Assembly: GCA_035555975.1 (NCBI GenBank) | Contig: DATMFV010000135.1 | Span: 1-64,000 of the forward strand | Length of the DNA: 64,000 nt | Source of the DNA: Chthoniobacteraceae bacterium | GTDB taxonomy: Bacteria; Verrucomicrobiota; Verrucomicrobiia; Chthoniobacterales; Chthoniobacteraceae | Direction of reading: 5' to 3' | Shown here: positions 1-64,000 of the stretch, in pieces | How the letters are laid out: every line of letters begins with the position of its first letter | Numbering within the stretch: the first letter of the stretch is position 1 | Position numbers and translations under genes: made by a program | The notes under the pieces: generated by a model | The model's database searches: none | What the model was told of the DNA's origin: nothing | The model's input: the letters and a program-made list of their open reading frames with translations, nothing else

Positions 1-3000
1 GATGGTAAAGGACTTCGAAGGGGTTGAGCCGCAGGGAGATCGCTTCCGCTGCGCCGGTTTCCAGAACGAGCTGCATCCCGAGCCCGTCCCCGGTCAATGC
101 CGTCGAAAGGGTCGCCTCTCCTGCCGATGCCACGGCGGCCACCGCCTTGAAGGCTTCGAAGTCACGCCCGGAAACCTCCCCGGTTTCAAGCTTTGTCCCC
201 TCCCCGGTCACGGTTTGCGCCACCTTGCCGCCGTAGTAACGGGCGACCACCGGGGCTTCGCCCTCGAAGTAACGCCGCTCCAGCGCCAGCGTTCCACCGG
301 CAGGCTGCGCCGTCTCGTTGCCGACGGCCCAAAGAGAGTCCCAGGCCGAACCGCCGCGGACGACCCACAGGGGAGCCTCCACCTTGGCCCCCGGCACCAG
401 TTTGCGACCGTGGACCATGCTTTCGATCAGGACCGGGTTGGCCTGCGTCATCCATTGGTAGCCGTGCAGGTAGGGCGGATCGAGGTAGACCGCCTCTCTT
501 AGCGCCAGCAGAAAAATCGACCGAAGGTTGCGACGGTAATACTCCCGCAACGACGCCGGGGTAAACTCCTCCGGGCGATAGTAGAGACCGAGTTGATCCG
601 CCCCGTAGCTTACCAGGCAGACGGTCGGTTTCTCTCCAAGCAGGTAGCGGTTGGCCCGGTACCCTTCGCCCAGCGATGAAAACCCCCAAAAGCGTTCGCC
701 CGCCTCGAAGGCGTTGGCCGAAGAGTGGGCCGAAAGCATGTAGGAGACCATCCCGAAGTCCGACCACATGCTCTGCCGGTACCCCTCGGTTGTGAAATCG
801 TTGATCTTCCGGTACCGGTCGACGTGCCCGAAACCGCCGACCAGGTAGGTTCCGCGATCCTGCGAAAAGGCCCGGCCCGGACTCTTGCGTGCGATCTCGT
901 CCACAAACCGGTAGGGCGAGATCTGGCACATGTCGTTGATAAACCCCGGTGAATAGCGGGCGACGAGCTTCATCAGCGCCACCTGGTCTTCGATGAACTT
1001 CTTCCCGAGCGGCGTCTTGAACTCGTTGACGAAAAGCCCCGTGGGCAGATAATACTGCCCGGCGACCAGCGGGTCGTCGCGGTCGTCAAACTTCGGGTAG
1101 AGATCCTCGACGATATAGGCGGCCGTCAGGTTCGGCACGTCGTGGCTTCGGCGCAGGGTATAGTAGTAGTCAAACGAATCCTTGTTCGTCTGAAGCATCC
1201 GTCTGCGAAGGTTTTCGATGGATCCGTAGAGCTGCTGGTGGCGCTCGCCGTGCGCGTAGTCGAGCCGGCCCTTGTACTTTTCATTGTTCCAGTACTTCTC
1301 CGAACCCATGTAGTCGCCCTTGGTATGGTAGGGACCATGCCCCCACTGGTTGCCGATGTAGAACTGGCGGGCGAGGTCAGGCAGGCGCATGTACTTGAAG
1401 TGTTGTGCCACCGGCATGTAGCTATAGATCGGCACATCGGCCACCTGGCGGTAGAGATCGCCAAACGCGGCATGGTAACGGTCGAGCGCGTCAAGGCTTC
1501 CGAAGCTCCCTTTTGCCGGGACGAGCAGGTACTCGATCTCAAAGCTCTCCCCGGGCGCGAGGACCAGCCGCGTCCCCTGCCGGATGACGCCCGTTGGCCC
1601 CACGGGGACCCATTCGGAGATCAGGCTGCTCAGGTTGATGTTCGGGTTGATCCCAAGACCCAGAGCCTTGCCGCTGCCGGAAGCGGCCACAAAAGGAAGG
1701 GTATAGATATACTCGTCGCGTCGGCGCGGAAATGCGAGCTGGTCCTGAATGCCGCTGCCGTCGAAATAGTCGCTTACCGTCGCACCGGGAAACGGAACGC
1801 CGAGCCGGACCTCCAGGCGCTGTTCGGTCGCCGAGCTGTTTTTGAGATTGACCCGCCAGCGCACCAGATCGTCCTCGCCGGAAACAATGGAGTGGGTCGC
1901 CTCGATCCGGTCGTCGAAACGCTGGACGAAACCGGCTTTGCCCGGGTTCGCCTCCCATTGCCCCGCCTCCACGGAAGCAGGCTCCGCCCGCTCCACATCG
2001 AAGCGGAGTTGCAACCCTTCACGCCCTGTTGCCGCTTCGCCAGCGGCGGTTTCCAGCCGGGCGAGATCCCCCCGCCCGGGGTCGAAGGAGAGCCGCAGCG
2101 GCCCCGCTTCCACCACTTTGAGCTCCCCTTCCGGCTCCCGCGAGACTGCCGCGGGAATCACCGGATGGCTGTAGCGGGTCGGGATTTCAGGGTGCTCCAC
2201 GGTGGAGGAAAAGGCATACGCCGGGCGGGCTCCCTCACGCCAGTTTGGCTCAAACCCGCCCCGGTACCGGGCCACCGAAGAGATGCGGAGTTCATCGAGC
2301 AGCAGACCGCTCATGGCAATCGGCCGCTGCGCTGCGGAGATGAGCGCCAACCCGTGCTCGCCCGTGATGTCATGAACGGCGGCGCGGCTCCCGTCGAGGT
2401 AGAACACCAGAGCGCCGTCGGCCCATGTCATGGCAAAGTGGTGCCATTCGTCCGACTCCAACTGGCGTTCGAAGCCGGGGGTCTTGCGGAAATCAACCCG
2501 CCCCTCCACGACTTTTCCCCCAACCGTCACCAGCTTGTAGAAAAGCTGTTGCCGGTTGAGCCGCAGGGTGGCCTGCGTGCGGGTCATTCCCACCCGCGGC
2601 CGTTCGTCGGTCTGTTTGTCGCCGGGGTCCGCCCCTTCCGGGCGAAGCTGCTGGATCGAATAAAAAAAGAGCGCGGCGTCGCCAAACAACGGCGCCGGAG
2701 CCCCCTCCTCTGCGGTGCGGAACCAGAACTCCACGGTTCCCTCGTCGTAACGGAGGTTGCCCTTCGGCCAGAACGCCCATTGCGCGTAGTCGCCCGGCTG
2801 CCCTTTGGCGGCCGCCGGGGCGCGCCCCCGCAGATCGACCCCTTTTCCGTAATAACCCTCCACCAGCGGTGCTCCCGAACCGGCGAAATGCCCCCAGCCG
2901 TTGGCGTAGGTGGCGCGGTAGGCATCGCCTTCAAACTGCCCGAGGAGCAACGTCTCGGCATCGGGCTTGAATGGTTGGCCCGCTTGAGGGTTACCGATAA

Positions 3001-3085
3001 CGCAATGCGGTAAAAGAAGAAGCGAGGCCAGAAAGGAAGCGGCTGGGAGACGGCGGGCGGGCCGCCAGGGAAGAAGGGGGTTCAT
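1..3085 (-). CDS. Large secreted protein with an N-terminal concanavalin/LamG-like domain. Partial: the C-terminus runs off the window start.
   Basis: Manual minus-strand translation from the ATG at 3085 is open to the window edge; the track omits it because it has no in-window stop. It starts MNPLLPWRPARRLPAASFLASLLLLPHC, a signal peptide, then a LamG-like block (TVEFWFR). The rest reads as protein (…YSYMPVAQHFKYMRLPDLARQFYIGNQWGHGPYHTKGDY…). The + ORF 1142..3013 is its antisense. Confidence 0.7.
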   Translation of the reverse strand, partial: MNPLLPWRPARRLPAASFLASLLLLPHCVIGNPQAGQPFKPDAETLLLGQFEGDAYRATYANGWGHFAGSGAPLVEGYYGKGVDLRGRAPAAAKGQPGDYAQWAFWPKGNLRYDEGTVEFWFRTAEEGAPAPLFGDAALFFYSIQQLRPEGADPGDKQTDERPRVGMTRTQATLRLNRQQLFYKLVTVGGKVVEGRVDFRKTPGFERQLESDEWHHFAMTWADGALVFYLDGSRAAVHDITGEHGLALISAAQRPIAMSGLLLDELRISSVARYRGGFEPNWREGARPAYAFSSTVEHPEIPTRYSHPVIPAAVSREPEGELKVVEAGPLRLSFDPGRGDLARLETAAGEAATGREGLQLRFDVERAEPASVEAGQWEANPGKAGFVQRFDDRIEATHSIVSGEDDLVRWRVNLKNSSATEQRLEVRLGVPFPGATVSDYFDGSGIQDQLAFPRRRDEYIYTLPFVAASGSGKALGLGINPNINLSSLISEWVPVGPTGVIRQGTRLVLAPGESFEIEYLLVPAKGSFGSLDALDRYHAAFGDLYRQVADVPIYSYMPVAQHFKYMRLPDLARQFYIGNQWGHGPYHTKGDYMGSEKYWNNEKYKGRLDYAHGERHQQLYGSIENLRRRMLQTNKDSFDYYYTLRRSHDVPNLTAAYIVEDLYPKFDDRDDPLVAGQYYLPTGLFVNEFKTPLGKKFIEDQVALMKLVARYSPGFINDMCQISPYRFVDEIARKSPGRAFSQDRGTYLVGGFGHVDRYRKINDFTTEGYRQSMWSDFGMVSYMLSAHSSANAFEAGERFWGFSSLGEGYRANRYLLGEKPTVCLVSYGADQLGLYYRPEEFTPASLREYYRRNLRSIFLLALREAVYLDPPYLHGYQWMTQANPVLIESMVHGRKLVPGAKVEAPLWVVRGGSAWDSLWAVGNETAQPAGGTLALERRYFEGEAPVVARYYGGKVAQTVTGEGTKLETGEVSGRDFEAFKAVAAVASAGEATLSTALTGDGLGMQLVLETGAAEAISLRLNPFEVLYH

Positions 3086-3146
3086 GATTTGTTTCAGGAA
3101 GAAAGGACAAAAAGATCTGCGGAAATTCAAGACAGGCACAACGTCG

Positions 3147-4241
3147 TCAGGCGGGCGTCAAGGGATGCCCGACGGTTTCGCGAACGACAAGGGAGGGCAA
3201 AAACGCTTCGTTCCGGTCGGAGAGGGTTTCATTGACGATCAAACTCGCCGCCCGCAGGCCGATGTCGACCCGAGGCCGTGAGATCGTCGTCAGGCGGGGA
3301 GGACCGCAAAGCGTCGGTGGAAATTCGAGTTCCTCGGCATCGTCGTACCCGAGCACGGAGATCTCTCCCCCCGGCTTGACGCCATGGCTCTCAAGGTAAT
3401 CAGCCACGGCCCGCGCGAAACTGTCCGAGTTGATAAAAAGGCAGCGGCCCGCCTCTCCCCGCGCCCGGAGTTTCTTCAACAGGTCGGCGGCGACCTTTCC
3501 GCTTCTCCAGGCGTACGGAAGATCGTAGTGGGGGTCGTAAAAATCCTTCATTTCCGAAACCTCCATCCCCAGCTTTTTCGCTTCCTCCATGAAGCCGAAG
3601 ATCCGCCCGTTCCACCGTTCCTCGCGGACCCAGTAGGCCAGAAGCGTTACTTTGCGAAAGCCCCGCTCGTGAAGGAACCGTGCCGCAAGGCGGCCGCCGT
3701 GAAAGTCGTCGATCACCAGCGAGTGAAAATCTTCCAGCGCCTCGAACAGTGCCAGGCGCGGCACCCCGGAGGCGACGATGGTGGCCGCCTCTTCGGGGCT
3801 GAGGTTGCGCCCCAGCACGATCAGGGCATCCACCAACCGGGGCGGCTGCACGAACTTCTGCAACTCCTTGAGATCGCCCGCCTTGAAGTAGTAGAAACCG
3901 AGGTGGTAGCCAGCCTTTTCCAGTTCATGTTGCAACCTGCGCAGGATCGGGAAATGAAGCGGGTTGTAGTAACTGAACTGCTGGTTGATATGAAAGCCGA
4001 CGTTCATCGTCTTTCGCAGGATCAACCCCCTGGCGGCAAGGTTCGGCTTGTAGCCCATCTCACTGGCAAGGGCGCGGATCTGTTCAAGCGTCTCGGGGCT
4101 GATCCGGTCGTTGGATTTCTTGCGCGGCATCAAGGCACGGGAAACCGTCATCGCCGAACAGCCCGCCCGTTTTGCGATCTCGTAAATGGTGACCCGCTTC
4201 TCCGCCTTGGGCCTCTTCTGCTGCGTCGTGGTCTGGTTCAT
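3147..4241 (-). CDS. LacI-family transcriptional regulator. An alternative upstream start lies at 4289.
   Basis: N-terminal HTH KRVTIYEIAKRAGCSAMTVSRAL, followed by a periplasmic-binding-protein-like sugar-binding fold. Confidence 0.8.
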   Translation of the reverse strand: MNQTTTQQKRPKAEKRVTIYEIAKRAGCSAMTVSRALMPRKKSNDRISPETLEQIRALASEMGYKPNLAARGLILRKTMNVGFHINQQFSYYNPLHFPILRRLQHELEKAGYHLGFYYFKAGDLKELQKFVQPPRLVDALIVLGRNLSPEEAATIVASGVPRLALFEALEDFHSLVIDDFHGGRLAARFLHERGFRKVTLLAYWVREERWNGRIFGFMEEAKKLGMEVSEMKDFYDPHYDLPYAWRSGKVAADLLKKLRARGEAGRCLFINSDSFARAVADYLESHGVKPGGEISVLGYDDAEELEFPPTLCGPPRLTTISRPRVDIGLRAASLIVNETLSDRNEAFLPSLVVRETVGHPLTPA

Positions 4242-4314
4242 CCGTAGTGTTGGGCTCGCGTCGAGTGGCGATTGAACCCTGAAAGACAATTCCCCTGCAA
4301 CCCTTTAACACCCT

Positions 4315-5166
4315 TTAACGCTTGCGACGCCGGAGCCACCGGGCCGAGCCAAACAGCACGACCCCTGCGCCGAGCAGCCCGAGCGTCGCCGGTTCGGGAA
4401 TGGGAGCAGGCACCGAAAAATTGTCGATGGCGCTGACACCGCGATAGATGGAGTTCGCCGCCGTTCCAAAAAAGGCATGGACTTCGTCGCCGGCCAATGC
4501 CGACATATCCTGCGACTCAGGGGTGGTGAAAGTATGGGTCGAAATCGCCATCGGTGACCCTCCCTCTCCACCGAAAGAATAGAGCGTGACGGCCACGGTA
4601 TAGCGCTTCTCCTCCGACGAGTAAGTCACATCGCCCGAAAGCTGATACCACTCTCCGCTGGTCAGCGTCACGTTCTGCTCGGACGGTCCCTGGAAATTCT
4701 CCGAGACCCCTCCCGCCACGCTGTTGCCGACGATTCTGATGGTATCTCCGGCAGCCACCCTGCCAATCCCGAAATAGACCTGATTCTGCTCCACCGAAGG
4801 AGAGCTGCCGCCGCCTCCATAAAATGGCGCGTAAGTGGCGCTGGGACCAAACCCGATGAACGCTCCATGCCCGGCGCCGGAAACCGCCGTTACCCATTGG
4901 AATGAGATGGAGAGGGTGAAGGAAACATCCCCGGCAAAGCCGTTCTTCAACACCAGGGTCGAAGCCCCGCCACCATTGTTGGCGGCAACGCCACCGGTCG
5001 ACCCGATGCCCGCATTGGCTCCCCAACTCCAGGTCGTCCCTCCGGTCGAATTGAAATCCGCCATCTGCGACACTTCATTGAAGTCGTAAAGCGTCCGGGC
5101 CGTTGAGGCCGGTTGGACGGCCATCCATCCAATGGCCACACAAAAGAGAAGGAGTGGTTTCATCAT
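4315..5166 (-). CDS. PEP-CTERM domain protein (exosortase substrate).
   Basis: Signal peptide MMKPLLLFCVAIGW; a Gly/Ser/Thr-rich body; the C-terminus IPEPATLGLLGAGVVLFGSARWLRRRKR is a PEP motif, a transmembrane helix and a basic tail. Confidence 0.8.
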   Translation of the reverse strand: MMKPLLLFCVAIGWMAVQPASTARTLYDFNEVSQMADFNSTGGTTWSWGANAGIGSTGGVAANNGGGASTLVLKNGFAGDVSFTLSISFQWVTAVSGAGHGAFIGFGPSATYAPFYGGGGSSPSVEQNQVYFGIGRVAAGDTIRIVGNSVAGGVSENFQGPSEQNVTLTSGEWYQLSGDVTYSSEEKRYTVAVTLYSFGGEGGSPMAISTHTFTTPESQDMSALAGDEVHAFFGTAANSIYRGVSAIDNFSVPAPIPEPATLGLLGAGVVLFGSARWLRRRKR

Positions 5167-5224
5167 GGGGAAAAAAGAAGGAAGGGGTTTAAGGGGGCGG
5201 ATCCAACAGCCTCCAGTGTCTGCC

Positions 5225-5304
5225 CTGAATGCGTTATGGATAACGCATTCAGTTTATATCATTACGAAGCGGTTGGAATGGCGATTGCGTTATCCATAAC
5301 GCAA
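5225..5304. promoter_or_regulatory. Two operator-like palindromes sharing a GCGTTAT-N2-ATAACGC core, upstream of the PEP-CTERM/LacI/secreted-protein gene string.
   Basis: 5225-5252 CTGAATGCGTTAT-GG-ATAACGCATTCAG is a perfect 13+2+13 palindrome. 5285-5304 TTGCGTTAT-CC-ATAACGCAA is a perfect 9+2+9 palindrome. Confidence 0.5.
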
Positions 5305-5373
5305 GAGGCCATTTACGTCAACGTCTCTTTTTGTAAAAATAAAATCCGACGAGTCTCCGAGGGCGAAAAGAAT

Positions 5374-5772
5374 TTAAATCTTCGTGATCCCCGCCAACCG
5401 GAACCCTTCTCCGACGAGGAGTTCGCGCACTTTTTCAAGCTGTCGGCCCTGAAGCTCGATCTCCCCCTCTTTCACGGCCCCGCCGCAGCCGCAGGCGACG
5501 CGCAACTCTTTTGCCAGCCGGGCCAGTTCCGCCTCGTTCGGCATGGGTTCAAACCGGATGACCAGCACGGTTTTGCCGCCCCGGTGCGCCGTCTCTTTGC
5601 GGAGGATCGCACGGCCCCGCGACTTGCCGGAGGGGGTGGAGGGGTCGCCCTGGGCCGGTTCTTCCCCCGGAGGCAACCCTTCCGCCGACAATCCTCCAAA
5701 CGCCGCGAAAAATCCGCCCGCGGGGGAGCGGTCGTGCGAGGTAGGCAAACGTTCCTTTTTGTCGCGCGCCAT
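5374..5772 (-). CDS. yciH: SUI1/YciH-family translation initiation factor.
   Basis: C-terminal GGKTVLVIRFEPMPNEAELARLAKELRVACGCGGAVKEGEIELQGRQLEKVRELLVGEGF matches the SUI1 fold. Confidence 0.75.
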   Translation of the reverse strand: MARDKKERLPTSHDRSPAGGFFAAFGGLSAEGLPPGEEPAQGDPSTPSGKSRGRAILRKETAHRGGKTVLVIRFEPMPNEAELARLAKELRVACGCGGAVKEGEIELQGRQLEKVRELLVGEGFRLAGITKI

Positions 5773-5775
5773 GGG

Positions 5776-6666
5776 TTAAAGAGCTTCGCTCCGCAACGTG
5801 ACGCGGAGCGTCTGCCGTTCGCCGGGGATGACTTCGCGCTGGTTCTCGCGCACGTTCCCGCTCTCCACGCAGACCATCTGCTTCCATTCGTCGTCGCCGA
5901 AGTCGGCCATCCGCTGCGCCTTGTCGATCCACGGGTTCCAGACGACGGTCGATTGCGATCCCGCCTTTTCGACGATGATCCTGCGGTCGAACCCCGGGTC
6001 TTCGATGACGCAGGTCGCCTCCGTATTAAGGTAGGCGCGGTCAAGCTCCCCTTCGAAGCGGATCGGCTTCGCGTTTTGCCGCTTGCGGGGGACCTCCTCG
6101 ATCGCGCTCAGATACTCGGTCTCCTCCAGACCGGTAATCGCGATGTTGCGGACATCGCTCACCGAAAAATAGGTGTGGAGCGCTTCTTCGTAGCGGAAGG
6201 GGGCGCTCCCGGTGTTGGTCACCTCCAGTTCCAGCGTCAGTTCGCTGCCGACCCTTACCCTGTAGCGGGCCACCCAGTCGTTGTTGAACACGGCCCCGGT
6301 CGCCCGGTCGGGTTTGAGCCTTAATTCCACCTGCACCGTCCCGTCGTCCTCCTGCCGGACGGCCTCCGCGGCCCAGGCGCAACGCCGCGCAAACCCGTGC
6401 GCGGGAAGGTCGGCCCCGTCCTGCCGCCCGCCGAACCATGGAAAGATGATCGGCACGCCGCCCCGGATCGGTTCCCCGCCCCGGAAGTGGCTCTTTTCGC
6501 TCAGGAAAAGGAGCGGCCGCTCCCCCGCCTTCGTGTAGGAGGCGACATGCGCGCCGTGGAGATAAATCTGCGCCTTTGCCAGCGGCGAGTCGATCTCCAG
6601 CCGGGGGAGACCGCCCAGCCCCGGGGCCAGCCGCACGCTGTTGGGAAAAACATTGGGTAAGCTCAT
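5776..6666 (-). CDS. D-hexose-6-phosphate mutarotase / aldose-1-epimerase family protein (YeaD-like).
   Basis: IRGGVPIIFPWFG hallmark and aldose-epimerase-like length. It sits 3 bp upstream of the SUI1 gene on the same strand. Confidence 0.7.
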   Translation of the reverse strand: MSLPNVFPNSVRLAPGLGGLPRLEIDSPLAKAQIYLHGAHVASYTKAGERPLLFLSEKSHFRGGEPIRGGVPIIFPWFGGRQDGADLPAHGFARRCAWAAEAVRQEDDGTVQVELRLKPDRATGAVFNNDWVARYRVRVGSELTLELEVTNTGSAPFRYEEALHTYFSVSDVRNIAITGLEETEYLSAIEEVPRKRQNAKPIRFEGELDRAYLNTEATCVIEDPGFDRRIIVEKAGSQSTVVWNPWIDKAQRMADFGDDEWKQMVCVESGNVRENQREVIPGERQTLRVTLRSEAL

Positions 6667-6691
6667 ATCAACATCATTTCGGGCCGTTCCC

Positions 6692-7426
6692 TCATCGCCG
6701 CTGTTTTAAAAAAGCCTGGACGATCGCTTCGGCGATCGCCTCGCGGTGAAGGGGATCGGCGCACCTGGCGGCTTCGCTTGCGTTGCTCAGGAAACCGCAT
6801 TCCACCAAAACTGACGGACCCTGCGAATAACGCAAGACCCGAAAATTGGCCGTTTTGACAAACCGTTTCCGGTGCCCCGCCGTGCGCGAAATGGAGGCGA
6901 GGAGATCGTAGGCCAGGCGGTCGGTCCCGCGTCGATTGTGGTAGATCTCAACGCCGTTGATGTGCCGTTTGGGCGAATCATTGTAGTGGATCGAAAGAAA
7001 AATGGAGTGCCGGTGCCGGTTGGAGATCGCCACGCGGGTGTTGAGCGGGATGAAACGGTCGTCGCGCCGGGTCATCACCGTATTGACCCCGGCGGCGCGA
7101 AGTTTGCGCTCGACCCGCAACGCCGTATCGAGTGCGATGTCCTTCTCCTTGATCAGCCGCCCCGTGCGGCGCGAAAGAGCGCCCGAGTCGTGTCCGCCAT
7201 GCCCGGCGTCGATGACGACCGTGGTAAATTTGGAAACTCCGCCCGGAGAGGCACACCCGCCCAGCCAGCCGACCATGCCCGCGATCGACAAAACCAACGC
7301 CACCCGGCGACACCACTCCCCCACCCTTCCGGATTCCGCTCTACGGCGCGCCGTTCCCCGCCGGGTTCGGGCCAAAAAAGGCCAAAAACCGGCTTGAAGC
7401 CGCACCCAATGAACGAAAACCTGCAT
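6692..7426 (-). CDS. N-acetylmuramoyl-L-alanine amidase (Amidase_3). The true start is probably internal, near the lipoprotein-like signal VALVLSIAGMVGWLGGCASP.
   Basis: VVIDAGHGGHDSGA … ECGFLSN motifs. Confidence 0.75.
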   Translation of the reverse strand: MQVFVHWVRLQAGFWPFLARTRRGTARRRAESGRVGEWCRRVALVLSIAGMVGWLGGCASPGGVSKFTTVVIDAGHGGHDSGALSRRTGRLIKEKDIALDTALRVERKLRAAGVNTVMTRRDDRFIPLNTRVAISNRHRHSIFLSIHYNDSPKRHINGVEIYHNRRGTDRLAYDLLASISRTAGHRKRFVKTANFRVLRYSQGPSVLVECGFLSNASEAARCADPLHREAIAEAIVQAFLKQRR

Positions 7427-7498
7427 GAAAAATCTTCAACCGCCCTTGAAACCGTTTCGCCTTCCGGCGCAGAAGGGAATCTAAAAGGAATCTAAAGG

Positions 7499-9637
7499 AT
7501 GAAAACCAATCGTCTCGCGCAAGAAAAATCACCCTACCTTCTTCAACACCAGCACAATCCGGTCGACTGGCACCCGTGGGGGGAGGAAGCGTTTGAAAAA
7601 GCCCGTCTGGAAGAACGCCCGATTTTCCTCTCCATCGGCTACTCCACCTGCCACTGGTGCCACGTCATGGAGCGCGAGTCGTTCGAAAACGAAGCGGTGG
7701 CCCACCTCCTCAACCGGCATTTTGTCCCGATCAAGGTCGACCGCGAGGAGCGGCCCGATGTCGACCGGCTCTACATGACCTTTGTGCAGGCGAGCACCGG
7801 CAGCGGAGGGTGGCCGTTGAGCGCGTTTCTCACTCCCGACTTGAAACCGTTCTTCGGCGGCACCTATTTCCCGCCTGAAGACCGCTACAACCGGCCCGGT
7901 TTTGTGACGCTCCTGCAACGGATCGCACAGGCGTGGGAGCACGACCGCGAGCGGCTCGTCCAGCATGGCGATTCGGTCGTTTCCACCTTGCAGGAAGCCC
8001 ATGAAACGCCCCGGCAGCAGGCCGAAGGAGGAGCCGCCGACCTGGCAACGCTCGAACGCGCCGCCGCGCGGATCATGAGTCATTTTGACCCGGAAGAGGG
8101 CGGTTTTTCCGGCGCGCCGAAGTTTCCAAGACCCGTCACCTTTCATTTTCTCTTTCGCTACGCCGCCCTCACCCGGGATCGGAACGGGGCCGCAAAGGCG
8201 CGCGAGGCGGCGCTTTTCACGCTGCGGAAAATGGCGCTCGGGGGGATGCACGACCACCTCGGCGGCGGTTTTCATCGCTACTCGGTCGACCGTTACTGGC
8301 ATGTTCCCCACTTTGAAAAGATGCTTTACGACCAGGCGCTGCTCGCCGTGGCGTACCTTGAGGCATTCCAGATCGCAGGGCGGCCGGAAGACGCCGCCGT
8401 GGCCGCCGACATCCTCGATTATGTCCAGGCCAACCTGCTTGGGCCCGAAGGCGGGTTTTACTGTGCCGAAGATGCCGACAGCCCCCACCCCGATGACCCG
8501 TCGCAAAGCGGCGAAGGGGCCTTCTACGTCTGGACGCGCGACGAGATCGCCGACGCCCTGGCTCCCGAAGCCGCTGCGATCTTCAACCGCGCCTACGGGG
8601 TTGAAAAAGGGGGGAATGCCCCGCAGGAAAGCGACCCGCACGGCGAGTTGACGGGCAAAAATACCCTGATCCGCCGCGTTTCGGACGAAGAGCTGGCCGC
8701 GCAGTTCAAAAGCGACCCGGAAACGATCGCCCGGTCGCTTGCCGAAAGCCGCCGCACGCTGCTGACGCTGCGCAACCAGCGCCCCCGCCCGCATCTCGAC
8801 GACAAGATCCTGACCGCCTGGAACGGGATGATGATCTCCGCCTTTGCCAGGGCCGCCCACCTTCTGCCCCAGGAAAACCGCGACGATCTCGGGGTCGCCC
8901 GGCGCGCCGCCGCCTTCCTGCGCCAGCATCTCCAGCGCGACGGGCGGCTGTTGCGCTCGTGGCGCGAAGGCCCCGGGGAGACGCCCGCGTTTGCGGAGGA
9001 TTATGCCTTTACCATCGCCGGTCTGCTCGACCTTTACGAGGCCGGAGCGGGCATCGAATGGCTCCGGTGGGCGGTCGAATTGCAGGAGATCTTCGACCAT
9101 CTCTTCTTTGATGAACGCCACGGTGGCTATTTCTCCACTGCCGGCACCGACCCCGCCCTTTTCCTCCGGATGAAGGACGATTACGACGGGGCCGAACCGT
9201 CGTCGAACTCGATCGCCGTCGCCAATGCGCTGCGGCTGGCCGACCTTCTCGACGATGCCGCGCTGCGTGAACGCGCCGACCGGACGCTGGAGAGCTTTGC
9301 CGACCAGCTCCGGAGGACGCCCGAAGCCGTGCCGCTGCTGCTCGGCTCGCTGGCGTTTTCGCTCAGCGAACCCGAGGCATTCATCGTCGCGGGGACGCCG
9401 GTGGAGCCGTGGCTGCACGAACTGGGAACCCGTTTTCTCCCGTTCCGAACGATCCGCTTTGCCGACGGCGGCGAGGGACAGGCGTGGCTCGCCCGGCGGC
9501 TCGGGTTCCTGCGCGAACTCGCACCGCCCGAGGGGGTTCCCTCCGCGCTTTATCTCTGCCGCGCCCATGCCTGCCTGCCGCCGATCACCGAGTTCAGCGC
9601 CACCGGGGACGAGTTGGAACGCTTTGGGGTGGGGTAG
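7499..9637 (+). CDS. Thioredoxin-domain protein of the DUF255 / YyaL / SSP411 family (N-acylglucosamine-2-epimerase-like C-terminus).
   Basis: [26 protein letters not shown]…[17 protein letters not shown] thioredoxin-like N-terminus; 712 aa. Confidence 0.8.
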
Positions 9638-9671
9638 GCTCCAAAACCGCCGCGAGACGCGATTCCTTTTT

Positions 9672-10595
9672 ATGAACGCTCAACAGGAAGAGGCTCTCGA
9701 TGTTCTCAATCGCCTCATTGGGATCTGTCGGGACGGACAAGAGGGGTTCCGGACGGCTGCGGAGGCCGTTGTCGACGATCCGGAACTGAAGATGCTGCTT
9801 TCATCCTTTTCACTTCAAAGGGCGAAGTTTGCAGGCGATCTCGAAGCAGAGGCGATCACGATGGGCGAGCACCATCCCGAAAACGAGGGGAGCACCTTCC
9901 GGGGGGCGGCGCACCGGGGGTGGATTCATCTTAAAGGGGCCCTTTCGCGGGGGAGCAACCATGCCCTCCTTGCCGAATGCGAGCGCGGGGAGGATGTCGC
10001 CAAGGAGGCCTACCAGAGGGCGCTCCGGCACGACCTGCCCGCGCCGGTTTACGATCTCATCCAGGAACAGCGGCAGGAGGTGATCACGACCCACAACACG
10101 ATCCGCGCCCTGCGCGACGCGGCGCATCTCGCCGGGCGGCGCAAGAAGATCAGCGGCGGTCGCAAGGACAACAACGCGGAGGTTTCACCGGTGACGCGCG
10201 GGGCGGTCGAGATCTGGCACGAAGTCCAGACGCGCAACCTCGAAGCGATCCGGCGCGATGTCAAAAGCGTGCGTCGCCGCCATCTGGTGATGACGCTCCT
10301 GCGGATGGCCGCGCTGGGAAGCGTTGCGGTGCTCGCGGTCTATTGGCTGCGTTCGCGCAACCGGCGGCTCTCCCTTCGCGGCGCGGGGGATGAACTCTTC
10401 AGCCGGCGACGGCAGCTTCAGAGGCGTCTTGCCGGTTCGCTTCCGCATCTGGGTCGGGGCGCTCCCCTTTCCTCGCGCTTCGGGATGGGGCGTTTTGGAA
10501 GTCGTTCTTTCGGAATGAAGCAGCCGCTGCGCCGCCTGAAAGGTCGGCTCAAACACCGTTCGCGCCTGGCGCGCTGGCAGGAACTCTGGAGTTAG
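9672..10595 (+). CDS. PA2169-family four-helix-bundle (DUF2383, ferritin-like) protein, with a ~150 aa C-terminal extension holding one transmembrane helix and an Arg-rich tail.
   Basis: ATG at 9672, in frame with track ORF 9225..10595. The 9225-9671 part overlaps yyaL and is junk. ALDVLNRLIGICRDGQEGFRTAAEAV…LQRAKFAGDLEAEA matches the family. Confidence 0.6.
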   Translation: MNAQQEEALDVLNRLIGICRDGQEGFRTAAEAVVDDPELKMLLSSFSLQRAKFAGDLEAEAITMGEHHPENEGSTFRGAAHRGWIHLKGALSRGSNHALLAECERGEDVAKEAYQRALRHDLPAPVYDLIQEQRQEVITTHNTIRALRDAAHLAGRRKKISGGRKDNNAEVSPVTRGAVEIWHEVQTRNLEAIRRDVKSVRRRHLVMTLLRMAALGSVAVLAVYWLRSRNRRLSLRGAGDELFSRRRQLQRRLAGSLPHLGRGAPLSSRFGMGRFGSRSFGMKQPLRRLKGRLKHRSRLARWQELWS

Positions 10596-10664
10596 CAGCG
10601 GCTCCGGAGTTGGTCGCAACGGGAGGGTTAAGCCTCCGCGCCGACCGGGGCGTTGGACTCCGCC

Positions 10665-11321
10665 TCACGACTGCTGCAACCCGATCCTCGCAGAGGGCTC
10701 CGAGGGGGCCGGGTGAGGTGTGGGCAGCGGCTGGGAGTGTTGTTCCTCGCCGACATAGATCGCCTCGTCGGGCCACTCCTTGCAGAGGTAGCCATCCTTG
10801 ATGTTCACGCCGGTGATGTAGTTGCGTAACACCCGGTTGGGTGAAAGAATCCGCATCGTCGAAACCTCTTCGATCGAGTTTTCTCCATGGTTGCGGAGAA
10901 GGCTCGGGATCAGCTTCTCGTGCATGGTGATGAAGATATCCTTGTCGTTTTCCCCATCAACAAAGAGGAGCAGCGCCACCTTGCCGTCGATTTCCGCAAT
11001 GTGGCTTTCAAAGATGAACTCGGTAAAGATGGAGCGGACCGCCGGTTCCCGCGCGATGTCGTCCTGAATCTTGCGCAGCGTCATCCCGAGACGGAACTTG
11101 ATGATATAGACATGCCGGGAGGTAAACTGCCCGGTGCCCGAAGCGGAGAGATCAACATGGGTGAAGAAGGTCAGGATGCCTTCCTGCTCCATCCGCTGGC
11201 GCTTGCGGGAGACAGTCCGGACATTGACGCCGGTCGTCTCGCCGATGCCGTTGTCGCTCTCGCGGGGATCGCGGACCAGGGCCCGGGCGATCAGCCGCTC
11301 CTGTTCATCAAGTTCTCTCAT
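10665..11321 (-). CDS. Lrp/AsnC-like transcriptional regulator (winged HTH plus a RAM-like domain).
   Basis: Start chosen at MRELDEQERLIARALVRDPRESDNGIGETTGVNVRTVSRKRQRMEQEGIL. It is co-directional with infC, immediately downstream of it. Confidence 0.5.
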   Translation of the reverse strand: MRELDEQERLIARALVRDPRESDNGIGETTGVNVRTVSRKRQRMEQEGILTFFTHVDLSASGTGQFTSRHVYIIKFRLGMTLRKIQDDIAREPAVRSIFTEFIFESHIAEIDGKVALLLFVDGENDKDIFITMHEKLIPSLLRNHGENSIEEVSTMRILSPNRVLRNYITGVNIKDGYLCKEWPDEAIYVGEEQHSQPLPTPHPAPSEPSARIGLQQS

Positions 11322-11501
11322 GAGGTGGTGGAGGCTAAAGGTTAGACGATTTCCGTTGGAACAGTAAACGCCAAACCTCCCGACAGCGGGCGAAAGGCCC
11401 TCTCCGGCCATGTCAAGGAAACAGCCGTCATAAGCCGCCGGGAAACGAACGAGCGTCGTTTCCCGGCAGATTTGAGAAACTTTTGGCCTCCCTGAAAAAA
11501 A

Positions 11502-12123
11502 CTACGAAGCGTCGCCTTCTTCCTCGTCGTCTTCGTCGTGGTGGTCGTCCTCTTCTTCCTCGTGCTCGTCGGTGTCGTGTTCCGGCAACGAGAAACGGCG
11601 TTTGCGTTTGCCGACCGGAAGCGGAGAGAGCGTCATGTTGATGCTCCGCCCGACCATGCGCGGTTCCATTTCGACCACGGCCATGGTGGAGAGATCATTC
11701 CTGACGCGCTGCATCACCGCCTGGCCAAGATCCTTGTGTGCCATTTCACGACCGCGAAACTGGAGTTGCACCTTGAGTTTATTGCCTTTGTCCAGAAACT
11801 GTTCACCCCGGCGGAGCTTGGTCAGGTAATCGTGTTCGTCGATATTGACCCGGAACTTGATCTCCTTGAGCCGGCTGGTGTTCTGTTTTTTCTCCTTCTC
11901 CTGTTTCGCCATCTCGTAACGGAACTTTCCGAAGTCGACGATACGGCATACGGGAGGGGTGGCATGGGGGGCAACCTCAACGAGGTCCAGCCCCAGCGAC
12001 TGGGCTTTGCGCAAGGCTTCCTGGAGGCGCATGACGCCGAGGGCCTCGTTGGTGGACGCCACAATAACCCGCACCTCCTTGGCGCGAATGCGTCCATTGA
12101 CTCTGATCTGTCTTATTTGGATA
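11502..12123 (-). CDS. infC: Translation initiation factor IF-3, with a non-AUG start (AUC at 12123 or AUA at 12117) and an acidic/His-rich C-terminal tail.
   Basis: IRVNGRIRAKEVRVI…GLDLVEVAPHATPPVCRIVDFGKFRYE…KEIKFR…LQFRGREMAH aligns along the whole of IF-3. The frame is open upstream of the track's GTG (12074) back to a TAG; AAGGAG lies 8-14 nt before the AUC/AUA. Confidence 0.85.
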
Positions 12124-12455
12124 GTTCGTTCTCCTTGGGGCGCTTCTTTCTAAGGAGGGAAAAAAAGCACCCGTTTGTTTGGTCTCTTGCTTTACAACTC
12201 CGCTTCTTTCCAGGGAACCCGGTTTCCCGGCTTCCCCGCTCCCTTGGTCTTGATCTCCTGCGGCATTCGCGGCGGCATGCCGCAGGCTTCCCGCTTGGAT
12301 GTCCGGAAAACATCAAGCGGTATCGACGTGCATTTAGGCGAGTTTTTTACGGGGAGCAAGGTGAAATTTACAGGTCGGCGTTTTTCAGGGAAACACCGGT
12401 TCCTTTTTCGCCGGTTCGCCTGCCTGAAGACACTGTTTGCTCCCCCCAAGCCCCA

Positions 12456-13430
12456 TCACGCGTGGGCGGCCAAGGCGTCGCGAACGGCGGAAAGTTGTCC
12501 GGCCGAACCGAGCTTGGTGTTTTTGTGCGCGATGAAACGGGCGTACTCGTCCATGAAGATTTTACCCGGCGGCCTGAAGTCGAACTGGTCGGGGTGATCC
12601 CGGAAAAACTCCCGGTGAACACGGGTCCAGACCAGCCGCCCGTCGGTATCGATGTTGATCTTGGTCACCCCGAGCTTTGCTGCGGGGAGGTATTCGTTTT
12701 CGTCCACACCGCGCGCGGCCGGGTCGAGCCTGCCGCCCGCTTCGTTGATCCGGCGCACCTCTTCCTGCGGGACGCTGGAGGAGCCGTGCATGACGATCGG
12801 CGTGGCGGGCAATCCCGCAGCGGCGATCTTTTCGGCGATCGCTTCGATGATGTGAAAATGGAGGCTCTGCTGTCCCTTGAACTTGTAGGCCCCGTGGCTC
12901 GTGCCGATCGCCGCCGCCAAGGCGTCGCAACCGCTGCGCCGGATGAACTCGACCGCTTCGTCGGGGTTGGTCAGGCAGGCGTTGCCTTCGTCAACGGAGA
13001 CATCCTCCTCCACGCCGCCGAGCTGGCCGAGTTCGGCTTCCACGGAGATGCCAGCGGCATGAGCCCGTTCCACGACGCGGCGGGTGATGGCGATATTTTC
13101 CTCAAACGACTCGTGCGAAGCGTCGATCATGACCGAGCTGTAGAAGCCCGAGTCGATGCAATCGTAGCAGGTCTCTTCGTCGCCGTGGTCAAGGTGAACC
13201 GCGTAGATCGCTTCGGGGAACATCTCGTCGGCGGCGCGGATCACCGCTTCGAGAATCCGTTTGTCCGAATACTTCCGCGCCCCCTTGGAAAGCTGGATGA
13301 TGAAGGGAGCCTGGCTCTCCACGCATCCCCGAAAGAGGCCGATCGTCTGTTCGATGTTGTTGATGTTGTACGCTCCGATGGCGTACTTCCCGTAGGCGAG
13401 TTGATAAAGTGCGGCTGTGGTGACAATCAT
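12456..13430 (-). CDS. fba: Class II fructose-bisphosphate aldolase.
   Basis: GAYNINN…IIQLSKGARKY…HLDHG…MIDASH…GTSHGAYKF motifs. Confidence 0.9.
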   Translation of the reverse strand: MIVTTAALYQLAYGKYAIGAYNINNIEQTIGLFRGCVESQAPFIIQLSKGARKYSDKRILEAVIRAADEMFPEAIYAVHLDHGDEETCYDCIDSGFYSSVMIDASHESFEENIAITRRVVERAHAAGISVEAELGQLGGVEEDVSVDEGNACLTNPDEAVEFIRRSGCDALAAAIGTSHGAYKFKGQQSLHFHIIEAIAEKIAAAGLPATPIVMHGSSSVPQEEVRRINEAGGRLDPAARGVDENEYLPAAKLGVTKINIDTDGRLVWTRVHREFFRDHPDQFDFRPPGKIFMDEYARFIAHKNTKLGSAGQLSAVRDALAAHA

Positions 13431-13554
13431 GCGTTGAAAGGGAGTATGAGGGTTAAGAGAGGAGCGGGCAAGTGCAAACGAAAACGGGAGGCCCGCGCCC
13501 GGATCAGTGATACTTCACAATCGCACGACCGGCGCTTCCGGTTGTTTGAAAATG

Positions 13555-15012
13555 CTATTCCGGCTTCTTGCCGACAAAGCGCCAATCCTGTCCATCCGCC
13601 GGCGGTTTGCCGTTGCCGTCCGCTGCCGGGCGTCCTTCCGACGCTTCCATTTCGCCAAGGTAATCGGGGAGCTTGAGCCCGGCCTGCCGTGCGAGTTCCT
13701 GCAATGGCGGGAGGCTGCGGATCATTCCCGAAAGAAAATTCGCCGTGGAACCGGTGCCGTTTTCGCCGCCGCCGTTGTCCCAGACGGTCACCTTGTCGAT
13801 CTTGATGCCGGAAATCGCCTCTGCCTGGGCTTCGACCAGCTTCGGCATCTGCTCGCTCAACAGAAGGGTGATCGCGATCTGCGGGTTGTTCCCCGCCGAC
13901 TCGATCATCTGCCGGAACCCGTCGGCCTTTGCATGGAGGATCTGCTTGGTCCCTTCCGCTTCGGCGCCGAGGCGCGAGGCGATCTCGAACGCTGCGGCGT
14001 CTGCCGTGGCCCGGATGCTGTCGGCCTGGGCGTTCGCTGCGATCCGGACTTGGTCGGCCTCGGCTTCCGCCAGGACGGTGATCCGCTTCTTCTGCACCTC
14101 CGCCGGGACGACTTCGTTGGCATAGCGGGTCGCCTGCTCGACCTGGGCGCGCGCCGATTCCGCCTCCTGCTGGGCGGTGTACGAATCGCGTTCGGCATTG
14201 GCGGTTGCCACCCGTTCCGCCGTCACGGCCAGCCGGTTGGCTTCGGCGATCTCGACGTTGAGCGCGGCGTTGGAATTGGCGATCTCGATCTGCGCCAGGT
14301 TTTTCCCTTTGGTTGCTTCGGCCTGGGCGTTGGCGACTTCGACCTCGCGTTCCCGCCCGGCCTGGGCTGCGCCGATCTCCCCGTCCCGTTCGGCCTGGGC
14401 GACCTTGACCTTCGCTTCGTTGATCGCCTTGGAGGCCGCCTCTTTACCGAGCGCTTCGATGTAGCCGCTTTCGTCGGTGACGTCCTGGATGTTGACGTTG
14501 ATCAGCCTCAAACCGACCTTCTTCAACTCGACCTCCACCCCGCTGGCGATGTTGGAGATCAGCTTGTCGCGGTCGGAGTTGATTTCCTCGATGCTCATGG
14601 TCGCGATGACCACGCGCATCTGCCCGAAAATGATATCCTTGGCGAGATCGCGGATGCTCTCCTGCGAAAGCCCGAGCAGGCGTTCGGCGGCGTTTTCCAT
14701 CACGCCCGGTTCGGTCGCGATCCCGACGGTGAAGGTCGAGGGGGTGTTGACGCGGATGTTCTGCCGGGAGAGCGCTCCTTTGAGTGGGATCTCGATCGGC
14801 ATCGGGGTCAGTTCCAGATAGGCGTGGTTCTGGATCAGCGGCCAGACAAAGGTCGCGCCGCCATGAATGCACTTGGCCGATTTGCCGCCGCCGACCTTTC
14901 CGTAGACGACGAGGATGCGGTCGCTGGGACAACGCCGGTAGCGCCGCGAAACGGCAAAGAGCATCCCGATGAGGATGAGAAGAACACCTGCGATGAGAAG
15001 TATGACAATCAT
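13555..15012 (-). CDS. Flotillin-family SPFH/band-7 protein (YqiK/FloA-like).
   Basis: N-terminal transmembrane helix, an SPFH domain, then a long Ala/Glu-rich coiled-coil (AQAERDGEIGAAQAGREREVEVANAQAEA…). Confidence 0.85.
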   Translation of the reverse strand: MIVILLIAGVLLILIGMLFAVSRRYRRCPSDRILVVYGKVGGGKSAKCIHGGATFVWPLIQNHAYLELTPMPIEIPLKGALSRQNIRVNTPSTFTVGIATEPGVMENAAERLLGLSQESIRDLAKDIIFGQMRVVIATMSIEEINSDRDKLISNIASGVEVELKKVGLRLINVNIQDVTDESGYIEALGKEAASKAINEAKVKVAQAERDGEIGAAQAGREREVEVANAQAEATKGKNLAQIEIANSNAALNVEIAEANRLAVTAERVATANAERDSYTAQQEAESARAQVEQATRYANEVVPAEVQKKRITVLAEAEADQVRIAANAQADSIRATADAAAFEIASRLGAEAEGTKQILHAKADGFRQMIESAGNNPQIAITLLLSEQMPKLVEAQAEAISGIKIDKVTVWDNGGGENGTGSTANFLSGMIRSLPPLQELARQAGLKLPDYLGEMEASEGRPAADGNGKPPADGQDWRFVGKKPE

Positions 15013-15040
15013 GGTTCCATTCCTTTTTTGATTACTTTTT

Positions 15041-15604
15041 TTAAACCCGCTCGACCCTGACCAGATCGTGACCGATGACTTCGAGCACTTTGACCCGCTC
15101 CCCGCTGGCGATCTCGTGATCGCTGATCGCCGCGAGGGTCACCATGCGCGACTGGGCGACCACCTGCACCTGCCCGCCCGTGCCGGGGCTGGCGGGAATG
15201 CGGATATAGGCGGTGCCGACTTTCCCGACGCAGTTGGCGATCTGAAAGGTGTTGTCCTCTTTAAGAAGGCTGAACATCCGCATCAGGAAAAGGAAAATGG
15301 CCCCGAGTGCCAGCCCCGCCAGCGCGCCGCAGAGAGTGGCCACGACGATCGAATACCCCGCCCCGAGCATCAGCGAACCGACCGCCCCGAAGGCAAGCGT
15401 AAAACCTGAAAGGGTGGTCCATGAAATCACCTGCCCGCCCCCATGGTCGCCCCCCTCGGCAATCCCGTCGTCATCAACACCGACCAGCCGGAGGATGACC
15501 TGCAACATCGCCATCAGAAACCCCGCCACGGCGATCACACGAAAAACGGTGTTCGCCAGATACCCTTCACTAAAGAAGAAGTCATGCAGGAGGGAGAGGA
15601 GCAT
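15041..15604 (-). CDS. NfeD/YqiJ-family membrane protein with a C-terminal OB-fold, the usual flotillin partner.
   Basis: Multi-TM N-terminus plus a soluble C-terminal β-rich domain. It lies directly upstream of the flotillin gene on the same strand, with a 28 bp gap. Confidence 0.7.
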   Translation of the reverse strand: MLLSLLHDFFFSEGYLANTVFRVIAVAGFLMAMLQVILRLVGVDDDGIAEGGDHGGGQVISWTTLSGFTLAFGAVGSLMLGAGYSIVVATLCGALAGLALGAIFLFLMRMFSLLKEDNTFQIANCVGKVGTAYIRIPASPGTGGQVQVVAQSRMVTLAAISDHEIASGERVKVLEVIGHDLVRVERV

Positions 15605-15744
15605 CGCGTGCGAACGCTATCCGGTTTCCCGGAAAGATGGCAAGAGAAACCGACTTATTTTCAAGCCGAAAGAATCACGAGAATTTCCGGCCCGGGAATC
15701 AGTGAGCCATTTTCCTTGCTGACTCCCGTAAATATGGGATATTC

Positions 15745-16011
15745 ATGATCATGAAAACCACACTGGACATTCCCGACGAAGTTTTCCGTCAAGCCAAGGC
15801 CCGGGCCGCCCTTCGTGGGGTGTCCCTGCGCCAATTCGTTGCCGAGGCGCTTGAGGAAAAAATGGCCGCTCCGTCCCTCGGCTCCGCTTCCTCTGAGCCG
15901 CCATGGATGCAGGGATTCGGGGCTTTGACCGATCTCCGGGACGAAACCCGCCGCATCGACACCATCATTGAGGAAACGTTTGGACAGCTTGATGAGGAAG
16001 ATCGCGCATGA
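15745..16011 (+). CDS. vapB: VapB-type antitoxin (type II toxin-antitoxin system).
   Basis: TLDIPDEVFRQAKARAALRGVSLRQFVAEAL ribbon/β-strand DNA-binding N-terminus; 88 aa. It overlaps the PIN gene as ATGA. Confidence 0.75.
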   Translation: MIMKTTLDIPDEVFRQAKARAALRGVSLRQFVAEALEEKMAAPSLGSASSEPPWMQGFGALTDLRDETRRIDTIIEETFGQLDEEDRA

Positions 16012-16385
16012 TCCTCGACACCAACGCGCTCTCCGCCTGGGCTGATGGCAACCCCGCCTGCCGGTTCGCTTTTCTGGAAGCCTCCCGGCTGGTCCTTCCC
16101 GCCATCGTTCTGGGAGAATACCTCTACGGCATCCGCCAATCGCGCCATCGCTCCCGCTACGAAGAATGGCTCACGCAGAACCTGCCCTACGCCGAACTCC
16201 AACCCGTCACAGCCTCCACGGCGAATCACTACGCCAACCTTCGCCTCCAACTCAAAGCCAAGGGCACTCCCATCCCTGCCAACGATCTCTGGATCGCCGC
16301 CCTGACACTGGAACTTCAGCTTCCGCTCCTGACCAACGACAACCATTTCGACCGCATTCACGGGCTCACCATCATCCGCTTCTGA
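16008..16385 (+). CDS. vapC: PIN-domain VapC toxin.
   Basis: MILDTNALSAW … LLTNDNHF (the PIN acidic residues) … ; 125 aa; start overlaps vapB by 4 bp. Confidence 0.8.
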   Translation: MILDTNALSAWADGNPACRFAFLEASRLVLPAIVLGEYLYGIRQSRHRSRYEEWLTQNLPYAELQPVTASTANHYANLRLQLKAKGTPIPANDLWIAALTLELQLPLLTNDNHFDRIHGLTIIRF

Positions 16386-16466
16386 GCCTACCCGCGATGT
16401 TTGACCTCCGCGAACAGATCCAGCCCGCACTTGCATTCCCCGCCGATCCCCTGTAGGTGGTGCGCC

Positions 16467-16808
16467 ATGTGGAAAACACCGATCCGCCGTCTGCGGACCC
16501 TTGCCATCGCTGAAGCGATCTCCTACCTCGTTCTGCTCTTCATCGCCATGCCGCTCAAATACTGGGGCGGGATGCCCGATGTCGTGAAATACACCGGCTG
16601 GGCGCATGGGGTGCTCTTTATCGCCTTCTGCGGGGCGCTTGCGCTGGCGATTTTCCCGGCGCGGCTTCCGTTTGTTTTTTCGGGGATGGTCTTTCTCTCC
16701 TCGCTGGTTCCCTTCGGGCCGTTCCTGCTTGATCGCCGCCTCAGGGCGTATGACCGCGAGTTCCCGATCCCCGCGCCGAGCCGCTCACGCGAAGAAGTCG
16801 CGGGCTAG
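16467..16808 (+). CDS. DUF3817 / TIGR03954 'HG-motif' integral membrane protein.
   Basis: MWKTPIRRLRTLAIAEAISYLVLLFIAMPLKY…GWAHGVLFIAF. An internal ATG was chosen; the track start at 16401 adds a non-membrane leader. Confidence 0.6.
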   Translation: MWKTPIRRLRTLAIAEAISYLVLLFIAMPLKYWGGMPDVVKYTGWAHGVLFIAFCGALALAIFPARLPFVFSGMVFLSSLVPFGPFLLDRRLRAYDREFPIPAPSRSREEVAG

Positions 16809-17918
16809 GGCGACGTAGGTCTCCACGCCGGCTTCGAGCTGGTCGAGCGCAATGAATTCCGCCGCCGTATGCGCCTGGGCGATGTCGCCCGGCCCGAGGA
16901 TCAGGCAGGGGACGCCGATCGCGGCGATCTTGCTGGCATCACAGCAGAAAAACGCCACCTGCGCCTCCTCCGTGCCGGTCAGCGTCTTGACCGCTTCGGT
17001 AAACGGGTGGTCCTGCGCGATCTCGAAGGCCACGTCGAGATGCAGCAGCTCAAACGACCAGCGGTAGCCGTCGCCGTCGGGGAAGCGCTCCCTTAACATC
17101 GCCTTGAGGTCCGCCAGCGTTGCCTCCGGGTCCTGTCCCGGGATGAGCCGGATGTCGACCTGGATCGCGCACTCGTCGGGGACAATATTGATCCCGCTCC
17201 CGCCTTGCACGATCCCGACGGAACCGGTGCTCGGACCAAACTGCGGCCGCTGGATCGCACCGAGCACGTCGGCAAAATAGTCGTTGAGCGCGAGGATGGC
17301 CCGCGCCATCGCCACCACGGCGTTGCGCCCCTGTTCCGGGCGGCTGCTGTGGGCCGCCTTTCCATGGCAGCGAAAGGCGAAGCGGATGTTTCCCTTGCAG
17401 CCGCGCAACGGCTTGAGAAGGGTCGGTTCGCCAACGATCGCCGCATCGGGCCGCGCGATCTGCCCGATCAACGCACGAATCCCCGCCGTGGCCACCTCTT
17501 CGTCCGGGGTGAACCCGAGGGTGAGCGTTCCACTCCAGCTTTCCCTTTCTTGCGCGAGGCGCTGCGCTGCGATCAGCATCGCCGCCACCGGCCCCTTCAT
17601 GTCGCACGAGCCGCGGCCCCAGAGCTTCCCGTCGCGGATTGCCGCCCCGAACGGGTCGCCCTCCATACCGACGACGCTCACGGTGTCGAGATGACCGTTA
17701 AACAGGAGGTGCCGCCCCGGCCCGTTGGAAAGGCGCAGGACCAGGTTCTCCAGCCCGCCTTGGACCGGGTGCCGCTCGACTTCGAAGCCGTGCTCCGCCC
17801 CCCAATGCGCCACAAAGTCGATCACCGGCGGCGTACCGGGGCTTGCCGGGTCGTAAGCCGGGTTGACGCTCTCCATCCGCACCAGGGCCTGGGTCAGTTC
17901 GACGACATTTCCACTCAT
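16785..17918 (-). CDS. M20-family metallopeptidase (acetylornithine deacetylase or succinyl-DAP desuccinylase type).
   Basis: LLFNGHLDTV … GRGSCDMKG … the dimerisation-domain pattern; 377 aa. Confidence 0.8.
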   Translation of the reverse strand: MSGNVVELTQALVRMESVNPAYDPASPGTPPVIDFVAHWGAEHGFEVERHPVQGGLENLVLRLSNGPGRHLLFNGHLDTVSVVGMEGDPFGAAIRDGKLWGRGSCDMKGPVAAMLIAAQRLAQERESWSGTLTLGFTPDEEVATAGIRALIGQIARPDAAIVGEPTLLKPLRGCKGNIRFAFRCHGKAAHSSRPEQGRNAVVAMARAILALNDYFADVLGAIQRPQFGPSTGSVGIVQGGSGINIVPDECAIQVDIRLIPGQDPEATLADLKAMLRERFPDGDGYRWSFELLHLDVAFEIAQDHPFTEAVKTLTGTEEAQVAFFCCDASKIAAIGVPCLILGPGDIAQAHTAAEFIALDQLEAGVETYVALARDFFA

Positions 17919-18033
17919 AAATGAAAGGGAAGCTACCCGATGCCGCCCGCGTCTGGGAAGGAGGAAAAAGCCGAAGGCGAAGAGCGGTTACTATTGACAC
18001 CTTTCCCTGTTCGGCGGTTTCTATTAAGCCGCC

Positions 18034-19551
18034 ATGAGCTACCGCGTTGCCATCATCAATATCTCCCACGAATCGAACACCTTCGCCAACGGTCTCACCA
18101 CGGCGGAAAACTTTCGCTCCCATCTCTTTCAGCGCGGGGCCGACGTGCTCGACTATCACCGGGTCGGCAAGGGGACGATCGCGGGAGCCTTGAGCGTGCT
18201 GGAACCGGCAGGCGTCGAACTGATCCCGACCATCAGCGCCAACACCACCCCCGGGCCGATGGTCGCCGACGCGGCGCTCAAGGAATTCTGGGCCATGGTG
18301 GAAGCCGACCTGAAGGCGGCGGGACGGATCGACGGCGTTTTCGCGCCCCAGCACGGGGCCGCCGTCAGCGAGATCGAAAAAGATATGGACGGCTGGTGGC
18401 TCACGCAGATCCGCAGGGTCGTCGGGCCGGAGGTCCCGATCATCGGCACGCTCGACCCGCACTGTTTTATCACCGAAGCGATGGCCAAGGCCGCCAACGC
18501 CCTCCTCCCGTACAAGACAAACCCGCACGTCGACTCCTTTGAACGCGGCGTCAAGGCGGCCACCCTCCTGCTCCGCACGCTCAAGGGCGAGATCAACCCG
18601 AAGCAGACCTTCTGCCTCCCGCCGATGATCATGAACATCGAACGGCAGCACTCCGGCTCGGAACCGCTCGCCTCCCTCTGCCGCGCCTGCGATGAACTGG
18701 AAAACACCCCCGGCGTGCTCGACGCCTCCGTCATCCTCGGCTACCCGTACAGCGATCTTCCCGAAATGGGCTCCGGCATGCAGGTGATTGCCGACGGCAA
18801 CGCGGAACTTTCGCGCGAAAAGGCGCTCGAACTCGGGCAGAAACTCTGGGACGAACGCGAAGCGCTCCTCCCCTCGCTCCTCACCCCGGAAGCGGCGCTT
18901 GCCGAGGCGGACGCCACCTCCAAGCCGGTCTGCCTGCTCGACATGGGCGACAACGTCGGCGGCGGCGGGAGCGGTCAGGGGACGTGGCTTTTGCCCCTGC
19001 TGGCCAAACGCACCGATCTCAAAACCTTTTTCACCATCTACGACCCGGCGGCGGCGCAAAAGGCGATCGAAGCCGGGCCCGGTGCGACGGTCTCCCTCTG
19101 CCTCGGCGGGAAAAGCGACGCTCCTTCGGAAGGCGAGGCGTTTTCCTTTACCGGCAAGGTCAAAAACATCCCGCCCCACCAGTACCGCGACCTGAAGGTG
19201 CGCCACGGCGGCAGGAAAGACTTCATCATCGGCCCGAGCGCGCTGGTCGTCGATGAAAACGAGTCGCTCCATATCCTGATCACCTCGGTGCGGACCAGCC
19301 CCAACAGCTACCTCCTGATGACCAACTGCGGCGTCCACCCGCACGATGTCGACCTGATCGTCGCCAAGGGAGTTAATGCGCCGCTCGCCGCGTTCGACGG
19401 GCTTTGCACCAACTTCATCAAGATCAACACCCCGGGCCTCACCTCGGCCGACCCGAATCACTTCCCGTTCGTGAACCGGCGCAAACCGTTCCACCCTTTC
19501 GAGGCCGACGCGCCGTTCCGGCCGGAGGAATGCCTGCTCGCGGGGAGGTAG
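18034..19551 (+). CDS. MlrC-family (M81) metallopeptidase homolog.
   Basis: MSYRVAIINISHESNTFA…, 505 aa. The DUF1485/DUF1357 architecture is typical of MlrC. The long minus ORF 17698..19656 is its antisense. Confidence 0.7.
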   Translation: MSYRVAIINISHESNTFANGLTTAENFRSHLFQRGADVLDYHRVGKGTIAGALSVLEPAGVELIPTISANTTPGPMVADAALKEFWAMVEADLKAAGRIDGVFAPQHGAAVSEIEKDMDGWWLTQIRRVVGPEVPIIGTLDPHCFITEAMAKAANALLPYKTNPHVDSFERGVKAATLLLRTLKGEINPKQTFCLPPMIMNIERQHSGSEPLASLCRACDELENTPGVLDASVILGYPYSDLPEMGSGMQVIADGNAELSREKALELGQKLWDEREALLPSLLTPEAALAEADATSKPVCLLDMGDNVGGGGSGQGTWLLPLLAKRTDLKTFFTIYDPAAAQKAIEAGPGATVSLCLGGKSDAPSEGEAFSFTGKVKNIPPHQYRDLKVRHGGRKDFIIGPSALVVDENESLHILITSVRTSPNSYLLMTNCGVHPHDVDLIVAKGVNAPLAAFDGLCTNFIKINTPGLTSADPNHFPFVNRRKPFHPFEADAPFRPEECLLAGR

Positions 19552-19654
19552 GTCCCGGGATGCCGCTGGCATCCTTTTGATGTAAGTGTCGGCTTGACAG
19601 ATCACCGGCGGGAGAGACAACCTCGCGCTCGAAACTCTCAGATAGCCCCCCGTC

Positions 19655-20371
19655 ATGAGTTACATCAAAAAAGCGGCCCATGATCTCGAGCAATCGAATC
19701 AAATCATCTACGCTCCACGGCATGAATACCGGGAGGTCGACGCCCAATCCTTCCCCCACCTGGATCTCGGCTTCTATGACCGGACGCGGGATGCGCTTGT
19801 CGCTCAAGGCTGTACCTGGATTGGGGATTTCGAGGATCTCACCCTCAAGGCGGGTGCGATCGACCTGCGGACTTTCATTCGCATCCTGGTGTCGAAAGAT
19901 CAGACCATCAGTATCGCCCTCTATCATCCCAAACCAAAATTCTGGGTCCGACTGCTTCTATGGGTGATGCGCTGCAAGATCGGCAGAACGATGGATTGCG
20001 GAACTGAGCTTCCGGAAGGGCGATACATCGTCACCGACAACGCTTCGGAGGCGGCCAAGATGACCCTGCCGCCCGGTTTTGATCATCAACTGGTTTCCGT
20101 CGGTTCAGATTACGAAACCGTTTTTCAGGTTCATCAACAACGGTTGAAAGATTTCCTTCTGGCCAACCCGGGCGTTCAACCGACGATCATGCGAACGGTG
20201 AAAGATTTCTTCGCCGTGGAGCATCGTATAGAGGCGATCAAGGCCGCTTACCGGAAAGAAATCGGCGGCGTCACCGAAGCCGAGTTAAAGAACTGTGGAG
20301 TCGATACGGACACCGCAGCCAAGGTCAAACAGGAGATGGATCGCCAGCGTTCCGAAAAGCCGTCGGCGTAA
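19655..20371 (+). CDS. Hypothetical protein, with slightly lower GC than the flanks.
   Basis: A 238 aa ORF with protein-like composition. I recognise no family. Confidence 0.4.
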   Translation: MSYIKKAAHDLEQSNQIIYAPRHEYREVDAQSFPHLDLGFYDRTRDALVAQGCTWIGDFEDLTLKAGAIDLRTFIRILVSKDQTISIALYHPKPKFWVRLLLWVMRCKIGRTMDCGTELPEGRYIVTDNASEAAKMTLPPGFDHQLVSVGSDYETVFQVHQQRLKDFLLANPGVQPTIMRTVKDFFAVEHRIEAIKAAYRKEIGGVTEAELKNCGVDTDTAAKVKQEMDRQRSEKPSA

Positions 20372-20416
20372 AACCGTTCCACCGGGGCGGGTCGCTCGCC
20401 CCCGCGAGGTGATCAC

Positions 20417-22150
20417 GTGGGTATTTCGATCAGCCAGGCGTATTCCCGTCTCCGCCCCCTGCTCGGGTTGACCGAGCAGGTGACCGTCATTCCGGCGGAT
20501 CGGAAGCTCTCCCTCGCCAATCCCGCGTTCAAGCTCCTCTACTTTTTTGCGGGCGAGGTGGAGCTGGTGCTCGGCGACGGCAGTTGCCACGCGATCCGGC
20601 CCGGAGATGTGGTGATCGCCCAGCCGCAGCCCAAAGACGAAGGGTACCACTACCGCCGGGGAACCGATGGAGGCACCCGCAACCCCGGGAGCCTTCATGC
20701 GCTGATCATCCAGTTCGACCTCACTCCCTCTCCTTCCGACCCGGGAGGGGAACTGGCCCTCTGGCTGCGCGAAACCTTCCGCACCCACCGACACTGGCCG
20801 GCCGCCTCGACGGCACGAGGGGGTCAGTCAACAAATCTTGACAAAACCTGTCGAGCCTGTCAAGATTTGTTGACTGACCCCTACCCGCTTTGGGAAAACG
20901 CCATCCGCATCCGCCAGGCGTGCGCAAGCCGGAACCGGTGGATGCGCCTGCTGGCGTGCGAACTCGCACGGCTGATGCTGCTCCGCCTTGCCGTGGCCGT
21001 CGGCCAGGAGGAGCGCCCGCCCGCTCCGCCCGGACAGGAACGGCTGGAGGCACTCTGCCGGGAGATGTTCATCTCCAACGCCCTCCCCCGCGATGGCGGC
21101 GACGAATCGCTTTTTGAACGTCATTTCGGCTTTGGCACCTCCGAGTTCCTCCACCGGCTCCGCGTGAATCGCGCCAAATCGCTGCTGCTCAACTCGAGTA
21201 CGCCGATCGGGGAGATCGGGGCGCAGGTCGGCTTCGCCTCGCCGGGGACTTTTTCGCGCGTTTTCCGGTCGATCGCCGGGCTTTCGCCCAACCAGTACCG
21301 CCGAGGGCATTCGGCCAACCGGCTTTTCTCGATCAAGAACGAATCGCCGCACAAACTCAAACTGCCTTCGCCGGGGGAACACCCGCAGCCGTGGGAATGG
21401 CAGTTTCGCTCCCGCGCCGCGACACTTTCCGGGAAAACGCCCCACCTTGTGATCGCCCTGGAGGGAGAGGCTACCGTGGAACTCCCCAAGGGAGAGACCC
21501 GTACGCTCCGCGTCGGGGAAAACAGCCTGCTCCTGACCGCGAAACCGACCCGCATCCGGGGAAGGAGCTTCCGGATCGCCCTGCTCCCGCTGACCGGCTT
21601 CCGGGGGCGGGTTCACCTTGGAAAGGCGATGCACCCTGCCGGTTGGAAGTGGCTTGAACGCGACCTTGCCGAATCGATCGGACCGCTGCGCAACGCCCTT
21701 TCGCACAAGCCAAAAGGCCGCCATGAACGGCTCCTCCTTCATTCGTTGACCAGCACGCTCGTTTACCACAGCCTCGGGCTGGCGGAAGAACCGCTTCCCC
21801 CAGGCGAAGGCCCCGGCTGTCGCTCCCGCAATGAATTGCTGGCGGAATCGGCCAAGGAATATATCTCCAAATATTACCCGCGCCCGTTGACCCTCGGAGA
21901 GATCGCCTATGGGGTGGGAGTCAGCGAAGAACACCTCGCCCGCCTCTTCCGCGCCACCACCGGGATGAGCGTCATGCGGTTTCTCTTTGTCCAACGGGCT
22001 AAGGAGGCCAAAAGACTCCTTGGGCGCACCCGTTATCCAATCGCCGAGATCGCGTGGCGGTGCGGATTTCAGACGCTGGGCCACTTCTACCGCACCTTCC
22101 GTTCCGTGCTCGGGGAGACGCCGGGGGCCTTCCGAGCACGTGAAAAATAA
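20417..22150 (+). CDS. AraC-family regulator made of two complete tandem AraC units (cupin-like + HTH, then cupin-like + HTH) in one 577 aa ORF.
   Basis: Unit 1: LLYFFAGEVELVLGDGSCHAIRPGDVV (cupin) … FGFGTSEFLHRLRVNRAKSLL…SPGTFSRVFRSIAGLSPNQYRR (HTH). Unit 2: HLVIALEGEATVELPKGETRTL … LTLGEIAYGVGVSEEHLARLFR…GFQTLGHFYRTFRSVLGETPGAFR. Confidence 0.7.
   Translation: MGISISQAYSRLRPLLGLTEQVTVIPADRKLSLANPAFKLLYFFAGEVELVLGDGSCHAIRPGDVVIAQPQPKDEGYHYRRGTDGGTRNPGSLHALIIQFDLTPSPSDPGGELALWLRETFRTHRHWPAASTARGGQSTNLDKTCRACQDLLTDPYPLWENAIRIRQACASRNRWMRLLACELARLMLLRLAVAVGQEERPPAPPGQERLEALCREMFISNALPRDGGDESLFERHFGFGTSEFLHRLRVNRAKSLLLNSSTPIGEIGAQVGFASPGTFSRVFRSIAGLSPNQYRRGHSANRLFSIKNESPHKLKLPSPGEHPQPWEWQFRSRAATLSGKTPHLVIALEGEATVELPKGETRTLRVGENSLLLTAKPTRIRGRSFRIALLPLTGFRGRVHLGKAMHPAGWKWLERDLAESIGPLRNALSHKPKGRHERLLLHSLTSTLVYHSLGLAEEPLPPGEGPGCRSRNELLAESAKEYISKYYPRPLTLGEIAYGVGVSEEHLARLFRATTGMSVMRFLFVQRAKEAKRLLGRTRYPIAEIAWRCGFQTLGHFYRTFRSVLGETPGAFRAREK
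20820..20881. repeat. Perfect 24-bp inverted repeat with a 14-nt spacer, embedded in the AraC ORF.
   Basis: GGGGTCAGTCAACAAATCTTGACA-aaacctgtcgagcc-TGTCAAGATTTGTTGACTGACCCC. The arms are AT-rich relative to the surrounding sequence. Confidence 0.8.
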
Positions 22151-22189
22151 TCAAGTACAGAGAAAGACGCATCCAAAGGAACTGGTACG

Positions 22190-23731
22190 ATGGGGTTCAT
22201 GGAACTTCCCCTCTGCTTCCGGCTTTCCGCCCTCCTTGCCGCGACAACCTTTCCGCGCTGTTGCCGAATCGCGGCCGTCGGAGGATTTCTGGGCCTGTTG
22301 GCCTCCCCGCTCCCGGCGGCAACCGAATATGAAATTGACCTCGGCGACTCTTCGGTCAGCACCAACTGGGACGACGCGCCGTGGGACCCGGATGGCATTC
22401 CCGGAGCATCGGACACGATCACGGTCCTTTCCGCAGGCAATCTTTTTCTTCAGACCAACCGGACGCTCAACATCCTGCGCGGCTCCGGCAACTTCCGGGT
22501 CCGAAGCGGCAATACGCCAAACGTTGATTCCATCAGCAATCAACTGACGGTCCAGGCGATTGAGGCGGGTTCCGGCAACAGCTTCCAGTTTTTCAACCGT
22601 AGCGACACCGTCACCCTGAGTGTCCAAACCGGGAGCCTGACGATCGGAACAACCGGCAGCGCCGTGGTCAACATCGGCCAGTTCGGAGGGAGCAACTCGA
22701 TTGCGGCTTTCAAGGTCACCGGAACCACCACGCTCAATAGCAACAGCAAGCTCAACCTCGTGGAAAGCAACGGCGTTGACCTCGGGCGGGTGGTCTTTGC
22801 CAACGCCACCACCGAAACCCGGATTCCGACCATCAACTTCGCAACCACCACGGGCGGCGCCAATGCCAGCTACGGCGTTTCCGTTCATAGCCTGAGCGCC
22901 AGCGTGGCCGCAGCGCGCCAGGCTACGGTGACCGCCACCGCCACCGCAAAAGTCACCCTCAAAATCACCGGGCCGGGCACCTCCGGGGTTGCCAACACCT
23001 ACCGGTACGACGGCATCCTTTCCGAAGGCGGCGGCGGGACACTAGCTGTCGAGAAAAACGGGATCGACACGCAGGTCCTTGGTCGCGCCGAAGGGAACAC
23101 CTACACGGCAGGCACGGTGATCAAGGGCGGTATTCTGGCCGTCGCCAACGAAACCGGAAGCGGCCTCGGCAGCGGGGCGGTCGCCGTGAACGACGGCGGC
23201 GTTCTTGCCGGGAACGGGCGGATCGAAACGGGCGACGGCCATTCGGTTTCCGTCACATCGGGCGGGAGCATCGCGCCGTCGCTCCCCGGCGCGACCGGCT
23301 TTTCCACCCTCACCTTGAGTGGAGCGTCCAACGGCAGCGCGCCGACCCTGCTGATGAACGAAGGAGCCTCCTTCACCCTCCGGCTTGGAGCCGACGATGC
23401 GAGCGACCGGCTCCTGCTGACCTCCTATACCGTCGGCGATCTTTCCCTTGACCGGACCGCCGTCAACGTCACCGGCATCCAGGCCGGGAACTACCTTCTT
23501 TTTCAGTTTGAGGATGGTTCCGGCAACGCCGTCGCCTCCGGGTTGACCGGCGGGCTGGAGCCGGGAAGCGGTTTTGAAGGCTGGGAAAGCCTCTCCTCTT
23601 TTGTCTATGATGACGCTGCAGGAGCCATTTACCTCCAGGTCATCCCGGAACCGGGCAGCACCGCCCTCGCCGTGGCCGGTCTGGGGGCGATGGCGCTCCT
23701 CGCCTTTCGCCAACGCCGCATCCTGAAATGA
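22190..23731 (+). CDS. PEP-CTERM protein with autotransporter-like β-strand repeats.
   Basis: Repetitive G/S/T/N-rich passenger; C-terminal VIPEPGSTALAVAGLGAMALLAFRQRRILK. Confidence 0.8.
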   Translation: MGFMELPLCFRLSALLAATTFPRCCRIAAVGGFLGLLASPLPAATEYEIDLGDSSVSTNWDDAPWDPDGIPGASDTITVLSAGNLFLQTNRTLNILRGSGNFRVRSGNTPNVDSISNQLTVQAIEAGSGNSFQFFNRSDTVTLSVQTGSLTIGTTGSAVVNIGQFGGSNSIAAFKVTGTTTLNSNSKLNLVESNGVDLGRVVFANATTETRIPTINFATTTGGANASYGVSVHSLSASVAAARQATVTATATAKVTLKITGPGTSGVANTYRYDGILSEGGGGTLAVEKNGIDTQVLGRAEGNTYTAGTVIKGGILAVANETGSGLGSGAVAVNDGGVLAGNGRIETGDGHSVSVTSGGSIAPSLPGATGFSTLTLSGASNGSAPTLLMNEGASFTLRLGADDASDRLLLTSYTVGDLSLDRTAVNVTGIQAGNYLLFQFEDGSGNAVASGLTGGLEPGSGFEGWESLSSFVYDDAAGAIYLQVIPEPGSTALAVAGLGAMALLAFRQRRILK

Positions 23732-24522
23732 ATCCCCCCTCCCCCAGAGGCCGCCGCGGTTTCACCGTGCTGGAACTGCTTTGCGCCACCGCCATTCTCG
23801 CGGTCCTGCTTCTCATCGTACTGGGGCTTGGCGGCAACCTGCGGGAGAAATCGTACACCGCCCGGTGCGCGGCCAACCTGAAACAGATCGGCGCGGTCAC
23901 GGCCCTTTACGTGGCGGAGCACGACGGCTTTCTCCCCCACTACCCGCCGACCAGCAGCGATGCCAGCCTCGGCTACGCCACGGTCGGTTCGTGGTACTGG
24001 CACCTCGCGCCCTATCTCAATATCCCCCGCTCCGAGAAGAACCTCCGCTCCATCCTCGGACCCGACAAGGAGACCGGCCTGCCGGGACCGGTCGTCTTCA
24101 CCTGCCCGGGGCAAAAACAGGAATCCTACACGCCGGATCAGTTCCAGCGTCATTTTACCTACCCTTCGCTGCGCCCCGTCAGTTACGCGCCGAGCCACCG
24201 GATGCGCTCCGAGACGCCGCTTTCGTGGAAGGGCGAAGAGGGGCGCTTCGTCTCGCCCGTCCGCCTGCGCGACATCCGCGAGCCCTCGCAAAAAATCTGG
24301 CTCTCGGACTCCCCCTCCCCGGACGCGATGAATGTCTCCAACTACCGCTGGCTCGATGACTGCGCGCCGCAGGATGCCTACCCACGCTGGGGTTTCTCCC
24401 GGCATCACGGCGGCGGCAACGCCCTTTTTTGCGACGGGCATGTGGAATGGATCGCCCTTTCCGCTATCCGCGAGGGCGATTTCCAGGCCAATCTCTACCG
24501 GCTCTTTTTTCCTTTCCGATAA
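23728..24522 (+). CDS. Prepilin-type N-terminal cleavage/methylation domain protein with a DUF1559 C-terminus (pseudopilin-like).
   Basis: GFTVLELLCATAILAVLL N-terminus and C-terminal HHGGGNALFCDGHVEW. Overlaps the previous gene as ATGA. Confidence 0.85.
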   Translation: MNPPSPRGRRGFTVLELLCATAILAVLLLIVLGLGGNLREKSYTARCAANLKQIGAVTALYVAEHDGFLPHYPPTSSDASLGYATVGSWYWHLAPYLNIPRSEKNLRSILGPDKETGLPGPVVFTCPGQKQESYTPDQFQRHFTYPSLRPVSYAPSHRMRSETPLSWKGEEGRFVSPVRLRDIREPSQKIWLSDSPSPDAMNVSNYRWLDDCAPQDAYPRWGFSRHHGGGNALFCDGHVEWIALSAIREGDFQANLYRLFFPFR

Positions 24523-24523
24523 T

Positions 24524-27500
24524 ATGAAACCGCTCCTTCTTCTCTTCATCCTCCCCGCCTCTCTCTTTGCCTCGTGGCGCTACGAAGAGGGAGGAACCCG
24601 GGTGGAGATCGACACGACCCGCACCGGCCAGTTGATCCATTGGGTCGATGACGGCAAAACGTGGGTCGACAACCGGGCGCAGGCCGCCCCGCCGCTGCAA
24701 TCCGGAAAGAAAAGTTTCCGCGCGGAGTCCGCCACGCAAGAGAAGGATGGCGTGGTGATCCAAGGAAAGCTCGGGGGTGAAACTCCGGCGACGCTCGCCT
24801 ACCGTATCGAGGAAGGGGGACGACGCCTCCGGGTCACCTTGACGACTGGCGGCAAGCACGATGAACTTTCCTGGAGCCTCCCGCTCGCCTTGCAGCCGCG
24901 CAAGCGGATCTGGTATCGGGGCGATCGCGGGCTGGAGTGGGACACGCGCCATTTCTACCAGTTCACGGCCTCGACCTTCACCGCCCTCCTTCCACGGCCC
25001 GACCGCAACGAGTGGCGTTACTTCGCGCTCGACCAGCGCAGGCCCGACGGCTTCCGGCTCTGGCGCTGCGAAAGCGCGAAAACCTCGCCGCTTCTGATGC
25101 AGGAAGGGGAGACTGCCGAGCCACGCGTGCAGATTTATGACGAACGGGGCGGTGTGAGCGTTGAAATTGCCGATACCGCCTCGCCGTATAGCCTGCGGGT
25201 CGATGCCGCCGGGGGAGCCGTGGCGCAGGTCGTCTTTCCCGGGCGGGAGCCGACGCATGAAATCGTCCTGAGCGTCCACCCTTCCGAAGCCGCCGTTCTC
25301 AAAGCGCGCGGGAAGCCGACCCGCATCGACCGCCCGGCTCCGGAAACGGCGTTGCAGGAGCCGGCGTGGCTGCGCGAAACGCCAGACGCCACCGGGACGC
25401 AATATGTCACCGGCGGTTATCCGTTTGCGGCGGGCACGCTCACGTCGATGGAGAACGTACGGGTCCAAGTCGCCGGAAATCCGGTTGCCGTGCAGGCCAA
25501 ACCACTCGCGTTCTGGCCCGATGGCAGCATCAAGTGGGGTCTTCTGACCTTTCCAATTGATCCCGCAAAAGCGGTCAAATCCGCAGAGCCGCCGCGCATC
25601 TCCTTTCGCACGGGACGCTTCCTCCCCGTCACGGTTTCCACGAAAAAAGAGAAAACAGCCGCGCCGGAAGCCGCATTGACGCTCCACGTCGCCCAACCTG
25701 CCGACGGAAAAGCGACCATCACCAACGGGAAGCTCGAAGCGACCCTCTCCACCGGCAACCGCTGGCTCGAAAGCCTCCGCTGGGAAGGCGTCGAGCAACT
25801 TTCGGGCGATCCGGCCGCACGGCTTGCCTATGCCGATTACCGGCTCGACCCGAAAGCCGTTGATCCGTTCGAGGGAACGCTTTCCGGCGGCGCGGACGAC
25901 CGGGGGACGCTCAAGGTCGATTCGCTGACCGTCGAGGAAAGCGGGCCGTTGCGCGCGATCATCCGGCTTGAAGGATTGACCGACAACCGGGAACCGACGC
26001 GGATCATCCTCCGGCTGGAGTTTCTCGCCGGGCGTCCGGAAATCCGGATCACCCACACCGCCGTCCTCCGGTTTCTTGACCCTCGCAAGATCTTCCTGAC
26101 CGGGCTGGGGCTGGAACTGCCGTTGACCCGCGAAGGAACGCTCCGTTTCGGCGGGTTTTCCGACAAGGCGGGCGGCGGCGCGGCCTCGCTGGTCCAGCAA
26201 ACGCCGCTCCAGAGCGAACGCCGCTCCGATGGCGACGCACCCCTCCCCGGCGGACGCGCCCCCGGCTGGGGAACCACGGGCACGCACTTCGCCATGATCC
26301 GCAACTTCTGGCAACAGGCTCCCCACGCGCTCACCTTTGACGCCAACCGGCTCCAGCTTGAACTCTGGCCCTCCGACGGTCCGCCAATGGACATGCGCCG
26401 CTATTCCAATGAACCGCACCGGGCGCAGGGGGAATCGGCCGCGCCCGATGCGTCGTGGGTCAAGGAAACCTACTACGCGAACGGTCCGGTCTATGGACTT
26501 TCGCGCACCCATGAACTCCTCCTCTCGTTCGCGCCGCAGGAAGCCGAAGCGCTCGCCGCCGATTTCCAGAGCCCTCCCCTGCTCTACGCCGGGTGGGAGC
26601 CGTACCGCGCCGCCACCCTCGCCGCCGCCGAAGAGAAAGATGCCCCCCGTGCCTGGGAGAACTGGACCCGGCTCGCGCAGTTCTGGCTCCACCACCGGGC
26701 GCTCTACGAGTGGTACGGTTTCTGGCATTTCGGCGATGTCCGCCACCGGTTCCGCGACGGGTATGGGCGGATTGCGACCCCCGAACGGCTGCTGGCCGAC
26801 CGTCCATGGGAACAAACCAAATGGAACAAGGCGGTCGATCAAGCCAGCGGCATCGGGCGCGGCGATCTGACGCAGGATTACCAGACCCAGAACGACTGGG
26901 CCTACGACAACGGGCGCTGGGGATGGTCGAACACCGAAGGGCTCCCCGGTCTGTTTTTCCAGAACGAATACCTGCGCCACGGCAACCGGAGCGTCTACTT
27001 CGCCGCCGAAGCAGCGGGCCGCCACGCACGCGATGTCGTCACGCGACAGGAGGGCTCCTACTTCGGGCTCGGCACCCGGCACGGCGTCCAGCACTGGAGC
27101 GATGGCAACCACGAGGAACGGCAGACCACGATCACCGAATACCGGCTTCACTATTTCCTGAGCGGCGAACCGCGCTCCCGTGAAGTTCTCGAGAACCTTT
27201 ATCAGGGAGTTTATTCCAGGAAAAACGTCAGCAGCGCCGCCGCGCACAGCGGCCGCCTCGGCGGGTTGCTCTTTCATTGGGAGGTGACCGGTTCCCCGGA
27301 GGAAGCCGAAGCGCTCCACCGCTACACCCGGTTTTTTCTCTCCCCGAAAGGTCTCTACGTCCACCCGGCCGTCCACTTCCCCGATCTGAAAGTCGGAGCC
27401 CGCGAAGGTCTCAACGACGGGACCATGTTTTTCCAGACTTTCGGCGGCATGCACGCCCTGCTGGAGTACCAGCAACTCACCAAAGACCCGGAAATCGCGG

Positions 27501-28045
27501 CTTCCGTGATCGCCATGGCGGACTCGGTGCTCAACGACCCGGAGATGAACGCGAAATACCGGCAGGGGAAAGCGTCCACCGGTAACATCTTCTGGCCCGC
27601 GATCGCTTTTGCCGCGCTGCACGCCCCGAAGCCGGAGCCGTACCGGGAACTGCTCGATGCGCTCGTGCGCAACGGCTACTGGAAGGCGACCTACCAGTCC
27701 GTCACCCGCAACCCCGCCCACTGGAGCGGTCCGACCGCGTTCCTCGACCGGAATGTCTCCGGCGGCATGTTCTGGAACAACTGGGCTCCCTATATGGTCC
27801 AGGCGATCGACGAAACGAAGCTCTGGGACGAAGCGATCGCCGCCGCGTTCCGTCAATACGAAGCGGAGGGAAGGCCGGAAACCCCCTGGCGGACCAGTTG
27901 GCAGTCGCAATACGATAACCACCCCGAACTGCGGGTCTACCTTCAGCAGCCATGGCTTGAGCCGTCACCCGCCGCCCATCAGGAAAGCCCGCCTCTTACT
28001 GCTCCGCCTGCTGGAGGTCCGAAAGCCGCCGATAGATCCCATTGA
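24524..28045 (+). CDS. Very large secreted hypothetical protein (1173 aa).
   Basis: ATG 1 bp after the DUF1559 stop; signal peptide MKPLLLLFILPASLFASW; protein-like composition throughout. I recognise no catalytic family. The track start at 24332 is rejected because it overlaps the upstream gene. Confidence 0.7.
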   Translation: MKPLLLLFILPASLFASWRYEEGGTRVEIDTTRTGQLIHWVDDGKTWVDNRAQAAPPLQSGKKSFRAESATQEKDGVVIQGKLGGETPATLAYRIEEGGRRLRVTLTTGGKHDELSWSLPLALQPRKRIWYRGDRGLEWDTRHFYQFTASTFTALLPRPDRNEWRYFALDQRRPDGFRLWRCESAKTSPLLMQEGETAEPRVQIYDERGGVSVEIADTASPYSLRVDAAGGAVAQVVFPGREPTHEIVLSVHPSEAAVLKARGKPTRIDRPAPETALQEPAWLRETPDATGTQYVTGGYPFAAGTLTSMENVRVQVAGNPVAVQAKPLAFWPDGSIKWGLLTFPIDPAKAVKSAEPPRISFRTGRFLPVTVSTKKEKTAAPEAALTLHVAQPADGKATITNGKLEATLSTGNRWLESLRWEGVEQLSGDPAARLAYADYRLDPKAVDPFEGTLSGGADDRGTLKVDSLTVEESGPLRAIIRLEGLTDNREPTRIILRLEFLAGRPEIRITHTAVLRFLDPRKIFLTGLGLELPLTREGTLRFGGFSDKAGGGAASLVQQTPLQSERRSDGDAPLPGGRAPGWGTTGTHFAMIRNFWQQAPHALTFDANRLQLELWPSDGPPMDMRRYSNEPHRAQGESAAPDASWVKETYYANGPVYGLSRTHELLLSFAPQEAEALAADFQSPPLLYAGWEPYRAATLAAAEEKDAPRAWENWTRLAQFWLHHRALYEWYGFWHFGDVRHRFRDGYGRIATPERLLADRPWEQTKWNKAVDQASGIGRGDLTQDYQTQNDWAYDNGRWGWSNTEGLPGLFFQNEYLRHGNRSVYFAAEAAGRHARDVVTRQEGSYFGLGTRHGVQHWSDGNHEERQTTITEYRLHYFLSGEPRSREVLENLYQGVYSRKNVSSAAAHSGRLGGLLFHWEVTGSPEEAEALHRYTRFFLSPKGLYVHPAVHFPDLKVGAREGLNDGTMFFQTFGGMHALLEYQQLTKDPEIAASVIAMADSVLNDPEMNAKYRQGKASTGNIFWPAIAFAALHAPKPEPYRELLDALVRNGYWKATYQSVTRNPAHWSGPTAFLDRNVSGGMFWNNWAPYMVQAIDETKLWDEAIAAAFRQYEAEGRPETPWRTSWQSQYDNHPELRVYLQQPWLEPSPAAHQESPPLTAPPAGGPKAADRSH

Positions 28046-29813
28046 GTTCGATCAGCTCCTCGTGGGTTCCGGCTTCGGCGACGACCCCCTGGTCGAGCAC
28101 GTAGATGCGGTCGGCGTTGCGGATCGTGGAGAGCCGGTGGGCGATGATCACCGCCGTGCGGCCTTCGAGCAGGGTGTCGAACGCCTCCTGGATGAGCGCT
28201 TCGCTGGCGCTGTCGAGGGAACTGGTCGCTTCGTCGAGGATCAGCAGCACCGGGTCTTTCAGGAGCGCACGGGCGATGGCGATCCGCTGGCGCTGACCAC
28301 CGGAGAGTTTCACCCCCCGGTCGCCGACCATCGTTTCGTATCCCTCCGGGAAACGGGTGATGAACTCGTGGCAATTGGCGCGGCGGGCGGCGTTGAGCAC
28401 CTCCTCGTCGGTCGCGCCCGGCTTGCCGTAGGCGATGTTTTCGCGGATCGACCCGCCGAAGAGGAGCACCTCCTGGGGAACCAGCGCCATCCGGCTGCGC
28501 ACCTGCGAAAGGCCGAAGCTGCGGGCGTCGCATCCGTCGAGCAGCAGGCGGCCGCCCGTCGGTTCGTAAAACCGGAGGAGCAGCGCGGCGAGGGTCGATT
28601 TCCCCGCCCCGCTGGAGCCGACGATCGCAATCTTCTCCCCTGCCCGGGCCCGGATCGTCACCCCGCGCAGGACTTCCACGTCGGGGCGCGAGGGATAATG
28701 GAACGCCACCTCCTCAAACGCCATCTCGCCCGTCAAGGTGCAGCCGCCTTCGCTCGCAGGGGCGGAGCTGCCGAGCGCTTCAGGCACTTCGAGCAGCATC
28801 TCGCGCACCCGTTCGGTCGCTCCGAGGGTCCGCTGCACCTGGCTGAAGACCTCCGCGAACGACGCCACCGAGCCGCCGACAAACATGGTGTAGAAGATAA
28901 ACCGGGTCAGTTCGCCGTGGGTCAGTTCGCCGCTCTGCATCAAAACCGCCCCGTACCAGAGGACCACGATGATCGACCCGAAAATCCCCATGATCACAAA
29001 GGCGATCAATCCCGCGCGGAGCCGGGCGGCGACCAGCGCGGTGGCAAGGTAGGCGAGCAGGTTGGTGCGGTAACGCCCTTTTTCGTACTGTTCGTTGCCA
29101 AACGCCTTCACGTTGACGACCCCCTGAAGCGTCTCCTCCACCACCGTGGCGCTCAATGCCAACTGGTCCTGGTAAATGCGCGAATGCCTGCGGACATGCC
29201 GCCCGAAAAGGACCGCGATGAAGATCAGGACCGGGAAGGAGGCGATCATCACCAGCGAGAGCTTGACCGAGGTCACCGCGATGAAAATCACCCCGCCGAC
29301 GAGCATCGCCATCTGGCGGATGCACTGCGGCACGGTGCTCGAAATGGTGTCTTCAATGAGGGAAAGATCGCTCGCGAGCCGGTTGGAAAGCTCGCCGACG
29401 CGGTGCTCGCCGAAAAACTTCATCGGGAGCGAGATGAGCCGTTCGTAAAGGTCGAGCCGCAGCGCCACCACGCTCCGCTCGCCGACCTGCGCAAACCAGT
29501 ACGAGGAGAAATACATCAGCACCGCCTGGATCGCCAGCGTGCCGAGGAGGATCAGCGTCACGCTTTCCACCGTCGGCTGCCATCCGGAGGGGAGCACGTT
29601 CATCGACGGCACGGCGGCATCAAGCAGGTGGCCGACCAGCAGCGGAAACATCAGCCCGAACCCCATCGAGATCGTCGAGACCACCAGCGCCGCGAAAAAC
29701 CGGCCGCGATACGGGCGGATGTAGTCGCGCAGGACCACCACATCTTCAAACAGACGGGAAAAGAACGGTTTCTTCGATGGGGAAGCAGGTTGGTCACTCA
29801 CAGGGAAGAGCAC
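27996..29813 (-). CDS. ABC exporter with fused transmembrane and ATPase domains (MsbA-like).
   Basis: Six-TM N-terminus, then Walker A GSSGAGKST, the LSGGQRQR signature and Walker B ILDEATSSLD. Confidence 0.9.
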   Translation of the reverse strand: MLFPVSDQPASPSKKPFFSRLFEDVVVLRDYIRPYRGRFFAALVVSTISMGFGLMFPLLVGHLLDAAVPSMNVLPSGWQPTVESVTLILLGTLAIQAVLMYFSSYWFAQVGERSVVALRLDLYERLISLPMKFFGEHRVGELSNRLASDLSLIEDTISSTVPQCIRQMAMLVGGVIFIAVTSVKLSLVMIASFPVLIFIAVLFGRHVRRHSRIYQDQLALSATVVEETLQGVVNVKAFGNEQYEKGRYRTNLLAYLATALVAARLRAGLIAFVIMGIFGSIIVVLWYGAVLMQSGELTHGELTRFIFYTMFVGGSVASFAEVFSQVQRTLGATERVREMLLEVPEALGSSAPASEGGCTLTGEMAFEEVAFHYPSRPDVEVLRGVTIRARAGEKIAIVGSSGAGKSTLAALLLRFYEPTGGRLLLDGCDARSFGLSQVRSRMALVPQEVLLFGGSIRENIAYGKPGATDEEVLNAARRANCHEFITRFPEGYETMVGDRGVKLSGGQRQRIAIARALLKDPVLLILDEATSSLDSASEALIQEAFDTLLEGRTAVIIAHRLSTIRNADRIYVLDQGVVAEAGTHEELIELNGIYRRLSDLQQAEQ

Positions 29814-29986
29814 TTTTGTCGCCTCGCGGAAAATTGCAAGCTTCCAGGCGCTGCCCGGGGCATTTCCTATGCCGCTCTGCTCAGGAACCGATCGACCCGA
29901 AAAGGGAAGCTTTTTTTCCCGTTTTTTTGCCGAAAAGCTGTTACCCGTTGAGCCTCAACGGGTTCTTCAAAAAATTTGACAGAAAC

Positions 29987-30033
29987 AATGGATTGCGGTA
30001 TCCATTCTGTCCTCATACCATATGTTGTATGGT
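29987..30033. promoter_or_regulatory. Two adjacent palindromes ~200 bp upstream of nrdB, candidate NrdR-type operator boxes.
   Basis: AATGGAT-tgcggt-ATCCATT (29987-30006) and ACCATAT-gtt-gTATGGT (30017-30033). Both have a CATAT…ATG flavour that recalls the NrdR-box consensus. Confidence 0.35.
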
Positions 30034-30227
30034 GTGTTGCATGGGACCCACCGGCGGGAAAGGCTTTCCAGGCCCTCCTCCCGGTGCCCGTCTCCCCCCT
30101 GAAACGACCTGCCATTCACCTCTGCCGACCATCTCCTTTTTTCAACCACCACCCCAACGCCAACCCTTAACCTGACCACCGTTTTTTCCTTCACCGCCCA
30201 ACCACACCCTTTCACGCCACCTTCCCA

Positions 30228-31397
30228 ATGAGCAACCTTTCCACGCAACCGCCTGTTTCCACCGCCTCCGCGCCTGATCACGACCTTTTCCAGAACGAGG
30301 TCGAGCAGGGCGACCACGTCGTCTACACGATCGGCAACAAAACCTTCCGCCTCAACAAAGCGAAGGCCCGGGAGCGACTCGCAGGCAAAAAGGTGATCAA
30401 CGGCCTCCGGAGCGCCGAGTTGAACGTCCTGCCGCTCAAGTACCACGAGGCGTACCGCATCTACAAGCAGATGAAGGCGAACCACTGGGAGCCCGACGTG
30501 ATCGACATGACCAAGGATTGCACCCAGTGGAACACCGGCGCGCTCAGTCCCAAGGAGCGGTGGATCATTGAAATGGGGGTCGGCTACTTTTCGGCGGCGG
30601 AAGGGATCGTCGGCGACAGCGTCCTCCACGTCATTGAAGAAAACCTGACGGCTGCCGAACTCAAGCACGCCGCCCTGCGCCAGATCGCCGAGGAGTCGAT
30701 CCACATGGACTCGCTGCTCCATATCATCGGCAGCCTCAACATCGACCTCGACGAGGTGACCGCCAAGTTCCAGGACATTCCGAGCATTGCCAAGAAAAAC
30801 GCCTTCATCACCCGCCAGATGCCGGAGTTGAAGATGGGGATCGACCTGAGCGTAACGGAAAACAAGCGCAAGTTCGCCAAGGCGATCTTCGGGATCACGC
30901 AGGTGATGGAAGGCACCCAGTTCTACGCCCTTTTTGCGATGATCCTCTCGCTCCACCGCCAGAACAAGATGACCGGCATTGGCCAGATGTTCCAGTACAC
31001 GCTGCGCGACGAGTCAAACCATATCGCGCTCGGGCGTTACATCCTGACCCAGCTTTTCAACGAAAACCCCGATATCCGCACGCCGGAATTTGAAAACGAG
31101 CTTTTCGAGTTCATGCGCGAAGGGGTCGAACTGGAAAAGGAATTTGTGCGCGACTGCCTCCCGGAGGATGGTGTCGGCATGACCCAGCGCGATTTCCTCG
31201 ATTACGTCGACTTCAACGCCGACCGCCGCCTCACCAGCCTCGGCCTGCCGCCGCAGTCGCAGGTTCGCACCAATCCGTTCCTCTGGCTCGACGAAGTGAT
31301 CTTCCTCAAAAAGGAAAAGAACTTCTTTGAAACGCGCGTGACCGAATACCAGACCGGCGGCAGCATGAAGAACACCCGGGAAGACGACCTGATCTAA
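30228..31397 (+). CDS. nrdB: Ribonucleoside-diphosphate reductase β subunit (class I small subunit).
   Basis: Ferritin-like di-iron pattern (…IEMGVGYFSAAEGIV… EESIHMDS… RDESNHIALGRYI…); 389 aa. Confidence 0.9.
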   Translation: MSNLSTQPPVSTASAPDHDLFQNEVEQGDHVVYTIGNKTFRLNKAKARERLAGKKVINGLRSAELNVLPLKYHEAYRIYKQMKANHWEPDVIDMTKDCTQWNTGALSPKERWIIEMGVGYFSAAEGIVGDSVLHVIEENLTAAELKHAALRQIAEESIHMDSLLHIIGSLNIDLDEVTAKFQDIPSIAKKNAFITRQMPELKMGIDLSVTENKRKFAKAIFGITQVMEGTQFYALFAMILSLHRQNKMTGIGQMFQYTLRDESNHIALGRYILTQLFNENPDIRTPEFENELFEFMREGVELEKEFVRDCLPEDGVGMTQRDFLDYVDFNADRRLTSLGLPPQSQVRTNPFLWLDEVIFLKKEKNFFETRVTEYQTGGSMKNTREDDLI

Positions 31398-31466
31398 AAA
31401 ATTTTCCGGTTTCAGCGGCTTGCCTTCCCCGGTCTTTTTCTGAGAAAAAAGTTCCCGCTTTTATCG

Positions 31467-31508
31467 GCGTTCCGACACCTTCCCAGTGTCGGAACGCTTT
31501 TCCCCCCC
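31467..31508 (+). terminator. Intrinsic-terminator or attenuator-like hairpin between nrdB and nrdA.
   Basis: Perfect 12-bp inverted repeat GCGTTCCGACAC-cttccca-GTGTCGGAACGC, followed by TTTTCCCCCCC. Confidence 0.5.
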
Positions 31509-31583
31509 GGCGCGCTCGGCCCCCGGTCGTCCGCCCAACCTTCCAAACCCCTCCCAATCCTCCACCTTCCTTCTTCTCCACAC

Positions 31584-34418
31584 ATGAATACCTTTACCCT
31601 GACCCAAGCCGCTGCCGACGAAACGGCAGGTGAACTGCCGCACGTCATCCGGCGCGATTCCTCCACCTCCAAGTCCGCCAAGCCGCGCGTCGTCACCTGG
31701 CTGGGCCACAAGATCGCCAACGCCGTCCGTGCCGCAGCCCTCGCTTCGGGCGCTGAACCGTCGATCGGCGAACAGGTCCAGGCGGAGGTCGAGTTCCGCC
31801 TCAAGCGCGAACGCCCGCTCTTCATCCACATCGAACAGCTTCAGGATCTCGTCGAAGAGACGCTGATGGAGATCGGCCAGGGCAAGACCGCCCTCGCCTA
31901 CGCCAAGTACCGCGCTAAGCGGGCCGCCCTGCGCGAACTGGAGGCCGAGCAGTTCAGCGAGGAGCCCGAACAGCTCGAACTCGCCTCGCGCGAGCAACTC
32001 GCCGATATCCGCGCCCGCATCTCCTTTGCCGGGATCGGCCTCAACCTGACGCTCGATGAAAACGGCCTGATCGCCCGCCTCCTCAAGAGCATCTCAATGC
32101 ACCTCACCCCGGAGGAACAGCGCGAGACGATCATCCTCAACGCCAAGAACCTCCTTGATCTCGACGCCGACTCGCGCTTCTTCGCCGGGCGCATCCTTCT
32201 GACCTACATCTACGAGGAGACCCTTCCGTGGAAGATCGCCGACGGCATCGGCGGCCTCAAGGAAGCCCACCGCCGCGCGTTTCTCGACTACATCCCGTAC
32301 GGCATTGAGATCGGCCGCCTGAGCGACCGGCTCGCCAAGTTCAACCTGGAGGCGATGGCCGACACGCTCGACCCGTATGCCGATCTGCAGTTCGACTTCA
32401 TCGGCATCCAGAATCTTTACGACCGCTACCTCATTCACACCCGCGACCGCGCCACCGGCCGCAAGCGCCGGCTCGAAGCGCCGCAGATGTTCTGGCTTCG
32501 CGTCGCGATGGGGCTCTCGCTCAACGAAAGCGATCCCGAGGAAAAAGCGCGCGAATTTTACGCCGTCTACAAGAACCGCCGCGCCTGCTCCTCCACGCCG
32601 ACGCTCTTTAACTCCGGCACGGTCATCCCGCAGCTCTCCAGTTGCTACCTCCTCTACTGCGGCGACTCGATCGAGGAGATCACCGAAACGTGGACCCGCT
32701 TCTCGCTCCTCTCCAAGTGGGCGGGGGGCCTCGGCTGCTCCTGGACGGCGGTTCGCGGCACCGGCGCGCACATTCAGGGGACCAACGGCGAGTCGTCGGG
32801 CGTCATCCCGTTCCTGAAAGTCTCCAACGACATCGCCATCGCCGTCAACCAGGGGGGCAAGCGGCCGGGCGCGCTTTGCAGCTACCTGGAGCTTTGGCAC
32901 GCCGACATCGAAGACTTCCTCGACCTGCGCAAGGAAACCGGCGACGACCGCCGCCGCACGCACAACATGAACACCGCGCACTGGATTCCCGATCTCTTCA
33001 TGAAGCGGCTCCAGGCGATCTCCGAAGGGCGGCTGCCCAAGGATGCCCACTGGACGCTCTTCCGGACCAATGACGTCGCCGACCTGCCGGAACTCTACGG
33101 CCGCGCCTTTGAGGAGCGCTACGAACATTACGAAAAGCTGGCCGACGACGGGACCATCTGGGGGCGTCGCGTCCGCGTGCTCGCCATCTGGAAAAAGATG
33201 CTCGAAATGCTCTTTGAAACCGGCCACCCGTGGATGACCTGGAAAGACCCGGCCAACGTCCGCTCGCCGCAGGATCATGTCGGCGTCATCCACAACTCAA
33301 ACCTCTGCACGGAGATCGAGTTGAACACCAGCATGGACGAAGTCGCCGTCTGCAACCTCGCCTCCATCAACATCCCCAACCACCTGCGGGAGGATGGGAG
33401 CATCGATCACGAAAAACTCCGCGCCACCGTACGGCTGCTGATGCGGATGCTCGACAACGTGATCGACATCAACTTCTACCCCGTGGAAGCCGCCCGCAAC
33501 GCCAACATGCGCCACCGGCCGGTCGGCATGGGGGTGATGGGGTTGCAGGATGCGCTCTACGCCCGCAACACGCCGTTTGACTCGCCCGAAGCGGTTGATT
33601 TCAACGACGAAATCCTCGAAGCCATCGCCTACTACGCTTACGAGGCGAGCAGCGACCTCGCCGCCGAACGCGGCACCTACTCGACCTACCAGGGGTCGAA
33701 GTGGGATCGCGGCCTCCTCCCGCTCGACACCCTCGAACTGCTCGAACAGGAACGGGGGACGCCGATCCAGGTCAGCCGCAAGAGCCGGATGCCGTGGGAC
33801 GAACTCCGCGCGAAGATCGCCAAGCAGGGGATGCGCAATTCCAACTGCCTCGCGATCGCGCCGACCGCCACCATCTCCAACCTGATGGGCTGCACCCCGT
33901 GCATCGAGCCGGTCTACAAGCATATCCACACCAAGTCGAACCTGAGCGGCGAGTTTGTCCGCACCAACGACCACCTGGTCAAGACGCTCCACAAGCTCGG
34001 CCTCTGGGACGAAGAGATGCTCGCCGACATGAAGTATTTCGATGGTTCGATCCAGCCGATCGAACGGATTCCCGACGAGATCAAGCGCCTCTACAAGACG
34101 GCGTTCGAGATCGAACCGACGTGGATTCTGCAATGCGCCGCCGTCCGCCAGAAATGGATCGACCAGGCGCAGAGCACCAACCTCTGGATGAACGAAAACG
34201 ACGCGCGCAAGGCGAGCTTCATGTACCGCGAAGCATGGGAACGGGGCTTGAAAACCACCTATTACCTGCGCAGCCTCAACAATTCGTCGATCGACTCCAA
34301 CCACCGCGAACGCCGCTCCGCCTCGGCCAATGCGGCCCCGGTGGAGAACCAGCCGGAGCTTTCCGCCTGCTCCATCGAAGCGATGCGCAACGGGACGATC
34401 TGCGAATCGTGCCAGTGA
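31584..34418 (+). CDS. nrdA: Ribonucleoside-diphosphate reductase α subunit (class I large subunit).
   Basis: Active-site blocks (…NLCTEIEL…, …SNCLAIAPTATIS…, C-terminal CxxC); 944 aa. Confidence 0.9.
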   Translation: MNTFTLTQAAADETAGELPHVIRRDSSTSKSAKPRVVTWLGHKIANAVRAAALASGAEPSIGEQVQAEVEFRLKRERPLFIHIEQLQDLVEETLMEIGQGKTALAYAKYRAKRAALRELEAEQFSEEPEQLELASREQLADIRARISFAGIGLNLTLDENGLIARLLKSISMHLTPEEQRETIILNAKNLLDLDADSRFFAGRILLTYIYEETLPWKIADGIGGLKEAHRRAFLDYIPYGIEIGRLSDRLAKFNLEAMADTLDPYADLQFDFIGIQNLYDRYLIHTRDRATGRKRRLEAPQMFWLRVAMGLSLNESDPEEKAREFYAVYKNRRACSSTPTLFNSGTVIPQLSSCYLLYCGDSIEEITETWTRFSLLSKWAGGLGCSWTAVRGTGAHIQGTNGESSGVIPFLKVSNDIAIAVNQGGKRPGALCSYLELWHADIEDFLDLRKETGDDRRRTHNMNTAHWIPDLFMKRLQAISEGRLPKDAHWTLFRTNDVADLPELYGRAFEERYEHYEKLADDGTIWGRRVRVLAIWKKMLEMLFETGHPWMTWKDPANVRSPQDHVGVIHNSNLCTEIELNTSMDEVAVCNLASINIPNHLREDGSIDHEKLRATVRLLMRMLDNVIDINFYPVEAARNANMRHRPVGMGVMGLQDALYARNTPFDSPEAVDFNDEILEAIAYYAYEASSDLAAERGTYSTYQGSKWDRGLLPLDTLELLEQERGTPIQVSRKSRMPWDELRAKIAKQGMRNSNCLAIAPTATISNLMGCTPCIEPVYKHIHTKSNLSGEFVRTNDHLVKTLHKLGLWDEEMLADMKYFDGSIQPIERIPDEIKRLYKTAFEIEPTWILQCAAVRQKWIDQAQSTNLWMNENDARKASFMYREAWERGLKTTYYLRSLNNSSIDSNHRERRSASANAAPVENQPELSACSIEAMRNGTICESCQ

Positions 34419-34490
34419 TGATCCAAAAGCGAAACGGGCCGGCCCATCCCGGGCGCTTCCGCGCCGGAATCGATTGACCCGGGAAGCGCG

Positions 34491-35225
34491 ATGAACTTTT
34501 CGCAACCGAACCGGAGCGTTTTGTCAGGCATCGAATGTCTGCAATGGCTCGCCATGAGCCCGAACCCGGTCGGAACGCGGGAGATGGGCCGCCTGATGGG
34601 GATCGACCCAAACCGCGCCAGCCGTCTTCTCAACTCGCTGGTCCTCGCCGGGATCGCCCGGAAAACGGCGCAACGCAAGTTTACCGTCGGGAGCGGTTTT
34701 CACGTCCTCTCCGCGCAAAGCCTTCACGCTTCGGGCATCCTCCCGGTGGCCCTGCCGCCGCTGGAGGAGCTTTGCCGGCTCAAGGCGACGGTTGCCTTGG
34801 GCGTCTTGTGGAAGGACCGGGTCGCCTACCTCTTCCACCGGAGTTCGGGACGCTCTTTTCATGAGGCGATCGGCGCTCTTGCCTCGTACGCCGCGAGCGA
34901 GTCGAGCCTCGGGCTGGCCCTCCTCGCCGAAGAACCGTGGGAACGGGTGGAGCGCCTTTATGCCGGAAAGGCGATCCCCGGGTTTGAAGGCCTCGAAGCG
35001 CTCCGCACCGTGCTGGAAACCACCCGCCGTTGCGGCTTCAGCCGGACCCTCTCGCGCGGCAGCACCTTCAGTGAAGCGGTGGTCATCCGCGAAGGGGAGC
35101 AGGCGATCGCCGCCGTCGGGCTCGCCAACTCTCCGCCGGAGATAGAGGAAGCCGAACGCCTCGACCACCTGCGCCGGGCTGCCGCGACCATCGGGGCGGG
35201 TTTAAAACCGGGACGCTTCACCTGA
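34491..35225 (+). CDS. IclR-family transcriptional regulator.
   Basis: wHTH REMGRLMGIDPNRASRLLNSLVLAGIARK plus an IclR effector domain. Confidence 0.75.
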   Translation: MNFSQPNRSVLSGIECLQWLAMSPNPVGTREMGRLMGIDPNRASRLLNSLVLAGIARKTAQRKFTVGSGFHVLSAQSLHASGILPVALPPLEELCRLKATVALGVLWKDRVAYLFHRSSGRSFHEAIGALASYAASESSLGLALLAEEPWERVERLYAGKAIPGFEGLEALRTVLETTRRCGFSRTLSRGSTFSEAVVIREGEQAIAAVGLANSPPEIEEAERLDHLRRAAATIGAGLKPGRFT

Positions 35226-35228
35226 TTC

Positions 35229-35786
35229 ATGCGTTCCTTCGTTTTCGCGATTCTGGCGCTGGTTGGTACGCTCTCCGCAATGGCGGAGGAGATGCGCTTT
35301 GCGGACGCGGTTAAAGCGTCACTCGTGTTTCGTGATGACTTTGATCCCGCCCGCAGCCATTACCCGCACCTCCTCAAGGTTTTTCTTCGGCTCGACAATG
35401 GACACGACTCGGATGTGCTCTGGGTTGCCGATCCGGTCAACGGGATGGAAGCTGAACTCCTCGACGCCGCCGGTCGACCGGTTCCACACCCGCCAAGCGC
35501 CATGAGCATCCAATCCGCTCCGCGTGCTTACCTTCTCCCGTGGGGCTCGCGACTTGACTGGCTCATTTCGCATGGCGGCATCTCCATGATGGGCGACGCC
35601 ACCGACCAATATGCGCTGATCGTCGGCGCTCGGGGCTGGCTCATCCCGATCGACTCGGCGCAATCGTACACGTTGCGTGTTCGTCTGCGGGGAGTGCCGT
35701 GGCGTCGCACCGTGGAGCGCGCCGGGGCCCGTCCCAACGAGTTGCTGCTCGACCTGCCCCCTGCCCGGCTTGAAGTGGCCCAATAA
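35229..35786 (+). CDS. Secreted hypothetical protein.
   Basis: Signal peptide MRSFVFAILALVGTLSAMA; 185 aa; lies 3 bp after the IclR gene. Confidence 0.5.
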   Translation: MRSFVFAILALVGTLSAMAEEMRFADAVKASLVFRDDFDPARSHYPHLLKVFLRLDNGHDSDVLWVADPVNGMEAELLDAAGRPVPHPPSAMSIQSAPRAYLLPWGSRLDWLISHGGISMMGDATDQYALIVGARGWLIPIDSAQSYTLRVRLRGVPWRRTVERAGARPNELLLDLPPARLEVAQ

Positions 35787-35843
35787 CGCCTTCGCTGAAG
35801 CAAAACGGCGGTCCCGCCTTGTCCTTTACTAGCAGGCCCTCTA

Positions 35844-36953
35844 TTAACCCTTCGCCCGGCTTTCCGGTGACACGCAGGGTTCTTCCGCGAGCCGCATGGT
35901 TCCCGGAATGGCCACCGGCGGAAGCGACCGGGCGCTGCGGCTCACGCGCGCCTCAAAGCAATCGACCAGCGCCCTGGCTTCCTCCCTTCGGCAGACTTCA
36001 TACCGATGCACCGGCAGGCTGAAGTGAAGGGGGACATCGGCGGTGGTTTTACACACGATTTCCATCTCCCGGGGGATGTCGAGGTGTGACTGGCGCAGAG
36101 CCCTTGCCGCGCCTAGCATCAGGATGTCATCGAGCACCAGCACGCAATCCGGCACGTAATTCTTGCGTTGCCCTTTCCACTCCCCGGCGAGGTGTGTGGC
36201 GAGTTCGAACCCGCGATGCTCCAGGTCCGCGCCGAGCGACTCAACTTCGCGAATCTGGCAGCGCAGGAAGCCGTATCTGCGGACGCAGCGCCAGAGTTCG
36301 TCATCCTCCAGGAAGGATGGAAAATGCCTGCTGCCCTGCCGAAGGACGGCTATTTTCCGGCGGCCCCGTTCCGCGAGGAATTTCAGAGTCGTACGAATCA
36401 GGTGATTGGAGTCGCGATAGACATCTCCGCCCAGAAGCAGGGGGGCGTAGCGGACGGAGGGGCGACGGAAGGCGGTGTAAAGCTCCGAGAAACGGTTGAG
36501 ATGGCACCCGATTTCCAGATAGCCGACCGGATCCGCCATCGCGAACTGCCGGTGGAACGGCTCGATGAGCTTTTCGTAATCCACCTCTCCGCACTGGAAG
36601 AGGGAGCAGAGATTGTCCGCCACCGTGAGTCCGTAGCCGCGCCGGTGCAGTTCCTCCCGGGTCCGCTCCACCAGCATCCGGTTGGAATGGGCGATCTCCA
36701 GGTGGATGTTGTTCCAGAAAAGCATCATCGCATTGGGCGTGCGCCGTTTTTTGAGGAGAATTGTCCCCTGCTTCGGCTTGCGGCTCAGGTAGCCCCGCGC
36801 GGCGAGCGATGAGAGGGCGTGGTGTACCTCCTGGCTTTTCAGGCCGAGCTGCGCGGCCAGTTCCGCCGTGTTCGGCAGTTTGCTTCCCGGTTTCCAGCCG
36901 TGATCGGCGATGGCCCGGAGAAGCGCTTCTTCCGGAGTTTCTTTGGTTTTCAA
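35844..36953 (-). CDS. GntR-family HTH regulator fused to a LacI-type sugar-binding domain.
   Basis: C-terminal (as written N-terminal) wHTH LPNTAELAAQLGLKSQEVHHALSSLAARGYL; 369 aa. Confidence 0.7.
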   Translation of the reverse strand: MKTKETPEEALLRAIADHGWKPGSKLPNTAELAAQLGLKSQEVHHALSSLAARGYLSRKPKQGTILLKKRRTPNAMMLFWNNIHLEIAHSNRMLVERTREELHRRGYGLTVADNLCSLFQCGEVDYEKLIEPFHRQFAMADPVGYLEIGCHLNRFSELYTAFRRPSVRYAPLLLGGDVYRDSNHLIRTTLKFLAERGRRKIAVLRQGSRHFPSFLEDDELWRCVRRYGFLRCQIREVESLGADLEHRGFELATHLAGEWKGQRKNYVPDCVLVLDDILMLGAARALRQSHLDIPREMEIVCKTTADVPLHFSLPVHRYEVCRREEARALVDCFEARVSRSARSLPPVAIPGTMRLAEEPCVSPESRAKG

Positions 36954-37134
36954 GGGAGAGATATTAAAGATTTATTTGGTTTAAAATCTATAAAAAATAG
37001 AAATTTGTAAAGAAAATCAAAGTTTATTCTATTTTTTGGAAAAATACGGCTCTACGATTCCTTTCATTGCCGGTTTTGCCTCTCTTTGCCGGGGCAAGGG
37101 CCGGATCACCGAAACCCCGGACAGGCATCTTTTT

Positions 37135-38010
37135 ATGAACCGAACCCTCTTCCTCTCCGCGTATTTGCAAAACCCGTCCCCATTTTGCCGCCGAAAATTC
37201 CGCCGGTTCTGCGTCGGGGCGCTGTTTCTCCTTTCCAGCCTCCAGGCCGGTTTCAGCCAGCCGTTGATCGGGTACTCCCGGGAGTTCGACGGCGCGGAGG
37301 GAACGCTCCCAACCGGCTGGGTGGCTCAGGCGAGCACCAATGGGTACGCAGCCCAGAGCGGCGCAGGCACGCTCAATGTCGGCACGAACGCGGGAGGTTC
37401 GGGGATAGCATTGGCCGCTTTCAAGGGGGATTTCGGCCCGATTGAAAACGGCGTCGTGACCGATGCCACGCTCGAAACGGTATTGATCACCAGTTCCGGC
37501 GCGAACTGGGTCGGGCTGGCGGGGCGGGCGCAGGATGGGGATTCGGCGTCTCCCGGAGGCTATTATGCGCTGATCAACAGGAAGCAATCTTCGCTTGCCA
37601 TCTGGGATGCCGCGCCTTCCAGCAGCGGCACTTCCGCTGACGAGGCCCTGGCGCATGTCGCCATCGCTCCCGCGCTGACCAACAATACCCAATACCGGCT
37701 GATCCTCGACCTGCAGGGAAGCACGATCACGGCCTCTCTTTATTCTCTCGATGCGGAAGTCGGCGTGGACGATCCGCTTGCGACGGTCAGCGCCAACAGT
37801 ACGCTGTACGGCTCGGGCCTGACCGGTTTCTGGGGCTTTTACGGTGGCGCGAGCCGTTCCACCCGTTACGAGAGCTTTACCATCACCACCATTCCGGAAC
37901 CATCCGCCGCCGCGCTCGGGAGCCTGATCTTTACCGCCGGAGCGGTGGTGCTGGGCCTCCGGGGAAAAAAGCTGCGGCCCGCCGGGCGATTCCTCCCCTC
38001 CCGGGATTGA
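37135..38010 (+). CDS. PEP-CTERM domain protein.
   Basis: Signal peptide, then the C-terminus TTIPEPSAAALGSLIFTAGAVVLGLRGKKLR. The track's TTG start at 37036 is possible but the ATG at 37135 is preferred. Confidence 0.75.
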   Translation: MNRTLFLSAYLQNPSPFCRRKFRRFCVGALFLLSSLQAGFSQPLIGYSREFDGAEGTLPTGWVAQASTNGYAAQSGAGTLNVGTNAGGSGIALAAFKGDFGPIENGVVTDATLETVLITSSGANWVGLAGRAQDGDSASPGGYYALINRKQSSLAIWDAAPSSSGTSADEALAHVAIAPALTNNTQYRLILDLQGSTITASLYSLDAEVGVDDPLATVSANSTLYGSGLTGFWGFYGGASRSTRYESFTITTIPEPSAAALGSLIFTAGAVVLGLRGKKLRPAGRFLPSRD

Positions 38011-38019
38011 AAGGCCGCC

Positions 38020-38802
38020 ATGGCAAGCCTCCGCCTCCCCCCATCGTCCCGTGGCGACCATGGTCTCACGCTGGTCGAACTGCTGGTTGCCATCGCCTGC
38101 ATTGCCGTGCTCGCCATCATCCTTTATCCGGTGGCGGGAACCCTCCGGGGCCACAACGCCGTTGCCAGATGCCTTTCCAACCTGCGGCAACTCGGCGCGG
38201 GGATTCACCTCTACGCCGCGGACCATGGAGGGAGCCTTCCGCCCTCCCATGTGGATGAAGGGATCATCGCCCCCGGCGTGGCGGAGCGGCGGTGGGACCA
38301 GTTTCTGCAAAATGCCGATCCGTCCAATTACAAGGGAGGGGGTGTTTTGCCCAACGAAAACCTTTCCAACCGTCCTGACGTTCTGACGGTCTACAACTGC
38401 CCCGCCAATCCTTACCGCCTCGGCAACCGCTGGAACGCCCCGAGTTATGCCTATAACGGAGCGCTGGGAAAAGACGAATGGCGCGTCCGGGTTGCAAACC
38501 TTCCTCATCCGGCCATGACCGTCATGCTGGTCGACGCGGGAGTGCGTAATGACATGTCGACGCCGCCGGAGCTTGGTCCTCCCAAAAATCTCTGCTACTG
38601 CACCCTCTATGGCGGCAGCACGTTTGCATGGGAACGCTCGGTCAACTTCGAGGTTCACCATGGGCGCGCCCATTTCCTCATGGTGGATGGGCACGTGGAA
38701 AGCCTGGATCGGGAAACCGTTCGCCAACGCGGCGCGGAGAAAACCCTCCTCTGGTCGCGCGATAACCTCGCCATCTCCGGCGCCGAAAAAGGGAGATGGT
38801 AG
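38020..38802 (+). CDS. Prepilin-type N-terminal plus DUF1559 protein.
   Basis: GLTLVELLVAIACIAVLA … HHGRAHFLMVDGHVE. Confidence 0.85.
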   Translation: MASLRLPPSSRGDHGLTLVELLVAIACIAVLAIILYPVAGTLRGHNAVARCLSNLRQLGAGIHLYAADHGGSLPPSHVDEGIIAPGVAERRWDQFLQNADPSNYKGGGVLPNENLSNRPDVLTVYNCPANPYRLGNRWNAPSYAYNGALGKDEWRVRVANLPHPAMTVMLVDAGVRNDMSTPPELGPPKNLCYCTLYGGSTFAWERSVNFEVHHGRAHFLMVDGHVESLDRETVRQRGAEKTLLWSRDNLAISGAEKGRW

Positions 38803-38806
38803 CCCC

Positions 38807-38861
38807 TCAAATCGTTCACTTCCCTTTATGTCAAATCGTTCACTTCCCTTTATGTCAAATC
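38807..38861 (+). repeat. 24-bp tandem direct repeat, 2.3 copies, spanning the start codon of the DUF4838 gene.
   Basis: TCAAATCGTTCACTTCCCTTTATG x2, then a partial TCAAATC. This gives in-frame ATGs at 38828 and 38852 (MSNRSLPF-MSNHCR…). Confidence 0.85.
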
Positions 38862-40900
38862 ATTGCCGAATCGCCATTTTTCTTGCCGTCCTTGCTTTTC
38901 TTCCTCCCCTTCTTGCGGCGGAGAAGCCGCCGGTATTTACGGTAGTAGAGGATGGCGCTCCGGCGGCGGTGATCGTGGCGGACGTTCCCGAAAAGGCGAA
39001 CGAGGCGGTGCGGGAGGGCGTCGGCCGGGCGTGTGAGATGATGCGTTTTGCCGTGGAACGGGCCACGGGGGCGAAGCTGGAGATCATCCCGGCCACGGGT
39101 GCCATTCCCGAGGGGAAAAGGGCGATTCTCATCGGCGGCGGCCGCCGGGCGAAAGCGGCGGCGGTGGAGATGAGGCCGCTGCCGGTCGAAGGGTACGGCG
39201 TCATCGTCCAGCCGGAGCGGTGCGTGCTTTACGGCGATCTCGCTGCCTTTGAGACGGAGGACCCCCGCCCCAAATACCCCGAATACCCCGCGCCGTGGGC
39301 GGCCACCCCGTTCTTTGCCGTGGCGGAAATCGTGCAAAGCCGGTGGCATGGCCGCTGGCTCTGGCCGGGGCCGGACGGCTTCGCGATACCCGCGCAAAAA
39401 AATCTCTCCCTGGCCGTGGGGGACGAAACCTTCCGGCCCAAGCTCCGGATTCGCTGGTTTTCCGGGCCGAGAGTCGCCCCCGACGGCACCGGCATCCGCG
39501 ATAAAAAGCGGTACATCGTCGCACCGGACCAGACGGAAGCATGGGACCACTCCATGCGGGAACTGGCCGACTGGTATTACTTCCACCGGTTCGGCTCCCG
39601 GCTGCTGCGCGGCTCCCAGCATAGCTTCCATCACTGGTGGGAAAAATATCACGCCGCCGAGCCGGACCTTTTTGCCCAGCCGCCTCCCGGCTTCCAACAG
39701 CCGTGGTCCCGGCCCGACCGGGTGAAGCTTCGCGACGGCAATCCGAAAGTGTGGGAACGCATTCTGGAGGAATGGCGCGCCGCCGGGCGACCTGCGCAGT
39801 GGGGCATCGGCCCGAATGACGGCAACGGCTTCTGCACCGCGCCGGAAAGCATGGCGCTCGACGAACCGCCCAACCAGGACCCCGAAACGGTCTGGCGCGG
39901 CGACGGCAATCTTTCCGCGCGCTACAGCCGCCTCTGGAGCCGGATTCTGGAGCAGGTGCGCGAGGAAAACCCGCAAGCCGAGTGGACCACGCTGATCTAT
40001 GGTTGCTACAACAGCCCTCCGGCTCAGGGTGTGGATTTGCACAACCTTCTCGGGGCGTTCGTCCACGGGTGGACTCCCGCTGCGCGGACAAGTTGGAGCG
40101 CCTGGCGGAACGCGGGCGCCCGCCTTTACCTGCGGCCCAACTGGTTCCACATCGGCTCGGCCGCCCCATACATCCAGCCGCATGCCATGGGGAGTTTCAT
40201 CCGCTGGACAATCGAAAACGGCAGCCTCGGCTTCTACTTCGACGGGTTGGAAGGCCAATGGGCCAATCAGGGGCTCACCTACTACCTGATCGCCCGGCTC
40301 GGCGAAGACCCAAAGCTGACGGTTGACGCCATCACGGATGAATACACTTCCGCCTTTGGCGCGGCAAAGCCGCTGATCGCGGAGTACCTCCGCTATTGGG
40401 AAGACCACGCCACCGCGCTGGCGTATCCGATTCCCGTGGGCGGTTCGCTTTCCGTCAGTTCGGAAAGCCGCTATGAACAACTGGTGCGGGAAAAAGGGAT
40501 ACCGAAGCATCCGCTCGGCGGCAGCCACCACGCGCTTCCCTACTTCTACGGCGCGGACGTGGTGGAACCGGCGCAGGCTCTTTTGCAGCGGGCCGCGGAA
40601 GCCGTCGGGGACGACCGCCCCGAGGTGCGCCGGCGGGTCCGTTTCCTGCAACTCGGGCTGGAGCACCTCATCCTGACCCGGGACGCCGTTGCCCTTGCCT
40701 TCAAAGTGCGGGACAACCCTTCCGCAGAAAACCGGGAGGCGTTCCTGCAAAAACGGAAGGAACTGCGCGCCTTCCGCAAAAAGGTAACGCCGCTCAACGT
40801 CGTCTCCGAGGTTATCAGCAACAATGAGGAGCGGAGGCGCAACAGCCCGGCCACCGGCGCGCGCATCCTGCCCGAGCGACTGGAAGACGGGGGAATTTAG
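38828..40900 (+). CDS. DUF4838-family secreted protein (putative glycan-active), paralog 1. An alternative start lies at 38852.
   Basis: Signal peptide MSNHCRIAIFLAVLAFLPPLLAA. Conserved blocks FHHWWEKYH…PNDGNGFC… are shared with the 45076 paralog. Two in-frame ATGs arise from a 24-bp tandem duplication. Confidence 0.7.
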   Translation: MSNRSLPFMSNHCRIAIFLAVLAFLPPLLAAEKPPVFTVVEDGAPAAVIVADVPEKANEAVREGVGRACEMMRFAVERATGAKLEIIPATGAIPEGKRAILIGGGRRAKAAAVEMRPLPVEGYGVIVQPERCVLYGDLAAFETEDPRPKYPEYPAPWAATPFFAVAEIVQSRWHGRWLWPGPDGFAIPAQKNLSLAVGDETFRPKLRIRWFSGPRVAPDGTGIRDKKRYIVAPDQTEAWDHSMRELADWYYFHRFGSRLLRGSQHSFHHWWEKYHAAEPDLFAQPPPGFQQPWSRPDRVKLRDGNPKVWERILEEWRAAGRPAQWGIGPNDGNGFCTAPESMALDEPPNQDPETVWRGDGNLSARYSRLWSRILEQVREENPQAEWTTLIYGCYNSPPAQGVDLHNLLGAFVHGWTPAARTSWSAWRNAGARLYLRPNWFHIGSAAPYIQPHAMGSFIRWTIENGSLGFYFDGLEGQWANQGLTYYLIARLGEDPKLTVDAITDEYTSAFGAAKPLIAEYLRYWEDHATALAYPIPVGGSLSVSSESRYEQLVREKGIPKHPLGGSHHALPYFYGADVVEPAQALLQRAAEAVGDDRPEVRRRVRFLQLGLEHLILTRDAVALAFKVRDNPSAENREAFLQKRKELRAFRKKVTPLNVVSEVISNNEERRRNSPATGARILPERLEDGGI

Positions 40901-40978
40901 TTACGGACCTCCGCGTCCGCCGCCCGGTTTTGAGTCGATGCGGAAGCCCCAAGTGCGGCGCGCGCCATCGAAGGCGTT

Positions 40979-42286
40979 TTACCCAAGTGAAGACGAATGG
41001 TCGAGCGCTGATCCCGACCAGTTGGCCCGCGCGACCCGCAGGATATTGCCGCCGACCACCTTGGCGATCGTTTCGTCGCTGTGTCCTCTCTGCACCATGC
41101 CGACGGTGAAAAGCGGCCAGTTCGTCCACGCCAGGCTTTCGACCTGCCGCGGCTGGCTCCAGAGATGTTCATGAAGCAGCGGGTCCTTGGGCGGCCAGAG
41201 CGATTCCCAGCGCGCACGGGTCTTGAGGCGGAAGCGGGCCTTTTCCGATGCTGCCGGAGCGGCAATGCTGCGGTAGGCGCGGTCGGTGCCGATCGTCACC
41301 GCATCCGCCCCGAAAGTCTTCACCAGGTAGTCGATGTGATCAAGAAACGCCGTGATGTCGCCGCAGCCGCCGAGAAACGCGGGGACATTGGTGACCCCGA
41401 TCGTCCCGCCGGTGTCGACCACGGCCCGGATCACCTCGTCCGGCTTGGCGCGGATGTGGTGGTTGATGGCGTCGGCCACCGAGTGGCTGACCACCACCGG
41501 CCGGGTGGAAACGCGCGCGGCGTCCAGACAGGTCTGCCAGCCGGTATGTGCGAGGTCGACAATCACCCCGAGGCGGTTCATCTCGCGGATGGCCGCCTGG
41601 CCAAAATCGCTCAACCCGCCGTCGGTCGGCTCGCCGCAGCCGTCGCCCATCGGGTTGCGCCGGTTGTAGGTCAGGTGCATCATCCGCACTCCCAACTGCG
41701 CAAAAACACGGACGAGGCCGAGTTCCTCCTCCGGCGTCTGCTGATCGCCGACGAGCGGAATCCCGTTGCCGGTAAGGTAAATGGTCCGTTTCCCCGCCTT
41801 GAAAGCGGCTTCGATCCCATCGACATCGTGCGCGCGGGCCAGAAGCTCCGGCATGGAATCGATCAGGTGAACATACCGCGCCAGACGCTTGAGGAGGCGG
41901 GTCGGCTGGTTGCCCTCCTCCCCGGCGTTGAGGAAAATGCAGGACACGCCGGCGGCTTCCCACGCTTCGCGGTACTCCCGGCGAAGCTCCGCAGTTCGCA
42001 GCCAGCCGAGCATGCCGTGCTCCTCATGAAGATCCCGCAGTTCCGTACTCGACGCATTTTCATCAAGCAGCGCGTTGCTCTCCTCCGGCACTACCGGCGC
42101 GTGCAACCCGAGGCCGTACGACTCCGCCACCAACACCTGCGAGTGGAGTTCCAGCCCGTGTTCGAGCTGGCTGGCCGACGGTTTCAGGAGATCAAGGGCG
42201 ACATTGCGGGCGTGTTCGATGGCAGCGTTCATGAAAAAGCAATAGAGACAAAAGGCGAGTAAGAGGGGCTGGCCGGTCGCTGTCAA
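40979..42286 (-). CDS. Membrane dipeptidase (peptidase M19). An alternative internal start lies at 42232.
   Basis: M19 blocks (…VVDLAHTGW…, …VVVSHS…, …IGTDRAY…); 435 aa. Confidence 0.75.
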   Translation of the reverse strand: MTATGQPLLLAFCLYCFFMNAAIEHARNVALDLLKPSASQLEHGLELHSQVLVAESYGLGLHAPVVPEESNALLDENASSTELRDLHEEHGMLGWLRTAELRREYREAWEAAGVSCIFLNAGEEGNQPTRLLKRLARYVHLIDSMPELLARAHDVDGIEAAFKAGKRTIYLTGNGIPLVGDQQTPEEELGLVRVFAQLGVRMMHLTYNRRNPMGDGCGEPTDGGLSDFGQAAIREMNRLGVIVDLAHTGWQTCLDAARVSTRPVVVSHSVADAINHHIRAKPDEVIRAVVDTGGTIGVTNVPAFLGGCGDITAFLDHIDYLVKTFGADAVTIGTDRAYRSIAAPAASEKARFRLKTRARWESLWPPKDPLLHEHLWSQPRQVESLAWTNWPLFTVGMVQRGHSDETIAKVVGGNILRVARANWSGSALDHSSSLG

Positions 42287-42438
42287 GCGAATCGGATGCA
42301 GGGAACACCGACGCGCATCCGCCCATCAGTCCGGAGGTCCGGTTTTTCCGGCGGGAAGATAAATTTCCACTGGCAGTCTGCGGGGTTTGCTTCCACTCTT
42401 CCACTCTGCTCCTGCGCCAGGTTTCCTGAAAAATACCG

Positions 42439-43197
42439 ATGCCCACTTCCCTTGACCCGCTTCCACCCGGTTTCCGGCTGATCGCTCATCGCGGCGCTTC
42501 CGTCCGCGCGCCGGAAAACACCGCGGCGGCTTTCCGTGCCGCGTACGAAACCGGCAGCCGCGAGGTTGAAACCGATGTGCAGTTGACGAGCGACGGGGTG
42601 GCCATCCTCTGCCACGATAAGACGCTCGTCCGCTACGGCCATGGCGACCGGCATGTCGAAGCCTGTTCGTACGGCGAACTGGCGGAACTCGACTTCGGCT
42701 CATGGTTTGACCCGGCCTTTTCGGAGGAGCGGGTCGTGCGGCTCAGTGACTTTCTGGCGGAGTTTTCCATGCTCCTGCGGCTCCATATCGAACTCAAGGG
42801 GGCCTCGCCGACCCTCGCCGCCGCCACGCTCGACCTGGCGCAGCAATACGGCGCGGCGTCGCAGTCGGTCTTCACCTCGTTTTCCTTTGAGCAACTGGAA
42901 CGGGCCCGGGCTCACCGCTCGCAGGCGCGGCTCGGGTGGCTGGTGACCGAAATCAACGACGAAGTGCTCGGGAAAGCGCGCGAACTCGGCCTTTTCCAGA
43001 TCTGCCCCAAAGCCGGAAACCTCACCGCCGACGCGATCAACCGCGCCCTGGAGGTCGTGCCGGAAGTCCGCGCCTGGGGCTGCCCGCGCCATCTCGAAGA
43101 GGCGCGCCTCTGTGTCCGCCGGCTTCAATCGACCGGGTGCAGCGGCATTACGATCGACGAGCCGCTCTGGATCGATCCCGGCACCCTCGCGGTCTGA
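42439..43197 (+). CDS. Glycerophosphodiester phosphodiesterase (GDPD family).
   Basis: LIAHRGAS…ENTAAAF … ETDVQLTSDGVAILCHD. Confidence 0.8.
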   Translation: MPTSLDPLPPGFRLIAHRGASVRAPENTAAAFRAAYETGSREVETDVQLTSDGVAILCHDKTLVRYGHGDRHVEACSYGELAELDFGSWFDPAFSEERVVRLSDFLAEFSMLLRLHIELKGASPTLAAATLDLAQQYGAASQSVFTSFSFEQLERARAHRSQARLGWLVTEINDEVLGKARELGLFQICPKAGNLTADAINRALEVVPEVRAWGCPRHLEEARLCVRRLQSTGCSGITIDEPLWIDPGTLAV

Positions 43198-43243
43198 CCA
43201 ACCCCGCCAGACCTTCCGCCGGATTTCACTCCCGAAAAACCGG

Positions 43244-43292
43244 TTGACAAAAAGCTGAACCGTTTTAGTATTTAGCTAAATCGGTTCAGCTT
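43244..43292 (+). promoter_or_regulatory. Sigma-70-like promoter (TTGACA-16-TAGTAT) overlapped by a 16-bp-arm imperfect palindrome, upstream of the LacI gene at 43315.
   Basis: AAGCTGAACCGTTTTA-gtatttagc-TAAATCGGTTCAGCTT; 15 of 16 arm positions are complementary. Confidence 0.45.
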
Positions 43293-43314
43293 TCATCGTT
43301 TTCCGCCCCTTTCC

Positions 43315-44361
43315 ATGGATACCCTTTCCCAACCGGTCACAATTCCCACCCTCCGGCATGTTGCCAAACAGGCGCGGGTCAGCCTTTCCACCGCCAGTTC
43401 CGTAATGAACGGCCATGCCGAGCGGTTGCGCATCTCCGCCAAGACGCAGGAGCGGGTCCTGACCACGGCCGAGCAGCTCGGTTACCAGCCAAACCCGCTG
43501 GCGGCGGGACTTCGCCTCAAACGCTCGCAGTCGATCGGCGTCCTCTGGTCGTTTGCCGGTCCCCACGGTTCCAGCCAACTGGTGCGCAACTTCAGCGGGC
43601 AGGCGATGCAGCATGGCTACAGCACACTGGTCTATGACACTCTTAACGACCCGGAACTGATCGTCAGCCAACTCCGCGCCGCCGCCAAAAACCGGGTTGA
43701 CGGCGTGGTCTTTGCCATCGGGCGCGCTTCCATCAAGCCGTTCCTCCCCTTGCTCGAAAAACTGCCCCACGTCGTTCTGGTAACGGCCCGACCGTACGAC
43801 GATCTGCCGTTCCTCCAGATCATCCATTGCATGACCCGCGCCTTGCACGACGCCGTCCACCACCTGGTCGCCGCAGGGCGGGACCGCTTCGCGTTTATCG
43901 GCAGCCTCCCGGGCAACACCTCCAAAACGGAAGCGATCAGTGCCGCGCTCAAAGCCGCCGGACTCTCCCGGCCGTTGAGTCTTTTCCATTGTTCGGAAGC
44001 TTTCCCCTTTTCCCAGAAAGAGGAGGACTGGAGTTTTCGCACCCACCCCGAGTTTACCTCCGCCAACGCCATTTTCGCCGCCACCGACGAAATCGCCGCC
44101 GCCGTCACCTCCGCCCTTCATGAGGCGGGGCGGAAGGTGCCCGAAGAGGTCGCCGTGGTCGGCTTCAACAACAGCCCGTTTGCCTCCCTTTTCACACCGC
44201 CGCTTGCCAGCATCCAGCGGTTTGACGATCTCCTCGCCCACCGCGCGATGGAGCGGATCATCGCCGCCATTGAAGAGCGGCACGATGCCTTTCCCCATAC
44301 CGAAACCATCAACATGGAATTCATCTGGCGCTCCTCCGCCGGTGCCCCTCCCGCCCCATGA
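43315..44361 (+). CDS. LacI-family transcriptional regulator.
   Basis: HTH PTLRHVAKQARVSLSTASSVMNG plus a sugar-binding domain. Confidence 0.8.
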   Translation: MDTLSQPVTIPTLRHVAKQARVSLSTASSVMNGHAERLRISAKTQERVLTTAEQLGYQPNPLAAGLRLKRSQSIGVLWSFAGPHGSSQLVRNFSGQAMQHGYSTLVYDTLNDPELIVSQLRAAAKNRVDGVVFAIGRASIKPFLPLLEKLPHVVLVTARPYDDLPFLQIIHCMTRALHDAVHHLVAAGRDRFAFIGSLPGNTSKTEAISAALKAAGLSRPLSLFHCSEAFPFSQKEEDWSFRTHPEFTSANAIFAATDEIAAAVTSALHEAGRKVPEEVAVVGFNNSPFASLFTPPLASIQRFDDLLAHRAMERIIAAIEERHDAFPHTETINMEFIWRSSAGAPPAP

Positions 44362-45053
44362 GCCTGCCCCTCCTCCCACGACGCCGGGCCGATGCCGTCT
44401 CCCTGACGGAAACGCTCGTCCTCCTGCTGGTCTTCGCATTTCTTGCCGCGCTGCTGCTGCCGGCCCTCTCCAATGCCCGCAGCAAGGCGGGGGTGATCGG
44501 CTGCCTCACTCACCTGCGTGCCTTTGGAGCGGCCTTTCACGCTTTTGCGGGCGATCACAACGGCCTCCTGCCACAGGATGAAGCCCCCCTGCCCCCTTCG
44601 GGAACCATCCGCAACTGGCCCCACCATGTCGGCTCCTACCTTTCCGTTCAGTACGGCACCTTTTCCACCGCATCGAATGAAACGATCGCCAAAAGCCCGT
44701 TTTACTGCCCGGCGGAGAAGGAAGTCGTCAAGCCGTGGATCTCCTACAGCATCAACCGGGAACTCAATCTGCGGCTCTTCGGCCAGGCGTCCTACATCCG
44801 GCTGCCCGAACTCGCCTCTCCCGCTCACTACGTGCTGCTGGCTGACTCCCACGCCTATTTTTACATCCCGAGCGACAGCCGCAAGAAAATGACCGAGTGG
44901 GCCGGGCTCACCCGCCGCCACAACGGTCAGCCCAACTTTCTTTACGCCGACGGGCATGCCGCCCCGTTTACCGAGAAACTTCTCGGCCTGAGCGATGCCG
45001 GAGGCAATGCCCCGCTTTACCGAAGCCTCTGGCAGGCGCGTTACCGCCCCTGA
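44358..45053 (+). CDS. Prepilin-like plus DUF1559 protein, with a degenerate N-terminal motif.
   Basis: SLTETLVLLLVFAFLAALL … RHNGQPNFLYADGHA. Start overlaps the LacI stop as ATGA. Confidence 0.7.
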   Translation: MSLPLLPRRRADAVSLTETLVLLLVFAFLAALLLPALSNARSKAGVIGCLTHLRAFGAAFHAFAGDHNGLLPQDEAPLPPSGTIRNWPHHVGSYLSVQYGTFSTASNETIAKSPFYCPAEKEVVKPWISYSINRELNLRLFGQASYIRLPELASPAHYVLLADSHAYFYIPSDSRKKMTEWAGLTRRHNGQPNFLYADGHAAPFTEKLLGLSDAGGNAPLYRSLWQARYRP

Positions 45054-45075
45054 AATCTTCCGGAATTTTTTCCCC

Positions 45076-47052
45076 ATGCCGATCTTTCGCCGACATTTAC
45101 TTCCTTTTCTGCTGCTGGCCTGCGCTCTCCTGCTTTCCGCCTGCCAACCCGTTCTGGAAAGAAACCGGGAGGCTGCCGTGCCGCTTGTCCGCGACGGTCG
45201 CGCCACGAGCGCCATTCTTCTTCCGAAGAATGCCGACCCTGCGTTGCGCAAACTCGCCGCCTCTTTTGCCGCCACCGTCCGCCGCTCGACCGGGGCGGAA
45301 ATCCCGCTGCTAGCCCGGGAGGAAGCCGCCGCCCTCCCTCCGGGCCATACCCGGGTCTATCTCGGCCCCGGTCCGGAAGCCGAAACCGCCGGGCTGCGTC
45401 TGGAGGAGATTCCCGAAGAAGGCTACCGGCTTGTCGTACAGGAAGGGGCGGTTTTCGTCCTCGGGCGCGATACCGACTCATCGCAGCCGACCCGCTGGGC
45501 GCTCAACCGGATTCTGGAGGAACAACTCGGCGTCCGCTGGCTCTGGCCCGGTGAACTCGGCACCTACGTTCCCAGGCATGCAAATCTGGAGCTTCCCCTC
45601 GCCGATCTCCGCTACCAGCCGCAGCTCTCCCTGCGCCGGTTACGGATCAGCGCCAACTCCCCGATCTCCACCGATGATCCTGTCCTGAACGAGCGGCTTT
45701 TGCGGGAAGCAAAGGAGTGGGCGGCCAACCACCAGTCCGGAAACCGTTCGCAAGCCCGCTTCGGGCATGCCTTCGTCCACTGGTGGGAAAAGTACGGCAA
45801 AGCCCATCCTGACTACTTCGCCGAACCTCCGCCCGATACGGAAAACCCGGCGCTCAAGCACCCTGATCGGGTCAAGCTCCGCCTCTCCAACCCGGCTGTC
45901 ATCGAGCAGATCGCCGCCGAATACCGCGAAGCGGGCAGCCCGCCGTACTGGAATGTCTGCCCCAACGACGGCGGCGGGTTCGATCTTTCCGAAGCGACCC
46001 GGGCGTGGGACATTCCGCAAGGCCAGTCTCCCGACGACATCTGGAGCGCCCGCGCCAACCTCACGCCCCGTTTCGTTGAATTCTGGAACCGGCTCCACCG
46101 GCGGCTAGCGGAGAGCAACCCGGAAGTCCGCCTCTCCACCTACGCCTACTATGCCTACAAAATCCCGCCGCCTGCCGAACGTCCGCTGACGGCGACCACC
46201 GCCATCGGCATCGTGCCGGGGTACAAGGACCAGGAACTCTGGGAAGGGTGGGCCGCACAGCCGGGGGTTGCGGAACTTTACCTGCGCCCCAACTGGGGAC
46301 ACATCGGCGCGAACGCCCCGTACCTGCCGCTCCGGGACATGGCCCGGTTTCTCAACTTTACCCGGAAACACAAAATGGCGGGGTTTGACCTCGACTCGAT
46401 CGTTGGCTTCTGGAGCACGCAGGGGCTCAACTACTACCTCTGGGCCCGGGCGCTCTCGCAGCCGGAAGTCTCCGTCGAAGCCGTGATCGAGGAGTATTGC
46501 TCCGCCTTCGGCGCGGGTGCGTCGCACATCCGGGCCTATTTCGACCACTGGCTGCGCCTGACGGACGATTACGCCTACCCCGAAACGTACGCCCTGCACG
46601 ACCCCGAGGCCGAACACGGCCGGTTCATGAAACTGGTCCGCGAGGGGAAGACGGAAGTCAACTTCGTGCGCGGGCCGCGCTACGCCCTTCCCTATCTCTA
46701 CACCGACGCCGTGCTGCAACCGGGCGAAGAACTGCTCGACAAGGCGCGCGCCGCCATTGGCGAAGGGGATGCCGAAGCCGCCGCGCGGGTGGAATTCCTG
46801 CGGGCCGGGCTGGAGGAACTGCGCGCCACGCGCGACCTCATCGCGCTGGCCCGGAGCCTCGGCCCCCGCCCCACTCCCGCGCAACTGGACGCGCTCCGGC
46901 AAAAAGACGAAGCGCTCGAAGCGATCCGCACCCGCCACACCGCCGGGCACGCCGTCTGGGGCGCACGCCTCACCCTTTACGAAAACCGCTATCGGGTTCC
47001 GATCCGCCCCAAAACCCTTCCCCTGCCCAGCCTGAACCTGGACGGGCTGTAA
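45076..47052 (+). CDS. DUF4838-family lipoprotein, paralog 2.
   Basis: MPIFRRHLLPFLLLACALLLSAC lipobox. FVHWWEKYGKAHPDYFAEPPP…PNDGGGFD… aligns with the 38828 gene. The track start at 44995 overlaps the upstream gene and is rejected. Confidence 0.75.
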   Translation: MPIFRRHLLPFLLLACALLLSACQPVLERNREAAVPLVRDGRATSAILLPKNADPALRKLAASFAATVRRSTGAEIPLLAREEAAALPPGHTRVYLGPGPEAETAGLRLEEIPEEGYRLVVQEGAVFVLGRDTDSSQPTRWALNRILEEQLGVRWLWPGELGTYVPRHANLELPLADLRYQPQLSLRRLRISANSPISTDDPVLNERLLREAKEWAANHQSGNRSQARFGHAFVHWWEKYGKAHPDYFAEPPPDTENPALKHPDRVKLRLSNPAVIEQIAAEYREAGSPPYWNVCPNDGGGFDLSEATRAWDIPQGQSPDDIWSARANLTPRFVEFWNRLHRRLAESNPEVRLSTYAYYAYKIPPPAERPLTATTAIGIVPGYKDQELWEGWAAQPGVAELYLRPNWGHIGANAPYLPLRDMARFLNFTRKHKMAGFDLDSIVGFWSTQGLNYYLWARALSQPEVSVEAVIEEYCSAFGAGASHIRAYFDHWLRLTDDYAYPETYALHDPEAEHGRFMKLVREGKTEVNFVRGPRYALPYLYTDAVLQPGEELLDKARAAIGEGDAEAAARVEFLRAGLEELRATRDLIALARSLGPRPTPAQLDALRQKDEALEAIRTRHTAGHAVWGARLTLYENRYRVPIRPKTLPLPSLNLDGL

Positions 47053-47083
47053 AAGAAACCACAACCCCTCGACTCCAATCCTC

Positions 47084-48037
47084 ATGAAAAAGACCCTGCT
47101 CCGAACCACCGTCTCCCTCCTCGCCACGGCGGCGCTGACGCTGCCCGCAGCCGCCAATACGCTGCTCGTCAACTGGGGAGGCAACTATTTTGTTGGAGAA
47201 TCCGCCACCGACCTGAACATCCTGACCAACTACGGGACGCAGGAACCGATCTCGGGCGGCTTTCTTCTCCCCTACAGTACCGTCTCCACGATGTCGCCCG
47301 ACAAACACGCCCGATATGATGCCGACGGCACTTCCGCCACCTTCTACGGAGCCGTCCAGATTACCAGCCAAAGCGGCACCACCACCGATGCGCAGGTGCG
47401 CATCCTGCGCAACAACGACCAGAACCGCATCCACATCAATACCGCTGTCGGGAACGCCTCCAATCACACCTTCACGCGGGGGCTTTTCTTCTGGAAGAAG
47501 GAAGATTTCCTCAATGGTTTTGCAGATCAGCCCAACCTTTCGCTGGCTGATTTTCAGAAGCTGACCCTCAACACCGCCAACGCCCGCAGCAATCAAAATA
47601 CCGCCATCCGTTTTGCCGTCCTGAGCGACGGCGTCTGGTATCTCTCGCAAACCCAGCAAACCGGCACCTACTTCAACAGCGCGCCGGGTGAATTTCTTCT
47701 CGCCGTCCCGGTGGAGGAGAACTGGGGCATCTGGAACCCGGCCACCTCCCCGCTCGACCTGCCGCCCACGACGTTTGACAAGCCCGGCTCCGAGTTGGAC
47801 AACATCACCGCCATCGGCTTCTACTTCGATGGCACCTACACCGGGAGCAACTCGGCTTCGTTTGATTTCCAGAGCTTCTCAGTGACCGTCATCCCCGAAC
47901 CCGGCGCCGCCGCCCTCCTCGGCCTCCCTGTGCTATTGCTCGCGGCCTCCCGCTTCAAACGCCGCAGGCAGGCGCTGCCGCCCCTGCCCTCGCCCTCGCC
48001 CTCGCAACAGGCCGGAGCTTTCCCAGGAGTCCATTGA
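47084..48037 (+). CDS. PEP-CTERM domain protein.
   Basis: Signal peptide MKKTLLRTTVSLLATAALTLPAAA; C-terminus VIPEPGAAALLGLPVLLLAASRFKRRR. Confidence 0.8.
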   Translation: MKKTLLRTTVSLLATAALTLPAAANTLLVNWGGNYFVGESATDLNILTNYGTQEPISGGFLLPYSTVSTMSPDKHARYDADGTSATFYGAVQITSQSGTTTDAQVRILRNNDQNRIHINTAVGNASNHTFTRGLFFWKKEDFLNGFADQPNLSLADFQKLTLNTANARSNQNTAIRFAVLSDGVWYLSQTQQTGTYFNSAPGEFLLAVPVEENWGIWNPATSPLDLPPTTFDKPGSELDNITAIGFYFDGTYTGSNSASFDFQSFSVTVIPEPGAAALLGLPVLLLAASRFKRRRQALPPLPSPSPSQQAGAFPGVH

Positions 48038-48077
48038 CTTTACGGGCGTTTCGGAGAGACAACAGAGGCTGCTTCCC

Positions 48078-48488
48078 ATGCCTATCTCCTACGACGACCG
48101 CCGCACCATCACCACCGCCGAGTTCATCGACCTGATGAAGCGTTCCACCCTCGCCGAACGCCGACCGATTGAGGATACCGAAGCGATGGGCGAGATGATC
48201 GCCAATACCAACCTGCTTTGCACCGCGTGGGACGGGGAAAAGCTGGTCGGCATCGCCCGTTCGCTGACTGATTTTGCCTACTCGTGCTACCTGGCGGATC
48301 TCGCCATCGACGCCGCCTACCAGCGCCGTGGCATCGGCCGGGAACTGATCCGCCGCACCCAAGCCCGCCTCGGGCCCTACACCAAGATCATCCTCCTCGC
48401 CGCGCCGAAAGCGGTCGGCTACTACGGAAAAATCGGCTTCGACCCCCACCCCTCCGCCTGGACCCTGCCGCGCGACCGGTCGGTTTAA
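48078..48488 (+). CDS. GNAT-family N-acetyltransferase.
   Basis: …YLADLAIDAAYQRRGIGRELIRR… acetyl-CoA-binding motif; 136 aa. Confidence 0.75.
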   Translation: MPISYDDRRTITTAEFIDLMKRSTLAERRPIEDTEAMGEMIANTNLLCTAWDGEKLVGIARSLTDFAYSCYLADLAIDAAYQRRGIGRELIRRTQARLGPYTKIILLAAPKAVGYYGKIGFDPHPSAWTLPRDRSV

Positions 48489-48596
48489 AAACACGAAAGG
48501 GCGGCGGCCCCCGGCATGGGACTCCGCTCCACGCCCGCCACCCGCCCGTCCGGAAAGACGGGTGTCAAGCTTCCCCTCACCAACGCCAAACCGCTG

Positions 48597-48821
48597 CTAT
48601 GTTGTCGCAGGGTGATGGGAGCGGCTGGCGCAGGAGGCGCAGCAGTAGACCTTCCCCTCCTCCTCCACGCCATGCCCGATCACCCGGCAGCCACAATGCG
48701 CGCACTTCGGGGCAAGGGCCTGAATGGCGCACTCAAAGCTGTCAAAAACGTGGGATTCCCCCTGGATGGAGATTTCCAGCGGTTTGTCGTATTCGTTGCC
48801 GCAGACTTCACATTGCATCAT
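48597..48821 (-). CDS. Small Cys-rich, zinc-ribbon-like putative metal-binding protein (TRASH/YHS-like), 74 aa.
   Basis: MMQCEVCGNEYDKPLEI…HVFDSFECAIQALAPKCAHCGCRVIGHGVE…YCCASCA. An internal MM start was chosen; the 92 aa upstream of it in the track ORF are Arg/Gly-rich junk. Confidence 0.45.
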   Translation of the reverse strand: MMQCEVCGNEYDKPLEISIQGESHVFDSFECAIQALAPKCAHCGCRVIGHGVEEEGKVYCCASCASRSHHPATT

Positions 48822-48924
48822 GCCCGTAATATCGTGAGCGCCACGCCCGCCGGTCCTGCCGGAATGGCTTTTCCTATGCCCGCCACCCGCTGGGGAAATG
48901 CCCGCGCCTTGCGGTGAAACGGAA

Positions 48925-49179
48925 TCACCGGGTTTCCGGTAACGGTCCCTCTTTTTTCGTCGGCCCGGCGAGAAAGTCCACGGCAAGCGTTGCCATCGTG
49001 CGGGCGCTGACGACCAACGCGCTGTCATCGACAAAAAAACCGGGGTTATGATTAGGGGCTGCTTTCGCCGGGTCTTGATCAAGCGGTGTAATCCCAAGGA
49101 AAACGTAGAGGCCGGACCATCCGCTTGCTTGCGCTACTCCTGAAAGTGGCATCCCACACCCCCCTGCGAGAGACGTGGG
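48925..49179 (-). pseudogene. C-terminal ~85-aa remnant of an M20D-family amidohydrolase. The N-terminal ~300 aa are missing, at the low-GC islet border.
   Basis: …GWSGLYVFLGITPLDQDPAKAAPNHNPGFFVDDSALVVSARTMATLAVDFL resembles the C-terminal HHxP(K)FDxDE…A…FL block of M20D amidohydrolases. The frame opens at a TAA at 49180-49182 and GC content drops just beyond it. Confidence 0.45.
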
Positions 49180-49244
49180 TTATTTGGTGAGAACCTGATT
49201 GAACCAGAGGATAGCCGCTTCTCCCTCTTTCTGCACAATCTCAC

Positions 49245-51398
49245 TTACCGTACGACTGTGGCGGATGCCGTTTCGTAATTCAGCCAGTTGATCGAATTTG
49301 GTGCCAAGCGACTCCTTTGTGCCAAAACGTGATTAAACAGAGGCCATGACATCCTGCCGACAATGGTGGCCTGCAACTCTCGAAGATCGAAATATTCCAA
49401 TTTTCCGACCAATGTTTGAAATCTTTCAACGTCAAGAGATGCGTTCTTTTTAGTAGCCCGGGCTATCCGTTCGTCTACCTTTTGCAGAACGTGTAAAGGA
49501 ATCTGCGACAACTCGGTACCGACGACCCTCTCGATCATTGCGCGCAGGGCGAGCTCAACCTTCTCGGTTGCCGCATCCAAATCGCGGAACTGAGGCGACA
49601 GGTCAAGACGTTCTTTGATCAGGAGGTTCTCAATCGCCTCTTGCAGAGTACGTTGGCGCTCCGCGATGAAGCACTCAAAATCTTCAGGACCGAACTCGGG
49701 TCTGAGCAGGATGTCGAACGCTGCGGGAGAGATAAAGTGTGATTCGAGAATGCTGCGCACCGTGGCTTCACCGCTCTGCGTGATCAACTCAGGCAAGTAT
49801 TCATAAGGGAGACGTGCCCTGATGATGTGTCGGTTGGTGTTGGCGGTAAGCGGCGTGCGGTTAAGGATCGAGTTACCGAGGGCATCGTTGATATTATCCT
49901 TGCACCACGAAGCAGGAACAATGTGATGGTCATCAAGGTCGCCATATTGGGGAACATCGCCGGTCATCCAATCCCGAGCCCCTTGAAGGATCAAAAGGTT
50001 GAAGATGCCGTTGTAAACGGAAGTACCCCGCTTGATTTCCTTCCGCAATTCGAGATTGCGGAAGCGTTGTGCAAACTCTGCAATCAAGGCAGGCTCTGAA
50101 ATATCGTTATGGAACCATTCTTTTACATCCAGAAAATCGCGAGCACTAGTAGACTCGACTGAGCCTGAATAACGGTTATTAAAGACGGATGCCCAATACC
50201 AGTGCCGGAGTTTCCTGCGAGCGTCCAGTTGCCTTACTGCCGGGAGTGTTTTGCTGTGAGCACGCAGCGCCGCAAAGACGGGCAGAATGGAAACATATGG
50301 GAGAAAGTTCGGGTTGACAGCCCCATACTCTTGAGGGTGGCTCAAGACTTTAAGTGCACTATCCAACGCATCGACAGCAATATTCCACCGCGATTCAAAC
50401 TCACTAATATCGGAAATGAGAATTTCTTTGCGTCGCGTGCCGTCTGGGTCGCGGACCGGCTTCTCTTGCCCTGGTAATAAGAAATAAAGATACCTCGGCG
50501 AGCAATAACCCTGCCGGAGAATACTCATTACCTGAAGAATATAGACGTTCATTTTCTCGGTTTCGACCGCCTCAAGCCGTGGGGCTGCTTCTCGCCACAT
50601 TTGTTTGAGTTGAAGTCCTTTTGGCTTCAGCAAGGCATTGATGAGGTCGAATACATCGAGACGGATGCCACGGCTATTGATTTGCGTAAAAATATCACAA
50701 ACCTTATCCACTTTAAGGTCTTTATCGAGCTCGATATATGAGATCTGGTACTGACCGGTGATGCCCTGAAGCAGCTCACCAAAAGCCCTGGCATTAGAGC
50801 AGTGGTTTTGTGCGAGCTGGGCCTCCTCCCCTCCTGCAGCTTCGGCTTTCGCCTTCCAAAACGCCTCGTAACGCTGAACCCAGTTCGGCAACTCCCACCC
50901 GGTCGCTCCAATAATGGAGAAAGGAAATAAATGATTGGCAAACTGTGCTTCCTGATCGGAAAGAACGTTGACCCATCGACGAGTTAGCCTTTCGTAGCCG
51001 AATGCCTCGTCGTATTCTTCCTTCATGAATTTATCCACATGCACGAAATAGAAGAATCGGCTTGTTCGATTGGGAAGTGGCACGTCGGGCGACAGGAACG
51101 CGTAGTATATCGCTGTAAGACGTTGTTGTCCATCAAGGACAATATATTCCGGCTTCCCGACACCCTCGTAACCATAAATAGACTCGCATGACAAAGCTTC
51201 AAAGTTCTCCGTCTTACCCTTCCACAGCAAGAGACTCCCGATGTAGTAATCAAGAAAGATTGAGCGCATTAACTCCCGGATATCCCAAGGCTTCCATTCG
51301 AATTCCCGTTGGAAATCCGGTATAACGAAACGTCCTTCGCGGAGGTAGTTTACAAGAGTGTTAAGACTAAGGTGATCGGGCCTTTGAGCGCCTTTCAT
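49245..51398 (-). CDS. DUF262 (ParB-like, DGQQR) plus DUF1524 (His-Me/HNH) fusion protein. A GmrSD/SspE/BrxU-like putative modification-dependent nuclease with an extra ~150 aa C-terminal domain.
   Basis: N-terminus IPDFQREFEW…YIVLDGQQRLTAIYY (DUF262) and C-terminus GDLDDHHIVPASW…NSILNRTPLTANTNR (DUF1524); 717 aa. GC is around 50% against ~65% in the flanks, with an AT-rich codon bias. Confidence 0.75.
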   Translation of the reverse strand: MKGAQRPDHLSLNTLVNYLREGRFVIPDFQREFEWKPWDIRELMRSIFLDYYIGSLLLWKGKTENFEALSCESIYGYEGVGKPEYIVLDGQQRLTAIYYAFLSPDVPLPNRTSRFFYFVHVDKFMKEEYDEAFGYERLTRRWVNVLSDQEAQFANHLFPFSIIGATGWELPNWVQRYEAFWKAKAEAAGGEEAQLAQNHCSNARAFGELLQGITGQYQISYIELDKDLKVDKVCDIFTQINSRGIRLDVFDLINALLKPKGLQLKQMWREAAPRLEAVETEKMNVYILQVMSILRQGYCSPRYLYFLLPGQEKPVRDPDGTRRKEILISDISEFESRWNIAVDALDSALKVLSHPQEYGAVNPNFLPYVSILPVFAALRAHSKTLPAVRQLDARRKLRHWYWASVFNNRYSGSVESTSARDFLDVKEWFHNDISEPALIAEFAQRFRNLELRKEIKRGTSVYNGIFNLLILQGARDWMTGDVPQYGDLDDHHIVPASWCKDNINDALGNSILNRTPLTANTNRHIIRARLPYEYLPELITQSGEATVRSILESHFISPAAFDILLRPEFGPEDFECFIAERQRTLQEAIENLLIKERLDLSPQFRDLDAATEKVELALRAMIERVVGTELSQIPLHVLQKVDERIARATKKNASLDVERFQTLVGKLEYFDLRELQATIVGRMSWPLFNHVLAQRSRLAPNSINWLNYETASATVVR

Positions 51399-51446
51399 AT
51401 GAACAGTCCTTTCTTCATAAATAGAGTCGATAGGCGGGCATCCACC

Positions 51447-51887
51447 TCAGCGGCATCGTGCTTCAATGGTATAGCTAAAAAATGTTGCACAAATAGCGCA
51501 GCAGTCTATCCGATAGACGCCTTTGTTGGTCCAGTGCGCATCGCTCATTACATCATAAAGCGTATGCGGGTTCGCTTGCCCAATGCCCCAAGAGGCAGCT
51601 TCGAACGTCTGTTCAACGTTTACTACGACTTCCCGGACGTCGCGAAAATGGCGACTCTCGGCCCTTCGAAAGCGGCAGTTCTCCAGAAAAAGTGCTGATT
51701 CCCGATCTTTATCGAACTCCTTCAGCGCGGCCCCATGCTGTTCGTAATGAACATCGGAGGGGCGTTTCGAGAACGGGAGCGAAAAGGGGTATAATTTACA
51801 ATCTGCAGTACGGAGCGGCTTCTTGAGAAACCACGCGGTTTCCCAAAAATGAGATTCGAGTTGTTGCTGGGTGAGTCTTTGCATCAC
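51447..51887 (-). CDS. Hypothetical 146-aa protein in the low-GC islet, 48 bp upstream of the DUF262/DUF1524 gene on the same strand.
   Basis: Protein-like composition (…HFWETAWFLKKPL…YRIDCCAICATFFSY…). The overlapping + ORF 51309..51698 is rejected because it overlaps the big gene's start. Confidence 0.4.
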   Translation of the reverse strand: MMQRLTQQQLESHFWETAWFLKKPLRTADCKLYPFSLPFSKRPSDVHYEQHGAALKEFDKDRESALFLENCRFRRAESRHFRDVREVVVNVEQTFEAASWGIGQANPHTLYDVMSDAHWTNKGVYRIDCCAICATFFSYTIEARCR

Positions 51888-52210
51888 AAGGTGTCGCGGT
51901 CTGCGCCAAATCGCGCGAGGTTAAGGCGGACCTGGGATGTAAAGCGAGCGTTTTTAAGGAACCCTTGGAGATAACCTCGCCCCCCTCACCTCTCCGTTCA
52001 TGTTGACCATTCATTCCAAGTCAAGCGGTCACAGCAGAAAAGACCGATAACTACTCATGGATCGAAAAAAGAAAATGTGTGACAGTCATGTGTGACACTT
52101 TCTCTTTTTCGGTCATTTTTGAGGCGATCCCTCAAGAGTTGGGGGAGATCGGCAAACCTACGTTCTCCCTCGTGCAGCAATGCAAAAAGAGTCCAGAGGC
52201 GTGGAGGGGG

Positions 52211-52302
52211 TGGCGGAAGGGGCGGGATTCGAACCCGCGGTGAGGTTTCCCCCACGTTCGATTTCGAGTCGAGTGCCTTAAACCGGACTCAGCCACCCTT
52301 CC
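52211..52302 (-). tRNA. tRNA-Ser(CGA), type II with a long variable arm, including the encoded CCA.
   Basis: Reverse complement: GGAAGGG TG GCTGAGTCCGGTTTAAGGC A CTCGA CUCGAAA TCGAA CGTGGGGGAAACCTCACC GCGGGTTCGAATCCCGC CCCTTCC G CCA. The 7-bp acceptor, D and T stems pair, the T-loop is TTCGAAT and the anticodon loop is CT-CGA-AA. Confidence 0.85.
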
Positions 52303-52564
52303 GTTTGGTGGAACTGCCGGTATGGTGGCCGGTAGTTTGAAGGCGAGACGATAGGCGCGGAGTGGTTGGGAGGCAATGAAAATCTTTGAGTTTTTTGGGG
52401 AATCGGTCGTTTGACGTTTCTTTGGGTGTTGGAGGGGGCGATTCGCGATTGCTCAGGGCCGGAAAAAGGCTCAACATCGTTGTTTCTTCGCAGGAAAAGG
52501 AGGGTCGGACGGCTCGGTTTTTTGTTCCGATTCCGGCTCCCGCGAAAAATGGAGGAAACTTGAC

Positions 52565-52924
52565 ATGATGCAAACCAAACGTGTCTATGACCCGGCTTCA
52601 GACGAGGATGGAAGCCGGTTTCTGGTCGAACGGCTCTGGCCGCGCGGTGTGAAAAAGGAAGCGCTGGCGATGGAGGCGTGGTGCAAGGAGGCGGGACCGA
52701 GTACCGAACTGCGCAAATGGTTCAACCATGATCCCGAAAAATGGGCTGAGTTCCAGCGCCGATACCGGGCGGAACTCAATGAACGACCCGAGGCGTGGCA
52801 GCCGATCCTCGACGCTGCGAAAAAAGGAACGGTCACGCTCCTCTACAGTTCGCACGATACCGAACACAACAATGCCAAGGCGCTGGAAAGCTACCTCAAA
52901 AAACGGCTGGCCTCAAAAAAGTAA
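52565..52924 (+). CDS. DUF488 (YeaO-like) protein.
   Basis: RVYDPASDEDGSRFLVERLWPRGVKKE…RKWF.HDPEKW..F..RY..EL; 119 aa. Confidence 0.7.
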   Translation: MMQTKRVYDPASDEDGSRFLVERLWPRGVKKEALAMEAWCKEAGPSTELRKWFNHDPEKWAEFQRRYRAELNERPEAWQPILDAAKKGTVTLLYSSHDTEHNNAKALESYLKKRLASKK

Positions 52925-52934
52925 CCCCGATGTG

Positions 52935-53696
52935 TCAAAACTCCAGCGTCACCGCAAACGGCTTGCGTACCCTTGCCTCGCTGGCCAGCGTTGTCCTCTT
53001 TTGAGTCGTGGCTGTCGTCGTTTCCGTCTCCGCACCTTTTTGGCTTTCCAAGCGGGCCATGGCCGACGACCGGGTGGCCGATTTTTCCGTCGCCGCCAGG
53101 TTTGCCTTCGAGCGGGCCGTCGTACGAACCCATTTGCGGGTCGGTTGCGGCGTGATGTAAACCTTCGTCCCGACGGGGATCTGCTTGTAAAGCTCGACCA
53201 CGTCGCGCGAACGCATCCGGATGCAACCGTAGCTCACCGGCCTGCCGATGTTCCGTTCCTCCGGGGTGCCGTGAATGTAGATACCGCGCTGGAATGCACG
53301 GCGATTTTGCGGTTCCAGCCCTTCGAGCCGGAGGATGCGCGTGACGATCGGGTCGCGGCCCGGCGCGTTGGGAGCGAGCACTTCGCCGGTAAACCGACGC
53401 CCTTTGAGCACCGCCCCGAGCGGCAGGTTGTCCCCCACCTTGGAGCAGATGCTGAACGCGCCGAGCGGCGTCTTGTAACTGCGCGGGGCGTCGCCCAGGC
53501 CGAAACGCGAGGTCGAAATCGGGTACGACGCGACCGCCGTTCCATTGTACAAAACCTTGAGCCGCTGTTCGGCCACGCTGATCAAAACCTCCGCCACCCC
53601 GCCACCGGGCGCCGCGAAAAGAGAAGGAGCCATGCCAAACGAAGAGGCACCGATCACGATGGCCACCAAACGGGAAACAACTGGGCGGAAAGTCAT
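52935..53696 (-). CDS. L,D-transpeptidase (YkuD/ErfK domain).
   Basis: Signal peptide, then …GIYIHGTPEERNIGRPVSYGCIRM, the catalytic His/Cys motif. Confidence 0.8.
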   Translation of the reverse strand: MTFRPVVSRLVAIVIGASSFGMAPSLFAAPGGGVAEVLISVAEQRLKVLYNGTAVASYPISTSRFGLGDAPRSYKTPLGAFSICSKVGDNLPLGAVLKGRRFTGEVLAPNAPGRDPIVTRILRLEGLEPQNRRAFQRGIYIHGTPEERNIGRPVSYGCIRMRSRDVVELYKQIPVGTKVYITPQPTRKWVRTTARSKANLAATEKSATRSSAMARLESQKGAETETTTATTQKRTTLASEARVRKPFAVTLEF

Positions 53697-53917
53697 GCGC
53701 AGCCGTTTTTAACCACAAACCGTTGAGGGAGTGAAGCGTAAAACGAAGGCCGCCCCCGGAAATCGCCCGAGAAGCCCCCGGCGCTTTTTCCCGTAAAAAG
53801 CGGCTCCCGCTGATGAAACCGGGTTGATTCTTCCGCTTCGGCCCACGATACTCCCCAACCTCCCCCTCCGGCCCGCTCCCCGGGAGCCAAAAACAAGCCT
53901 TTCTTCAACGTTGCCAC

Positions 53918-55873
53918 ATGCGAAAAAAAAGTTTCATCCCTGCTCTTTTTCTCCCGCTGCTGCTTTTCTGGCTCGCAGGATGTGACAACAACCCGAACCC
54001 CGCGCCGCTCCACACGCAACGGACCGACGGCTCGCCGTGGGTCGTCAGCTATCGCAACCTCGGGACCGACCCCCGCTCGCTCGACCCGCAGTACAGCTAT
54101 GACACCGTCGGAAACGCCGTCCTTTCGCAGATCTACGAGGGGCTTTTCCAGTACAACCTGTTTGCGACCGACCCGTACCGGCTCGAACCATGCCTGGCCG
54201 AAGCGATGCCCAAGCGGATTGACCATGGAGACGGCAGGGTGTCGTACGAAATCCGCCTCAAAAAAGGCATCCGCTTTCATGACGACCCGTGTTTCCCCGG
54301 CGGCAAGGGACGCGAGGTGACGGCGCACGATTTTGTCTACACCTTCCAGCGGATCGCCGACCCGAAGGTCGAGTGCCCCGTCCTTTCGACGCTCCAGGAG
54401 TTTGTCGTCGGCCTGCAAAGCGCCTTTGAGCAGGCGCGCGACAAGGGGGAGTTTGACTATAGCCAACCGACCGGGGCGATCACCGTCATCGACGACCACA
54501 CCTTCCGGATTCACCTGACGCGGCCCTACCCGCAGGTCCTCTACTGGCTGGCGATGCCGTTCACCGCGCCGATCGCCCGCGAAGCGGTGGAGTATTACGA
54601 CGGGAAGGAGGGACGCGACACGTTCAACTTCCACCCGGTCGGCACCGGCCCGTTCAAGATGCACGAATGGCGGCGCAAACGGCTGATCCGCCTGATCCGC
54701 CACCCCGAATACCGCGCCACCCGCTTCCCCGCCAGCGGCTGGACCCCGGACCGGGATGCCCTTTTCTCCCCCCTGGCCGACGCCCCGCTGCCGCTGGTCG
54801 ATGAAGTCCAGCTCGCCATCATCCGCGAGGCCGTTCCGGCGTGGCTCCTCTTCCGGCAGGGGTACCTCGACCGTTCCGGGGTGAGCAAGGATGTCTTCAA
54901 CACCGTCATCACCAACACCCAGGGGCTCTCCAAAAAATTCGAGGAACAGGGCATCCGCCTCTACCGCGATGTCGACCCGACGACCTATTACCTCCAGTTC
55001 AACATGGAGGACCCGGTGGTCGGCAAAAACAAGAAGCTGCGACAGGCGATCTCCATGGCGTACGACGAAGACCGCGCCAACGAAATCTTCCGCAACGGCA
55101 TCGACCTCAAGAGCGAACAACTCCTCCCGCCGGGCCTGATCGGCTACGACCCCGATTTCCGCAACCCATACCGCGTCTTTGATCTCGAAAAGGCGAAACA
55201 ACTCCTCGCCGAAGCCGGTTACCCCGACGCGATCGACCCGGCGACAGGCCAGCCGCTGGTGCTCAAGCTCGACGTCATCGCGCCCGATTCCGCCTCCCGC
55301 CGCCGGGCGGAGTTTGACAAGACGCAGATCGAACAACTCGGCATCCGGTGCGAGATCGAGGAAAACACCTGGGCCCGTTTCCAGGACCGCCAGCAGCGCG
55401 GCCTCTTCCAGATGAACACCGGCTCCGGGTGGCACGCCGATTACCCCGACCCCTCGAACTTCTTTTTCCTCTTCTATAGTAAGAACCTTCCCCCGGCGGG
55501 CCCGAACAGCGCCCGTTTCTCGAACCCGGAGTTTGACGCGCTCTTTGAAAAAATGTCGACCATGGAGAACGGCCCCGAACGGCTCGCCATCATCGAAAAG
55601 ATGAACCGGATTCTGGTCGAAGAGACGCCGGTCGTCTTCATGGGACACCCGGTCATCTTCAGCCTGAGCCAGCCGTGGGTCCCTTACATCTCCTCCAACG
55701 CCATGCTCGCCGGCGGAGGCGGGATGAAGTATCAGATCATCGACCAGAACCTGCGCGCCGAACGCAGGCTGGAACTCAACCGCACCCCGTGGTGGCCGGT
55801 CTGGACGCTGGCGGGGCTGCTCGTCGTTTTTGTCGGCGGTTGCGTGAAACTCGCCCGACGGCGTAACCTGTAA
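53918..55873 (+). CDS. ABC transporter substrate-binding lipoprotein (peptide/nickel family 5, OppA/DppA-like), with an extra C-terminal transmembrane anchor.
   Basis: Lipobox LLLFWLAGC; an SBP_bac_5-like body; a C-terminal hydrophobic stretch WWPVWTLAGLLVVFVGGCV. Confidence 0.8.
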   Translation: MRKKSFIPALFLPLLLFWLAGCDNNPNPAPLHTQRTDGSPWVVSYRNLGTDPRSLDPQYSYDTVGNAVLSQIYEGLFQYNLFATDPYRLEPCLAEAMPKRIDHGDGRVSYEIRLKKGIRFHDDPCFPGGKGREVTAHDFVYTFQRIADPKVECPVLSTLQEFVVGLQSAFEQARDKGEFDYSQPTGAITVIDDHTFRIHLTRPYPQVLYWLAMPFTAPIAREAVEYYDGKEGRDTFNFHPVGTGPFKMHEWRRKRLIRLIRHPEYRATRFPASGWTPDRDALFSPLADAPLPLVDEVQLAIIREAVPAWLLFRQGYLDRSGVSKDVFNTVITNTQGLSKKFEEQGIRLYRDVDPTTYYLQFNMEDPVVGKNKKLRQAISMAYDEDRANEIFRNGIDLKSEQLLPPGLIGYDPDFRNPYRVFDLEKAKQLLAEAGYPDAIDPATGQPLVLKLDVIAPDSASRRRAEFDKTQIEQLGIRCEIEENTWARFQDRQQRGLFQMNTGSGWHADYPDPSNFFFLFYSKNLPPAGPNSARFSNPEFDALFEKMSTMENGPERLAIIEKMNRILVEETPVVFMGHPVIFSLSQPWVPYISSNAMLAGGGGMKYQIIDQNLRAERRLELNRTPWWPVWTLAGLLVVFVGGCVKLARRRNL

Positions 55874-55903
55874 CCGCTGCCGACCACTCCGGAAAAACTC
55901 CCC

Positions 55904-56878
55904 ATGTTTGTCTACCTGATCCGCCGCCTCCTTTACATGATCCCGATCCTGCTCGGGGTCATGATCTTTACCTTCCTGCTTTTCAACATCGTCAACAAGC
56001 CGGAGCAGATGGCGCTCAATATTCTTGGGCCGAAGGCTTCGCCGCAGGCGATCGAAAACTGGCTGCACAACCGCGGTTACGACAAGCCGCTCTTCCTCAA
56101 TCGCGAACCGGGCAAAAACCTCCTTGATTCGCAGTTTTTCGACAGCCTGCGGCGGATGGCGGTCTTTGATCTCGGCGTCTCCGATGCCACGGGCGAACCG
56201 GTCGTCAACATGCTGCGACGCGGCATCCTCCCGTCGCTTTTGATCACGCTGCCCGCGTTTGCCGTGGGGCTCACCCTGGCGCTCGGCCTTTCGCTGCTGC
56301 TCGTCTTTGTGCGCGATTCAAAGATCGACCTCTGGGGGGTCATCCTCGCCGTCGCCACGATGAGCATCCCGATCACCGTCTATGTCATCTTCGGCCAATG
56401 GGTCGCCGCCAATCTCTTCAACTACTTTCCCGCGTTCGGTTTCGACTTTGAAGGGTTTTCCACCGTCCGCTTTATCGCGCTGCCGGTCGTCATCATGGTC
56501 ATCAGCGGGATCGGCGGCGACCTCCGCCTTTACCGGACGATCTTTCTGGAGGAGGTCCGGGCCGACTACATCCGCACCGCACAGGCAAAGGGAGCCTCCA
56601 GCGCCCGCGTGCTCCTGGTTCACGTGCTCAAAAACGGGATGATCTCGATCATCACCCTGGTGGTCGCCTCGCTGCCGTTTTTGATCATGGGGACGTTGGT
56701 CATTGAAAACTTCTTCGGCATCCCGGGGCTGGGCAGCATGGTGGTCGACGCGATCACCACTTCGGACTTTTCCCTGATCCGTGCCAACGTCTACGTCGGC
56801 TCGCTCCTCTTCCTGTTCGGGCTGCTGTTGACTGATCTCTGCTACGCGCTGGCGGACCCGCGCATCCGCCTGGAATAA
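55904..56878 (+). CDS. ABC transporter permease (DppB/OppB-like).
   Basis: Six-TM protein with a BPD_transp_1 EAA-like loop (…YIRTAQAKGAS…). Confidence 0.85.
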   Translation: MFVYLIRRLLYMIPILLGVMIFTFLLFNIVNKPEQMALNILGPKASPQAIENWLHNRGYDKPLFLNREPGKNLLDSQFFDSLRRMAVFDLGVSDATGEPVVNMLRRGILPSLLITLPAFAVGLTLALGLSLLLVFVRDSKIDLWGVILAVATMSIPITVYVIFGQWVAANLFNYFPAFGFDFEGFSTVRFIALPVVIMVISGIGGDLRLYRTIFLEEVRADYIRTAQAKGASSARVLLVHVLKNGMISIITLVVASLPFLIMGTLVIENFFGIPGLGSMVVDAITTSDFSLIRANVYVGSLLFLFGLLLTDLCYALADPRIRLE

Positions 56879-56903
56879 AAGAAAAAGAACCTTTCCCTTC
56901 CCC

Positions 56904-57890
56904 ATGTCTGTCTGGCTTTCCAACCTGCTCCTCCTCGCCGTCGCCGTCGCGGCGATCGTCCTCCTGCGCGCCTACCTGCGCACGGAACGTTCGCGCCGGG
57001 CCATGAAACGTTTCCGGCGCGACCGCGTCGGCGTCGCCTGCGCGCTGCTGGTCGCGCTCAACCTCGGCATCGGCCTGCTCGACTGTCTGCGCGTCTCGCG
57101 CGACGAAAGCGTTCTCGACTATTTCTTCCGCAACGTCCCCGAAGAGAGCGGTTACAGCGCTCCCCTCGCCTCGACCACCTACAACGAACGCGACCCGCAA
57201 CCGCTCAACGGGCGGCACCTTTTCGGGACCGACCTGATCGGCAAGGATGTCCTTCTCCAGACCCTCAAAGGGTGCCGCACCGCGCTGATCATCGGCGGGC
57301 TTACCAGCGCGATCTATATCCCGATCGGCGCACTTCTGGGCATCCTCGCCGGGTATCACCGGGGCCGGGTCGATGATCTCGTCCAGTACCTTTACAGCAC
57401 GCTGGCTTCGATCCCCGGCATCCTGATGCTGATCTCGATCCTGATGATTCTCGGCAAGGGTCTGGGCAACATGGCGGTGGCGTTGAGCCTGACCGCCTGG
57501 ATCGGCCTCTGCCGCCTGGTGCGCGGGGAGACGTTCCGGCAGGCTGCCCGCCCCTATGTCGAAGCCGCGCGGGCGCTGGGGCAGAGCCATTGGAAGATCA
57601 TGTTTTTCCACATCCTCCCCAACGTCTCGCACCTGATCATGATCAACGCGGTCCTCGGCTTTTCCGGGCTGGTCATGGCGGAGTCCATTTTGAGCTACCT
57701 CGGCGTCGGCGCACCGGTCGGCACGGCGAGCTGGGGTGCGATGATCGACTCCGCCCGGATGGAACTGAGCCGCGACCCGATGGTCTGGTGGACCGTCAGC
57801 GCCGCCGCCGGTGCGCTCTTCATCCTCGTCCTCGCGCTCAACCTCCTGGGCGATTCGTTGCGGCGGGCGTTTGACCCGAAGGCGGCGTGA
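56904..57890 (+). CDS. ABC transporter permease (DppC/OppC-like).
   Basis: …YVEAARALGQSHWKIMFFHILPN… conserved permease loop. Confidence 0.85.
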   Translation: MSVWLSNLLLLAVAVAAIVLLRAYLRTERSRRAMKRFRRDRVGVACALLVALNLGIGLLDCLRVSRDESVLDYFFRNVPEESGYSAPLASTTYNERDPQPLNGRHLFGTDLIGKDVLLQTLKGCRTALIIGGLTSAIYIPIGALLGILAGYHRGRVDDLVQYLYSTLASIPGILMLISILMILGKGLGNMAVALSLTAWIGLCRLVRGETFRQAARPYVEAARALGQSHWKIMFFHILPNVSHLIMINAVLGFSGLVMAESILSYLGVGAPVGTASWGAMIDSARMELSRDPMVWWTVSAAAGALFILVLALNLLGDSLRRAFDPKAA

Positions 57891-57894
57891 TTGA

Positions 57895-60800
57895 TCAGCG
57901 AACTTCCAGCGTGGCGGCCCGGCGGCGACCGGTCAATCCTTCGGTCGCCACGATCTGCCACCGGCCCGGTTCGTCGTTGAGGGCGAGGTCGAGCGTTAGC
58001 TCCACCTTCCCACGCGCCGCACCATAATGGCCGCTCCGCTCCGCCGGTTCTCCCTTGCTGTCAAAAATCCTGATCTCTACCGGCACGTTGGCGGTAATGG
58101 CCTCCCCGTCCTCCCCCTTCACGGTTACGGTCACGCGCACCGACTCCCCCCGTTTCGCTTCCTCTGGAACGGCGATGCCGATCCCGCCGACCGGGCGTTC
58201 CAGCGCCAGAAGCAGGGCACCGCCCCCGCCCGGCAACTCCAGGGGAAAGGTCAGTTCCCCTCCCTCCAGACGGGTGACGGCGACCGGTTGCCTCCGGACG
58301 AGATCGTAGACCACCCGCCCGGGCGTTTTCCAGCGGATGGTCGCCCTGGAAGCCACCCCCTCCTCCATCACAAGCCGGTGTCTGCCGACGTAATGGCCAA
58401 ACTTCCGGTGGTCGTTCACGGCAAAGAGATACTCCCCTTTCCCGCGCAGTTTCAGCAGCACCTCCGGGTTGTCGCTTGAAACCGGCGGCGCATGGAAAGC
58501 GGCGATCTCCTTTTTCAACGCGGCCGCCCTGGCGAGCAGGCTCGCCTTGTCCTCGTCGGCGCGCCCGGTTCGGCGGAAGCTTTCCACCAACACATCGGGC
58601 TGAATGCCGGGGGCCAGGTTTTCATCGCCAATGACGATCCCGCCCCGCTCCTGAAACGCCAGAATCGTTTTTGCCATCCCGCGGGTCAGCACATCGCAAT
58701 CGGTGACGAACAGGATCGAAACACCCGCCAACCCTTTTTCGGCAAGCGTCTCCTCAAAAACGATACGGGGGTCGAGCCCGGCGTAACGGGCCATCAGATA
58801 GGAATCGCTCCCCCACCCGGTTCCCCATCCATAGGTGCCGCGCCCGGCGAACATCTGCGAGGTGAAGCTCTCCAGAAAAGCGACGTTGCGGGGTGCGTCG
58901 GGCACCTGCATCAACATCGGACCGAGCGGCTCGACGACCTCCTTCACCAGATGTTTGAGGCGCTGCCGGGTTTCCGGATGGGTCATGATATAGCTCCCCC
59001 GGCTTTTGCCGGTCAGCGATCCCCAGCCGTGCAGCATGACCCCCGCGACCGGCTCGGCCAGCATGTGCCAGAACGATTGGGTGAGGTGATCGGGGGCCAT
59101 GGTGATGAACCTCGCGTCGGCGTTCTCCTTCTCCCAGCGTGCCGGTTCCCCCGTCGGCTCGAAGGTTGCGTCTCCGGGGAGCGGCGCGGTGCGGTGGCGA
59201 TACCAGATGGCCTGGGTCATCGTCATGACCTTCTGGCCGGGTTTCCCCTCCGCCATCGCAAAAAGCTCGCCGGTGGCAAGGCTGACTTTCAGCGGGTCGG
59301 GATAGCTGTAAGTCCAACTGCTGATGAAGTCGACCTCCCCGCCGCTGCCGAACAACGAGGGAGCCCGTACCGCCGGGTCAAACCAGGTCCGGATGCCTTT
59401 CCCCCCGTTTTTGCGGATTCCCTCCCGCACCAGGGAGTGCAGCCGGTTCCAGCCGTCCCCCTCCTTCCAGAACCAGCGGTAATAGGCGAGGATCGGGTGA
59501 TCGTCGGCAATCAGGCGGTCCGGAGGGAAGCCGGGGAGCTTCTCATACGACACCCCCCGGGCCGCCTCGACCTCCGCCGGGATCTCCTTCCCCGTCGCCT
59601 CCCTGAACGCCTTCCGGTCGATCTCGTGAAAACTCGGGCGGGTATGATCGCGCACCTCGGTATTGATCAATGCCATCTCCAGAGCGGGCAGATCGCCAAA
59701 ATGCCGTGCCAGAAAACCGCCGAGATCCAAAGCCGATGCCTGAACTTCGGGAAAAAGGCCGTTGACCGTCGGTCGACGCTTTCCGCTCCGACTCCGGCGC
59801 GCGTACTTTTCCCGGAACGCGGCATTACGCCCGAGGCTGATCTGTGCGACCGCCCCCACGCCCGCGCGGAGCATTTCATCCAGCTTTAAGCGATGTTGAC
59901 GGATGCCTTCCGTATCAAAAAACGCGACCGGGTCGGCCCGCGAGGTTTGCCAGAGGGCAAAGGAGTGGGTAAACCCGAGGTCGCTGACGGTTTCGGCATC
60001 GCCGCTCCCCCACAGGATCACCGGCATCCGGCCCGGAACGGGACGCGGGAGCAGATCCCACGTGATCGCCAACGGCTTGCCCAACGCCCGCCCTTGCGGC
60101 GAGAGCAGCGTCAACTCCGTCCGGTAGGTTCCCGGCTTCCTTGTGGCATCGACGGGGATCTCCACCTCCGCCGATTTTCGCGGGCCGATCTCCGGCACGG
60201 CCGCCTCGCCGTTTTCCCAGGCAAGCCGGGTGCCGCCCAACGGCTTTGCCCCGGGGTTGGTCACTTCCACTTTGAGGTGCGGCTTCTGCTCCATCCGGCG
60301 GAAAGCGGTCCGCTCTCCCGAGAGTCGGAGAATCGCCATCTCCGAAGGGTGCATCTCCCGGACGGTCGACGAAATCCGCACCTGTGCGATCCTGCCATGA
60401 AACCGGTGGCTGACGCTCCCCACCCGGTCGCCGATGATCAGGGGCCGTTCTCCCGGGTGGATCGGGCCGCGCCCTTCCAGCAGTCGCTCGCCCCACGGGT
60501 TCCCATTGAGGAAGAACGCCCCCTTCCCCTTGCCGTCATAGGTAAAGGCGACCTGCATCCATTCCCCGGGCTCGGGGTTGAAGAAGGCGGACCGCATCGT
60601 GGCGGATTGGCCTTCAAAGCCGAGTTCCGCCTCCAGCCGCCACCCCCCTTTCGGGTTCGCGACGAGGCTCAGCATATAGTCGCTGTTGCCTTCGGGATGG
60701 GTTCCGAAGAGATACTTCTTGTCGAGCAGGACGGCACGGGTCGTGCCGAAGAGCGCTTCTGCGGGTTGAATCCAAAGCTCCAGAGTGAAGGCCCCGGCGG

Positions 60801-61119
60801 GCGAAAGATCGGGCGCATTTCCCGCCGACGCCCCCTGGCGACGGTCGCCCGGTTCATTTCCGGAGCCGATCTCCAGCGCGCCTTTCCACCGTTCGTCGTT
60901 CACAAGGCGGGTATCCTTTCCCCGAAGCGAGAGGGTGTGCCCCCCCGGCGACGAGTCGGCCTCCGGCGCCGCCGGGTCAAACACCCAGCAGGCCAGCACC
61001 TCCGGCCCTTCGGCTTCTTCGGGTGTCAACGGTCGGGTTTGCGCAAAAACCGGGGATGGGGCCGCGGCCAGCAGCAACGCCAGCGCCGCGGCTTTAAGCC
61101 GGTCAAAACAGATGTTCAT
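57895..61119 (-). CDS. Large secreted protein (1074 aa) with an N-terminal LamG/concanavalin-like domain and a probable glycoside-hydrolase-like body.
   Basis: Signal peptide MNICFDRLKAAALALLLAAAPSPVFAQ and a LamG-like block (…FTLELWIQPAE…). The long + ORFs 58492..59889 and 59893..61182 are antisense. Confidence 0.7.
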   Translation of the reverse strand: MNICFDRLKAAALALLLAAAPSPVFAQTRPLTPEEAEGPEVLACWVFDPAAPEADSSPGGHTLSLRGKDTRLVNDERWKGALEIGSGNEPGDRRQGASAGNAPDLSPAGAFTLELWIQPAEALFGTTRAVLLDKKYLFGTHPEGNSDYMLSLVANPKGGWRLEAELGFEGQSATMRSAFFNPEPGEWMQVAFTYDGKGKGAFFLNGNPWGERLLEGRGPIHPGERPLIIGDRVGSVSHRFHGRIAQVRISSTVREMHPSEMAILRLSGERTAFRRMEQKPHLKVEVTNPGAKPLGGTRLAWENGEAAVPEIGPRKSAEVEIPVDATRKPGTYRTELTLLSPQGRALGKPLAITWDLLPRPVPGRMPVILWGSGDAETVSDLGFTHSFALWQTSRADPVAFFDTEGIRQHRLKLDEMLRAGVGAVAQISLGRNAAFREKYARRSRSGKRRPTVNGLFPEVQASALDLGGFLARHFGDLPALEMALINTEVRDHTRPSFHEIDRKAFREATGKEIPAEVEAARGVSYEKLPGFPPDRLIADDHPILAYYRWFWKEGDGWNRLHSLVREGIRKNGGKGIRTWFDPAVRAPSLFGSGGEVDFISSWTYSYPDPLKVSLATGELFAMAEGKPGQKVMTMTQAIWYRHRTAPLPGDATFEPTGEPARWEKENADARFITMAPDHLTQSFWHMLAEPVAGVMLHGWGSLTGKSRGSYIMTHPETRQRLKHLVKEVVEPLGPMLMQVPDAPRNVAFLESFTSQMFAGRGTYGWGTGWGSDSYLMARYAGLDPRIVFEETLAEKGLAGVSILFVTDCDVLTRGMAKTILAFQERGGIVIGDENLAPGIQPDVLVESFRRTGRADEDKASLLARAAALKKEIAAFHAPPVSSDNPEVLLKLRGKGEYLFAVNDHRKFGHYVGRHRLVMEEGVASRATIRWKTPGRVVYDLVRRQPVAVTRLEGGELTFPLELPGGGGALLLALERPVGGIGIAVPEEAKRGESVRVTVTVKGEDGEAITANVPVEIRIFDSKGEPAERSGHYGAARGKVELTLDLALNDEPGRWQIVATEGLTGRRRAATLEVR

Positions 61120-62131
61120 CGCTCTTTAAAACTTCCAGGTAAACAGGTTTCCAGATCCCGGCATGCCCGCCGACCGGTTTGAGGACCCGCACCACGAGAA
61201 CGTTCTGTTCCCCCCATTTGAGAAGATCGCGGGTATCGACCGCGAACATCCGGTCGTACCCCGCCGCTCCCAGGTCGTGCCCGCCGAGGAATACCCCGTT
61301 GAGCCAGATCCAGGCACTTTCATCGACCGCTTCAAAGACGAGATCGACCCCGCTTTGGGGCATCCGTTCCGGGAGGTCAAACCCGACCCGATACCATCCG
61401 CACCCTTCATGGCGATACCCCGCCTCCTGCCAGGAACGCCCGATCCCGATCGCCCCCCACCCGGTGTCGTCAAATGCGGGGTTCATCCACCCCTTGAGAT
61501 GCCCGTCGAGCGACGCGTCGTGCGCAAAACGCCACCCCTCCGCCGGGAGCGCGATCCGCTGCACCGTTTGGAGAGGGAGGTCGCGGTATTCGGGCCGGTC
61601 ACGGAAGGAAGAGACCTCCTCCCTGAAGTTCCAGAGGGCGTTGGCTGCCAATCGGCTGACCCGGTGGGAAGCATCCCCCCGCCCCTTCTCCAGCAGGGCG
61701 GTGATCTCCGGCCCCCGGGGTGCGATCGCGGTCGCAATCCCGATCGCCGCCGTCCGTACGAGATCGCTTTCGTCGGCCTCCCCCGCGGTCAACCATGCGT
61801 GGAGATCCGCCCCCGTGGTGAGGGGCGCGGCAAGCCGCAGGATGGTGCGGCGGACCAACGGGTCGCGGTCGCTTCCAAAAATTTCCCGGAGAGCGGGCAG
61901 AGCGGCCGCGCCCTCTTTTGCCAACGTCCGTACGGCGGCCCGGCGGACCATCGCGTCCGGGTCGCGGCTGAGTGCGAGCAACCTTTCGTGCGCCGCACGG
62001 TCGTGCGGGTCGGCGTGAAGGGCCTCTTGTCGCCGGGCGTCCGGGGTGTCAGGGCCGCCTGCCTTTGTTCCGGCCGGCAGCGCCATGACGATGGCCAGGC
62101 TCAACGCCATTCGCTGGATCATCTTTGCCAT
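61103..62131 (-). CDS. Secreted HEAT-repeat protein with a C-terminal galactose-binding-like (GH2 sugar-binding type) β-sandwich.
   Basis: Signal peptide; repeated …MVRRAAVRTLAKEG…/…PLVRRTILRLA… HEAT-like units; C-terminal …AWIWLNGVFLGGHDLGAAGYDRMFAVD… Overlaps the downstream gene by 17 bp. Confidence 0.55.
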   Translation of the reverse strand: MAKMIQRMALSLAIVMALPAGTKAGGPDTPDARRQEALHADPHDRAAHERLLALSRDPDAMVRRAAVRTLAKEGAAALPALREIFGSDRDPLVRRTILRLAAPLTTGADLHAWLTAGEADESDLVRTAAIGIATAIAPRGPEITALLEKGRGDASHRVSRLAANALWNFREEVSSFRDRPEYRDLPLQTVQRIALPAEGWRFAHDASLDGHLKGWMNPAFDDTGWGAIGIGRSWQEAGYRHEGCGWYRVGFDLPERMPQSGVDLVFEAVDESAWIWLNGVFLGGHDLGAAGYDRMFAVDTRDLLKWGEQNVLVVRVLKPVGGHAGIWKPVYLEVLKSDEHLF

Positions 62132-62133
62132 TC

Positions 62134-62853
62134 CTAGTAAAATTGCTTTTCAAACCAGGGTGCGCCCGATGCGCTCTTTCCCTTCAAGGTTTCCAGTGAG
62201 GAAATCAGCTCGACATGCCCGTCGCAGAACAAGGCATTGACTGCGCCGCCATGGCGCGCGGCGTTATACTCCCAGCCCGCCGCCATGACGTCGCGGGAAA
62301 CCAGGTGCCAGCCGAGATTCGGCTGCGACTTGCTGTCGTAATCGACCAGCATCAGGACTTTAGAGGGCTCGGTGATCCTCCGCGAATTGGCCCCGCCCCG
62401 TTCATCACTGATGCTGGGGGAGAGCCCGTGGCGGTTGATCGCGTACGAGACATAGGCAAAGGCGAAATCGTTGCCCCGGCGGCTGGTCAGCAAATCCCGG
62501 TGAACCTCCGCCGGGTTCAACGCCGGGCAGACAAAGCAGCGGTAATCACTGACGCCGGAATGCTTGACGAGCTTGCCTCCCCAGAACTCCCGCACGCCGA
62601 TCTTTTCCCCGGCGGCGTTTCGCAATTCTTCGGCGGCAACCGGGAAATGCCCGTTGTGATCGTCCAGATAGGCCTGCATCAGGACAAAGATCTGCCGCAG
62701 ATTGCCGGTACACTTCATGCGATCCGACGTGACCCTGATCCGTCCGGAAAACGAAAATACCAGCACACCGAGAAAGGCAATGAGGGCGATGGCGACCAGC
62801 AGTTCCACCAGTGTGAAACCGTGCCGGGCTGAAAAGCGATGATGGATGTTCAT
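62134..62853 (-). CDS. Prepilin-type N-terminal plus DUF1559 protein.
   Basis: HGFTLVELLVAIALIAFLGVL … RHGGAVNALFCDGHVE. Confidence 0.85.
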   Translation of the reverse strand: MNIHHRFSARHGFTLVELLVAIALIAFLGVLVFSFSGRIRVTSDRMKCTGNLRQIFVLMQAYLDDHNGHFPVAAEELRNAAGEKIGVREFWGGKLVKHSGVSDYRCFVCPALNPAEVHRDLLTSRRGNDFAFAYVSYAINRHGLSPSISDERGGANSRRITEPSKVLMLVDYDSKSQPNLGWHLVSRDVMAAGWEYNAARHGGAVNALFCDGHVELISSLETLKGKSASGAPWFEKQFY

Positions 62854-62881
62854 AGGGGAAGAAAGAGACCCTTAATCCGCC

Positions 62882-64000
62882 TCAGTTTCGCCGCCGCCGC
62901 AAGAGCAGAATGCCCGACCACCCGAGGGCCAGCAAGGCCCAGGTTCCCGGTTCCGGGATGGCATGGTAGCTCAATACCAGGTCGTTGCCGGAAAGGCCGA
63001 GCGTCCAGCTTCCCTGAAAGGAATTGACAAAGGCGGTCGGGTCAAGGGTCCAGAGCGCGGCATCAAACCCGGCGATGCCATCCCCGGCGGTCAGAATGGT
63101 CCAGGAGCGATCCTCTTCGGCGAAGCCGGCAAGCGCCCCGGCCTCCTCTCCCGAAAAACTTCTAAGAGCAAGGACAAACGCGTCGCCGCCGGTGAGATCA
63201 AGTTCCCCCTCCACGGTGACGAGGCTGGAAAAGGCGTCCGGACCGGGGAGGGTCTCCTCCCATGTATTGAGGCCCCATTCATAGGTGAGCGCCTGCCACG
63301 ACTGGTCGCCTCCATAGGTTTGCCGGGCCAGCCCGTCGGCGGCTGCGATGACCTGGTTGCGGTCGTCGAACGCCACCGCAACATCCAGTCGGCCGTTGCC
63401 CTCGATCCGCCCGCCATTGGCTCCGAACCCCAACGCCGCCCCGCTGCCCGCGAGGTTGCCGACGGCTTCCAGCGTCCCGCCATCGAGCGTCACGGCATTT
63501 CCGAGGTTCACGCCGGAGGCGATCGTCAGCCGTCCACCCCCGGAAACAGTGGCCTCCCCGGTGCCGAGCGCCCGTTGGTGCGCGGCGGTGAGATGCCCTT
63601 CCTCCACATCGGTCCCGCCCGAGTAGCTGTTCTCCCCGGAAAGCACCACTGCGCCGGTGTTGCGTTTGACGAGGCGCAATTGGGCGTTGAGTTCCTCGGT
63701 GATCACCCCGGAAAAGAGATTCGCCTCGTCGGCGGTGTCGAGGATCAGCGTGCCGGAGTAGAGCGTCCCGGTGGTGTTGCGGACCGAAACGGTTCCCGCG
63801 CCATTGAAAGCCTGCACCTGAAAAAACTCCTCAATCGTGGAGTTGTTGCCGCCGGTATAAAGCTCCAGATGCCCTTCCGCGCCCACGGTGGTACGCCCGA
63901 GGCGGACCGGCGAAGCGGTCGATCCCCGGCTCCCGTTTCTCATGCTCAGAAGCCCTTTGTTGATCACCGTACTCCCCGAGACGGTCAACCGCTGGGCATA
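62882..64000 (-). CDS. PEP-CTERM protein with autotransporter-like β-repeats. Partial: the N-terminus lies beyond the window end.
   Basis: C-terminus AIPEPGTWALLALGWSGILLLRRRRN. The frame stays open past 64000, so the track's M at 63988 is internal. Confidence 0.75.
   Translation of the reverse strand, partial: YAQRLTVSGSTVINKGLLSMRNGSRGSTASPVRLGRTTVGAEGHLELYTGGNNSTIEEFFQVQAFNGAGTVSVRNTTGTLYSGTLILDTADEANLFSGVITEELNAQLRLVKRNTGAVVLSGENSYSGGTDVEEGHLTAAHQRALGTGEATVSGGGRLTIASGVNLGNAVTLDGGTLEAVGNLAGSGAALGFGANGGRIEGNGRLDVAVAFDDRNQVIAAADGLARQTYGGDQSWQALTYEWGLNTWEETLPGPDAFSSLVTVEGELDLTGGDAFVLALRSFSGEEAGALAGFAEEDRSWTILTAGDGIAGFDAALWTLDPTAFVNSFQGSWTLGLSGNDLVLSYHAIPEPGTWALLALGWSGILLLRRRRN

What the first reader, a model, noticed from the sequence alone, without database searches (positions are those of the whole stretch)
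5225..5304. Paired palindromic operator-like sites (GCGTTAT-NN-ATAACGC) in the 5' region of the PEP-CTERM / LacI / LamG-protein gene string
A perfect 28-bp palindrome and a perfect 20-bp palindrome with the same core lie ~60-140 bp upstream of the PEP-CTERM gene start (5166, minus strand). The string continues into a LacI regulator and a giant secreted protein. Two spaced copies of one dyad are typical of repressor operators or DNA looping, and the co-transcribed LacI regulator is the obvious candidate binder.
Basis: partly seen in the sequence, partly recalled or inferred. Interest (0 to 1): 0.5.

Follow-up and report, generated by a model that had tools for sequence, protein, structure and literature searches.

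The report
Paired LacI-family repressor operators
Two copies of one inverted-repeat DNA site in front of a three-gene operon are most likely ordinary binding sites for the LacI-type repressor that the operon itself encodes, so this is a standard self-regulated switch with a few small oddities.

Summary
Site P (5225-5252, 13-nt arms) and site D (5285-5304, 9-nt arms) share the 18-mer TGCGTTAT-NN-ATAACGCA. It occurs nowhere else in the 64 kb window (about 3e-6 expected). The sites lie 72 and 128 bp upstream of the PEP-CTERM gene. That gene heads a minus-strand string: PEP-CTERM protein, LacI regulator, giant LamG protein.

They are best read as LacI-family operators for the co-transcribed regulator. 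The core GTTA(T)-N2-(A)TAAC recurs next to homologues of this regulator in other Verrucomicrobia. It is also about 20-fold enriched just upstream of 78 distant LacI genes that share the regulator's recognition helix (S-x-M-T-V-S-R-A-L). It matches the published E. coli GntR and Rhodobacter CceR operator class.

A TTGACG -35 box sits 17 nt before a -10-like TATGGA in the centre of site D. Three other loci have the same geometry, so D probably blocks RNA polymerase. P lies about 35-62 nt into the leader. A third, weaker site lies about 90 nt inside the giant gene.

The oddities are GG/CC centres instead of the usual CG, and the site inside coding sequence. No binding was tested, and the effector is unknown. 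This is a new member of a known kind, of low to moderate interest.

The parts
5285..5304 (.). Site D (promoter-distal from the ATG): TTGCGTTAT-CC-ATAACGCAA. This is the proposed primary operator. Its centre holds the -10-like hexamer.
   Evidence: Searches show the sequence. One search shows TTGAC 16 nt upstream of the core, the same geometry as in L008 and L012 and within 1 nt of it in L003.
5225..5252 (.). Site P (nearer the ATG): CTGAATGCGTTAT-GG-ATAACGCATTCAG. This is the proposed secondary operator in the transcribed leader, at about +35 to +62 if transcription starts near 5286.
   Evidence: Searches show the sequence. Downstream secondary sites are also seen in L008 and L012.
5316..5321 (-). 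-35-like hexamer TTGACG of the inferred operon promoter.
   Evidence: Read directly from the sequence. TTGAC is conserved at the same distance from the operator core in L008 and L012, and 1 nt closer in L003. The promoter is inferred; no transcription start data exist.
5293..5298 (-). -10-like hexamer TATGGA, 17 nt after TTGACG and inside the centre of site D. It lacks the usual final T, so it is a weak match.
   Evidence: The consensus scan did not report it, because that scan requires T at position 6.
5253..5261 (-). Alternative extended -10-like element TGATATAAA directly upstream of site P. If it is used, P covers the transcription start and D covers the -35 zone.
   Evidence: Read. No comparative support was found.
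2986..3005 (.). Third, weaker operator-like site. On the minus strand it reads TTGCGTTAT-CG-GTAACCCTC. Its left half is identical to that of site D, its centre is CG, and it is centred about +90 inside the giant gene, in the part coding for the signal peptide.
   Evidence: The 10-mer ATTGCGTTAT is expected 0.03 times per window. Analogous sites inside the gene are found in L004 (+44), L008 (+92) and L012 (+87).
4315..5166 (-). First gene of the string: a 283-aa secreted protein with a C-terminal PEP-CTERM sorting signal.
   Evidence: Pfam PF07589 and the translation. Homologues occupy the same position in L002 and L003.
3147..4241 (-). LacI-family regulator of 364 aa, with recognition helix CSAMTVSRAL. 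It is the proposed binder of the three sites.
   Evidence: Pfam LacI HTH plus Peripla_BP_3. 100% match to P0001, 'LacI family ... Chthoniobacteraceae bacterium'. Helix sequence.
1..3085 (-). 5' part of the giant secreted Laminin_G_3 protein gene (1300 aa in full). It is the last member of the string that lies within the window.
   Evidence: Full length from L099. It is 49-50% identical to the giant genes of L002 and L003.

Best explanation
Sites D and P, and probably the weaker site at 2986-3005, are operators for the LacI-family repressor encoded in the same operon (3147-4241). The operon is therefore a self-repressed unit. Without the unknown effector, presumably a sugar, repressor dimers occupy the sites. 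D overlaps the -10 element and transcription start of the operon promoter (TTGACG-17 nt-TATGGA) and keeps RNA polymerase off. P, 56 bp downstream in the leader, adds a second block or raises local occupancy. The site about 90 nt inside the giant gene may further damp expression of that gene. Effector binding to the C-terminal sugar-binding-type domain would release the repressor. What is shown: the sequences, the gene order, the conservation of the motif next to related regulators, the link between the motif and the recognition helix, and the conserved spacing to TTGAC. What is inferred: the promoter and transcription start, repression rather than activation, dimer stoichiometry, and the roles of P and the third site.
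For: The two exact dyads are far beyond chance. The adjacent gene has a LacI HTH and a Peripla_BP_3 domain. The core GTTAT-NN-ATAAC, with at most 1 mismatch, lies in promoter regions or gene 5' ends beside homologues (33-48% identity) in L004, L006, L007, L008, L009 and L012, and in variant forms in L003, L013 and L014. That is 10 hits in 118 kb against 1.5 expected from shuffles, with a maximum of 6 in 200 shuffles. In 78 distant LacI loci with helix VS[APT]MTVSRAL, GTTA-N4-TAAC occurs at 0.72 per kb just upstream of the HTH against 0.036 per kb elsewhere. The other LacI in the window has a different helix and operator. TTGAC lies 15-16 nt upstream of the core in window D, L003, L008 and L012. 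The site positions (-72, -128), the even palindrome and the autoregulation match the family statistics in PMC4052901. The motif class equals the E. coli GntR operator ATGTTACCGATAACAG (PMC10450161) and the CceR motif, which was validated by EMSA and ChIP (PMC4323418).
Against: No binding or expression data exist. The two closest homologues (L001 and L005, 56-60% identity) show no such site, although both lie on short contigs of 3.7 and 5.1 kb and L001, the only one checked, has a different upstream gene. P and D have GG/CC centres, whereas all 23 upstream hits in the control loci and most family motifs have CG. The -10-like TATGGA lacks the conserved final T and was not called by the consensus scan. 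The motif pattern used for the comparison was derived from the window itself, and the comparison loci are few.
Confidence: 0.85

Rival explanations
1. The dyads are operators, but for a different DNA-binding protein encoded elsewhere in the genome. One candidate type is a Fur/Zur-type or other dimeric regulator that recognises GTTAT/ATAAC arms. The adjacent LacI gene would then be a bystander.
For: Only 64 kb of the genome can be seen. The GG/CC centres are atypical for LacI operators. The closest homologues, L001 and L005, lack the motif.
Against: The motif tracks LacI genes with the same recognition helix across dozens of unrelated loci and across the subfamily. All three sites in the window lie within this one operon. 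Gammaproteobacterial Zur boxes have a 3-bp spacing between GTTAT and ATAAC (recalled from memory, not tested), while the spacing here is 2 bp. No metal-related genes are nearby.
Confidence: 0.07
2. The palindromes act at the RNA level. They would form stable hairpins in the 5' leader of the PEP-CTERM mRNA, or alternatively a long D-P pairing, and so control stability, translation or termination.
For: As RNA the leader folds into two strong local hairpins, with MFE -48.4 kcal/mol and z = -3.4 against shuffles. P is longer (28 bp) than a typical LacI operator. D and P are also complementary to each other (I1).
Against: Neither hairpin is followed by a U-tract on the transcribed minus strand. The only terminator-like call is on the untranscribed plus strand. 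No Rfam family matches above noise. Any DNA palindrome gives a low folding energy. In related loci the sequence motif is conserved rather than pairing with sequence change, and it occurs in non-transcribed promoter positions. If transcription starts near 5286, most of D is not transcribed.
Confidence: 0.05
3. The dyads are non-regulatory repeats: a terminator for the upstream SUI1 gene, a REP/MITE-like element, or a chance duplication.
For: They lie in the 207-bp gap directly after the SUI1 gene stop at 5374. The scan flagged P as terminator-like on the plus strand.
Against: There is no U-tract on the strand that SUI1 is transcribed from. There are no other copies in the 64 kb window or in 10 kb beyond it. 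The association with LacI genes in many loci cannot be explained this way.
Confidence: 0.03

Closest known systems
E. coli GntR (LacI-family gluconate repressor) operators, e.g. gntT ATGTTACCGATAACAG; consensus ATGTTACCCGTAACAT (PMC10450161)
   Same: The arms are GTTA...TAAC separated by 4 bp, forming an even palindrome. The binder is a LacI-family repressor. Sites in related loci here are almost identical to the GntR operator (L006 ATGTTACCGATAACAA, L004 ATGTTATCGGTAACAT). As I recall, gntT carries more than one operator, but I did not check this.
   Different: The regulator here is not a GntR orthologue: the NCBIfam GntR models score 98.6 and 23.9 bits against cut-offs of 400 and 433. The window sites have GC at the positions flanking GTTAT (TGCGTTAT rather than ATGTTAT) and GG/CC centres. 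The regulated genes encode secreted PEP-CTERM and LamG proteins, not gluconate catabolism.
CceR/GapR of Rhodobacter sphaeroides (LacI family), motif (T/C)GTT-N6-AAC(A/T), validated by ChIP-seq and EMSA (PMC4323418)
   Same: The motif class is the same. The autoregulatory site at cceR is GCCGTTATCGCTAACATGG, which shares CGTTATCG with the window's half-site. At zwf, CceR represses from a site close to the promoter.
   Different: CceR is a global regulator of central carbon metabolism with many targets. The regulator here appears local, with three sites in one operon. Its overall similarity to characterised LacI proteins is low.
LacI-family operators in general (Ravcheev et al. 2014, PMC4052901); cre-like TGTTATCGATAACA (PMC9141943); E. 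coli lac O1, O2, O3
   Same: The sites are even palindromes of 16-22 bp, lie -140 to -30 from the start codon, and regulate the regulator's own operon. There are several operators, one of them inside a coding region, as with lacO2 in lacZ.
   Different: The centre is not CG. That puts the sites with the minority of family motifs (49 TFs with a different centre and 29 degenerate, against 1173 with CG). The protein has no LacI-type C-terminal tetramerisation segment, so lac-style looping by a tetramer is not expected.

Membership tests
LacI/GalR-family operator (criteria from PMC4052901) | Even palindrome of about 16-22 bp made of conserved inverted repeats | tested here: met
   D is 20 bp (9+2+9). 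P is 28 bp (13+2+13) and contains the same 18-20 bp core.
LacI/GalR-family operator (criteria from PMC4052901) | Consensus CG pair at the centre of the palindrome | tested here: not met
   P has GG and D has CC. The third site at 2986-3005 has CG. All 23 upstream hits in the control loci have CG. The paper lists 49 TFs with other centres and 29 degenerate ones, so this is an uncommon variant and not an exclusion.
LacI/GalR-family operator (criteria from PMC4052901) | Located about -140 to -30 relative to the start codon of the regulated gene | tested here: met
   The centres lie at -72.5 and -128.5 from the ATG at 5166.
LacI/GalR-family operator (criteria from PMC4052901) | A LacI-family regulator gene in or next to the regulated operon (autoregulation) | tested here: met
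   A gene with LacI HTH plus Peripla_BP_3 lies at 3147-4241, second in the same-strand string, 73 nt after the PEP-CTERM gene.
LacI/GalR-family operator (criteria from PMC4052901) | Motif conserved upstream of related regulators or regulated genes in other genomes (phylogenetic footprint) | tested here: met
   The motif is present in L003, L004, L006, L007, L008, L009 and L012, and in variant forms in L013 and L014. It is enriched against shuffles. It is absent from the short contigs L001 and L005.
LacI/GalR-family operator (criteria from PMC4052901) | Specific binding by the cognate protein, relieved by an effector | not testable with these tools
   This needs EMSA, footprinting or ChIP with the protein encoded at 3147-4241.
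GTTA-N4-TAAC operator class (E. coli GntR, CceR) | Arms GTTA and TAAC separated by 4 bp | tested here: met
   All three window sites fit the pattern ('N4' rows).
GTTA-N4-TAAC operator class (E. coli GntR, CceR) | The regulator carries the recognition helix S-x-M-T-V-S-R that goes with this motif | tested here: met
   The window protein has CSAMTVSRAL. The 78 loci with VS[APT]MTVSRAL show a 20-fold upstream enrichment of the motif.
GTTA-N4-TAAC operator class (E. coli GntR, CceR) | The regulator is an orthologue of GntR or CceR | tested here: not met
   All NCBIfam equivalog models score far below their cut-offs; GntR of Pseudomonas scores 98.6 against 400 and E. coli GntR 23.9 against 433. Identity to named gluconate repressors is 25-30%. 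The site therefore works like this class but is not part of a GntR or CceR regulon.
lac-type looping system (tetrameric LacI) | C-terminal heptad segment that joins two dimers | tested here: not met
   Query residues 15-357 align to Lac repressor residues 2-329, and only 7 residues follow.
Intrinsic (rho-independent) terminator | G+C-rich hairpin followed by a U-tract on the transcribed strand | tested here: not met
   On the minus strand, D is followed by TCGCCATTCC and P by GGGCAGACAC. The only terminator-like call is on the plus strand, where no gene ends.
Known structured RNA (Rfam) | A match to a curated covariance model at its gathering score | tested here: not met
   Only sub-threshold matches to eukaryotic miRNA hairpin models were found, at 19-21 bits against cut-offs of 44-110.

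The most novel reading that the evidence does not exclude
A Verrucomicrobia-specific LacI subfamily controls giant secreted proteins (LamG or PATR type) and PEP-CTERM proteins through a conserved multi-operator design. One operator is embedded in the -10 element. A second lies 56-124 bp downstream, often inside the part of the giant gene that codes for the signal peptide. In this organism the operators have non-CpG (GG/CC) centres in opposite orientation. This could mean a hinge-DNA contact that differs from the canonical leucine insertion into a central CpG step, or affinity that has been deliberately tuned.
Probability: 0.2. Interest if true: 0.4.

Novelty: new member of a known kind. Interest (0 to 1): 0.25.

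Why it matters
The result gives a concrete, testable regulatory link for an uncharacterised gene cassette in soil Verrucomicrobia (Chthoniobacteraceae): PEP-CTERM protein, LacI regulator, 1300-aa LamG protein, and probably downstream DUF1559-like and beta-helix genes. Identifying the effector of this LacI protein would show what signal, probably a glycan, switches on these giant secreted proteins. For the biology of regulators it adds little. It is one more local, autoregulated LacI regulon with the GTTA-N4-TAAC motif. The non-CG centres and the conserved operator inside the gene are minor points that a LacI specialist might follow up.

Tried and rejected
(1) The exact 18-mer was sought in the related loci and not found. 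Relaxing the pattern to the 12-bp core GTTAT-NN-ATAAC was what revealed the conservation.

(2) The closest homologues, L001 and L005, were searched for half-sites. They contain only a shared TTTGACGTCAAA palindrome, which in L001 falls inside the called upstream gene, and partial GATATCGA sites. Nothing was convincing. Both contigs are short.

A genome-wide regulon search in the source organism was therefore impossible.

(4) The single metagenome-contig scan returned mainly distant LacI genes of 25-29% identity, not close relatives. I reused them as a test of the link between recognition helix and motif.

(5) Terminator reading: rejected, because there is no U-tract on the transcribed strand.

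(6) Structured-RNA reading: there are no Rfam hits, and the low folding energy is what any palindrome gives.

(7) Zur/Fur box: the literature hit for GTTATCGATAAC in a mycobacterial Zur table is an incidental overlap with a different motif, TGAAAATCATTTTCA. It was rejected.

(8) Looping by a tetramer: rejected as the default, because there is no tetramerisation tail and no common helical phase among the 56, 111 and 124 bp spacings.

(9) A search for papers on gntT operator looping found nothing usable.

Full report
**1. What is in the sequence**

The 207-bp gap between a SUI1-family gene (5374-5772, minus strand) and a PEP-CTERM protein gene (4315-5166, minus strand) holds two dyads.
- Site P, 5225-5252, is CTGAATGCGTTAT-GG-ATAACGCATTCAG. 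Its arms are 13 nt and fully complementary.
- Site D, 5285-5304, is TTGCGTTAT-CC-ATAACGCAA. Its arms are 9 nt and perfect.

They share the 18-mer TGCGTTAT-NN-ATAACGCA. The central dinucleotide is not self-complementary: it is GG in P and CC in D. So 'perfect palindrome' applies to the arms only, and the two sites are inverted copies of each other (I1).

The centres are 56 bp apart. They lie 72.5 and 128.5 nt upstream of the ATG at 5166.

The pattern GCGTTATNNATAACGC matches exactly only at these two places in the window. With up to 3 mismatches there are 5 matches against 0.97 expected, and none of 100 shuffles reached 5. The composition-based expectation for the 18-mer is about 3e-6 per window.

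**2. The surroundings**

Three genes follow on the minus strand.
- The PEP-CTERM protein, 283 aa.
- A LacI-family regulator at 3147-4241, after a 73-nt gap. It has a LacI HTH and a Peripla_BP_3 domain.
- A giant secreted protein with a Laminin_G_3 domain, after a 61-nt gap. It starts at 3085 and runs off the window.

The regulator is 100% identical to a database protein named 'LacI family ... Chthoniobacteraceae bacterium'. The same locus, with an identical promoter region, occurs in two other assemblies (L099, L100). L099 shows that the giant gene encodes 1300 aa. It is followed by an SBP_bac_10/DUF1559-like gene and a Pel9A-like beta-helix gene.

**3. A third site**

The one-mismatch hit at 2990-3001 lies inside the giant gene, centred about 90 nt after its ATG, in the part coding for the signal peptide. 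Read on the minus strand it is ATTGCGTTAT-CG-GTAACCCT.
- Its left 10-mer is identical to the left half of D.
- That 10-mer is expected 0.03 times per window.
- Its centre is the canonical CG.

The octamer TGCGTTAT occurs six times in the window against 0.93 expected. Five of the six are in these three sites. No further site is found in the 10 kb beyond the giant gene's 5' end.

**4. Comparative evidence**

The regulator has few close relatives. Ten further subfamily members, at 31-56% identity, came from protein searches and were fetched with their contigs. A scan of species-representative genomes gave four more loci.

Gene context is conserved in three forms:
- PEP-CTERM gene, then LacI, then LamG giant gene (window, L002, L003). 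The giant genes are 49-50% identical.
- LacI, then a second giant-protein family (L004, L009).
- PATR giant gene, then a 240-aa gene, then LacI (L008, L012).

The exact 18-mer is absent from these loci. The 12-bp core GTTAT-NN-ATAAC, with at most one mismatch, is present in regulatory positions:

| Locus | Position in locus | Where it lies |
|---|---|---|
| L004 | 3968 (exact) | upstream of LacI |
| L004 | 5178 | +44 in the giant gene |
| L006 | 436 | 38 nt upstream of the LacI ATG |
| L007 | 5770 (exact; CCGTTATCGATAACGT) | divergent intergenic region upstream of LacI |
| L008 | 2144 | -24 of the giant gene |
| L008 | 2255 | +92 inside the giant gene |
| L009 / L010 | 1776 / 474 | -98 of LacI |
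| L012 | 4528 (two mismatches) | -43 of the giant gene |
| L012 | 4652 | +87 inside the giant gene; centre CC, as in the window |

L003 is the orthologous cassette. It has GTTAGCGTTAAC ending 5 nt before the PEP-CTERM gene's ATG. L013 and L014 carry the variant TTGATAnCGnTATCAA.

Across the non-redundant subfamily loci there are 10 hits in 118 kb. Block shuffles give a mean of 1.5 and a maximum of 6 in 200.

The weak point is that the two closest homologues, L001 and L005 (56-60% identity), show no such site. Both are short contigs, and L001, the only one whose neighbours I checked, has a different upstream gene.

**5. The link between recognition helix and motif**

The metagenome scan returned 79 new loci, nearly all distant LacI genes of 25-29% identity. 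I reused them as a control set. In 78 of them the helix VS[APT]MTVSR[AS]L could be located. The window protein has CSAMTVSRAL.
- In these loci GTTA-N4-TAAC occurs at 0.72 per kb in the zone from -350 to +60 around the HTH codons. Elsewhere it occurs at 0.036 per kb, a 20-fold enrichment.
- 21 of the 78 loci have a site in that zone. All 23 in-zone sites have a CG centre.
- Many are exact ATGTTATCGATAACAT sites 30-230 nt upstream of the gene.

So proteins that share this helix, whatever their overall similarity, tend to sit behind this motif.

The only other LacI gene in the window (43315-44361) has the helix VSLSTASSVM. Its upstream dyad is different: AAGCTGAACCGTTTTAG-N7-CTAAATCGGTTCAGCTT. 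The two regulators have different operators.

**6. Promoter geometry (inferred)**

On the minus strand, TTGACG (5321-5316) is followed after 17 nt by TATGGA (5298-5293). TATGGA is the centre of site D.

TTGAC lies 16 nt upstream of the operator core in L008 and L012, as in window D, and 15 nt upstream in L003. In each case a -10-like hexamer (TATCGA, TATCGA, TAGCGT) falls in the operator centre. L004 and L006 have TTGACG 10 and 20 nt upstream.

This repeated spacing in independent loci suggests that D is the primary operator, overlapping the -10 element and the transcription start near 5286. P would then lie at about +35 to +62 in a leader of roughly 120 nt.

Two cautions apply.
- TATGGA lacks the usual final T, and the generic promoter scan did not call it.
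- An alternative extended -10-like element, TGATATAAA (5261-5253), sits directly upstream of P. With that promoter, P would cover the start site.

In either case an operator overlaps the core promoter, which is the classical arrangement for repression.

Secondary sites downstream of the primary one also occur in L008 (111 bp away) and L012 (124 bp away). The three spacings (56, 111, 124 bp) share no helical phase. The protein aligns to Lac repressor residues 2-329 with only 7 residues left over, so it has no tetramerisation tail. I therefore favour independent or weakly cooperative binding of dimers over a lac-style loop.

**7. Rivals**

- *Terminator.* On the transcribed strand neither hairpin is followed by a U-tract. 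The only terminator-like call is on the plus strand, where no gene ends.
- *Structured RNA.* Rfam gives only sub-threshold matches to eukaryotic miRNA hairpin models. The low folding energy (-48.4 kcal/mol, z = -3.4) is what two palindromes must give. In related loci it is the sequence that is conserved, including at untranscribed promoter positions.
- *Another regulator.* This cannot be excluded from 64 kb, but the helix-motif link argues against it, and so does the confinement of all three sites to this operon.
- *Repeat element.* There are no other copies.
- *Zur box.* The one literature hit is an incidental overlap with a different motif.

**8. Comparison with what is known**

The family survey of Ravcheev et al. 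(PMC4052901) reports the following.
- LacI-family motifs are even palindromes of 16-22 nt.
- The centre is CG in 1173 TFs, different in 49 and degenerate in 29.
- 72% of the regulators are autoregulated.
- More than 75% of sites lie between -140 and -30.
- Fewer than 1% lie in coding regions.

The window's sites fit in length, position and autoregulation. They fall in the minority for the centre. The third site falls in the rare class of sites inside coding sequence.

The motif class itself is known.
- The E. coli GntR operator is ATGTTACCGATAACAG, with consensus ATGTTACCCGTAACAT (PMC10450161).
- CceR of Rhodobacter binds (T/C)GTT-N6-AAC(A/T). Its autoregulatory site is GCCGTTATCGCTAACATGG, and binding was shown by ChIP-seq and EMSA (PMC4323418).
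- TGTTATCGATAACA has been described as cre-like (PMC9141943).

The regulator here is not an orthologue of any named family member. All NCBIfam equivalog models score far below their cut-offs, and the best solved relatives align at E of about 1e-17. It works like a GntR/CceR-class operator system without belonging to those regulons.

**9. Verdict**

This is a local, self-repressed LacI-family operon with two strong operators and probably a third weak one.

It is a new member of a known kind. The modest points of interest are:
- the GG/CC centres, in opposite orientation in the two sites;
- the recurring operator about 44-92 nt inside giant secreted-protein genes in four loci. In L004 the site is in a different reading frame from the window and L008/L012, which argues for a constraint at the DNA level;
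- the association of this LacI subfamily with PEP-CTERM and giant LamG or PATR proteins in Verrucomicrobia.

Binding, the effector, the transcription start and the stoichiometry all remain untested.

Noticed in passing
window 43246-43292: Before the second LacI gene (43315-44361, plus strand) a TTGACA box is followed by a 41-bp imperfect inverted repeat, AAGCTGAACCGTTTTAG-N7-CTAAATCGGTTCAGCTT. This amounts to two CG-centred LacI-type sites about 24 bp apart. Both the operator and the recognition helix (VSLSTASSVM) differ from those of the finding.
   Followed up: partly
L099 11157-17136 (same organism, beyond the window start): The giant LamG gene encodes 1300 aa. It is followed on the same strand by an SBP_bac_10/DUF1559-like gene (243 aa) and a Pel9A-like beta-helix gene (457 aa). 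An SBP_bac_10-like gene also follows the giant gene in L009 and precedes the giant genes in L012, which suggests a larger conserved cassette.
   Followed up: partly
L004 5178-5189, L008 2255-2266, L012 4652-4663, window 2990-3001: Operator-like sites lie 44-92 nt inside giant secreted-protein genes, in the part coding for the signal peptide, in four loci. The window, L008 and L012 share one reading frame (x-I-[GDH]-N), while L004 uses another. Published family statistics put fewer than 1% of LacI sites in coding regions.
   Followed up: partly
L006 474-2327: The LacI homologue's reading frame continues without a stop (617 aa) into a protein with a prepilin-type N-terminal segment (FTLVELLVVIAI) and a DUF1559-like sequence. 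This is either a real fusion or an assembly frameshift.
   Followed up: no
L001 1650-2993 (protein P0002): The closest homologue of the regulator (56% identity) carries an extra C-terminal tail of about 85 aa rich in Lys, Ala and Pro, resembling histone H1. This is unusual for a LacI-family protein.
   Followed up: no
window 6827-6834: There is one more copy of the half-site octamer TGCGTTAT (minus strand), inside the N-acetylmuramoyl-L-alanine amidase gene (6692-7426). It is probably chance, since about 0.9 copies are expected per window.
   Followed up: no
L009 about 1845-1857: TGTTACCGTAACA has the same arms but a 3-bp rather than 4-bp spacing. It lies just upstream of the LacI ATG and after a TTGACA box. 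The locus also has a regular site at 1776-1787.
   Followed up: no
L042 2819, 7099, 9013: This metagenome locus has a distant LacI gene with the same recognition helix and holds three exact GTTATCGATAAC sites spread over 6 kb. It looks like a multi-operon local regulon using the canonical form of the motif.
   Followed up: no

Follow-up and report, generated by a model that had tools for sequence, protein, structure and literature searches.

A palindrome with 24-nt arms lies inside the coding sequence of an AraC-type regulator in the genome of a Chthoniobacteraceae bacterium, and the locus raises the question of how such a structure came to stand in a protein-coding gene and whether it serves that gene. 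The analysis was based on a stretch of 64,000 nucleotides of contig DATMFV010000135.1 (assembly GCA_035555975.1), referred to below as the window. A preliminary description of this DNA offered four possible answers, namely an intragenic operator, a recombination site, a MITE-like element domesticated into a protein linker, and an RNA hairpin attenuating expression of the downstream part of the gene.

The palindrome and its host gene

The features considered in this study are listed in Table 1. The inverted repeat had been called flawless, with AT-rich arms in a GC-rich gene, and both statements were confirmed: the arms are 100% complementary over 24 nt in a palindrome of 62 nt including the 14-nt spacer, and their G+C content is 46%, whereas that of the flanking 100-nt windows is 63-72%. 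Among the inverted repeats reported with partners within 200 nt across the 64-kb window, the palindrome was ranked top and was the strongest by far. Dinucleotide shuffles gave zero arm matches within 3 mismatches, and by our own estimate about 5e-8 perfect 24-nt inverted pairs within 200 nt are expected by chance in 64 kb. The fold energy, which the preliminary description had proposed to predict, was found to be strongly negative for the palindrome as RNA (-54.1 kcal/mol, z = -7.5, equalled by 0 of 200 shuffles) and as single-stranded DNA (-27.6 kcal/mol, z = -10.6). A single arm alone forms only a weak hairpin with a 5-bp stem (-2.2 kcal/mol, z = -1.55, equalled by 19 of 200 shuffles) and is therefore not a typical REP; direct reading of both strands of the arm also revealed no GTAG or CGTC tag.

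Table 1. Positions of the palindrome, the insertion and the host gene in the window
Feature	Position	Strand	Description
Host gene	20417..22150	+	577-aa double AraC-like regulator; Pfam HTH_18 and HTH_AraC
Effective insertion	20819..20881	+	63 nt = codons 135-155, encoding GGQSTNLDKTCRACQDLLTDP (21 aa)
TIR left arm	20820..20843	+	GGGGTCAGTCAACAAATCTTGACA, 24 nt, GGGG end facing outward
Spacer / hairpin loop	20844..20857		AAACCTGTCGAGCC, 14 nt
TIR right arm	20858..20881	-	Inverted second TIR copy; + strand reads TGTCAAGATTTGTTGACTGACCCC
Flanks of insertion			Left ...ACGGCACGA, right TACCCGC...; their direct join would be the empty site

Pfam analysis of the host protein identified HTH_18 (E 3.7e-40, in two stretches) and HTH_AraC (E 2.5e-25), and the regulator is composed of two AraC-like units, in each of which a beta-rich N-terminal part precedes an HTH_18 domain. 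The palindrome had been described as the linker between a cupin and an HTH domain; its in-frame translation is correct, but the cupin assignment was not upheld, as the Cupin_3 match in the N-terminal part (E 0.0017) scored 18.4 bits, under the cut-off of 23.5. The insertion site lies between Arg134 and Tyr156, in phase 0, within a variable-length stretch that follows the first beta-rich part. A length of 62 bp had appeared to be incompatible with a simple insertion, and in-silico deletion of 62 nt alone does shift the frame; the puzzle disappears when one flanking base is included, because the resulting 63 nt make up whole codons. Deletion of 20819-20881 leaves the ORF intact and joins ...STAR to YPLW..., and deletion of 20820-20882 likewise leaves it intact (...STARDPLW...). 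Each strand offers only a single reading frame out of three without a stop codon across the two arms, and the host gene is read in the open one. The inserted peptide contains a CxxC motif (CRAC), which is encoded by the spacer together with the opening codon of the right arm. An AlphaFold2 model of the 577-aa protein, built on a 3-sequence alignment, had a mean pLDDT of 49.8 and values of about 31-33 at residues 131-160, which is too poor to place the insert in the structure. A search with a 51-aa query including the TIR-encoded peptide was uninformative and found no candidate protein sharing three 5-residue words with it.

Alignment of orthologous genes had been suggested as a way of seeing whether the linker carries the element, and its outcome favours the MITE-like option. 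The segment of codons 135-155 falls in an alignment gap both in the syntenic ortholog P0002, which is 58% identical over 100% of the length and shares the order of an MlrC gene, a hypothetical gene and the double AraC gene, and in the more distant ortholog P0003. The conserved HW and LW motifs are separated by 30 aa in the window protein and by 14 and 7 aa in its orthologs, and the locus of P0002 (L001) contains no TIR copy within 6 mismatches. Since even the nearest ortholog is of such modest identity, the exact boundaries of the insertion and the extra nucleotide could only be inferred.

The repeat family and its transposase

A 21-mer of the arm was found in 92 stretches of genome contigs from 56 assemblies, nearly all of Verrucomicrobiota/Chthoniobacterales and including Chthoniobacter flavus Ellin428. 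Other genomic copies of the arm had been named as the mark of a MITE, and their abundance points in that direction. The same 21-mer had 0 matches in viral contigs, which gives no evidence of phage spread. A total of 168 arm copies were identified within 3 mismatches across the 92 loci, and the family consensus was built on the 167 copies with enough flank. Both arms in the window are identical to this consensus, in which the 24-nt core is conserved at 86-100% per position and the outer flank is biased to AA[T/A]A. The 24-nt TIR family is dispersed at low-to-moderate copy number in Chthoniobacterales, the order that includes the organism of the window. The fetched loci yielded between 1 and 28 copies for each assembly, a lower bound given that these loci were restricted to exact 21-mer matches.

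Copies lying within 500 nt of each other were oriented with the GGGG ends outward in 23 pairs and inward in 1. Outward doublets of 90-450 nt are common and the window copy, at 62 nt, is the smallest seen; compact doublets of 65 nt occur on two metagenome contigs (L094 and L095). The spacer is not conserved between doublets of different genomes, an approximate search of the fetched loci found no relative of the window spacer, and a spacer-spanning 26-mer had 0 matches in metagenome contigs, so that the exact window doublet cannot be demonstrated to be multi-copy.

Most copies of the family are extragenic. Counted on whichever side was shorter, the open codons next to a copy had a median of 21 versus 61 at random positions, and stretches of 60 or more open codons flanked only 10% of copies on both sides versus 51% of random positions. 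Among the 132 copies with sufficient flank, no other clean in-frame intragenic insertion was detected. Two candidates were rejected, of which L051 retains before the element only the dimerisation domain of an O-methyltransferase and L046 retains after it only the C-terminal part of a helicase; the remaining longest read-through ORFs look non-coding, and these cases were regarded as disruptions or gene edges. In-frame insertion thus appears to be rare in the family.

Eleven loci contain an inverted TIR pair spaced 1057-1121 nt apart, forming a unit of about 1.1 kb, and most of these units enclose one intact ORF of 339-363 aa. Pfam Y1_Tnp was detected in four of the encoded proteins (E 8e-11 to 7e-7), the match at E 8e-11 being above the cut-off; the best model was NCBIfam REP_Tyr_transpos (E 2.4e-17, 63 bits, below its cut-off of 80 bits), and the NCBIfam IS200 model reached 20 bits versus a cut-off of 55. 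The sole PDB match was 4ER8, the E. coli TnpA-REP, in which HMH and DYIYINP are aligned with the HYH (HuH) and DYIHLNP (Y---NP) motifs of the transposase; Y---NP is given as the class 2 signature in PMC6006769. The protein extends about 200 aa beyond the Y1 core, and a search for a C-terminal HTH gave no Pfam match up to E 5. The right TIR of the autonomous units carries the stop codon of the transposase gene (...VK[I/N]C-stop). The transposases are 45-83% identical among units, while the flanking 24-nt TIR stays identical. Fragments of the transposase gene remain in the mid-size elements L004 and L028, and the short forms therefore look like a deletion series. At the flanks of 36 paired copies, no direct repeats or target-site duplication were found, only a symmetric A/T-rich bias.

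Origin of the palindrome

The palindrome is very probably a non-autonomous miniature element in which two TIRtron TIRs, joined with their GGGG ends outward, have been inserted in the gene of an AraC-type regulator. On the model of IS200/IS605 elements and the TnpA-REP of E. coli, the doublet would form a hairpin while single-stranded at the replication fork, and would then be cut and re-joined, with no target duplication, by a transposase whose gene lies elsewhere in the genome. A single event of this kind would have inserted the 21 codons into the double AraC-type regulator, and the insertion would have survived because the stretch it fell in is poorly conserved and varies in length, because it added whole codons and because it placed the sole stop-free frame in register. 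The protein is probably still functional, and the arms, which still match the family consensus, suggest that the insertion is recent. Several observations count against this explanation. The 64-kb window contains no transposase gene (tblastn with the TIRYT protein, best E 0.21) and no second TIR copy (no second arm or 17-nt core within 3 mismatches and no full arm within 7), the copies per assembly among the fetched loci contrast with the hundreds of classical REPINs, and TIRYT-driven mobility of TIR doublets has, according to PMC3733652 and PMC6006769, never been experimentally shown. The weak hairpin of a single arm, the C-terminal HTH that Pfam did not detect and the insertion boundaries, inferred from an ortholog of only 58% identity, weigh on the same side.

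The earlier reading of a domesticated MITE-like element needs to be divided. A mobile miniature element is favoured by the other copies and by the orthologs without the segment, but a classical MITE, meaning a deletion derivative of a DDE-transposase IS that moves by cut-and-paste with target-site duplication, is highly improbable: the 24-nt TIRs are of typical MITE length, and the element is small and part of a size series, yet full-length TIR pairs were found to enclose no gene other than that of a Y1/HUH transposase, and the paired copies lack any direct duplication at their flanks. As for domestication, the doublet is REPIN-like, and the protein tolerates it in a stretch that is variable; this amounts to tolerance only, and the word 'domesticated' is not supported. 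Exaptation, in which an element of mobile origin is now kept for a function, appears unlikely; the mRNA stem of 24-25 bp would then be an RNase III or ribosome-pausing site that tunes the expression of the regulator, the DNA palindrome would be bound by a host protein, or the CxxC peptide would give the regulator an additional property. The very stable RNA fold and the C-R-A-C sequence of the inserted peptide speak for it, REPs in E. coli influence mRNA stability, and perfect consensus arms would fit selection or recency; however, recent insertion explains these arms equally well, and two orthologs work without the segment. Scanning for promoters and terminators revealed no promoter-like or terminator-like site at the palindrome and no U-tract, and Rfam 15 gave no family at threshold, only generic hairpin matches to microRNA models at 22-28 bits versus gathering scores of 61-150. 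Nor is there any hint of repeated co-option, since none of the other copies sampled forms a clean in-frame part of a gene. A more specific proposal, that the doublet has been co-opted either through its 24-25 bp mRNA stem as an RNase III or ribosome-stalling switch or through CRAC as a redox- or metal-sensitive hinge, is distinctly improbable; the stem in mid-mRNA would then set the level of the regulator or separate its N-terminal sensor part from the rest, and, if this were true, a RAYT/TIRYT-type repeat would be documented as the source of a new function, regulatory or at the protein level, within a transcription factor.

The readings in which the palindrome arose in place fare worse. An operator or recombination site evolved in situ for the AraC regulator, for example an autoregulatory one, can hardly be credited: there is a perfect dyad with TTGACA/TGTCAA half-sites inside a regulator gene, but the identical 24-mer is present in 56 assemblies, where its contexts are unrelated, and borders transposase genes, it is missing from the orthologs, and no second copy lies near promoters of the window. 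The operator option is unsupported because of these contexts and the neighbouring transposase gene, and an attC-like or other recombination site was rejected in view of the dispersed 24-mer and its absence from the orthologs. An intrinsic terminator or attenuator was also rejected, the tail of the palindrome being TACCCGCTTTGG; with a sequence that is the consensus of a mobile family, and with no U-tract and no promoter-like or terminator-like site, the proposed attenuator has no support as a structure evolved in situ. The hairpin may nevertheless have a secondary, exapted effect on the mRNA. We also give almost no credence to an assembly artefact, i.e. a fold-back or chimeric join, although the window apparently comes from a metagenome-assembled genome: the reading frame is kept and the arms are the family consensus across many independent assemblies. 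Moreover, the window protein is identical to HWL54879.1 (Chthoniobacteraceae MAG) and is recorded both on a JGI contig and on an NCBI/ENA/Logan contig of 131 kb, which argues against an artefact.

Taken as an inserted TIR doublet, the eye-catching intragenic palindrome would be nothing out of the ordinary for mobile DNA of an established class, and there would be no need to chase an operator or a riboswitch there. The 24-nt TIR family is also documented here in Chthoniobacterales as a series from the 1.1-kb unit through deletion derivatives to the 62-nt doublet, which is useful material for testing the still unproven mobilisation of flanking repeats by TIRYT/Group 1 RAYT proteins.

Comparison with known systems

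Classical MITEs (Correia, ERIC, Nezha and others) resemble the window element in being small, TIR-bounded and non-autonomous and in sometimes lying in frame in genes (PMC10969869), but they are DDE-derived with target-site duplication, neither of which applies here. IS200/IS605 elements such as IS608, which supply the mechanistic model, share the Y1/HUH transposase, single-stranded hairpin DNA and the lack of target-site duplication; they have subterminal hairpin ends, whereas the present family has terminal inverted repeats and the class 2 (RAYT) Y---NP signature. The REPIN/RAYT system (Bertels & Rainey 2011, PMC3116915; PMC3337134) is similar in its inverted pair with short spacer and long hairpin, in repeats that flank a single Y1 transposase gene, in copies that are mostly extragenic, and in a doublet that is regarded as the unit of mobility and as being mobilised in trans. 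Unlike in a REPIN, the TIR unit is not a clear palindrome (5-bp stem) and is without a GTAG/CGTC tag, the copies counted among the fetched loci, a lower bound, are in the tens rather than the hundreds, and the window copy is intragenic.

The closest features are those of TIRtron/TIRYT (Di Nocera et al. 2013, PMC3733652), a class also described as TnpA-Y1 subclass 2.1 (Quentin et al. 2018, PMC6006769) and as RAYT Group 1 (Bertels et al. 2017, PMC5581495), the three being matched to one another in PMC6006769. TIRs carrying GGGGWSAS bracket the TIRYT genes, and the TIR families are often dimers (PMC3733652); the first 8 nt of the arm, GGGGTCAG, fit this motif as given there and in PMC6006769. A RAYT-like Y1/HUH transposase with a long C-terminal extension, flanking TIRs of the form GGGG[AT][CG]A[CG], families of low-to-moderate copy number in dimers or clusters, and a right TIR overlapping the 3' end of the gene are common to the described systems and ours. 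The C-terminal HTH reported in the description of subclass 2.1 (Bac_DnaA_C, HTH_23, HTH_28) differs in being undetected by Pfam here, and the relevant sections of PMC3733652, PMC6006769 and PMC5581495 do not name the Chthoniobacterales 24-nt TIR family.

The insertion of a palindromic repeat in frame in a gene is a kind of event already documented in the literature. Intragenic REP dimers encoding 20-30 aa are described from Opitutus terrae (a verrucomicrobium), Thauera and others in PMC3733652; the in-frame copies in the published accounts consulted are GTAG and CGTC REPs, not TIR repeats. Like these REPs and the Rickettsia RPEs (PMC3733652 and PMC10969869), the window element is an in-frame palindromic insert that leaves the gene intact, here with 21 aa, but its repeat sequence is unrelated to theirs, and RPE-1, which is about 150 bp long with no known transposase, differs from the 62-nt TIR doublet. 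The in-frame copy would join the known cases in which a bacterial protein has gained residues in a variable region through the insertion of a repeat.

The palindrome and its host gene

The inverted repeat at 20820-20881 was found to rank first among inverted repeats within 200 nt over the entire 64-kb window, and shuffles of the window yielded zero matches to its arm at up to 3 mismatches; the palindrome is genuine and lies well outside what chance would give. Its arms are perfectly complementary and it spans 62 nt including the spacer, which bears out the preliminary description, and as single-stranded DNA the region folds at -27.6 kcal/mol (z = -10.6). Neither a second arm copy nor a transposase gene was found within the 64-kb window.

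Coordinates of the palindrome, its host gene and other inverted repeats in the window
Feature	Position	Strand	Description
Left arm	20820-20843	+	GGGGTCAGTCAACAAATCTTGACA, 24 nt
Right arm	20858-20881		perfect complement of left arm, 24 nt; 14 nt between arms
Host ORF	20417-22150	+	577 aa, two complete AraC-type HTH units
18-bp palindrome, two copies	5230-5250 and 5283-5303		TGCGTTAT(GG/CC)ATAACGCA, ~35 nt apart
Intergenic region holding the 18-bp pair	5167-5373		upstream of PEP-CTERM-type protein gene
PEP-CTERM-type protein gene	4315-5166	-	
LacI-type regulator ORF	3147-4289	-	two genes from the 18-bp pair
A/T-rich hairpin	43251-43293		18 bp, 94% complementary, AAAGCTGAACCGTTTTAG / CTAAATCGGTTCAGCTTT
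Sigma-70-like promoter match	43244-43271		TTGACA, 16 nt, TAGTAT; 10/12

The 18-bp palindrome pair resembles operator sites; the A/T-rich hairpin overlaps the promoter match and is not terminator-like.

The palindrome lies inside an AraC regulator and is read in frame, as GGQSTNLDKTCRACQDLLTDP, both as initially noted, whereas the 'cupin' label then given to the N-terminal part corresponds to a sub-threshold match only. HTH_18 was detected in two stretches of the host protein by Pfam (E 3.7e-40). Relatives in the protein database comprised one identical protein and two orthologs, P0002 (58% identical, 564 aa) and P0003 (29% identical, Chthoniobacteraceae). The window protein is also identical to HWL54879.1, which, coming from a Chthoniobacteraceae MAG, places the host genome in the clade carrying the arm family. 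P0002 is syntenic, the gene order on its contig L001 (MlrC-type peptidase, hypothetical, double AraC) being that of the window. The host gene consists of two complete AraC-like units fused in one polypeptide, each with a beta-rich N-terminal part and an HTH_18; this double architecture, conserved in P0002 and P0003 (596 aa), is unusual among AraC-family regulators. The AlphaFold2 model of the host protein was too poor for use (mean pLDDT 49.8).

Both orthologs align with the host protein over its whole length and are gapped exactly at the palindrome, the gap measuring 48 nt in the DNA alignment, and no arm copy was found in L001 at up to 6 mismatches. Judged from these alignments, the palindrome is best read as an insertion into the host gene. 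The conserved HW and LW motifs are separated by 30 residues in the window protein, 14 in P0002 and 7 in P0003, so this stretch is naturally variable in length. It was correctly remarked earlier that 62 nt is not a multiple of 3, and removal of 62 nt alone does break the frame, but the supposed frame-shift puzzle dissolves because one extra G plus the palindrome (20819-20881) makes 63 nt, precisely codons 135-155. The ORF stays intact on removal of either 20819-20881 (...STARYPLW..., a junction matching the YPLW motif of P0003) or 20820-20882 (...STARDPLW...). On each strand only one of the three frames is free of stops through both arms, the other two hitting TGA within an arm, and the host gene reads through the open one, as selection for survivable insertions would be expected to produce. 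The segment thereby adds exactly 21 codons inside the variable stretch. The regulator probably still works, since its ORF is unbroken, both HTH units give strong scores and the orthologs align collinearly; the insertion is probably recent, because both arms equal the family consensus.

A TIR family tied to a RAYT-type transposase

The arm 21-mer was searched against one genome per species, and 92 stretches were recovered from 56 assemblies, nearly all from Verrucomicrobiota (Chthoniobacterales, Udaeobacter, Terrimicrobiaceae, 'Spartobacteria' and the isolate Chthoniobacter flavus Ellin428). A total of 168 arm copies at up to 3 mismatches were identified in these stretches, with 1-28 copies per assembly and a per-position conservation of 86-100% over the 24-nt core. 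An AA[T/A]A bias was seen just outside the GGGG end, the inside being unconserved, and spacers were unrelated among doublets of different genomes. A metagenome scan specific to the window's spacer and a search of viral contigs for the arm 21-mer both gave zero matches. Exact copies also occur on short contigs of MAGs labelled Acidobacteriaceae, Dormibacterota, Xanthobacteraceae and Angelobacter (L039, L052, L072 and L028; L039 carries a full TIRtron), which are either mis-binned Verrucomicrobiota contigs or cases of horizontal transfer.

At eleven loci a + and a - copy stand 1.06-1.12 kb apart, and between most of these pairs lies one uninterrupted ORF of 339-363 aa that starts ~30 nt past the left arm and ends at a TGA (...VK[I/N]C*) within the right arm. 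The left terminal inverted repeat (TIR) places a TTGACA ~30 nt upstream of the start codon. For the encoded protein, Pfam gives an above-threshold match to Y1_Tnp and no HTH in the tail. Among NCBIfam models 'REP-associated tyrosine transposase' scores highest, at 63 bits against a cut-off of 80, and IS200 reaches only 20 bits. The protein's sole PDB match is E. coli TnpA-REP (4ER8), with HYH aligned on the HuH motif and DYIHLNP on DYIYINP; according to Quentin et al. (PMC6006769), Y---NP is the hallmark of class 2 (RAYT-type) Y1 proteins. This shows that the arms come from a TIR family linked to a Y1 transposase of RAYT type. Around transposases sharing 45-83% identity (L016, L021, L039, L060, L069 and other TIRtron loci), the TIR is unchanged or varies by 1-3 nt, and would be far more conserved than the enzyme, in a comparison biased by the exact 21-mer search that found the loci. 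Part of the residual value of the finding lies in this well-resolved TIR family, with its 24-mer unchanged around such divergent transposases.

Doublet series and origin of the insertion

Of the copy pairs within 500 nt, 23 point GGGG-outward and a single one inward; the outward doublets share the topology of the 1.1-kb unit. By length, the elements form clusters at 90-100 nt and ~209 nt, the remainder reaching up to 450 nt; some mid-size elements retain transposase gene fragments (L004, L028), and the window copy, at 62 nt, is the smallest. From their sequences, the doublets appear to form a deletion series. Two 65-nt doublets with almost no spacer, apparently non-coding, were found in one metagenome, Ga0164313 (L094 4524-4588, L095 376-440); in L094 complementarity reaches 31 bp with a 3-nt loop, and a degenerate TIR copy lies just upstream (4490, 6 mismatches). 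In L005 (998-2545), beside an assembly gap, nine copies occur in ~1.5 kb, four + then five -, with C-terminal transposase fragments between them.

Long open reading frames are avoided by the family: a copy's shorter side has a median of 21 open codons, compared with 61 for random positions taken from these loci, and both sides reach 60 open codons or more in only 10% of copies against 51% of random positions. Copies at the edges of a truncated O-methyltransferase (L051 1800-2030, only the dimerisation domain kept, ahead of the element) and a truncated SF1 helicase (L046 2099-2122, only the C-terminal AAA_12 part kept, behind it) indicate that the family can also disrupt genes or mark rearrangement points. 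As these apparent exceptions are truncated genes, the clean in-frame window copy is unusual for the family.

The palindrome consists of TIRtron (TIRYT, RAYT Group 1) terminal repeats arranged as a REPIN-like doublet; this Chthoniobacteraceae genome carries it as an in-frame insertion that a variable stretch of the double AraC-type regulator tolerates. The analogy with IS200/IS605 and E. coli TnpA-REP (general background and PMC6006769) suggests that the doublet would form a hairpin on single-stranded DNA, which the transposase would cut and re-join in trans, leaving no target duplication. The earlier suggestion of a MITE-like mobile element holds in that the arm belongs to a dispersed, transposase-linked family and is absent from the orthologs, but not for a DDE-type MITE: no direct target duplications were found flanking the copies, which fits a Y1 mechanism and argues against that type. 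The RNA form of the region has a folding energy of -54.1 kcal/mol (z = -7.5). Neither a promoter-like nor a terminator-like site was found at the element, and no Rfam family. A role acquired by this stable RNA stem, or by the peptide with its CxxC motif, is considered quite unlikely. The doublet also offers a clean natural test case for whether Group 1 RAYTs mobilise the repeats at their flanks, as is presumed.

Comparison with known systems

TIRtrons are described by Di Nocera et al. (PMC3733652) as RAYT-like genes, with enzymes termed TIRYTs, bordered by terminal inverted repeats in place of REPs; these repeats share GGGGWSAS and form moderately abundant families, often as dimers. The arm start GGGGTCAG fits this motif. 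Unlike a classical REP, a single arm forms a weak hairpin only and has no GTAG or CGTC tag, and it is therefore regarded as a TIR. Quentin et al. (PMC6006769) place TIRYTs in their subclass 2.1, equal to RAYT Group 1 of Bertels, whose proteins are long and extended at the C terminus, and the copy number per assembly agrees with the low abundance of flanking 16-mers (about 12 occurrences) reported for Group 1 in PMC5581495. In-frame repeat insertion into genes is already published as a phenomenon: intragenic REPs are recorded in several species, the verrucomicrobium Opitutus terrae having the largest number of GTAG cases (PMC3733652), and the Rickettsia RPEs are the classic case of in-gene palindromic repeats (PMC10969869).

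Follow-up and report, generated by a model that had tools for sequence, protein, structure and literature searches.

GmrSD-like genes are often embedded in Hma and type I restriction-modification (R-M) systems (Payne et al., bioRxiv 10.1101/2024.01.29.577857). TgvAB of Vibrio cholerae VPI-2, a pair of GmrSD-like genes embedded in a type I R-M system, has been shown to act as a type IV defence (PMC11411939). An architecture combining ParB (DUF262), HNH and HEPN domains in R-M loci is listed in Table 1 of Anantharaman et al. 2013 (PMC3710099); it is known from sequence analysis alone, no member having been studied. The GmrSD-family comparators used here were BrxU (= HEC-05), HEC-06, TgvAB of Vibrio cholerae VPI-2 and RloF of Campylobacter.

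We analysed a 64,000-nucleotide stretch of DNA from a Chthoniobacteraceae bacterium (the window), in which a low-GC islet carries a gene of this family together with fragments of other genes, all on the reverse strand. Setting the anatomy of intact modules from other bacteria beside these decayed fragments leads us to regard the islet, with a probability of about 0.8, as what deletions have left of a type I R-M cluster that was acquired horizontally and carried an embedded type IV-like nuclease gene.

The islet stands out first by its composition. In 3-kb windows inside 48.9-52.3 kb, the GC content is 0.50-0.51. The 546 remaining 3-kb windows have a mean of 0.628 (sd 0.016, minimum 0.587), and the islet deviates from them by about 8 sd. 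No 1-kb window below 0.565 GC was found outside the islet in the 64 kb. The strong fall to 0.50 covers about 49.0-52.2 kb; a weaker anomaly reaches left to about 48925 and also runs right, past a tRNA gene, to about 52930. The nuclease gene and the methyltransferase pseudogene beside it have a GC3 of 0.55, against 0.74-0.84 for host genes. Sliding-window GC and codon usage both mark the segment as compositionally foreign, in agreement with the preliminary description, which had reported a low-GC islet and suggested an old, decayed or otherwise mobilised element. The decay is also plain: the 3.3 kb segment is fully fragmentary, each gene being either partial or frameshifted, and it consists of a pseudogene (hsdM1'), a frameshifted nuclease gene, a vestige of a second methyltransferase gene (hsdM2) and the 3' end of an M20 amidohydrolase gene.

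The GmrSD-family gene (49180-51398, reverse strand) was delimited by Pfam GmrSD_N, by homologs and by alignment with three-frame translation. Its domains follow the order DUF262 NTPase, helical linker, putative His-Me (HNH-like) nuclease and, at the C-terminus, Swt1-like HEPN. The gene had been described as a DUF262/DUF1524 nuclease, of which the first half stands: Pfam GmrSD_N/DUF262 (PF03235) matches residues 14-257 with an E value of 1.5e-31. The second half does not hold in Pfam terms, since DUF1524 (PF07510) gave no match in the ORF even at E<=10, though the His-Me motif is present. PADLOC assigns the gene to HEC-05 (E 3.8e-22). The motifs QR, DGQQR, FxxxN and DDHHIVP..N..N are intact, and the homolog alignment shows as invariant Q30 R31, D89-G-Q-Q-R93 and F237..N241 in the DUF262 domain, and D489-D-H-H-I-x-P495, N513 and N522 in the His-Me motif. 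When the AF2 model of a homolog (P0006, pLDDT 88.9) was submitted to Foldseek, the top match was BrxU (E 4.7e-11, about 650 columns), and DndI was matched at E 8.5e-6. The family profile also retrieved BrxU from the PDB (E 1.4e-26); part of the alignment falls in the nuclease domain, where profile positions 510-598 pair weakly with BrxU 502-579. For the HEPN domain, Pfam HEPN_Swt1 was detected in the distant member P0272 (E 6.3e-11; 43 bits, cutoff 27.5) and in P0157 (E 8.6e-5), and fell below threshold for close homologs; the RNxxxH motif is kept across family members 28-100% identical. The family comprises 651 representative clusters at E<=1e-30, and homologs 72-84% identical to the window protein occur in Paracoccus, Mesorhizobium, a Rhizobium plasmid, Planctomycetaceae, Chloroflexi and Verrucomicrobiota.

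These full-length homologs are 743 aa long, and the window ORF 717 aa. Three-frame translation and alignment with the homologs place a frameshift at 49333-49335 on the reverse strand, where a 1-nt deletion (49334/49335) gives TTT^AA in the window versus TTT GAA in the homologs (…WPLF-E-SRFG…). The gene is open for 691 codons, after which 26 unrelated residues replace the last 52 residues of the family. Because the deletion shifts the frame, the listed ORF ends at 49245, whereas the family stop codon lies at 49180-49182. Downstream of the deletion, the motif LRNGIRHSR of the HEPN domain and the C-terminus typical of the family can be read only in the shifted frame. The ENA and Logan assemblies, which may both derive from the same reads, agree exactly on the sequence around the frameshift. 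In the tail after the frameshift, 3 of the 37 invariant positions are altered and dN (0.065-0.13) is no different from that in the remainder of the gene. For the nuclease gene as such, dN is 0.087-0.12 and 6.5% of invariant sites are altered, the same as between intact pairs; since dS is saturated, selection is read from dN and conserved-site counts only. The window copy may thus encode an enzyme that lacks HEPN, or may only recently have become a pseudogene.

The intact homologs provide the context that the window has lost. In five out of five independent contexts, on unrelated contigs, the nuclease gene lies between two methyltransferase genes in the order hsdM1, nuclease gene, hsdM2. This is followed by hsdS (Methylase_S domain) in four of the five and by hsdR (HSDR_N and ResIII domains) in three, two of the contigs ending sooner. 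In all of them the nuclease gene sits within a type I R-M operon and points the same way as its neighbours, and overlapping stop and start codons couple it translationally to the methylase gene on each side. hsdM1 and hsdM2 are different paralogs, about 40% identical at the N-terminus, and variable inserts occur between hsdM2 and hsdS. The host bacteria are unrelated, and the settings differ: one module stands beside TnsA/TniB genes (L085, a Tn7-like element), another beside TrwC/TrwB genes (L086, a conjugative element), and other copies are in chromosomal islands. The hsdM1-nuclease-hsdM2-hsdS-hsdR module is found across phyla and in several kinds of mobile element, and is without experimental study. 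In the window only traces of this nesting are left: a remnant of hsdM1 precedes the nuclease gene and a vestige of hsdM2 follows it. The window has no functional hsd gene, and neither hsdS nor hsdR was found within the annotated 10 kb on either side.

The hsdM1 remnant (hsdM1', 51398-51887, reverse strand) was recognised by PADLOC MTase_I, tblastn and DNA alignment. A small ORF of 146 aa in this place had been taken for a separate piece of cargo; it is in fact the N-terminal part of a type I methyltransferase gene, matching PADLOC MTase_I with an E value of 3.7e-23 over profile positions 1-122 of 896. The 5' part that is left covers codons 1 to about 151, from 51887 down to about 51440. Searches by tblastn with the intact HsdM1 of L083, L085 and L086 revealed at least two frameshifts after codon 122, and alignment of the 3'-end DNA showed that the 5' part is joined directly to the last 17-20 codons. 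The internal deletion removed about 330 codons (about 1 kb), and its junction lies at a short 'AAE' microhomology (51443-51457). The end of hsdM1' still keeps the ATGA stop/start overlap with the next gene. The pseudogene is 50-60% identical to its intact homologs, compared with 78-86% among the homologs themselves; 23 of the 69 homolog-invariant positions (33%) are altered, and dN is 0.29-0.42 versus 0.10-0.17 for intact pairs. The low identity could partly reflect a more divergent hsdM1 lineage instead of decay.

On the other side of the nuclease gene, the start of hsdM2 persists as a vestige (49165-49179, reverse strand), as indicated by blastn end points at 49170-49177 in four contigs (L083, L086, L213, L214). 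The start codon, overlapping the stop of the nuclease gene, has changed from ATG to ATA and is followed by about 12 nt; of the 12 nt after that stop codon, nine match in a fixed register. DNA homology to the R-M module is limited to the interval from 51411 to 49170-49177. It stops about 12 nt into hsdM2, where the sequence joins the last 75-85 codons or so of an M20-family amidohydrolase gene (48925-49164, reverse strand), which lacks its 5' part and a promoter of its own. The corresponding ORF spans 48925-49152, and the frame is open to 49179. The amidohydrolase had rightly been called truncated: the fragment matches only the C-terminal end of M20 amidohydrolases. Its homologs, 64-88% identical, contain PF01546 and are named amidohydrolase or aminoacylase; a weak match to CpsA covers positions 344-390 of 391, and a Pfam search of the fragment itself gave no match. 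GC3 of the fragment is 0.573, against a host median of 0.81 and about 0.8 in the closest M20 homologs. This places it in the lowest 0.4-0.8% of host windows, and its codon-usage log-likelihood is in the lowest 0.8% of host 75-codon windows. Given this islet-like codon usage, the fragment is probably foreign and part of the imported DNA, a judgement based on the composition of 75 codons. The idea that the islet was inserted across a native amidohydrolase gene is accordingly not supported, as the junction is an hsdM2-to-M20 deletion scar.

The right edge of the strongly low-GC segment coincides with the 3' end (52211) of a tRNA-Ser(CGA) gene, directly after its CCA. This gene (52211-52302, reverse strand) is intact, has an encoded CCA and was called as a single gene by ARAGORN and Rfam alike (Rfam tRNA, 51.9 bits), so that its reported contact with the islet is confirmed. 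Between it and hsdM1' lies a non-coding spacer of 323 nt (51888-52210, GC 0.51), in which no ORF with homology and no Rfam match was found. The spacer shows no similarity to the regions upstream of five homologous modules and has an unremarkable fold z-score (-1.97). Within it, ATGTGTGACA occurs twice as a 10-nt direct repeat (52075-52084 and 52088-52097).

Two metagenome contigs carry the same tRNA, identical over its 92 nt in L120 and 98% identical in L118, and in both the similarity to the window ends exactly at 52211. At the 3' flank of the tRNA, L120 has a SocA/Panacea gene in 49% GC DNA and L118 a Dam methylase gene. The 5' flank is too short in L120, and different in L118, for establishing orthology with the window. 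The closest reference genome (L001) lacks a tRNA at the corresponding position. Neither an empty site nor an intact island at tRNA-Ser(CGA) turned up in any related genome or strain, and exact-protein look-ups returned matches from the source organism only; the course of events is thus a reconstruction and not an observation.

These observations bear on an alternative origin of the islet, in which an integrase-borne island entered the 3' end of tRNA-Ser(CGA) beside a native M20D gene, which later lost its 5' part by decay, as the island lost its integrase and attR. We consider this unlikely. It would account for the strongly low-GC DNA beginning exactly after the CCA, for the divergence of same-tRNA contigs at that very point with other mobile-type cargo, and for the closest M20 homologs coming from organisms of about 65% GC, like the host. 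However, the genes of 39.2-61.4 kb (about 10 kb on each side) contain no integrase or transposase Pfam domain, as had been noted for the islet, and 48925-52210 holds no ORF beyond the fragments described, hence no integrase gene. A search with a 28-mer of the tRNA 3' end (<=3 mismatches) returned the tRNA itself only, blastn-short with the same end over the whole 64 kb gave only chance-level matches of 9-14 nt, and a repeat finder produced nothing relevant, neither an att repeat nor a transposon end; the earlier failure to see a direct repeat by eye is upheld. Moreover, hsdM1' begins 323 nt from the tRNA, in the usual place of an integrase gene. The M20 fragment does not look native either, given its GC3 and codon usage: an amino-acid identity of 88% over 49 codons combined with low GC3 is what prolonged evolution in a setting of lower GC would leave, rather than the neutral decay of a native gene. 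Finally, its junction with hsdM2 is a scar and not an insertion boundary. Of the integration site proposed in the preliminary description, the position at the tRNA 3' end is retained and agrees with an island hotspot; tRNA-targeted integration is at most a candidate mechanism of entry, as no empty site was found and the anomaly continues past the tRNA.

The continuation of the anomaly raises a second alternative, equally doubtful, namely a larger variable block at about 48925-52930 that includes the tRNA and a DUF488/YeaO gene, the tRNA lying inside a patchwork or between acquisitions. GC is 0.51-0.59 from 52250 to about 52950 and reaches 0.63 again only at the end of the YkuD gene, and a GC3 of 0.664 puts the DUF488 gene near the 1% quantile of host windows. 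Since this gene beyond the tRNA is also atypical, the tRNA may not be the true edge of the island. Synteny with L001 (YkuD 68%, SBP 76%) ends exactly at the 3' end of YkuD, where L001 has purU, without tRNA or DUF488. Nevertheless, the DUF488 gene is only mildly atypical and belongs to a ubiquitous, highly conserved family with no signal of recent transfer. Intergenic DNA is lower in GC as a rule, the tRNA is common to related contigs while neither flank is, and L001 is too distant for the loss of synteny to inform.

It is very improbable that the metagenome contig is a chimera formed at the conserved tRNA, in which one organism contributed the left flank with the islet and another the right flank. 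The Logan assembly of SRR7976237 does break inside the tRNA (L082 ends at 52240, L089 starts at 52211), which indicates a branch in the assembly graph, and identical tRNAs occur in other organisms. Against this, the ENA contig was built with k=141 (inferred from its name, k141_541489), which is longer than the 92-nt tRNA, so that the join needs sequence spanning the tRNA and both flanks; host-like codon usage is the same on both flanks, and both assemblies run without a break across the junctions inside the islet. That these are simply native, vertically inherited low-GC genes is hardly credible given a GC deviation of about 8 sd, homologs 72-84% identical in other phyla and on mobile elements, and a segment made only of fragments of a module that is complete elsewhere.

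Returning to the eroded R-M cluster, its history may be pictured as follows. The ancestral cluster would have been a type I operon with hsdM1, the GmrSD-like nuclease gene, hsdM2, variable inserts, hsdS and hsdR, in a foreign block of roughly 48925-52210 that probably included the M20 fragment. hsdM1 is decayed and lacks about 1 kb of its interior. A deletion has also taken away everything from about codon 5 of hsdM2 onward, that is hsdM2, hsdS, hsdR and whatever came after, and R-M function would have gone with them. Selection would have maintained the nuclease gene, as an enzyme acting by itself, well beyond the death of hsdM1. Such an enzyme would be type IV-like, with the DUF262 NTPase/sensor domain in control of the His-Me DNase, an arrangement known from BrxU, GmrSD and TgvB. 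The frameshift is presumably recent. A bolder reading, which we put forward tentatively, is that the window represents a natural knock-out, in which the nuclease is a self-sufficient, methylase-independent defence enzyme that is not toxic alone, and the module a distinct uncharacterised type I/type IV subtype. The self-sufficiency, if true, would follow from the loss of the flanking methylases and of hsdS/hsdR, with the nuclease conserved at homolog level while hsdM1' decayed about three-fold faster.

Altogether, the islet belongs to a known kind, the horizontally acquired type I R-M remnant with an embedded nuclease, and is a real but ordinary genomic scar in a soil or freshwater Verrucomicrobium. 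It offers a clean example of defence-island erosion, the R-M genes being deleted and the embedded type IV-like nuclease outliving them. It also has value for annotation: the public record gives a 717-aa 'DUF262 domain-containing protein', to which gene callers add a 75-aa ORF and a spurious antisense ORF, and the locus is really three or four gene fragments of one defence operon. The hsdM1, DUF262-HNH-HEPN, hsdM2, hsdS, hsdR module, not the remnant, is what deserves further attention.

How the locus relates to described systems depends on the level considered. As with tRNA-associated genomic or defence islands, P4-like islands for example, the islet is atypical in composition, has defence cargo and sits immediately 3' of a tRNA, and the same tRNA precedes different cargo in other contigs; unlike such islands, it has no integrase, tRNA-end repeat or demonstrable empty site, and measures only 3.3 kb. 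Like type I R-M systems such as EcoKI, the ancestral module has hsdM, hsdS and hsdR in one operon, but it has two hsdM paralogs and embedded genes, and the window retains no functional hsd gene. The nuclease itself shares with GmrSD-family enzymes an N-terminal DUF262 domain (QR, DGQQR, FxxxN) and a helical linker. BrxU is the best fold and profile match of its family, at about 17% identity, and the His-Me motif reads DHHIVP in the window nuclease versus DHIYP in BrxU. It departs from the GmrSD definition (DUF262+DUF1524) in that Pfam DUF1524 is undetected, and its family has an extra C-terminal Swt1-like HEPN domain. The embedding of its relatives in a type I R-M operon parallels TgvAB and the genes of Payne et al., but these relatives always have an hsdM paralog on either side instead of hsdR and hsdS, and the nuclease is a single protein whereas TgvAB consists of two. 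In contrast to embedded GmrSD-type genes, the window copy is frameshifted and the surrounding system is deleted. Finally, while the window copy has its HEPN motif out of frame, its family shares with the ParB(DUF262)+HNH+Swt1/Abi2-type HEPN fusions the same three domains, the association with R-M and the Rx4H (RNxxxH) motif.

The low-GC islet at ~48.9-52.2 kb is what deletions have left of a type I R-M operon, acquired horizontally, in which a GmrSD-family nuclease with a HEPN domain was embedded; the R-M function is lost. Sliding-window analysis gave a GC content of 0.50 for 3-kb windows within 48.9-52.3 kb, against a mean of 0.628 (sd 0.016, minimum 0.587) for the remaining 546 windows. The tRNA-Ser(cga) gene (52211-52302, minus strand, CCA encoded) is present in one copy and its 3' end, at 52211, directly abuts the low-GC DNA. 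No integrase or transposase domain was found among the genes called at 39.2-61.4 kb. A computational search of the whole 64 kb for copies of the tRNA 3' end returned only 9-14-mers at chance level, and neither att repeats nor inverted repeats rose above chance in the window. The preliminary description, a foreign and decayed segment of low GC lying at the tRNA, with no integrase and no direct repeat of the tRNA end, is therefore confirmed in outline, but its account of the small ORF, of the nuclease gene and of the amidohydrolase junction had to be revised.

The islet sequence was compared in two assemblies, the metagenome-assembled Chthoniobacteraceae (Verrucomicrobiota) contig k141_541489 (131 kb) of ENA ERZ27256370 and the Logan contigs of SRR7976237. 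The Logan assembly is interrupted inside the tRNA, where one contig ends and the next begins (52211-52240, overlap of 30 nt). This break implies a branch of the assembly graph at the tRNA in this sample, arising from other strains or species with the same tRNA. Despite it, the k=141 contig has to span the 92-nt tRNA.

The operon was recognized by comparison with five independent contigs whose nuclease homologs are 81-85% identical to the window protein (L083 8580-21085, L085 7767-19235, L086 8442-15910, L213 517-5773 and L214 8520-19601). In all five, hsdM1 precedes the nuclease gene and hsdM2 follows it, each stop codon overlapping the next start codon. Within a module, the HsdM paralogs share ~40% identity. 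Further downstream lie variable inserts (AbiE toxin-antitoxin, HNH_5 and others), followed by hsdS in four contigs and by hsdR in three, two of the five ending too early. Against this arrangement, the small ORF of the islet (51447-51887, 146 aa), originally taken for separate cargo, proved to be the N-terminal remnant of a type I methylase gene, hsdM1'. Indeed, it matches PADLOC type I methyltransferase profiles (positions 1-122, E 3.7e-23), and tblastn with intact HsdM showed homology that is in frame to residue ~122 and then runs on, through two further frames, as far as residue ~151. From there it leaps straight to the final 17-20 codons, which still overlap the nuclease gene through the ATGA stop/start. 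Around 330 codons are missing, with the junction at an 'AAE' microhomology (51443-51457).

The large ORF (49245-51398, minus strand) encodes 717 aa with a Pfam GmrSD_N/DUF262 match (E 1.5e-31), and its top PADLOC match is HEC-05 (E 3.8e-22). A DUF262/DUF1524 nuclease had been proposed as the cargo. The DUF262 nuclease gene is present, but it is frameshifted, and even with the threshold relaxed to E<=10 Pfam detected DUF1524 neither in the window protein nor in its full-length homologs. These homologs, of 743 aa, share 72-84% identity with the window protein and come from Paracoccus, Mesorhizobium, a Rhizobium plasmid, Planctomycetaceae, Chloroflexi, Micropepsaceae and Verrucomicrobiota. In the alignment, the window protein diverges from every homolog past '…SWPLF', and three-frame translation showed that the family C-terminal sequence persists in another frame, as SRFGTKESLGTKFDQLAELRNGIRHSRTVSEIVQKEGEAAILWFNQVLTK followed by a stop codon at 49180-49182. 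A single base is missing: at 49335/49334 the window has TTT^AA, against TTT GAA in the homologs. The site is identical in both assemblies, which may share reads. A programmed frameshift was rejected, as no full-length homolog retrieved has such a shift and all read through TTT GAA. The frameshift takes away exactly the HEPN motif; the gene is thus either a newly made pseudogene or codes for a HEPN-less enzyme.

The two genes are conserved to very different degrees. Since dS was saturated, dN/dS was unusable and the comparison rests on dN and invariant-site counts. Between intact modules, identity is 78-86% for the N-terminal regions of HsdM1 (dN 0.10-0.17) and 84-90% for the nuclease proteins (dN 0.07-0.10). 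Compared with intact homologs, the window nuclease gene has an identity of 82-85%, a dN of 0.087-0.12 and changes at 35 of 538 invariant sites, so that its conservation equals that of intact copies. In contrast, hsdM1' is less conserved, with 50-60% identity, a dN of 0.29-0.42 and 23 of 69 invariant sites changed. The 49 codons past the frameshift (dN 0.065-0.13, 3/37 invariant sites changed) are conserved to the same degree as the rest of the nuclease gene. From these differences we infer that hsdM1 would have lost its function long ago, with purifying selection continuing to act on the nuclease gene, and that the nuclease frameshift arose recently or may be an error.

At the left junction, blastn homology to intact modules is limited to the stretch from 51411 to 49170-49177. 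Nine of the 12 nt past the nuclease stop codon match the start of hsdM2, its ATG now being ATA, and similarity then ends. In the same frame an M20 amidohydrolase follows, of which just the 75-85 C-terminal codons are present (M20 fragment, 48925-49164, minus strand); they are 64-88% identical to PF01546 proteins and weakly match CpsA at positions 344-390 of 391. Since module homology stops in the hsdM2 start and M20 codons follow, this junction is a deletion scar between hsdM2 and the M20 gene and not an insertion edge. Insertion across an M20D amidohydrolase gene, as first suggested, is not supported, and the GC3 of the fragment (0.573) is islet-like: host genes in the window range from 0.74 to 0.85, and the nuclease gene and hsdM1' stand at 0.55. 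Just 0.4-0.8% of 75-codon host windows are as low as the fragment in GC3 or in host-versus-islet codon likelihood. Its nearest homologs lie in ~65% GC DNA with a GC3 of ~0.8. Over 49 codons compared with the closest one, 88% of the amino acids are the same, and 27 of the 49 third positions differ (14 GC-to-AT changes vs 6 AT-to-GC). Neutral decay lowering GC3 so far should have harmed the protein much more; the fragment therefore seems to have evolved while still functional, in a background of lower GC, and was probably imported, a reading that rests on 75 codons.

The contexts of M20 homologs on three contigs (L091, L092 and L212) were rejected for comparison, being unrelated to the window. 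Two of these contigs, of ENA long-read style, are fragmented by errors: in L091 (2326-3669) and L092 (6153-7250) the M20 genes and many neighbours are broken into short ORFs, most likely by indel errors. Short 'M20 C-terminal' database proteins are therefore often artefacts rather than true truncations.

Left of the M20 fragment, a Cys-rich gene (48597-48830, minus strand) is host-like, with a GC3 of 0.74, which likely places the left limit of the foreign block at about 48925. This 77-aa ORF (MMQCEVCGNEYDKP…CCASCASRS) weakly resembles prokaryotic metallothionein, with an E of 0.0022 that misses the Pfam cutoff. Public gene calls give in its place an opposite-strand ORF of 133 aa (48516-48917, plus strand), but the Cys-rich ORF looks like the real gene. 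Further left, a gene at 47084-48037 encodes a 317-aa secreted protein with no Pfam match, ending in a PEP-CTERM-like sorting signal (VIPEPGAAALLGLPVLLLAASRFKRRR). Local GC falls to 0.57-0.585 inside this gene, yet its GC3 of 0.79 is host-like.

On the tRNA side, the 323-nt spacer displayed no coding potential, no Rfam match (Rfam found the tRNA only), no significant fold, nothing convincing in a promoter/terminator scan, and neither similarity to nor a common motif with the regions upstream of other modules. It contains a 10-nt direct repeat, ATGTGTGACA, in two copies with a 13-nt period (52075-52097), within an A/T-rich palindromic stretch (GAAAAAGAGAAA…TTTTCTTTTTTC, minus strand) ~190-210 nt upstream of the hsdM1 remnant. 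The repeat may once have served as an operator or promoter; the regions upstream of homologous modules do not share it. A mild compositional oddity extends past the tRNA through a DUF488/YeaO-family gene on its 5' side (52565-52924; GC3 0.664, about the 1% quantile of host windows) to ~52930. Host-level GC resumes only at ~52950, at the 3' end of YkuD, and it is precisely at this end that synteny with L001, the nearest reference genome, breaks off. YkuD and the ABC binding protein (76% identity) are the only genes in common with L001, where no tRNA lies at that place.

An empty site was searched for in one reference genome per species carrying the neighbouring ABC substrate-binding protein; none was found, no tRNA-Ser lying nearby in 21 loci. 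Scanning metagenomes with a tRNA-Ser(CGA) pattern yielded 80 loci from many phyla, none carrying the flanking genes of the window. More distant contigs have argG or other housekeeping genes after the tRNA; argG follows it in only two of the 80 loci and is missing from the window. On one contig (L120, 1912 nt), the tRNA and 12 upstream bases are identical, similarity stops exactly at 52211, and a SocA/Panacea antitoxin-like gene follows in 49% GC DNA. On another (L118, 1710 nt), the tRNA is 98% identical, divergence begins exactly at its 3' end, and a D12-class Dam methylase gene comes next. These loci, which are not an orthologous empty site, fit a variable, island-prone tRNA 3' flank. Finally, exact-protein look-ups of the DUF262, DUF488, GNAT and 75-aa ORFs recovered the same organism only, in two assemblies, and hence no strain variants.

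As an islet, this is a fresh instance of a well-known feature type, of low general interest; of more interest is the conserved module of hsdM1, nuclease gene and hsdM2 that emerged from the comparisons. It occurs across phyla, with proteins 72-84% identical, and no experimental study of it was found in the literature searched. None of the five contigs has a tRNA beside the module, and its settings are diverse. In L085, Tn7-like transposition genes (3-5569; TnsA-like, a 754-aa ORF, TniB/TnsC-like) directly adjoin it, which suggests that it travels there as transposon cargo. In L086, the module is carried by a conjugative element, whose genes for TrwC relaxase, TrwB-type coupling protein and a CbiA/ParA-like product lie at 1-8351, and a HamA-domain gene lies downstream. 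Elsewhere the contexts are chromosomal. Searched against plasmid, phage and IMG/VR sequences, the islet DNA gave no match, and the plasmid homologs of the nuclease protein were below 31% identity.

An AlphaFold model was made for one nuclease homolog (P0006) from a 34-sequence alignment (pLDDT 88.9). Its top Foldseek match in the PDB was BrxU, a GmrSD-family type IV enzyme (E 4.7e-11, ~650 columns aligned), followed by DndI (E 8.5e-6), with no other significant match. The family profile also matched BrxU (E 1.4e-26) in three stretches, one of which (510-598) lies within the nuclease domain. The DUF262 motifs QR, DGQQR and FxxxN and the His-Me motif DDHHIVP…N…N are invariant in the alignment. 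The final ~140 residues form a helical domain, whose RNxxxH motif is kept in members down to 28% identity. Pfam HEPN_Swt1 was detected in two members (E 6.3e-11, in a distant one, and 8.6e-5), close members giving sub-threshold HEPN matches only. The family comprises 651 representative clusters at E<=1e-30, and some members, of about 580-600 aa, are without the HEPN domain. The ParB(DUF262)+HNH+Swt1-type HEPN architecture was already catalogued in 2013 (PMC3710099), and GmrSD-like genes inside type I R-M or Hma systems have been described (bioRxiv 10.1101/2024.01.29.577857). For one such embedded GmrSD-like case, TgvAB of V. cholerae VPI-2, type IV defence has been demonstrated (PMC11411939).

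Follow-up and report, generated by a model that had tools for sequence, protein, structure and literature searches.

Introduction

Do two adjacent ORFs within a low-GC islet of a bacterial genome constitute a two-gene phage defence system? This question arose from a 64-kb stretch of DNA (the window), which is 100% identical to contigs of a metagenome-assembled Chthoniobacteraceae (Verrucomicrobiota) genome. An earlier note on the window had described a nuclease ORF of 717 aa and, just upstream, an ORF of 146 aa as a candidate defense cassette, in which the small protein, said to be of unknown family, might act as a sensing or regulatory partner for a nuclease whose C-terminal extension was regarded as novel. 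Here we report that the observation behind this cassette is partly confirmed and its interpretation partly supported. In our reading, which we consider likely, what survives in the islet is an eroded Type I restriction-modification (R-M) operon, acquired horizontally and carrying an embedded single-gene nuclease whose HEPN domain has been frameshifted.

Results

The ORF list confirmed that the two ORFs, at 49245..51398 (717 aa) and 51447..51887 (146 aa), are both on the minus strand and lie 48 bp apart. They are contained in an islet at 49100..52210 (composition profile; boundaries approximate), where the GC content of 0.46-0.55 is low compared with 0.62-0.66 in the flanks, as had been claimed. 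We interpret the islet as horizontally acquired DNA that holds two remnants. It is adjoined by the 3' side of a tRNA-Ser(CGA) gene (52211..52302, minus strand; ARAGORN; Rfam RF00005, 51.9 bits). When the DNA on either side of the islet was searched for att-like direct repeats, only short, chance-level matches and nothing convincing emerged, and the ORF list contains no integrase ORF in the islet. Because neither an integrase nor tRNA-derived direct repeats were found, insertion at tRNA-Ser is at most suggested by the adjacency and the low GC content. Promoter and terminator scans performed no better than scans of shuffled sequence.

Besides tRNA-Ser(CGA), the neighbours of the islet are metallothionein-like and acetyltransferase genes. 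The metallothionein-like ORF, at the edge of the islet (48597-48821, minus strand), encodes 74 aa, is rich in cysteine (MMQCEVCGNEYDKP...CAHCGC...CCASCA), and weakly matches prokaryotic metallothionein (Pfam PF02069), with an E value of 0.003 that falls below threshold. In its place, the public assemblies call an opposite-strand ORF of 133 aa (48516-48917, plus strand), which has no family and may be a mis-call.

The N-terminal part of the nuclease matched DUF262/GmrSD_N, a ParB-like NTPase domain (Pfam PF03235, E=1.5e-31; residues 14-257; 50628..51359, minus strand), and includes the DGQQR motif, in agreement with the earlier note. This motif is present in all full-length members of the family, down to 27% identity. 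With a diverse profile, the DUF262 region matched BrxU (7p9k) with E=8.5e-26, and in a PADLOC search of the locus, which had been proposed as a check, the window protein matched HEC-05 (E=3.8e-22).

Farther toward the C terminus lies a candidate His-Me (HNH/DUF1524-like) motif, DLDDHHIVP...SILNRTPLT..TNR, at approximately residues 485-530 (49809..49946, minus strand), assigned from conservation within the family and weak profile matches. In the numbering of P0002, an intact homolog, H495, H496, and N526 are conserved in at least 90% of the family, and P499 and N517 are invariant. The pattern DDHHIVP...N513...N522 is kept down to 25% identity. The region gave a weak colinear alignment through the DHIYP of BrxU and matched the Cas9 HNH domain with E=0.0037. 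In a distant member, a stretch that excludes HEPN aligned with the C-terminal end of the PADLOC HEC-05/BrxU model (positions 469-592, E=1e-7). Thus, the nuclease motif described earlier is present, in the form DDHHIVP...N...N, but the Pfam threshold for the corresponding family is not reached: no member tested, including the window protein and P0002, attained the gathering score of DUF1524/GmrSD_C (PF07510), and the best score, on a distant member, was 20.8 bits versus a cut-off of 23. Taken together, these comparisons offer converging but modest evidence for a His-Me domain. For the full-length protein, AlphaFold gave no usable model (mean pLDDT 53.8), as the sequences in the alignment were not diverse enough.

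The 717-aa ORF exists as described, but it is not the natural gene. As encoded, it runs into an early stop at 49245. Comparison with the DNA of a related locus (L001), whose homology to the window extends from 51411 to 49177 at 77.8%, revealed that one G has been deleted after codon F688, between 49335 and 49334 (minus strand). Here the window reads CTGTTTAATCACG and L001 reads CTGTTTGAATCACG (WPLFESRF). When the missing G is restored, the frame comprises 739 codons and ends at TAA 49182-49180; the ORF list, three-frame translation, homolog alignment, and L001 DNA homology together give a full extent of 49180..51398 (minus strand) for the gene. A frameshift in the GTTTTG T-run was also considered and was rejected, since it is 8 nt off and the nucleotide comparison with L001 places the deletion of a lone G upstream. 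The last 29 residues of the 717-aa ORF ('NHVLAQRSRLAPNS...'), which had been quoted as part of the novel extension, are out of frame: homologs continue '...KFDQLAELRNGIRHSR...KEGEAAI.WF...' where the window ORF encodes nonsense and then a stop.

Searching a database with the restored sequence, we found 2809 relatives. Of these, the best 120 are mostly 743 aa long, are 73-85% identical, and come from many phyla, and nearly all of them cover 100% of the restored query. Among 80 related loci, the region is in frame in 78, and the remaining two are cut by contig ends.

Could the missing base be a sequencing or assembly artefact, such that the organism in fact possesses an intact, 739-aa DUF262/His-Me/HEPN single-gene defence? 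The source is a metagenome-assembled genome, and but for this one base nothing sets the gene apart from intact homologs; in the out-of-frame tail, all invariant HEPN residues are still encoded. However, the identical deletion is found, at 100% identity, in an ENA megahit contig (L084) and in a Logan contig (L085, run SRR7976237), assemblies that were made by different software, possibly from the same reads. In addition, the lost base, a lone G with TTT on one side and AA on the other, is not a homopolymer length error. We conclude that the frameshift is probably real and that an artefact is quite improbable.

Apart from the deletion, the nuclease gene bears little mark of decay. Over columns that are at least 95% conserved, it has 7 private changes versus 5.6 +/- 3.4 in intact homologs, and its dN is 0.087-0.196 versus 0.10-0.20 between intact copies. 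The nuclease is no more diverged than intact homologs, and the frameshift is therefore recent, unlike the old deletion in hsdM described below. The gene may have worked almost up to the present, or it may retain part of its function.

The extension that had been deemed unassignable corresponds to approximately residues 592-739 of the restored protein (49180..49625, minus strand) and is interrupted by the frameshift. Using Pfam and NCBIfam, we found no significant family for the native or the repaired domain, with weak hints of DUF3644 and HEPN_SAV2148; no Pfam HEPN model was significant on this module of the nuclease family, and sequence-only PDB searches with the domain returned spurious weak matches only. 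For the last 148 residues of intact P0002, AlphaFold confidently predicted an all-alpha structure (pLDDT 92.5) with the four-helix up-down bundle of the HEPN fold. Furthermore, an Rx4-6H motif, R713-N-G-I-R-H718 (P0002 numbering), is invariant in the family, and R713 and H718 are invariant even in relatives at 25-50% identity. Judged from the predicted fold together with this motif, the C-terminal domain is a HEPN domain of the Swt1/Abi2-like kind, known rather than new. Indeed, the Swt1-like HEPN family as tabulated previously lists a fusion of 'ParB (DUF262) with HNH (DUF2081) (VNG7073), active' (Anantharaman et al. 2013, PMC3710099, Table 1), and thus the ParB(DUF262)+HNH+HEPN architecture was already catalogued. 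The same work places SAV_2148 in this family and reports that Abi2/AbiF HEPNs are embedded in R-M operons (PMC3710099). We found no experimental study of the DUF262/His-Me/HEPN family in the literature.

In the window, the Rx4H motif (LAELRNGIRHSR) is encoded in the shifted frame, and the ORF as it stands lacks it. Because the frameshift occurs after residue 97 of the 148-residue domain, the Rx4H helix and the final helix are removed; with two helices and the catalytic motif gone, HEPN function has presumably been lost.

In a sensitive search, 512 cluster representatives were found to carry the HEPN module, and one fusion protein with the module had a weak HEPN_SAV2148 match. The module is also C-terminal in other conflict proteins (P0136, P0151, P0164, P0224, and P0232), where its fusion partners are helicase C with an Mrr nuclease, a BrxL N-domain with an ATPase, an adenylate/guanylate cyclase, Mrr_N with DUF262, and a protein kinase with Schlafen AlbA_2.

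Among distant relatives of the DUF262/His-Me core, one on a Haladaptatus plasmid (L086 3971-5776; 601 aa, aligned over residues 15-597) is naturally without HEPN, and one on a plasmid of the halophilic archaeon DL31 (L087 4007-6112, annotated 'DUF2081') has a Schlafen AlbA_2 tail in its place. The idea that the DL31 tail is the same HEPN domain was rejected (hhalign probability 0.5). Together, the tailless and the AlbA_2-tailed proteins imply that the C-terminal position is a swappable slot.

These relatives raise the question of whether the 717-aa protein might still be active, as a stand-alone Type IV enzyme that relies on its intact DUF262 and His-Me regions. Its first 688 codons are conserved as in intact homologs, the Haladaptatus protein demonstrates that HEPN-less members exist naturally, and the AlbA_2 tail indicates that the C-terminal module can be exchanged. 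However, the window protein does not simply lack HEPN; it ends in about 97 residues of half a HEPN domain plus 29 of nonsense, which could misfold or block dimerisation. Moreover, a HEPN tail is present in 78 of 78 assessable loci of its own clade, which suggests a need for it there. We consider such residual activity possible, if on the unlikely side. Under our preferred reading of an eroded operon with a frameshifted nuclease, the window protein would be inactive or, at best, a HEPN-less DNase.

What, then, is the 146-aa ORF (51447..51887, minus strand)? Its family is not unknown. In PADLOC, it matched Type I methyltransferase profiles, which are 700-900 residues long; the match to MTase_I covers profile positions 1-122 of 896 (E=3.7e-23). 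BLASTP and tblastn likewise aligned it with residues 1-122 of HsdM, at 55% identity to the hsdM product encoded directly upstream of the nuclease homolog in L001. Thus, homology to the N-terminal domain of HsdM spans codons 1-122 (51522..51887) and ends at '...WTNK' (residue 122); 24 unrelated codons and a stop follow. Pfam HsdM_N did not match the degraded stub. The N6_Mtase catalytic domain (AdoMet binding, NPPF/Y motif) is absent from the stub, and there is no further HsdM similarity in the 64-kb window; a second hsdM was likewise absent, and tblastn using HsdS and HsdR of L001 as queries found neither hsdS nor hsdR in the window. With no methyltransferase catalytic domain, no hsdS, and no hsdR, the window contains no functional Type I system. 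The earlier statement that no methyltransferase is nearby thus holds for an intact gene, but an hsdM N-terminal stub adjoins the nuclease.

To gauge the decay of the stub, we used dN and counts of changed invariant columns, since dS was saturated in most pairs and dN/dS could not be used. Ten intact HsdM proteins, encoded upstream of the nuclease in the closest related loci, served as the reference; against these, the stub is changed at 20 of 56 invariant columns, versus 0-3 in leave-one-out controls. Its dN is 0.28-0.46 versus 0.08-0.18 between intact copies, which is 3-4x higher. Neither public assembly calls the stub as a gene. The 146-aa ORF is an old, decaying hsdM pseudogene fragment that has drifted without constraint.

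The idea that its product senses or regulates for a nuclease with a novel C-terminal domain draws on the common orientation of the two ORFs, the 48 bp between them, and their location in one low-GC islet. However, the small ORF is a decaying HsdM N-terminal stub that lacks the catalytic domain and was passed over by the gene callers of both public assemblies, and the C-terminal domain of the nuclease is HEPN. Conserved linkage, the lack of which the earlier note had named as counting against its proposal, is not observed: no other hsdM N-terminal stub lies upstream of the nuclease among the 80 loci, where short ORFs at this position are contig-end truncations, and no small neighbour is conserved. 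The proposal is refuted by these conservation results, and we regard a two-gene cassette of this kind as extremely improbable. The stub has no partner function; at most, and speculatively, its 5' region may still supply the nuclease promoter.

The linkage that does recur is with Type I R-M genes. The ten closest loci share the arrangement hsdM-nuclease-hsdM-(other genes)-hsdS-hsdR, and in 10 relatives the stop codon of the first hsdM overlaps the nuclease ATG by 4 bp (ATGA). An hsdM gene is found within 10 kb in 27 of the 80 loci, and in at least 19 of 66 it is the gene directly upstream. The remaining neighbours in the 80 loci are mostly singletons. Frequent embedding of GmrSD-like genes in Type I R-M has been reported (Payne et al. 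2024, 10.1101/2024.01.29.577857). We conclude that the nuclease is a self-contained module, often embedded in R-M operons, without a dedicated small partner.

Individual loci vary in their detail. Full-length hsdM paralogues, each with HsdM_N and N6_Mtase, lie on both sides of the nuclease in L001 (8580-13806), L004 (3405-8660), L007, L008, L010, L017, L025, and L044, and in all of these the upstream hsdM stop overlaps the start of the nuclease by 4 bp. In L001, the nuclease stop overlaps the start of the downstream hsdM as well. Paracoccus sp. S-4012 (L003 240-12241) presents a different defence-island context: the intact nuclease is preceded there by a cluster of Type III-like R-M genes (SNF2 helicase, DUF4391, N6_N4 methylase, and ResIII + RE_endonuc), with genes for a phage-type integrase and an AAA_13/SMC-like ATPase also nearby.

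Across Verrucomicrobiota, Alphaproteobacteria, Chloroflexota, Planctomycetota, Acidobacteriota, and methanogenic archaea (Methanoculleus, 68%), members of the family share 62-85% amino-acid identity. Such conservation is unusual for a defence gene and implies recent, frequent horizontal transfer.

Discussion

Our analyses suggest the following history for the islet. An old deletion took away all of hsdM beyond about codon 122, and the operon has also lost its second hsdM along with hsdS and hsdR. The nuclease remained under purifying selection until very recently, when one G was lost after codon 688. As judged from fold and motifs, the intact protein comprises three modules, a ParB-like DUF262 NTPase, a His-Me DNase, and a Swt1/Abi2-type HEPN, whose activities are predicted from their families. 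Given its likeness to BrxU and GmrSD, the most probable role of the intact enzyme is to cleave modified phage DNA that has evaded Type I restriction. The two activities would then be complementary, with Type I attacking unmodified DNA and the nuclease attacking modified DNA, and the HEPN domain might add RNA cleavage or dimer-dependent control.

A stronger version of this idea is that the intact, ~743-aa family represents a dual DNase/RNase effector working as a functional part of Type I R-M, being translationally coupled between hsdM paralogues and serving as a backup when Type I is evaded or inhibited. We advance this tentatively and think it rather unlikely.

For the window itself, the locus is an ordinary, decaying remnant, and our reading predicts no working two-gene system. 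Cloning 'both genes' would amount to assaying a truncated enzyme together with a pseudogene stub. The family as a whole merits moderate interest, being abundant and cross-phylum and combining a GmrSD-type DNase with HEPN. Better material for study would be an intact homolog, e.g., P0002 or P0004, in an hsdM–nuclease–hsdM–hsdS–hsdR operon.

How does the locus compare with known systems? It resembles Type I R-M in that the small ORF is the HsdM N-terminal domain from residue 1 and the closest relatives of the nuclease sit in complete hsdM-hsdS-hsdR operons; it differs in that the window has no methyltransferase catalytic domain, hsdS, or hsdR. The HEPN domain belongs with the Swt1-like/Abi2 (AbiF, AbiD) clade, although the window copy is disrupted, and VNG7073 is likened to the family from its description in PMC3710099 only. 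PD-T4-2, a validated anti-phage system (Vassallo et al. 2022, tabulated in PMC10952713), likewise brings together a DUF262 protein and a HEPN protein. However, it is tabulated with another HEPN model, PF18735, and the window protein has no PADLOC PD-T4-2 match.

The closest comparison is with BrxU/GmrSD, the single-chain Type IV enzymes of PADLOC HEC-05. Significant sequence similarity to BrxU is confined to the DUF262 part, and BrxU, at 587 aa, lacks the extra C-terminal HEPN of ~148 aa that is found in the nuclease family. Nevertheless, the two have in common an N-terminal DUF262 with DGQQR, followed colinearly by a helical linker and D/E-H-x-x-P...N...N, which in BrxU includes the DHIYP shown experimentally to be essential for defence, and BrxU/GmrSD enzymes are also embedded in larger defence operons, including those of Type I R-M.
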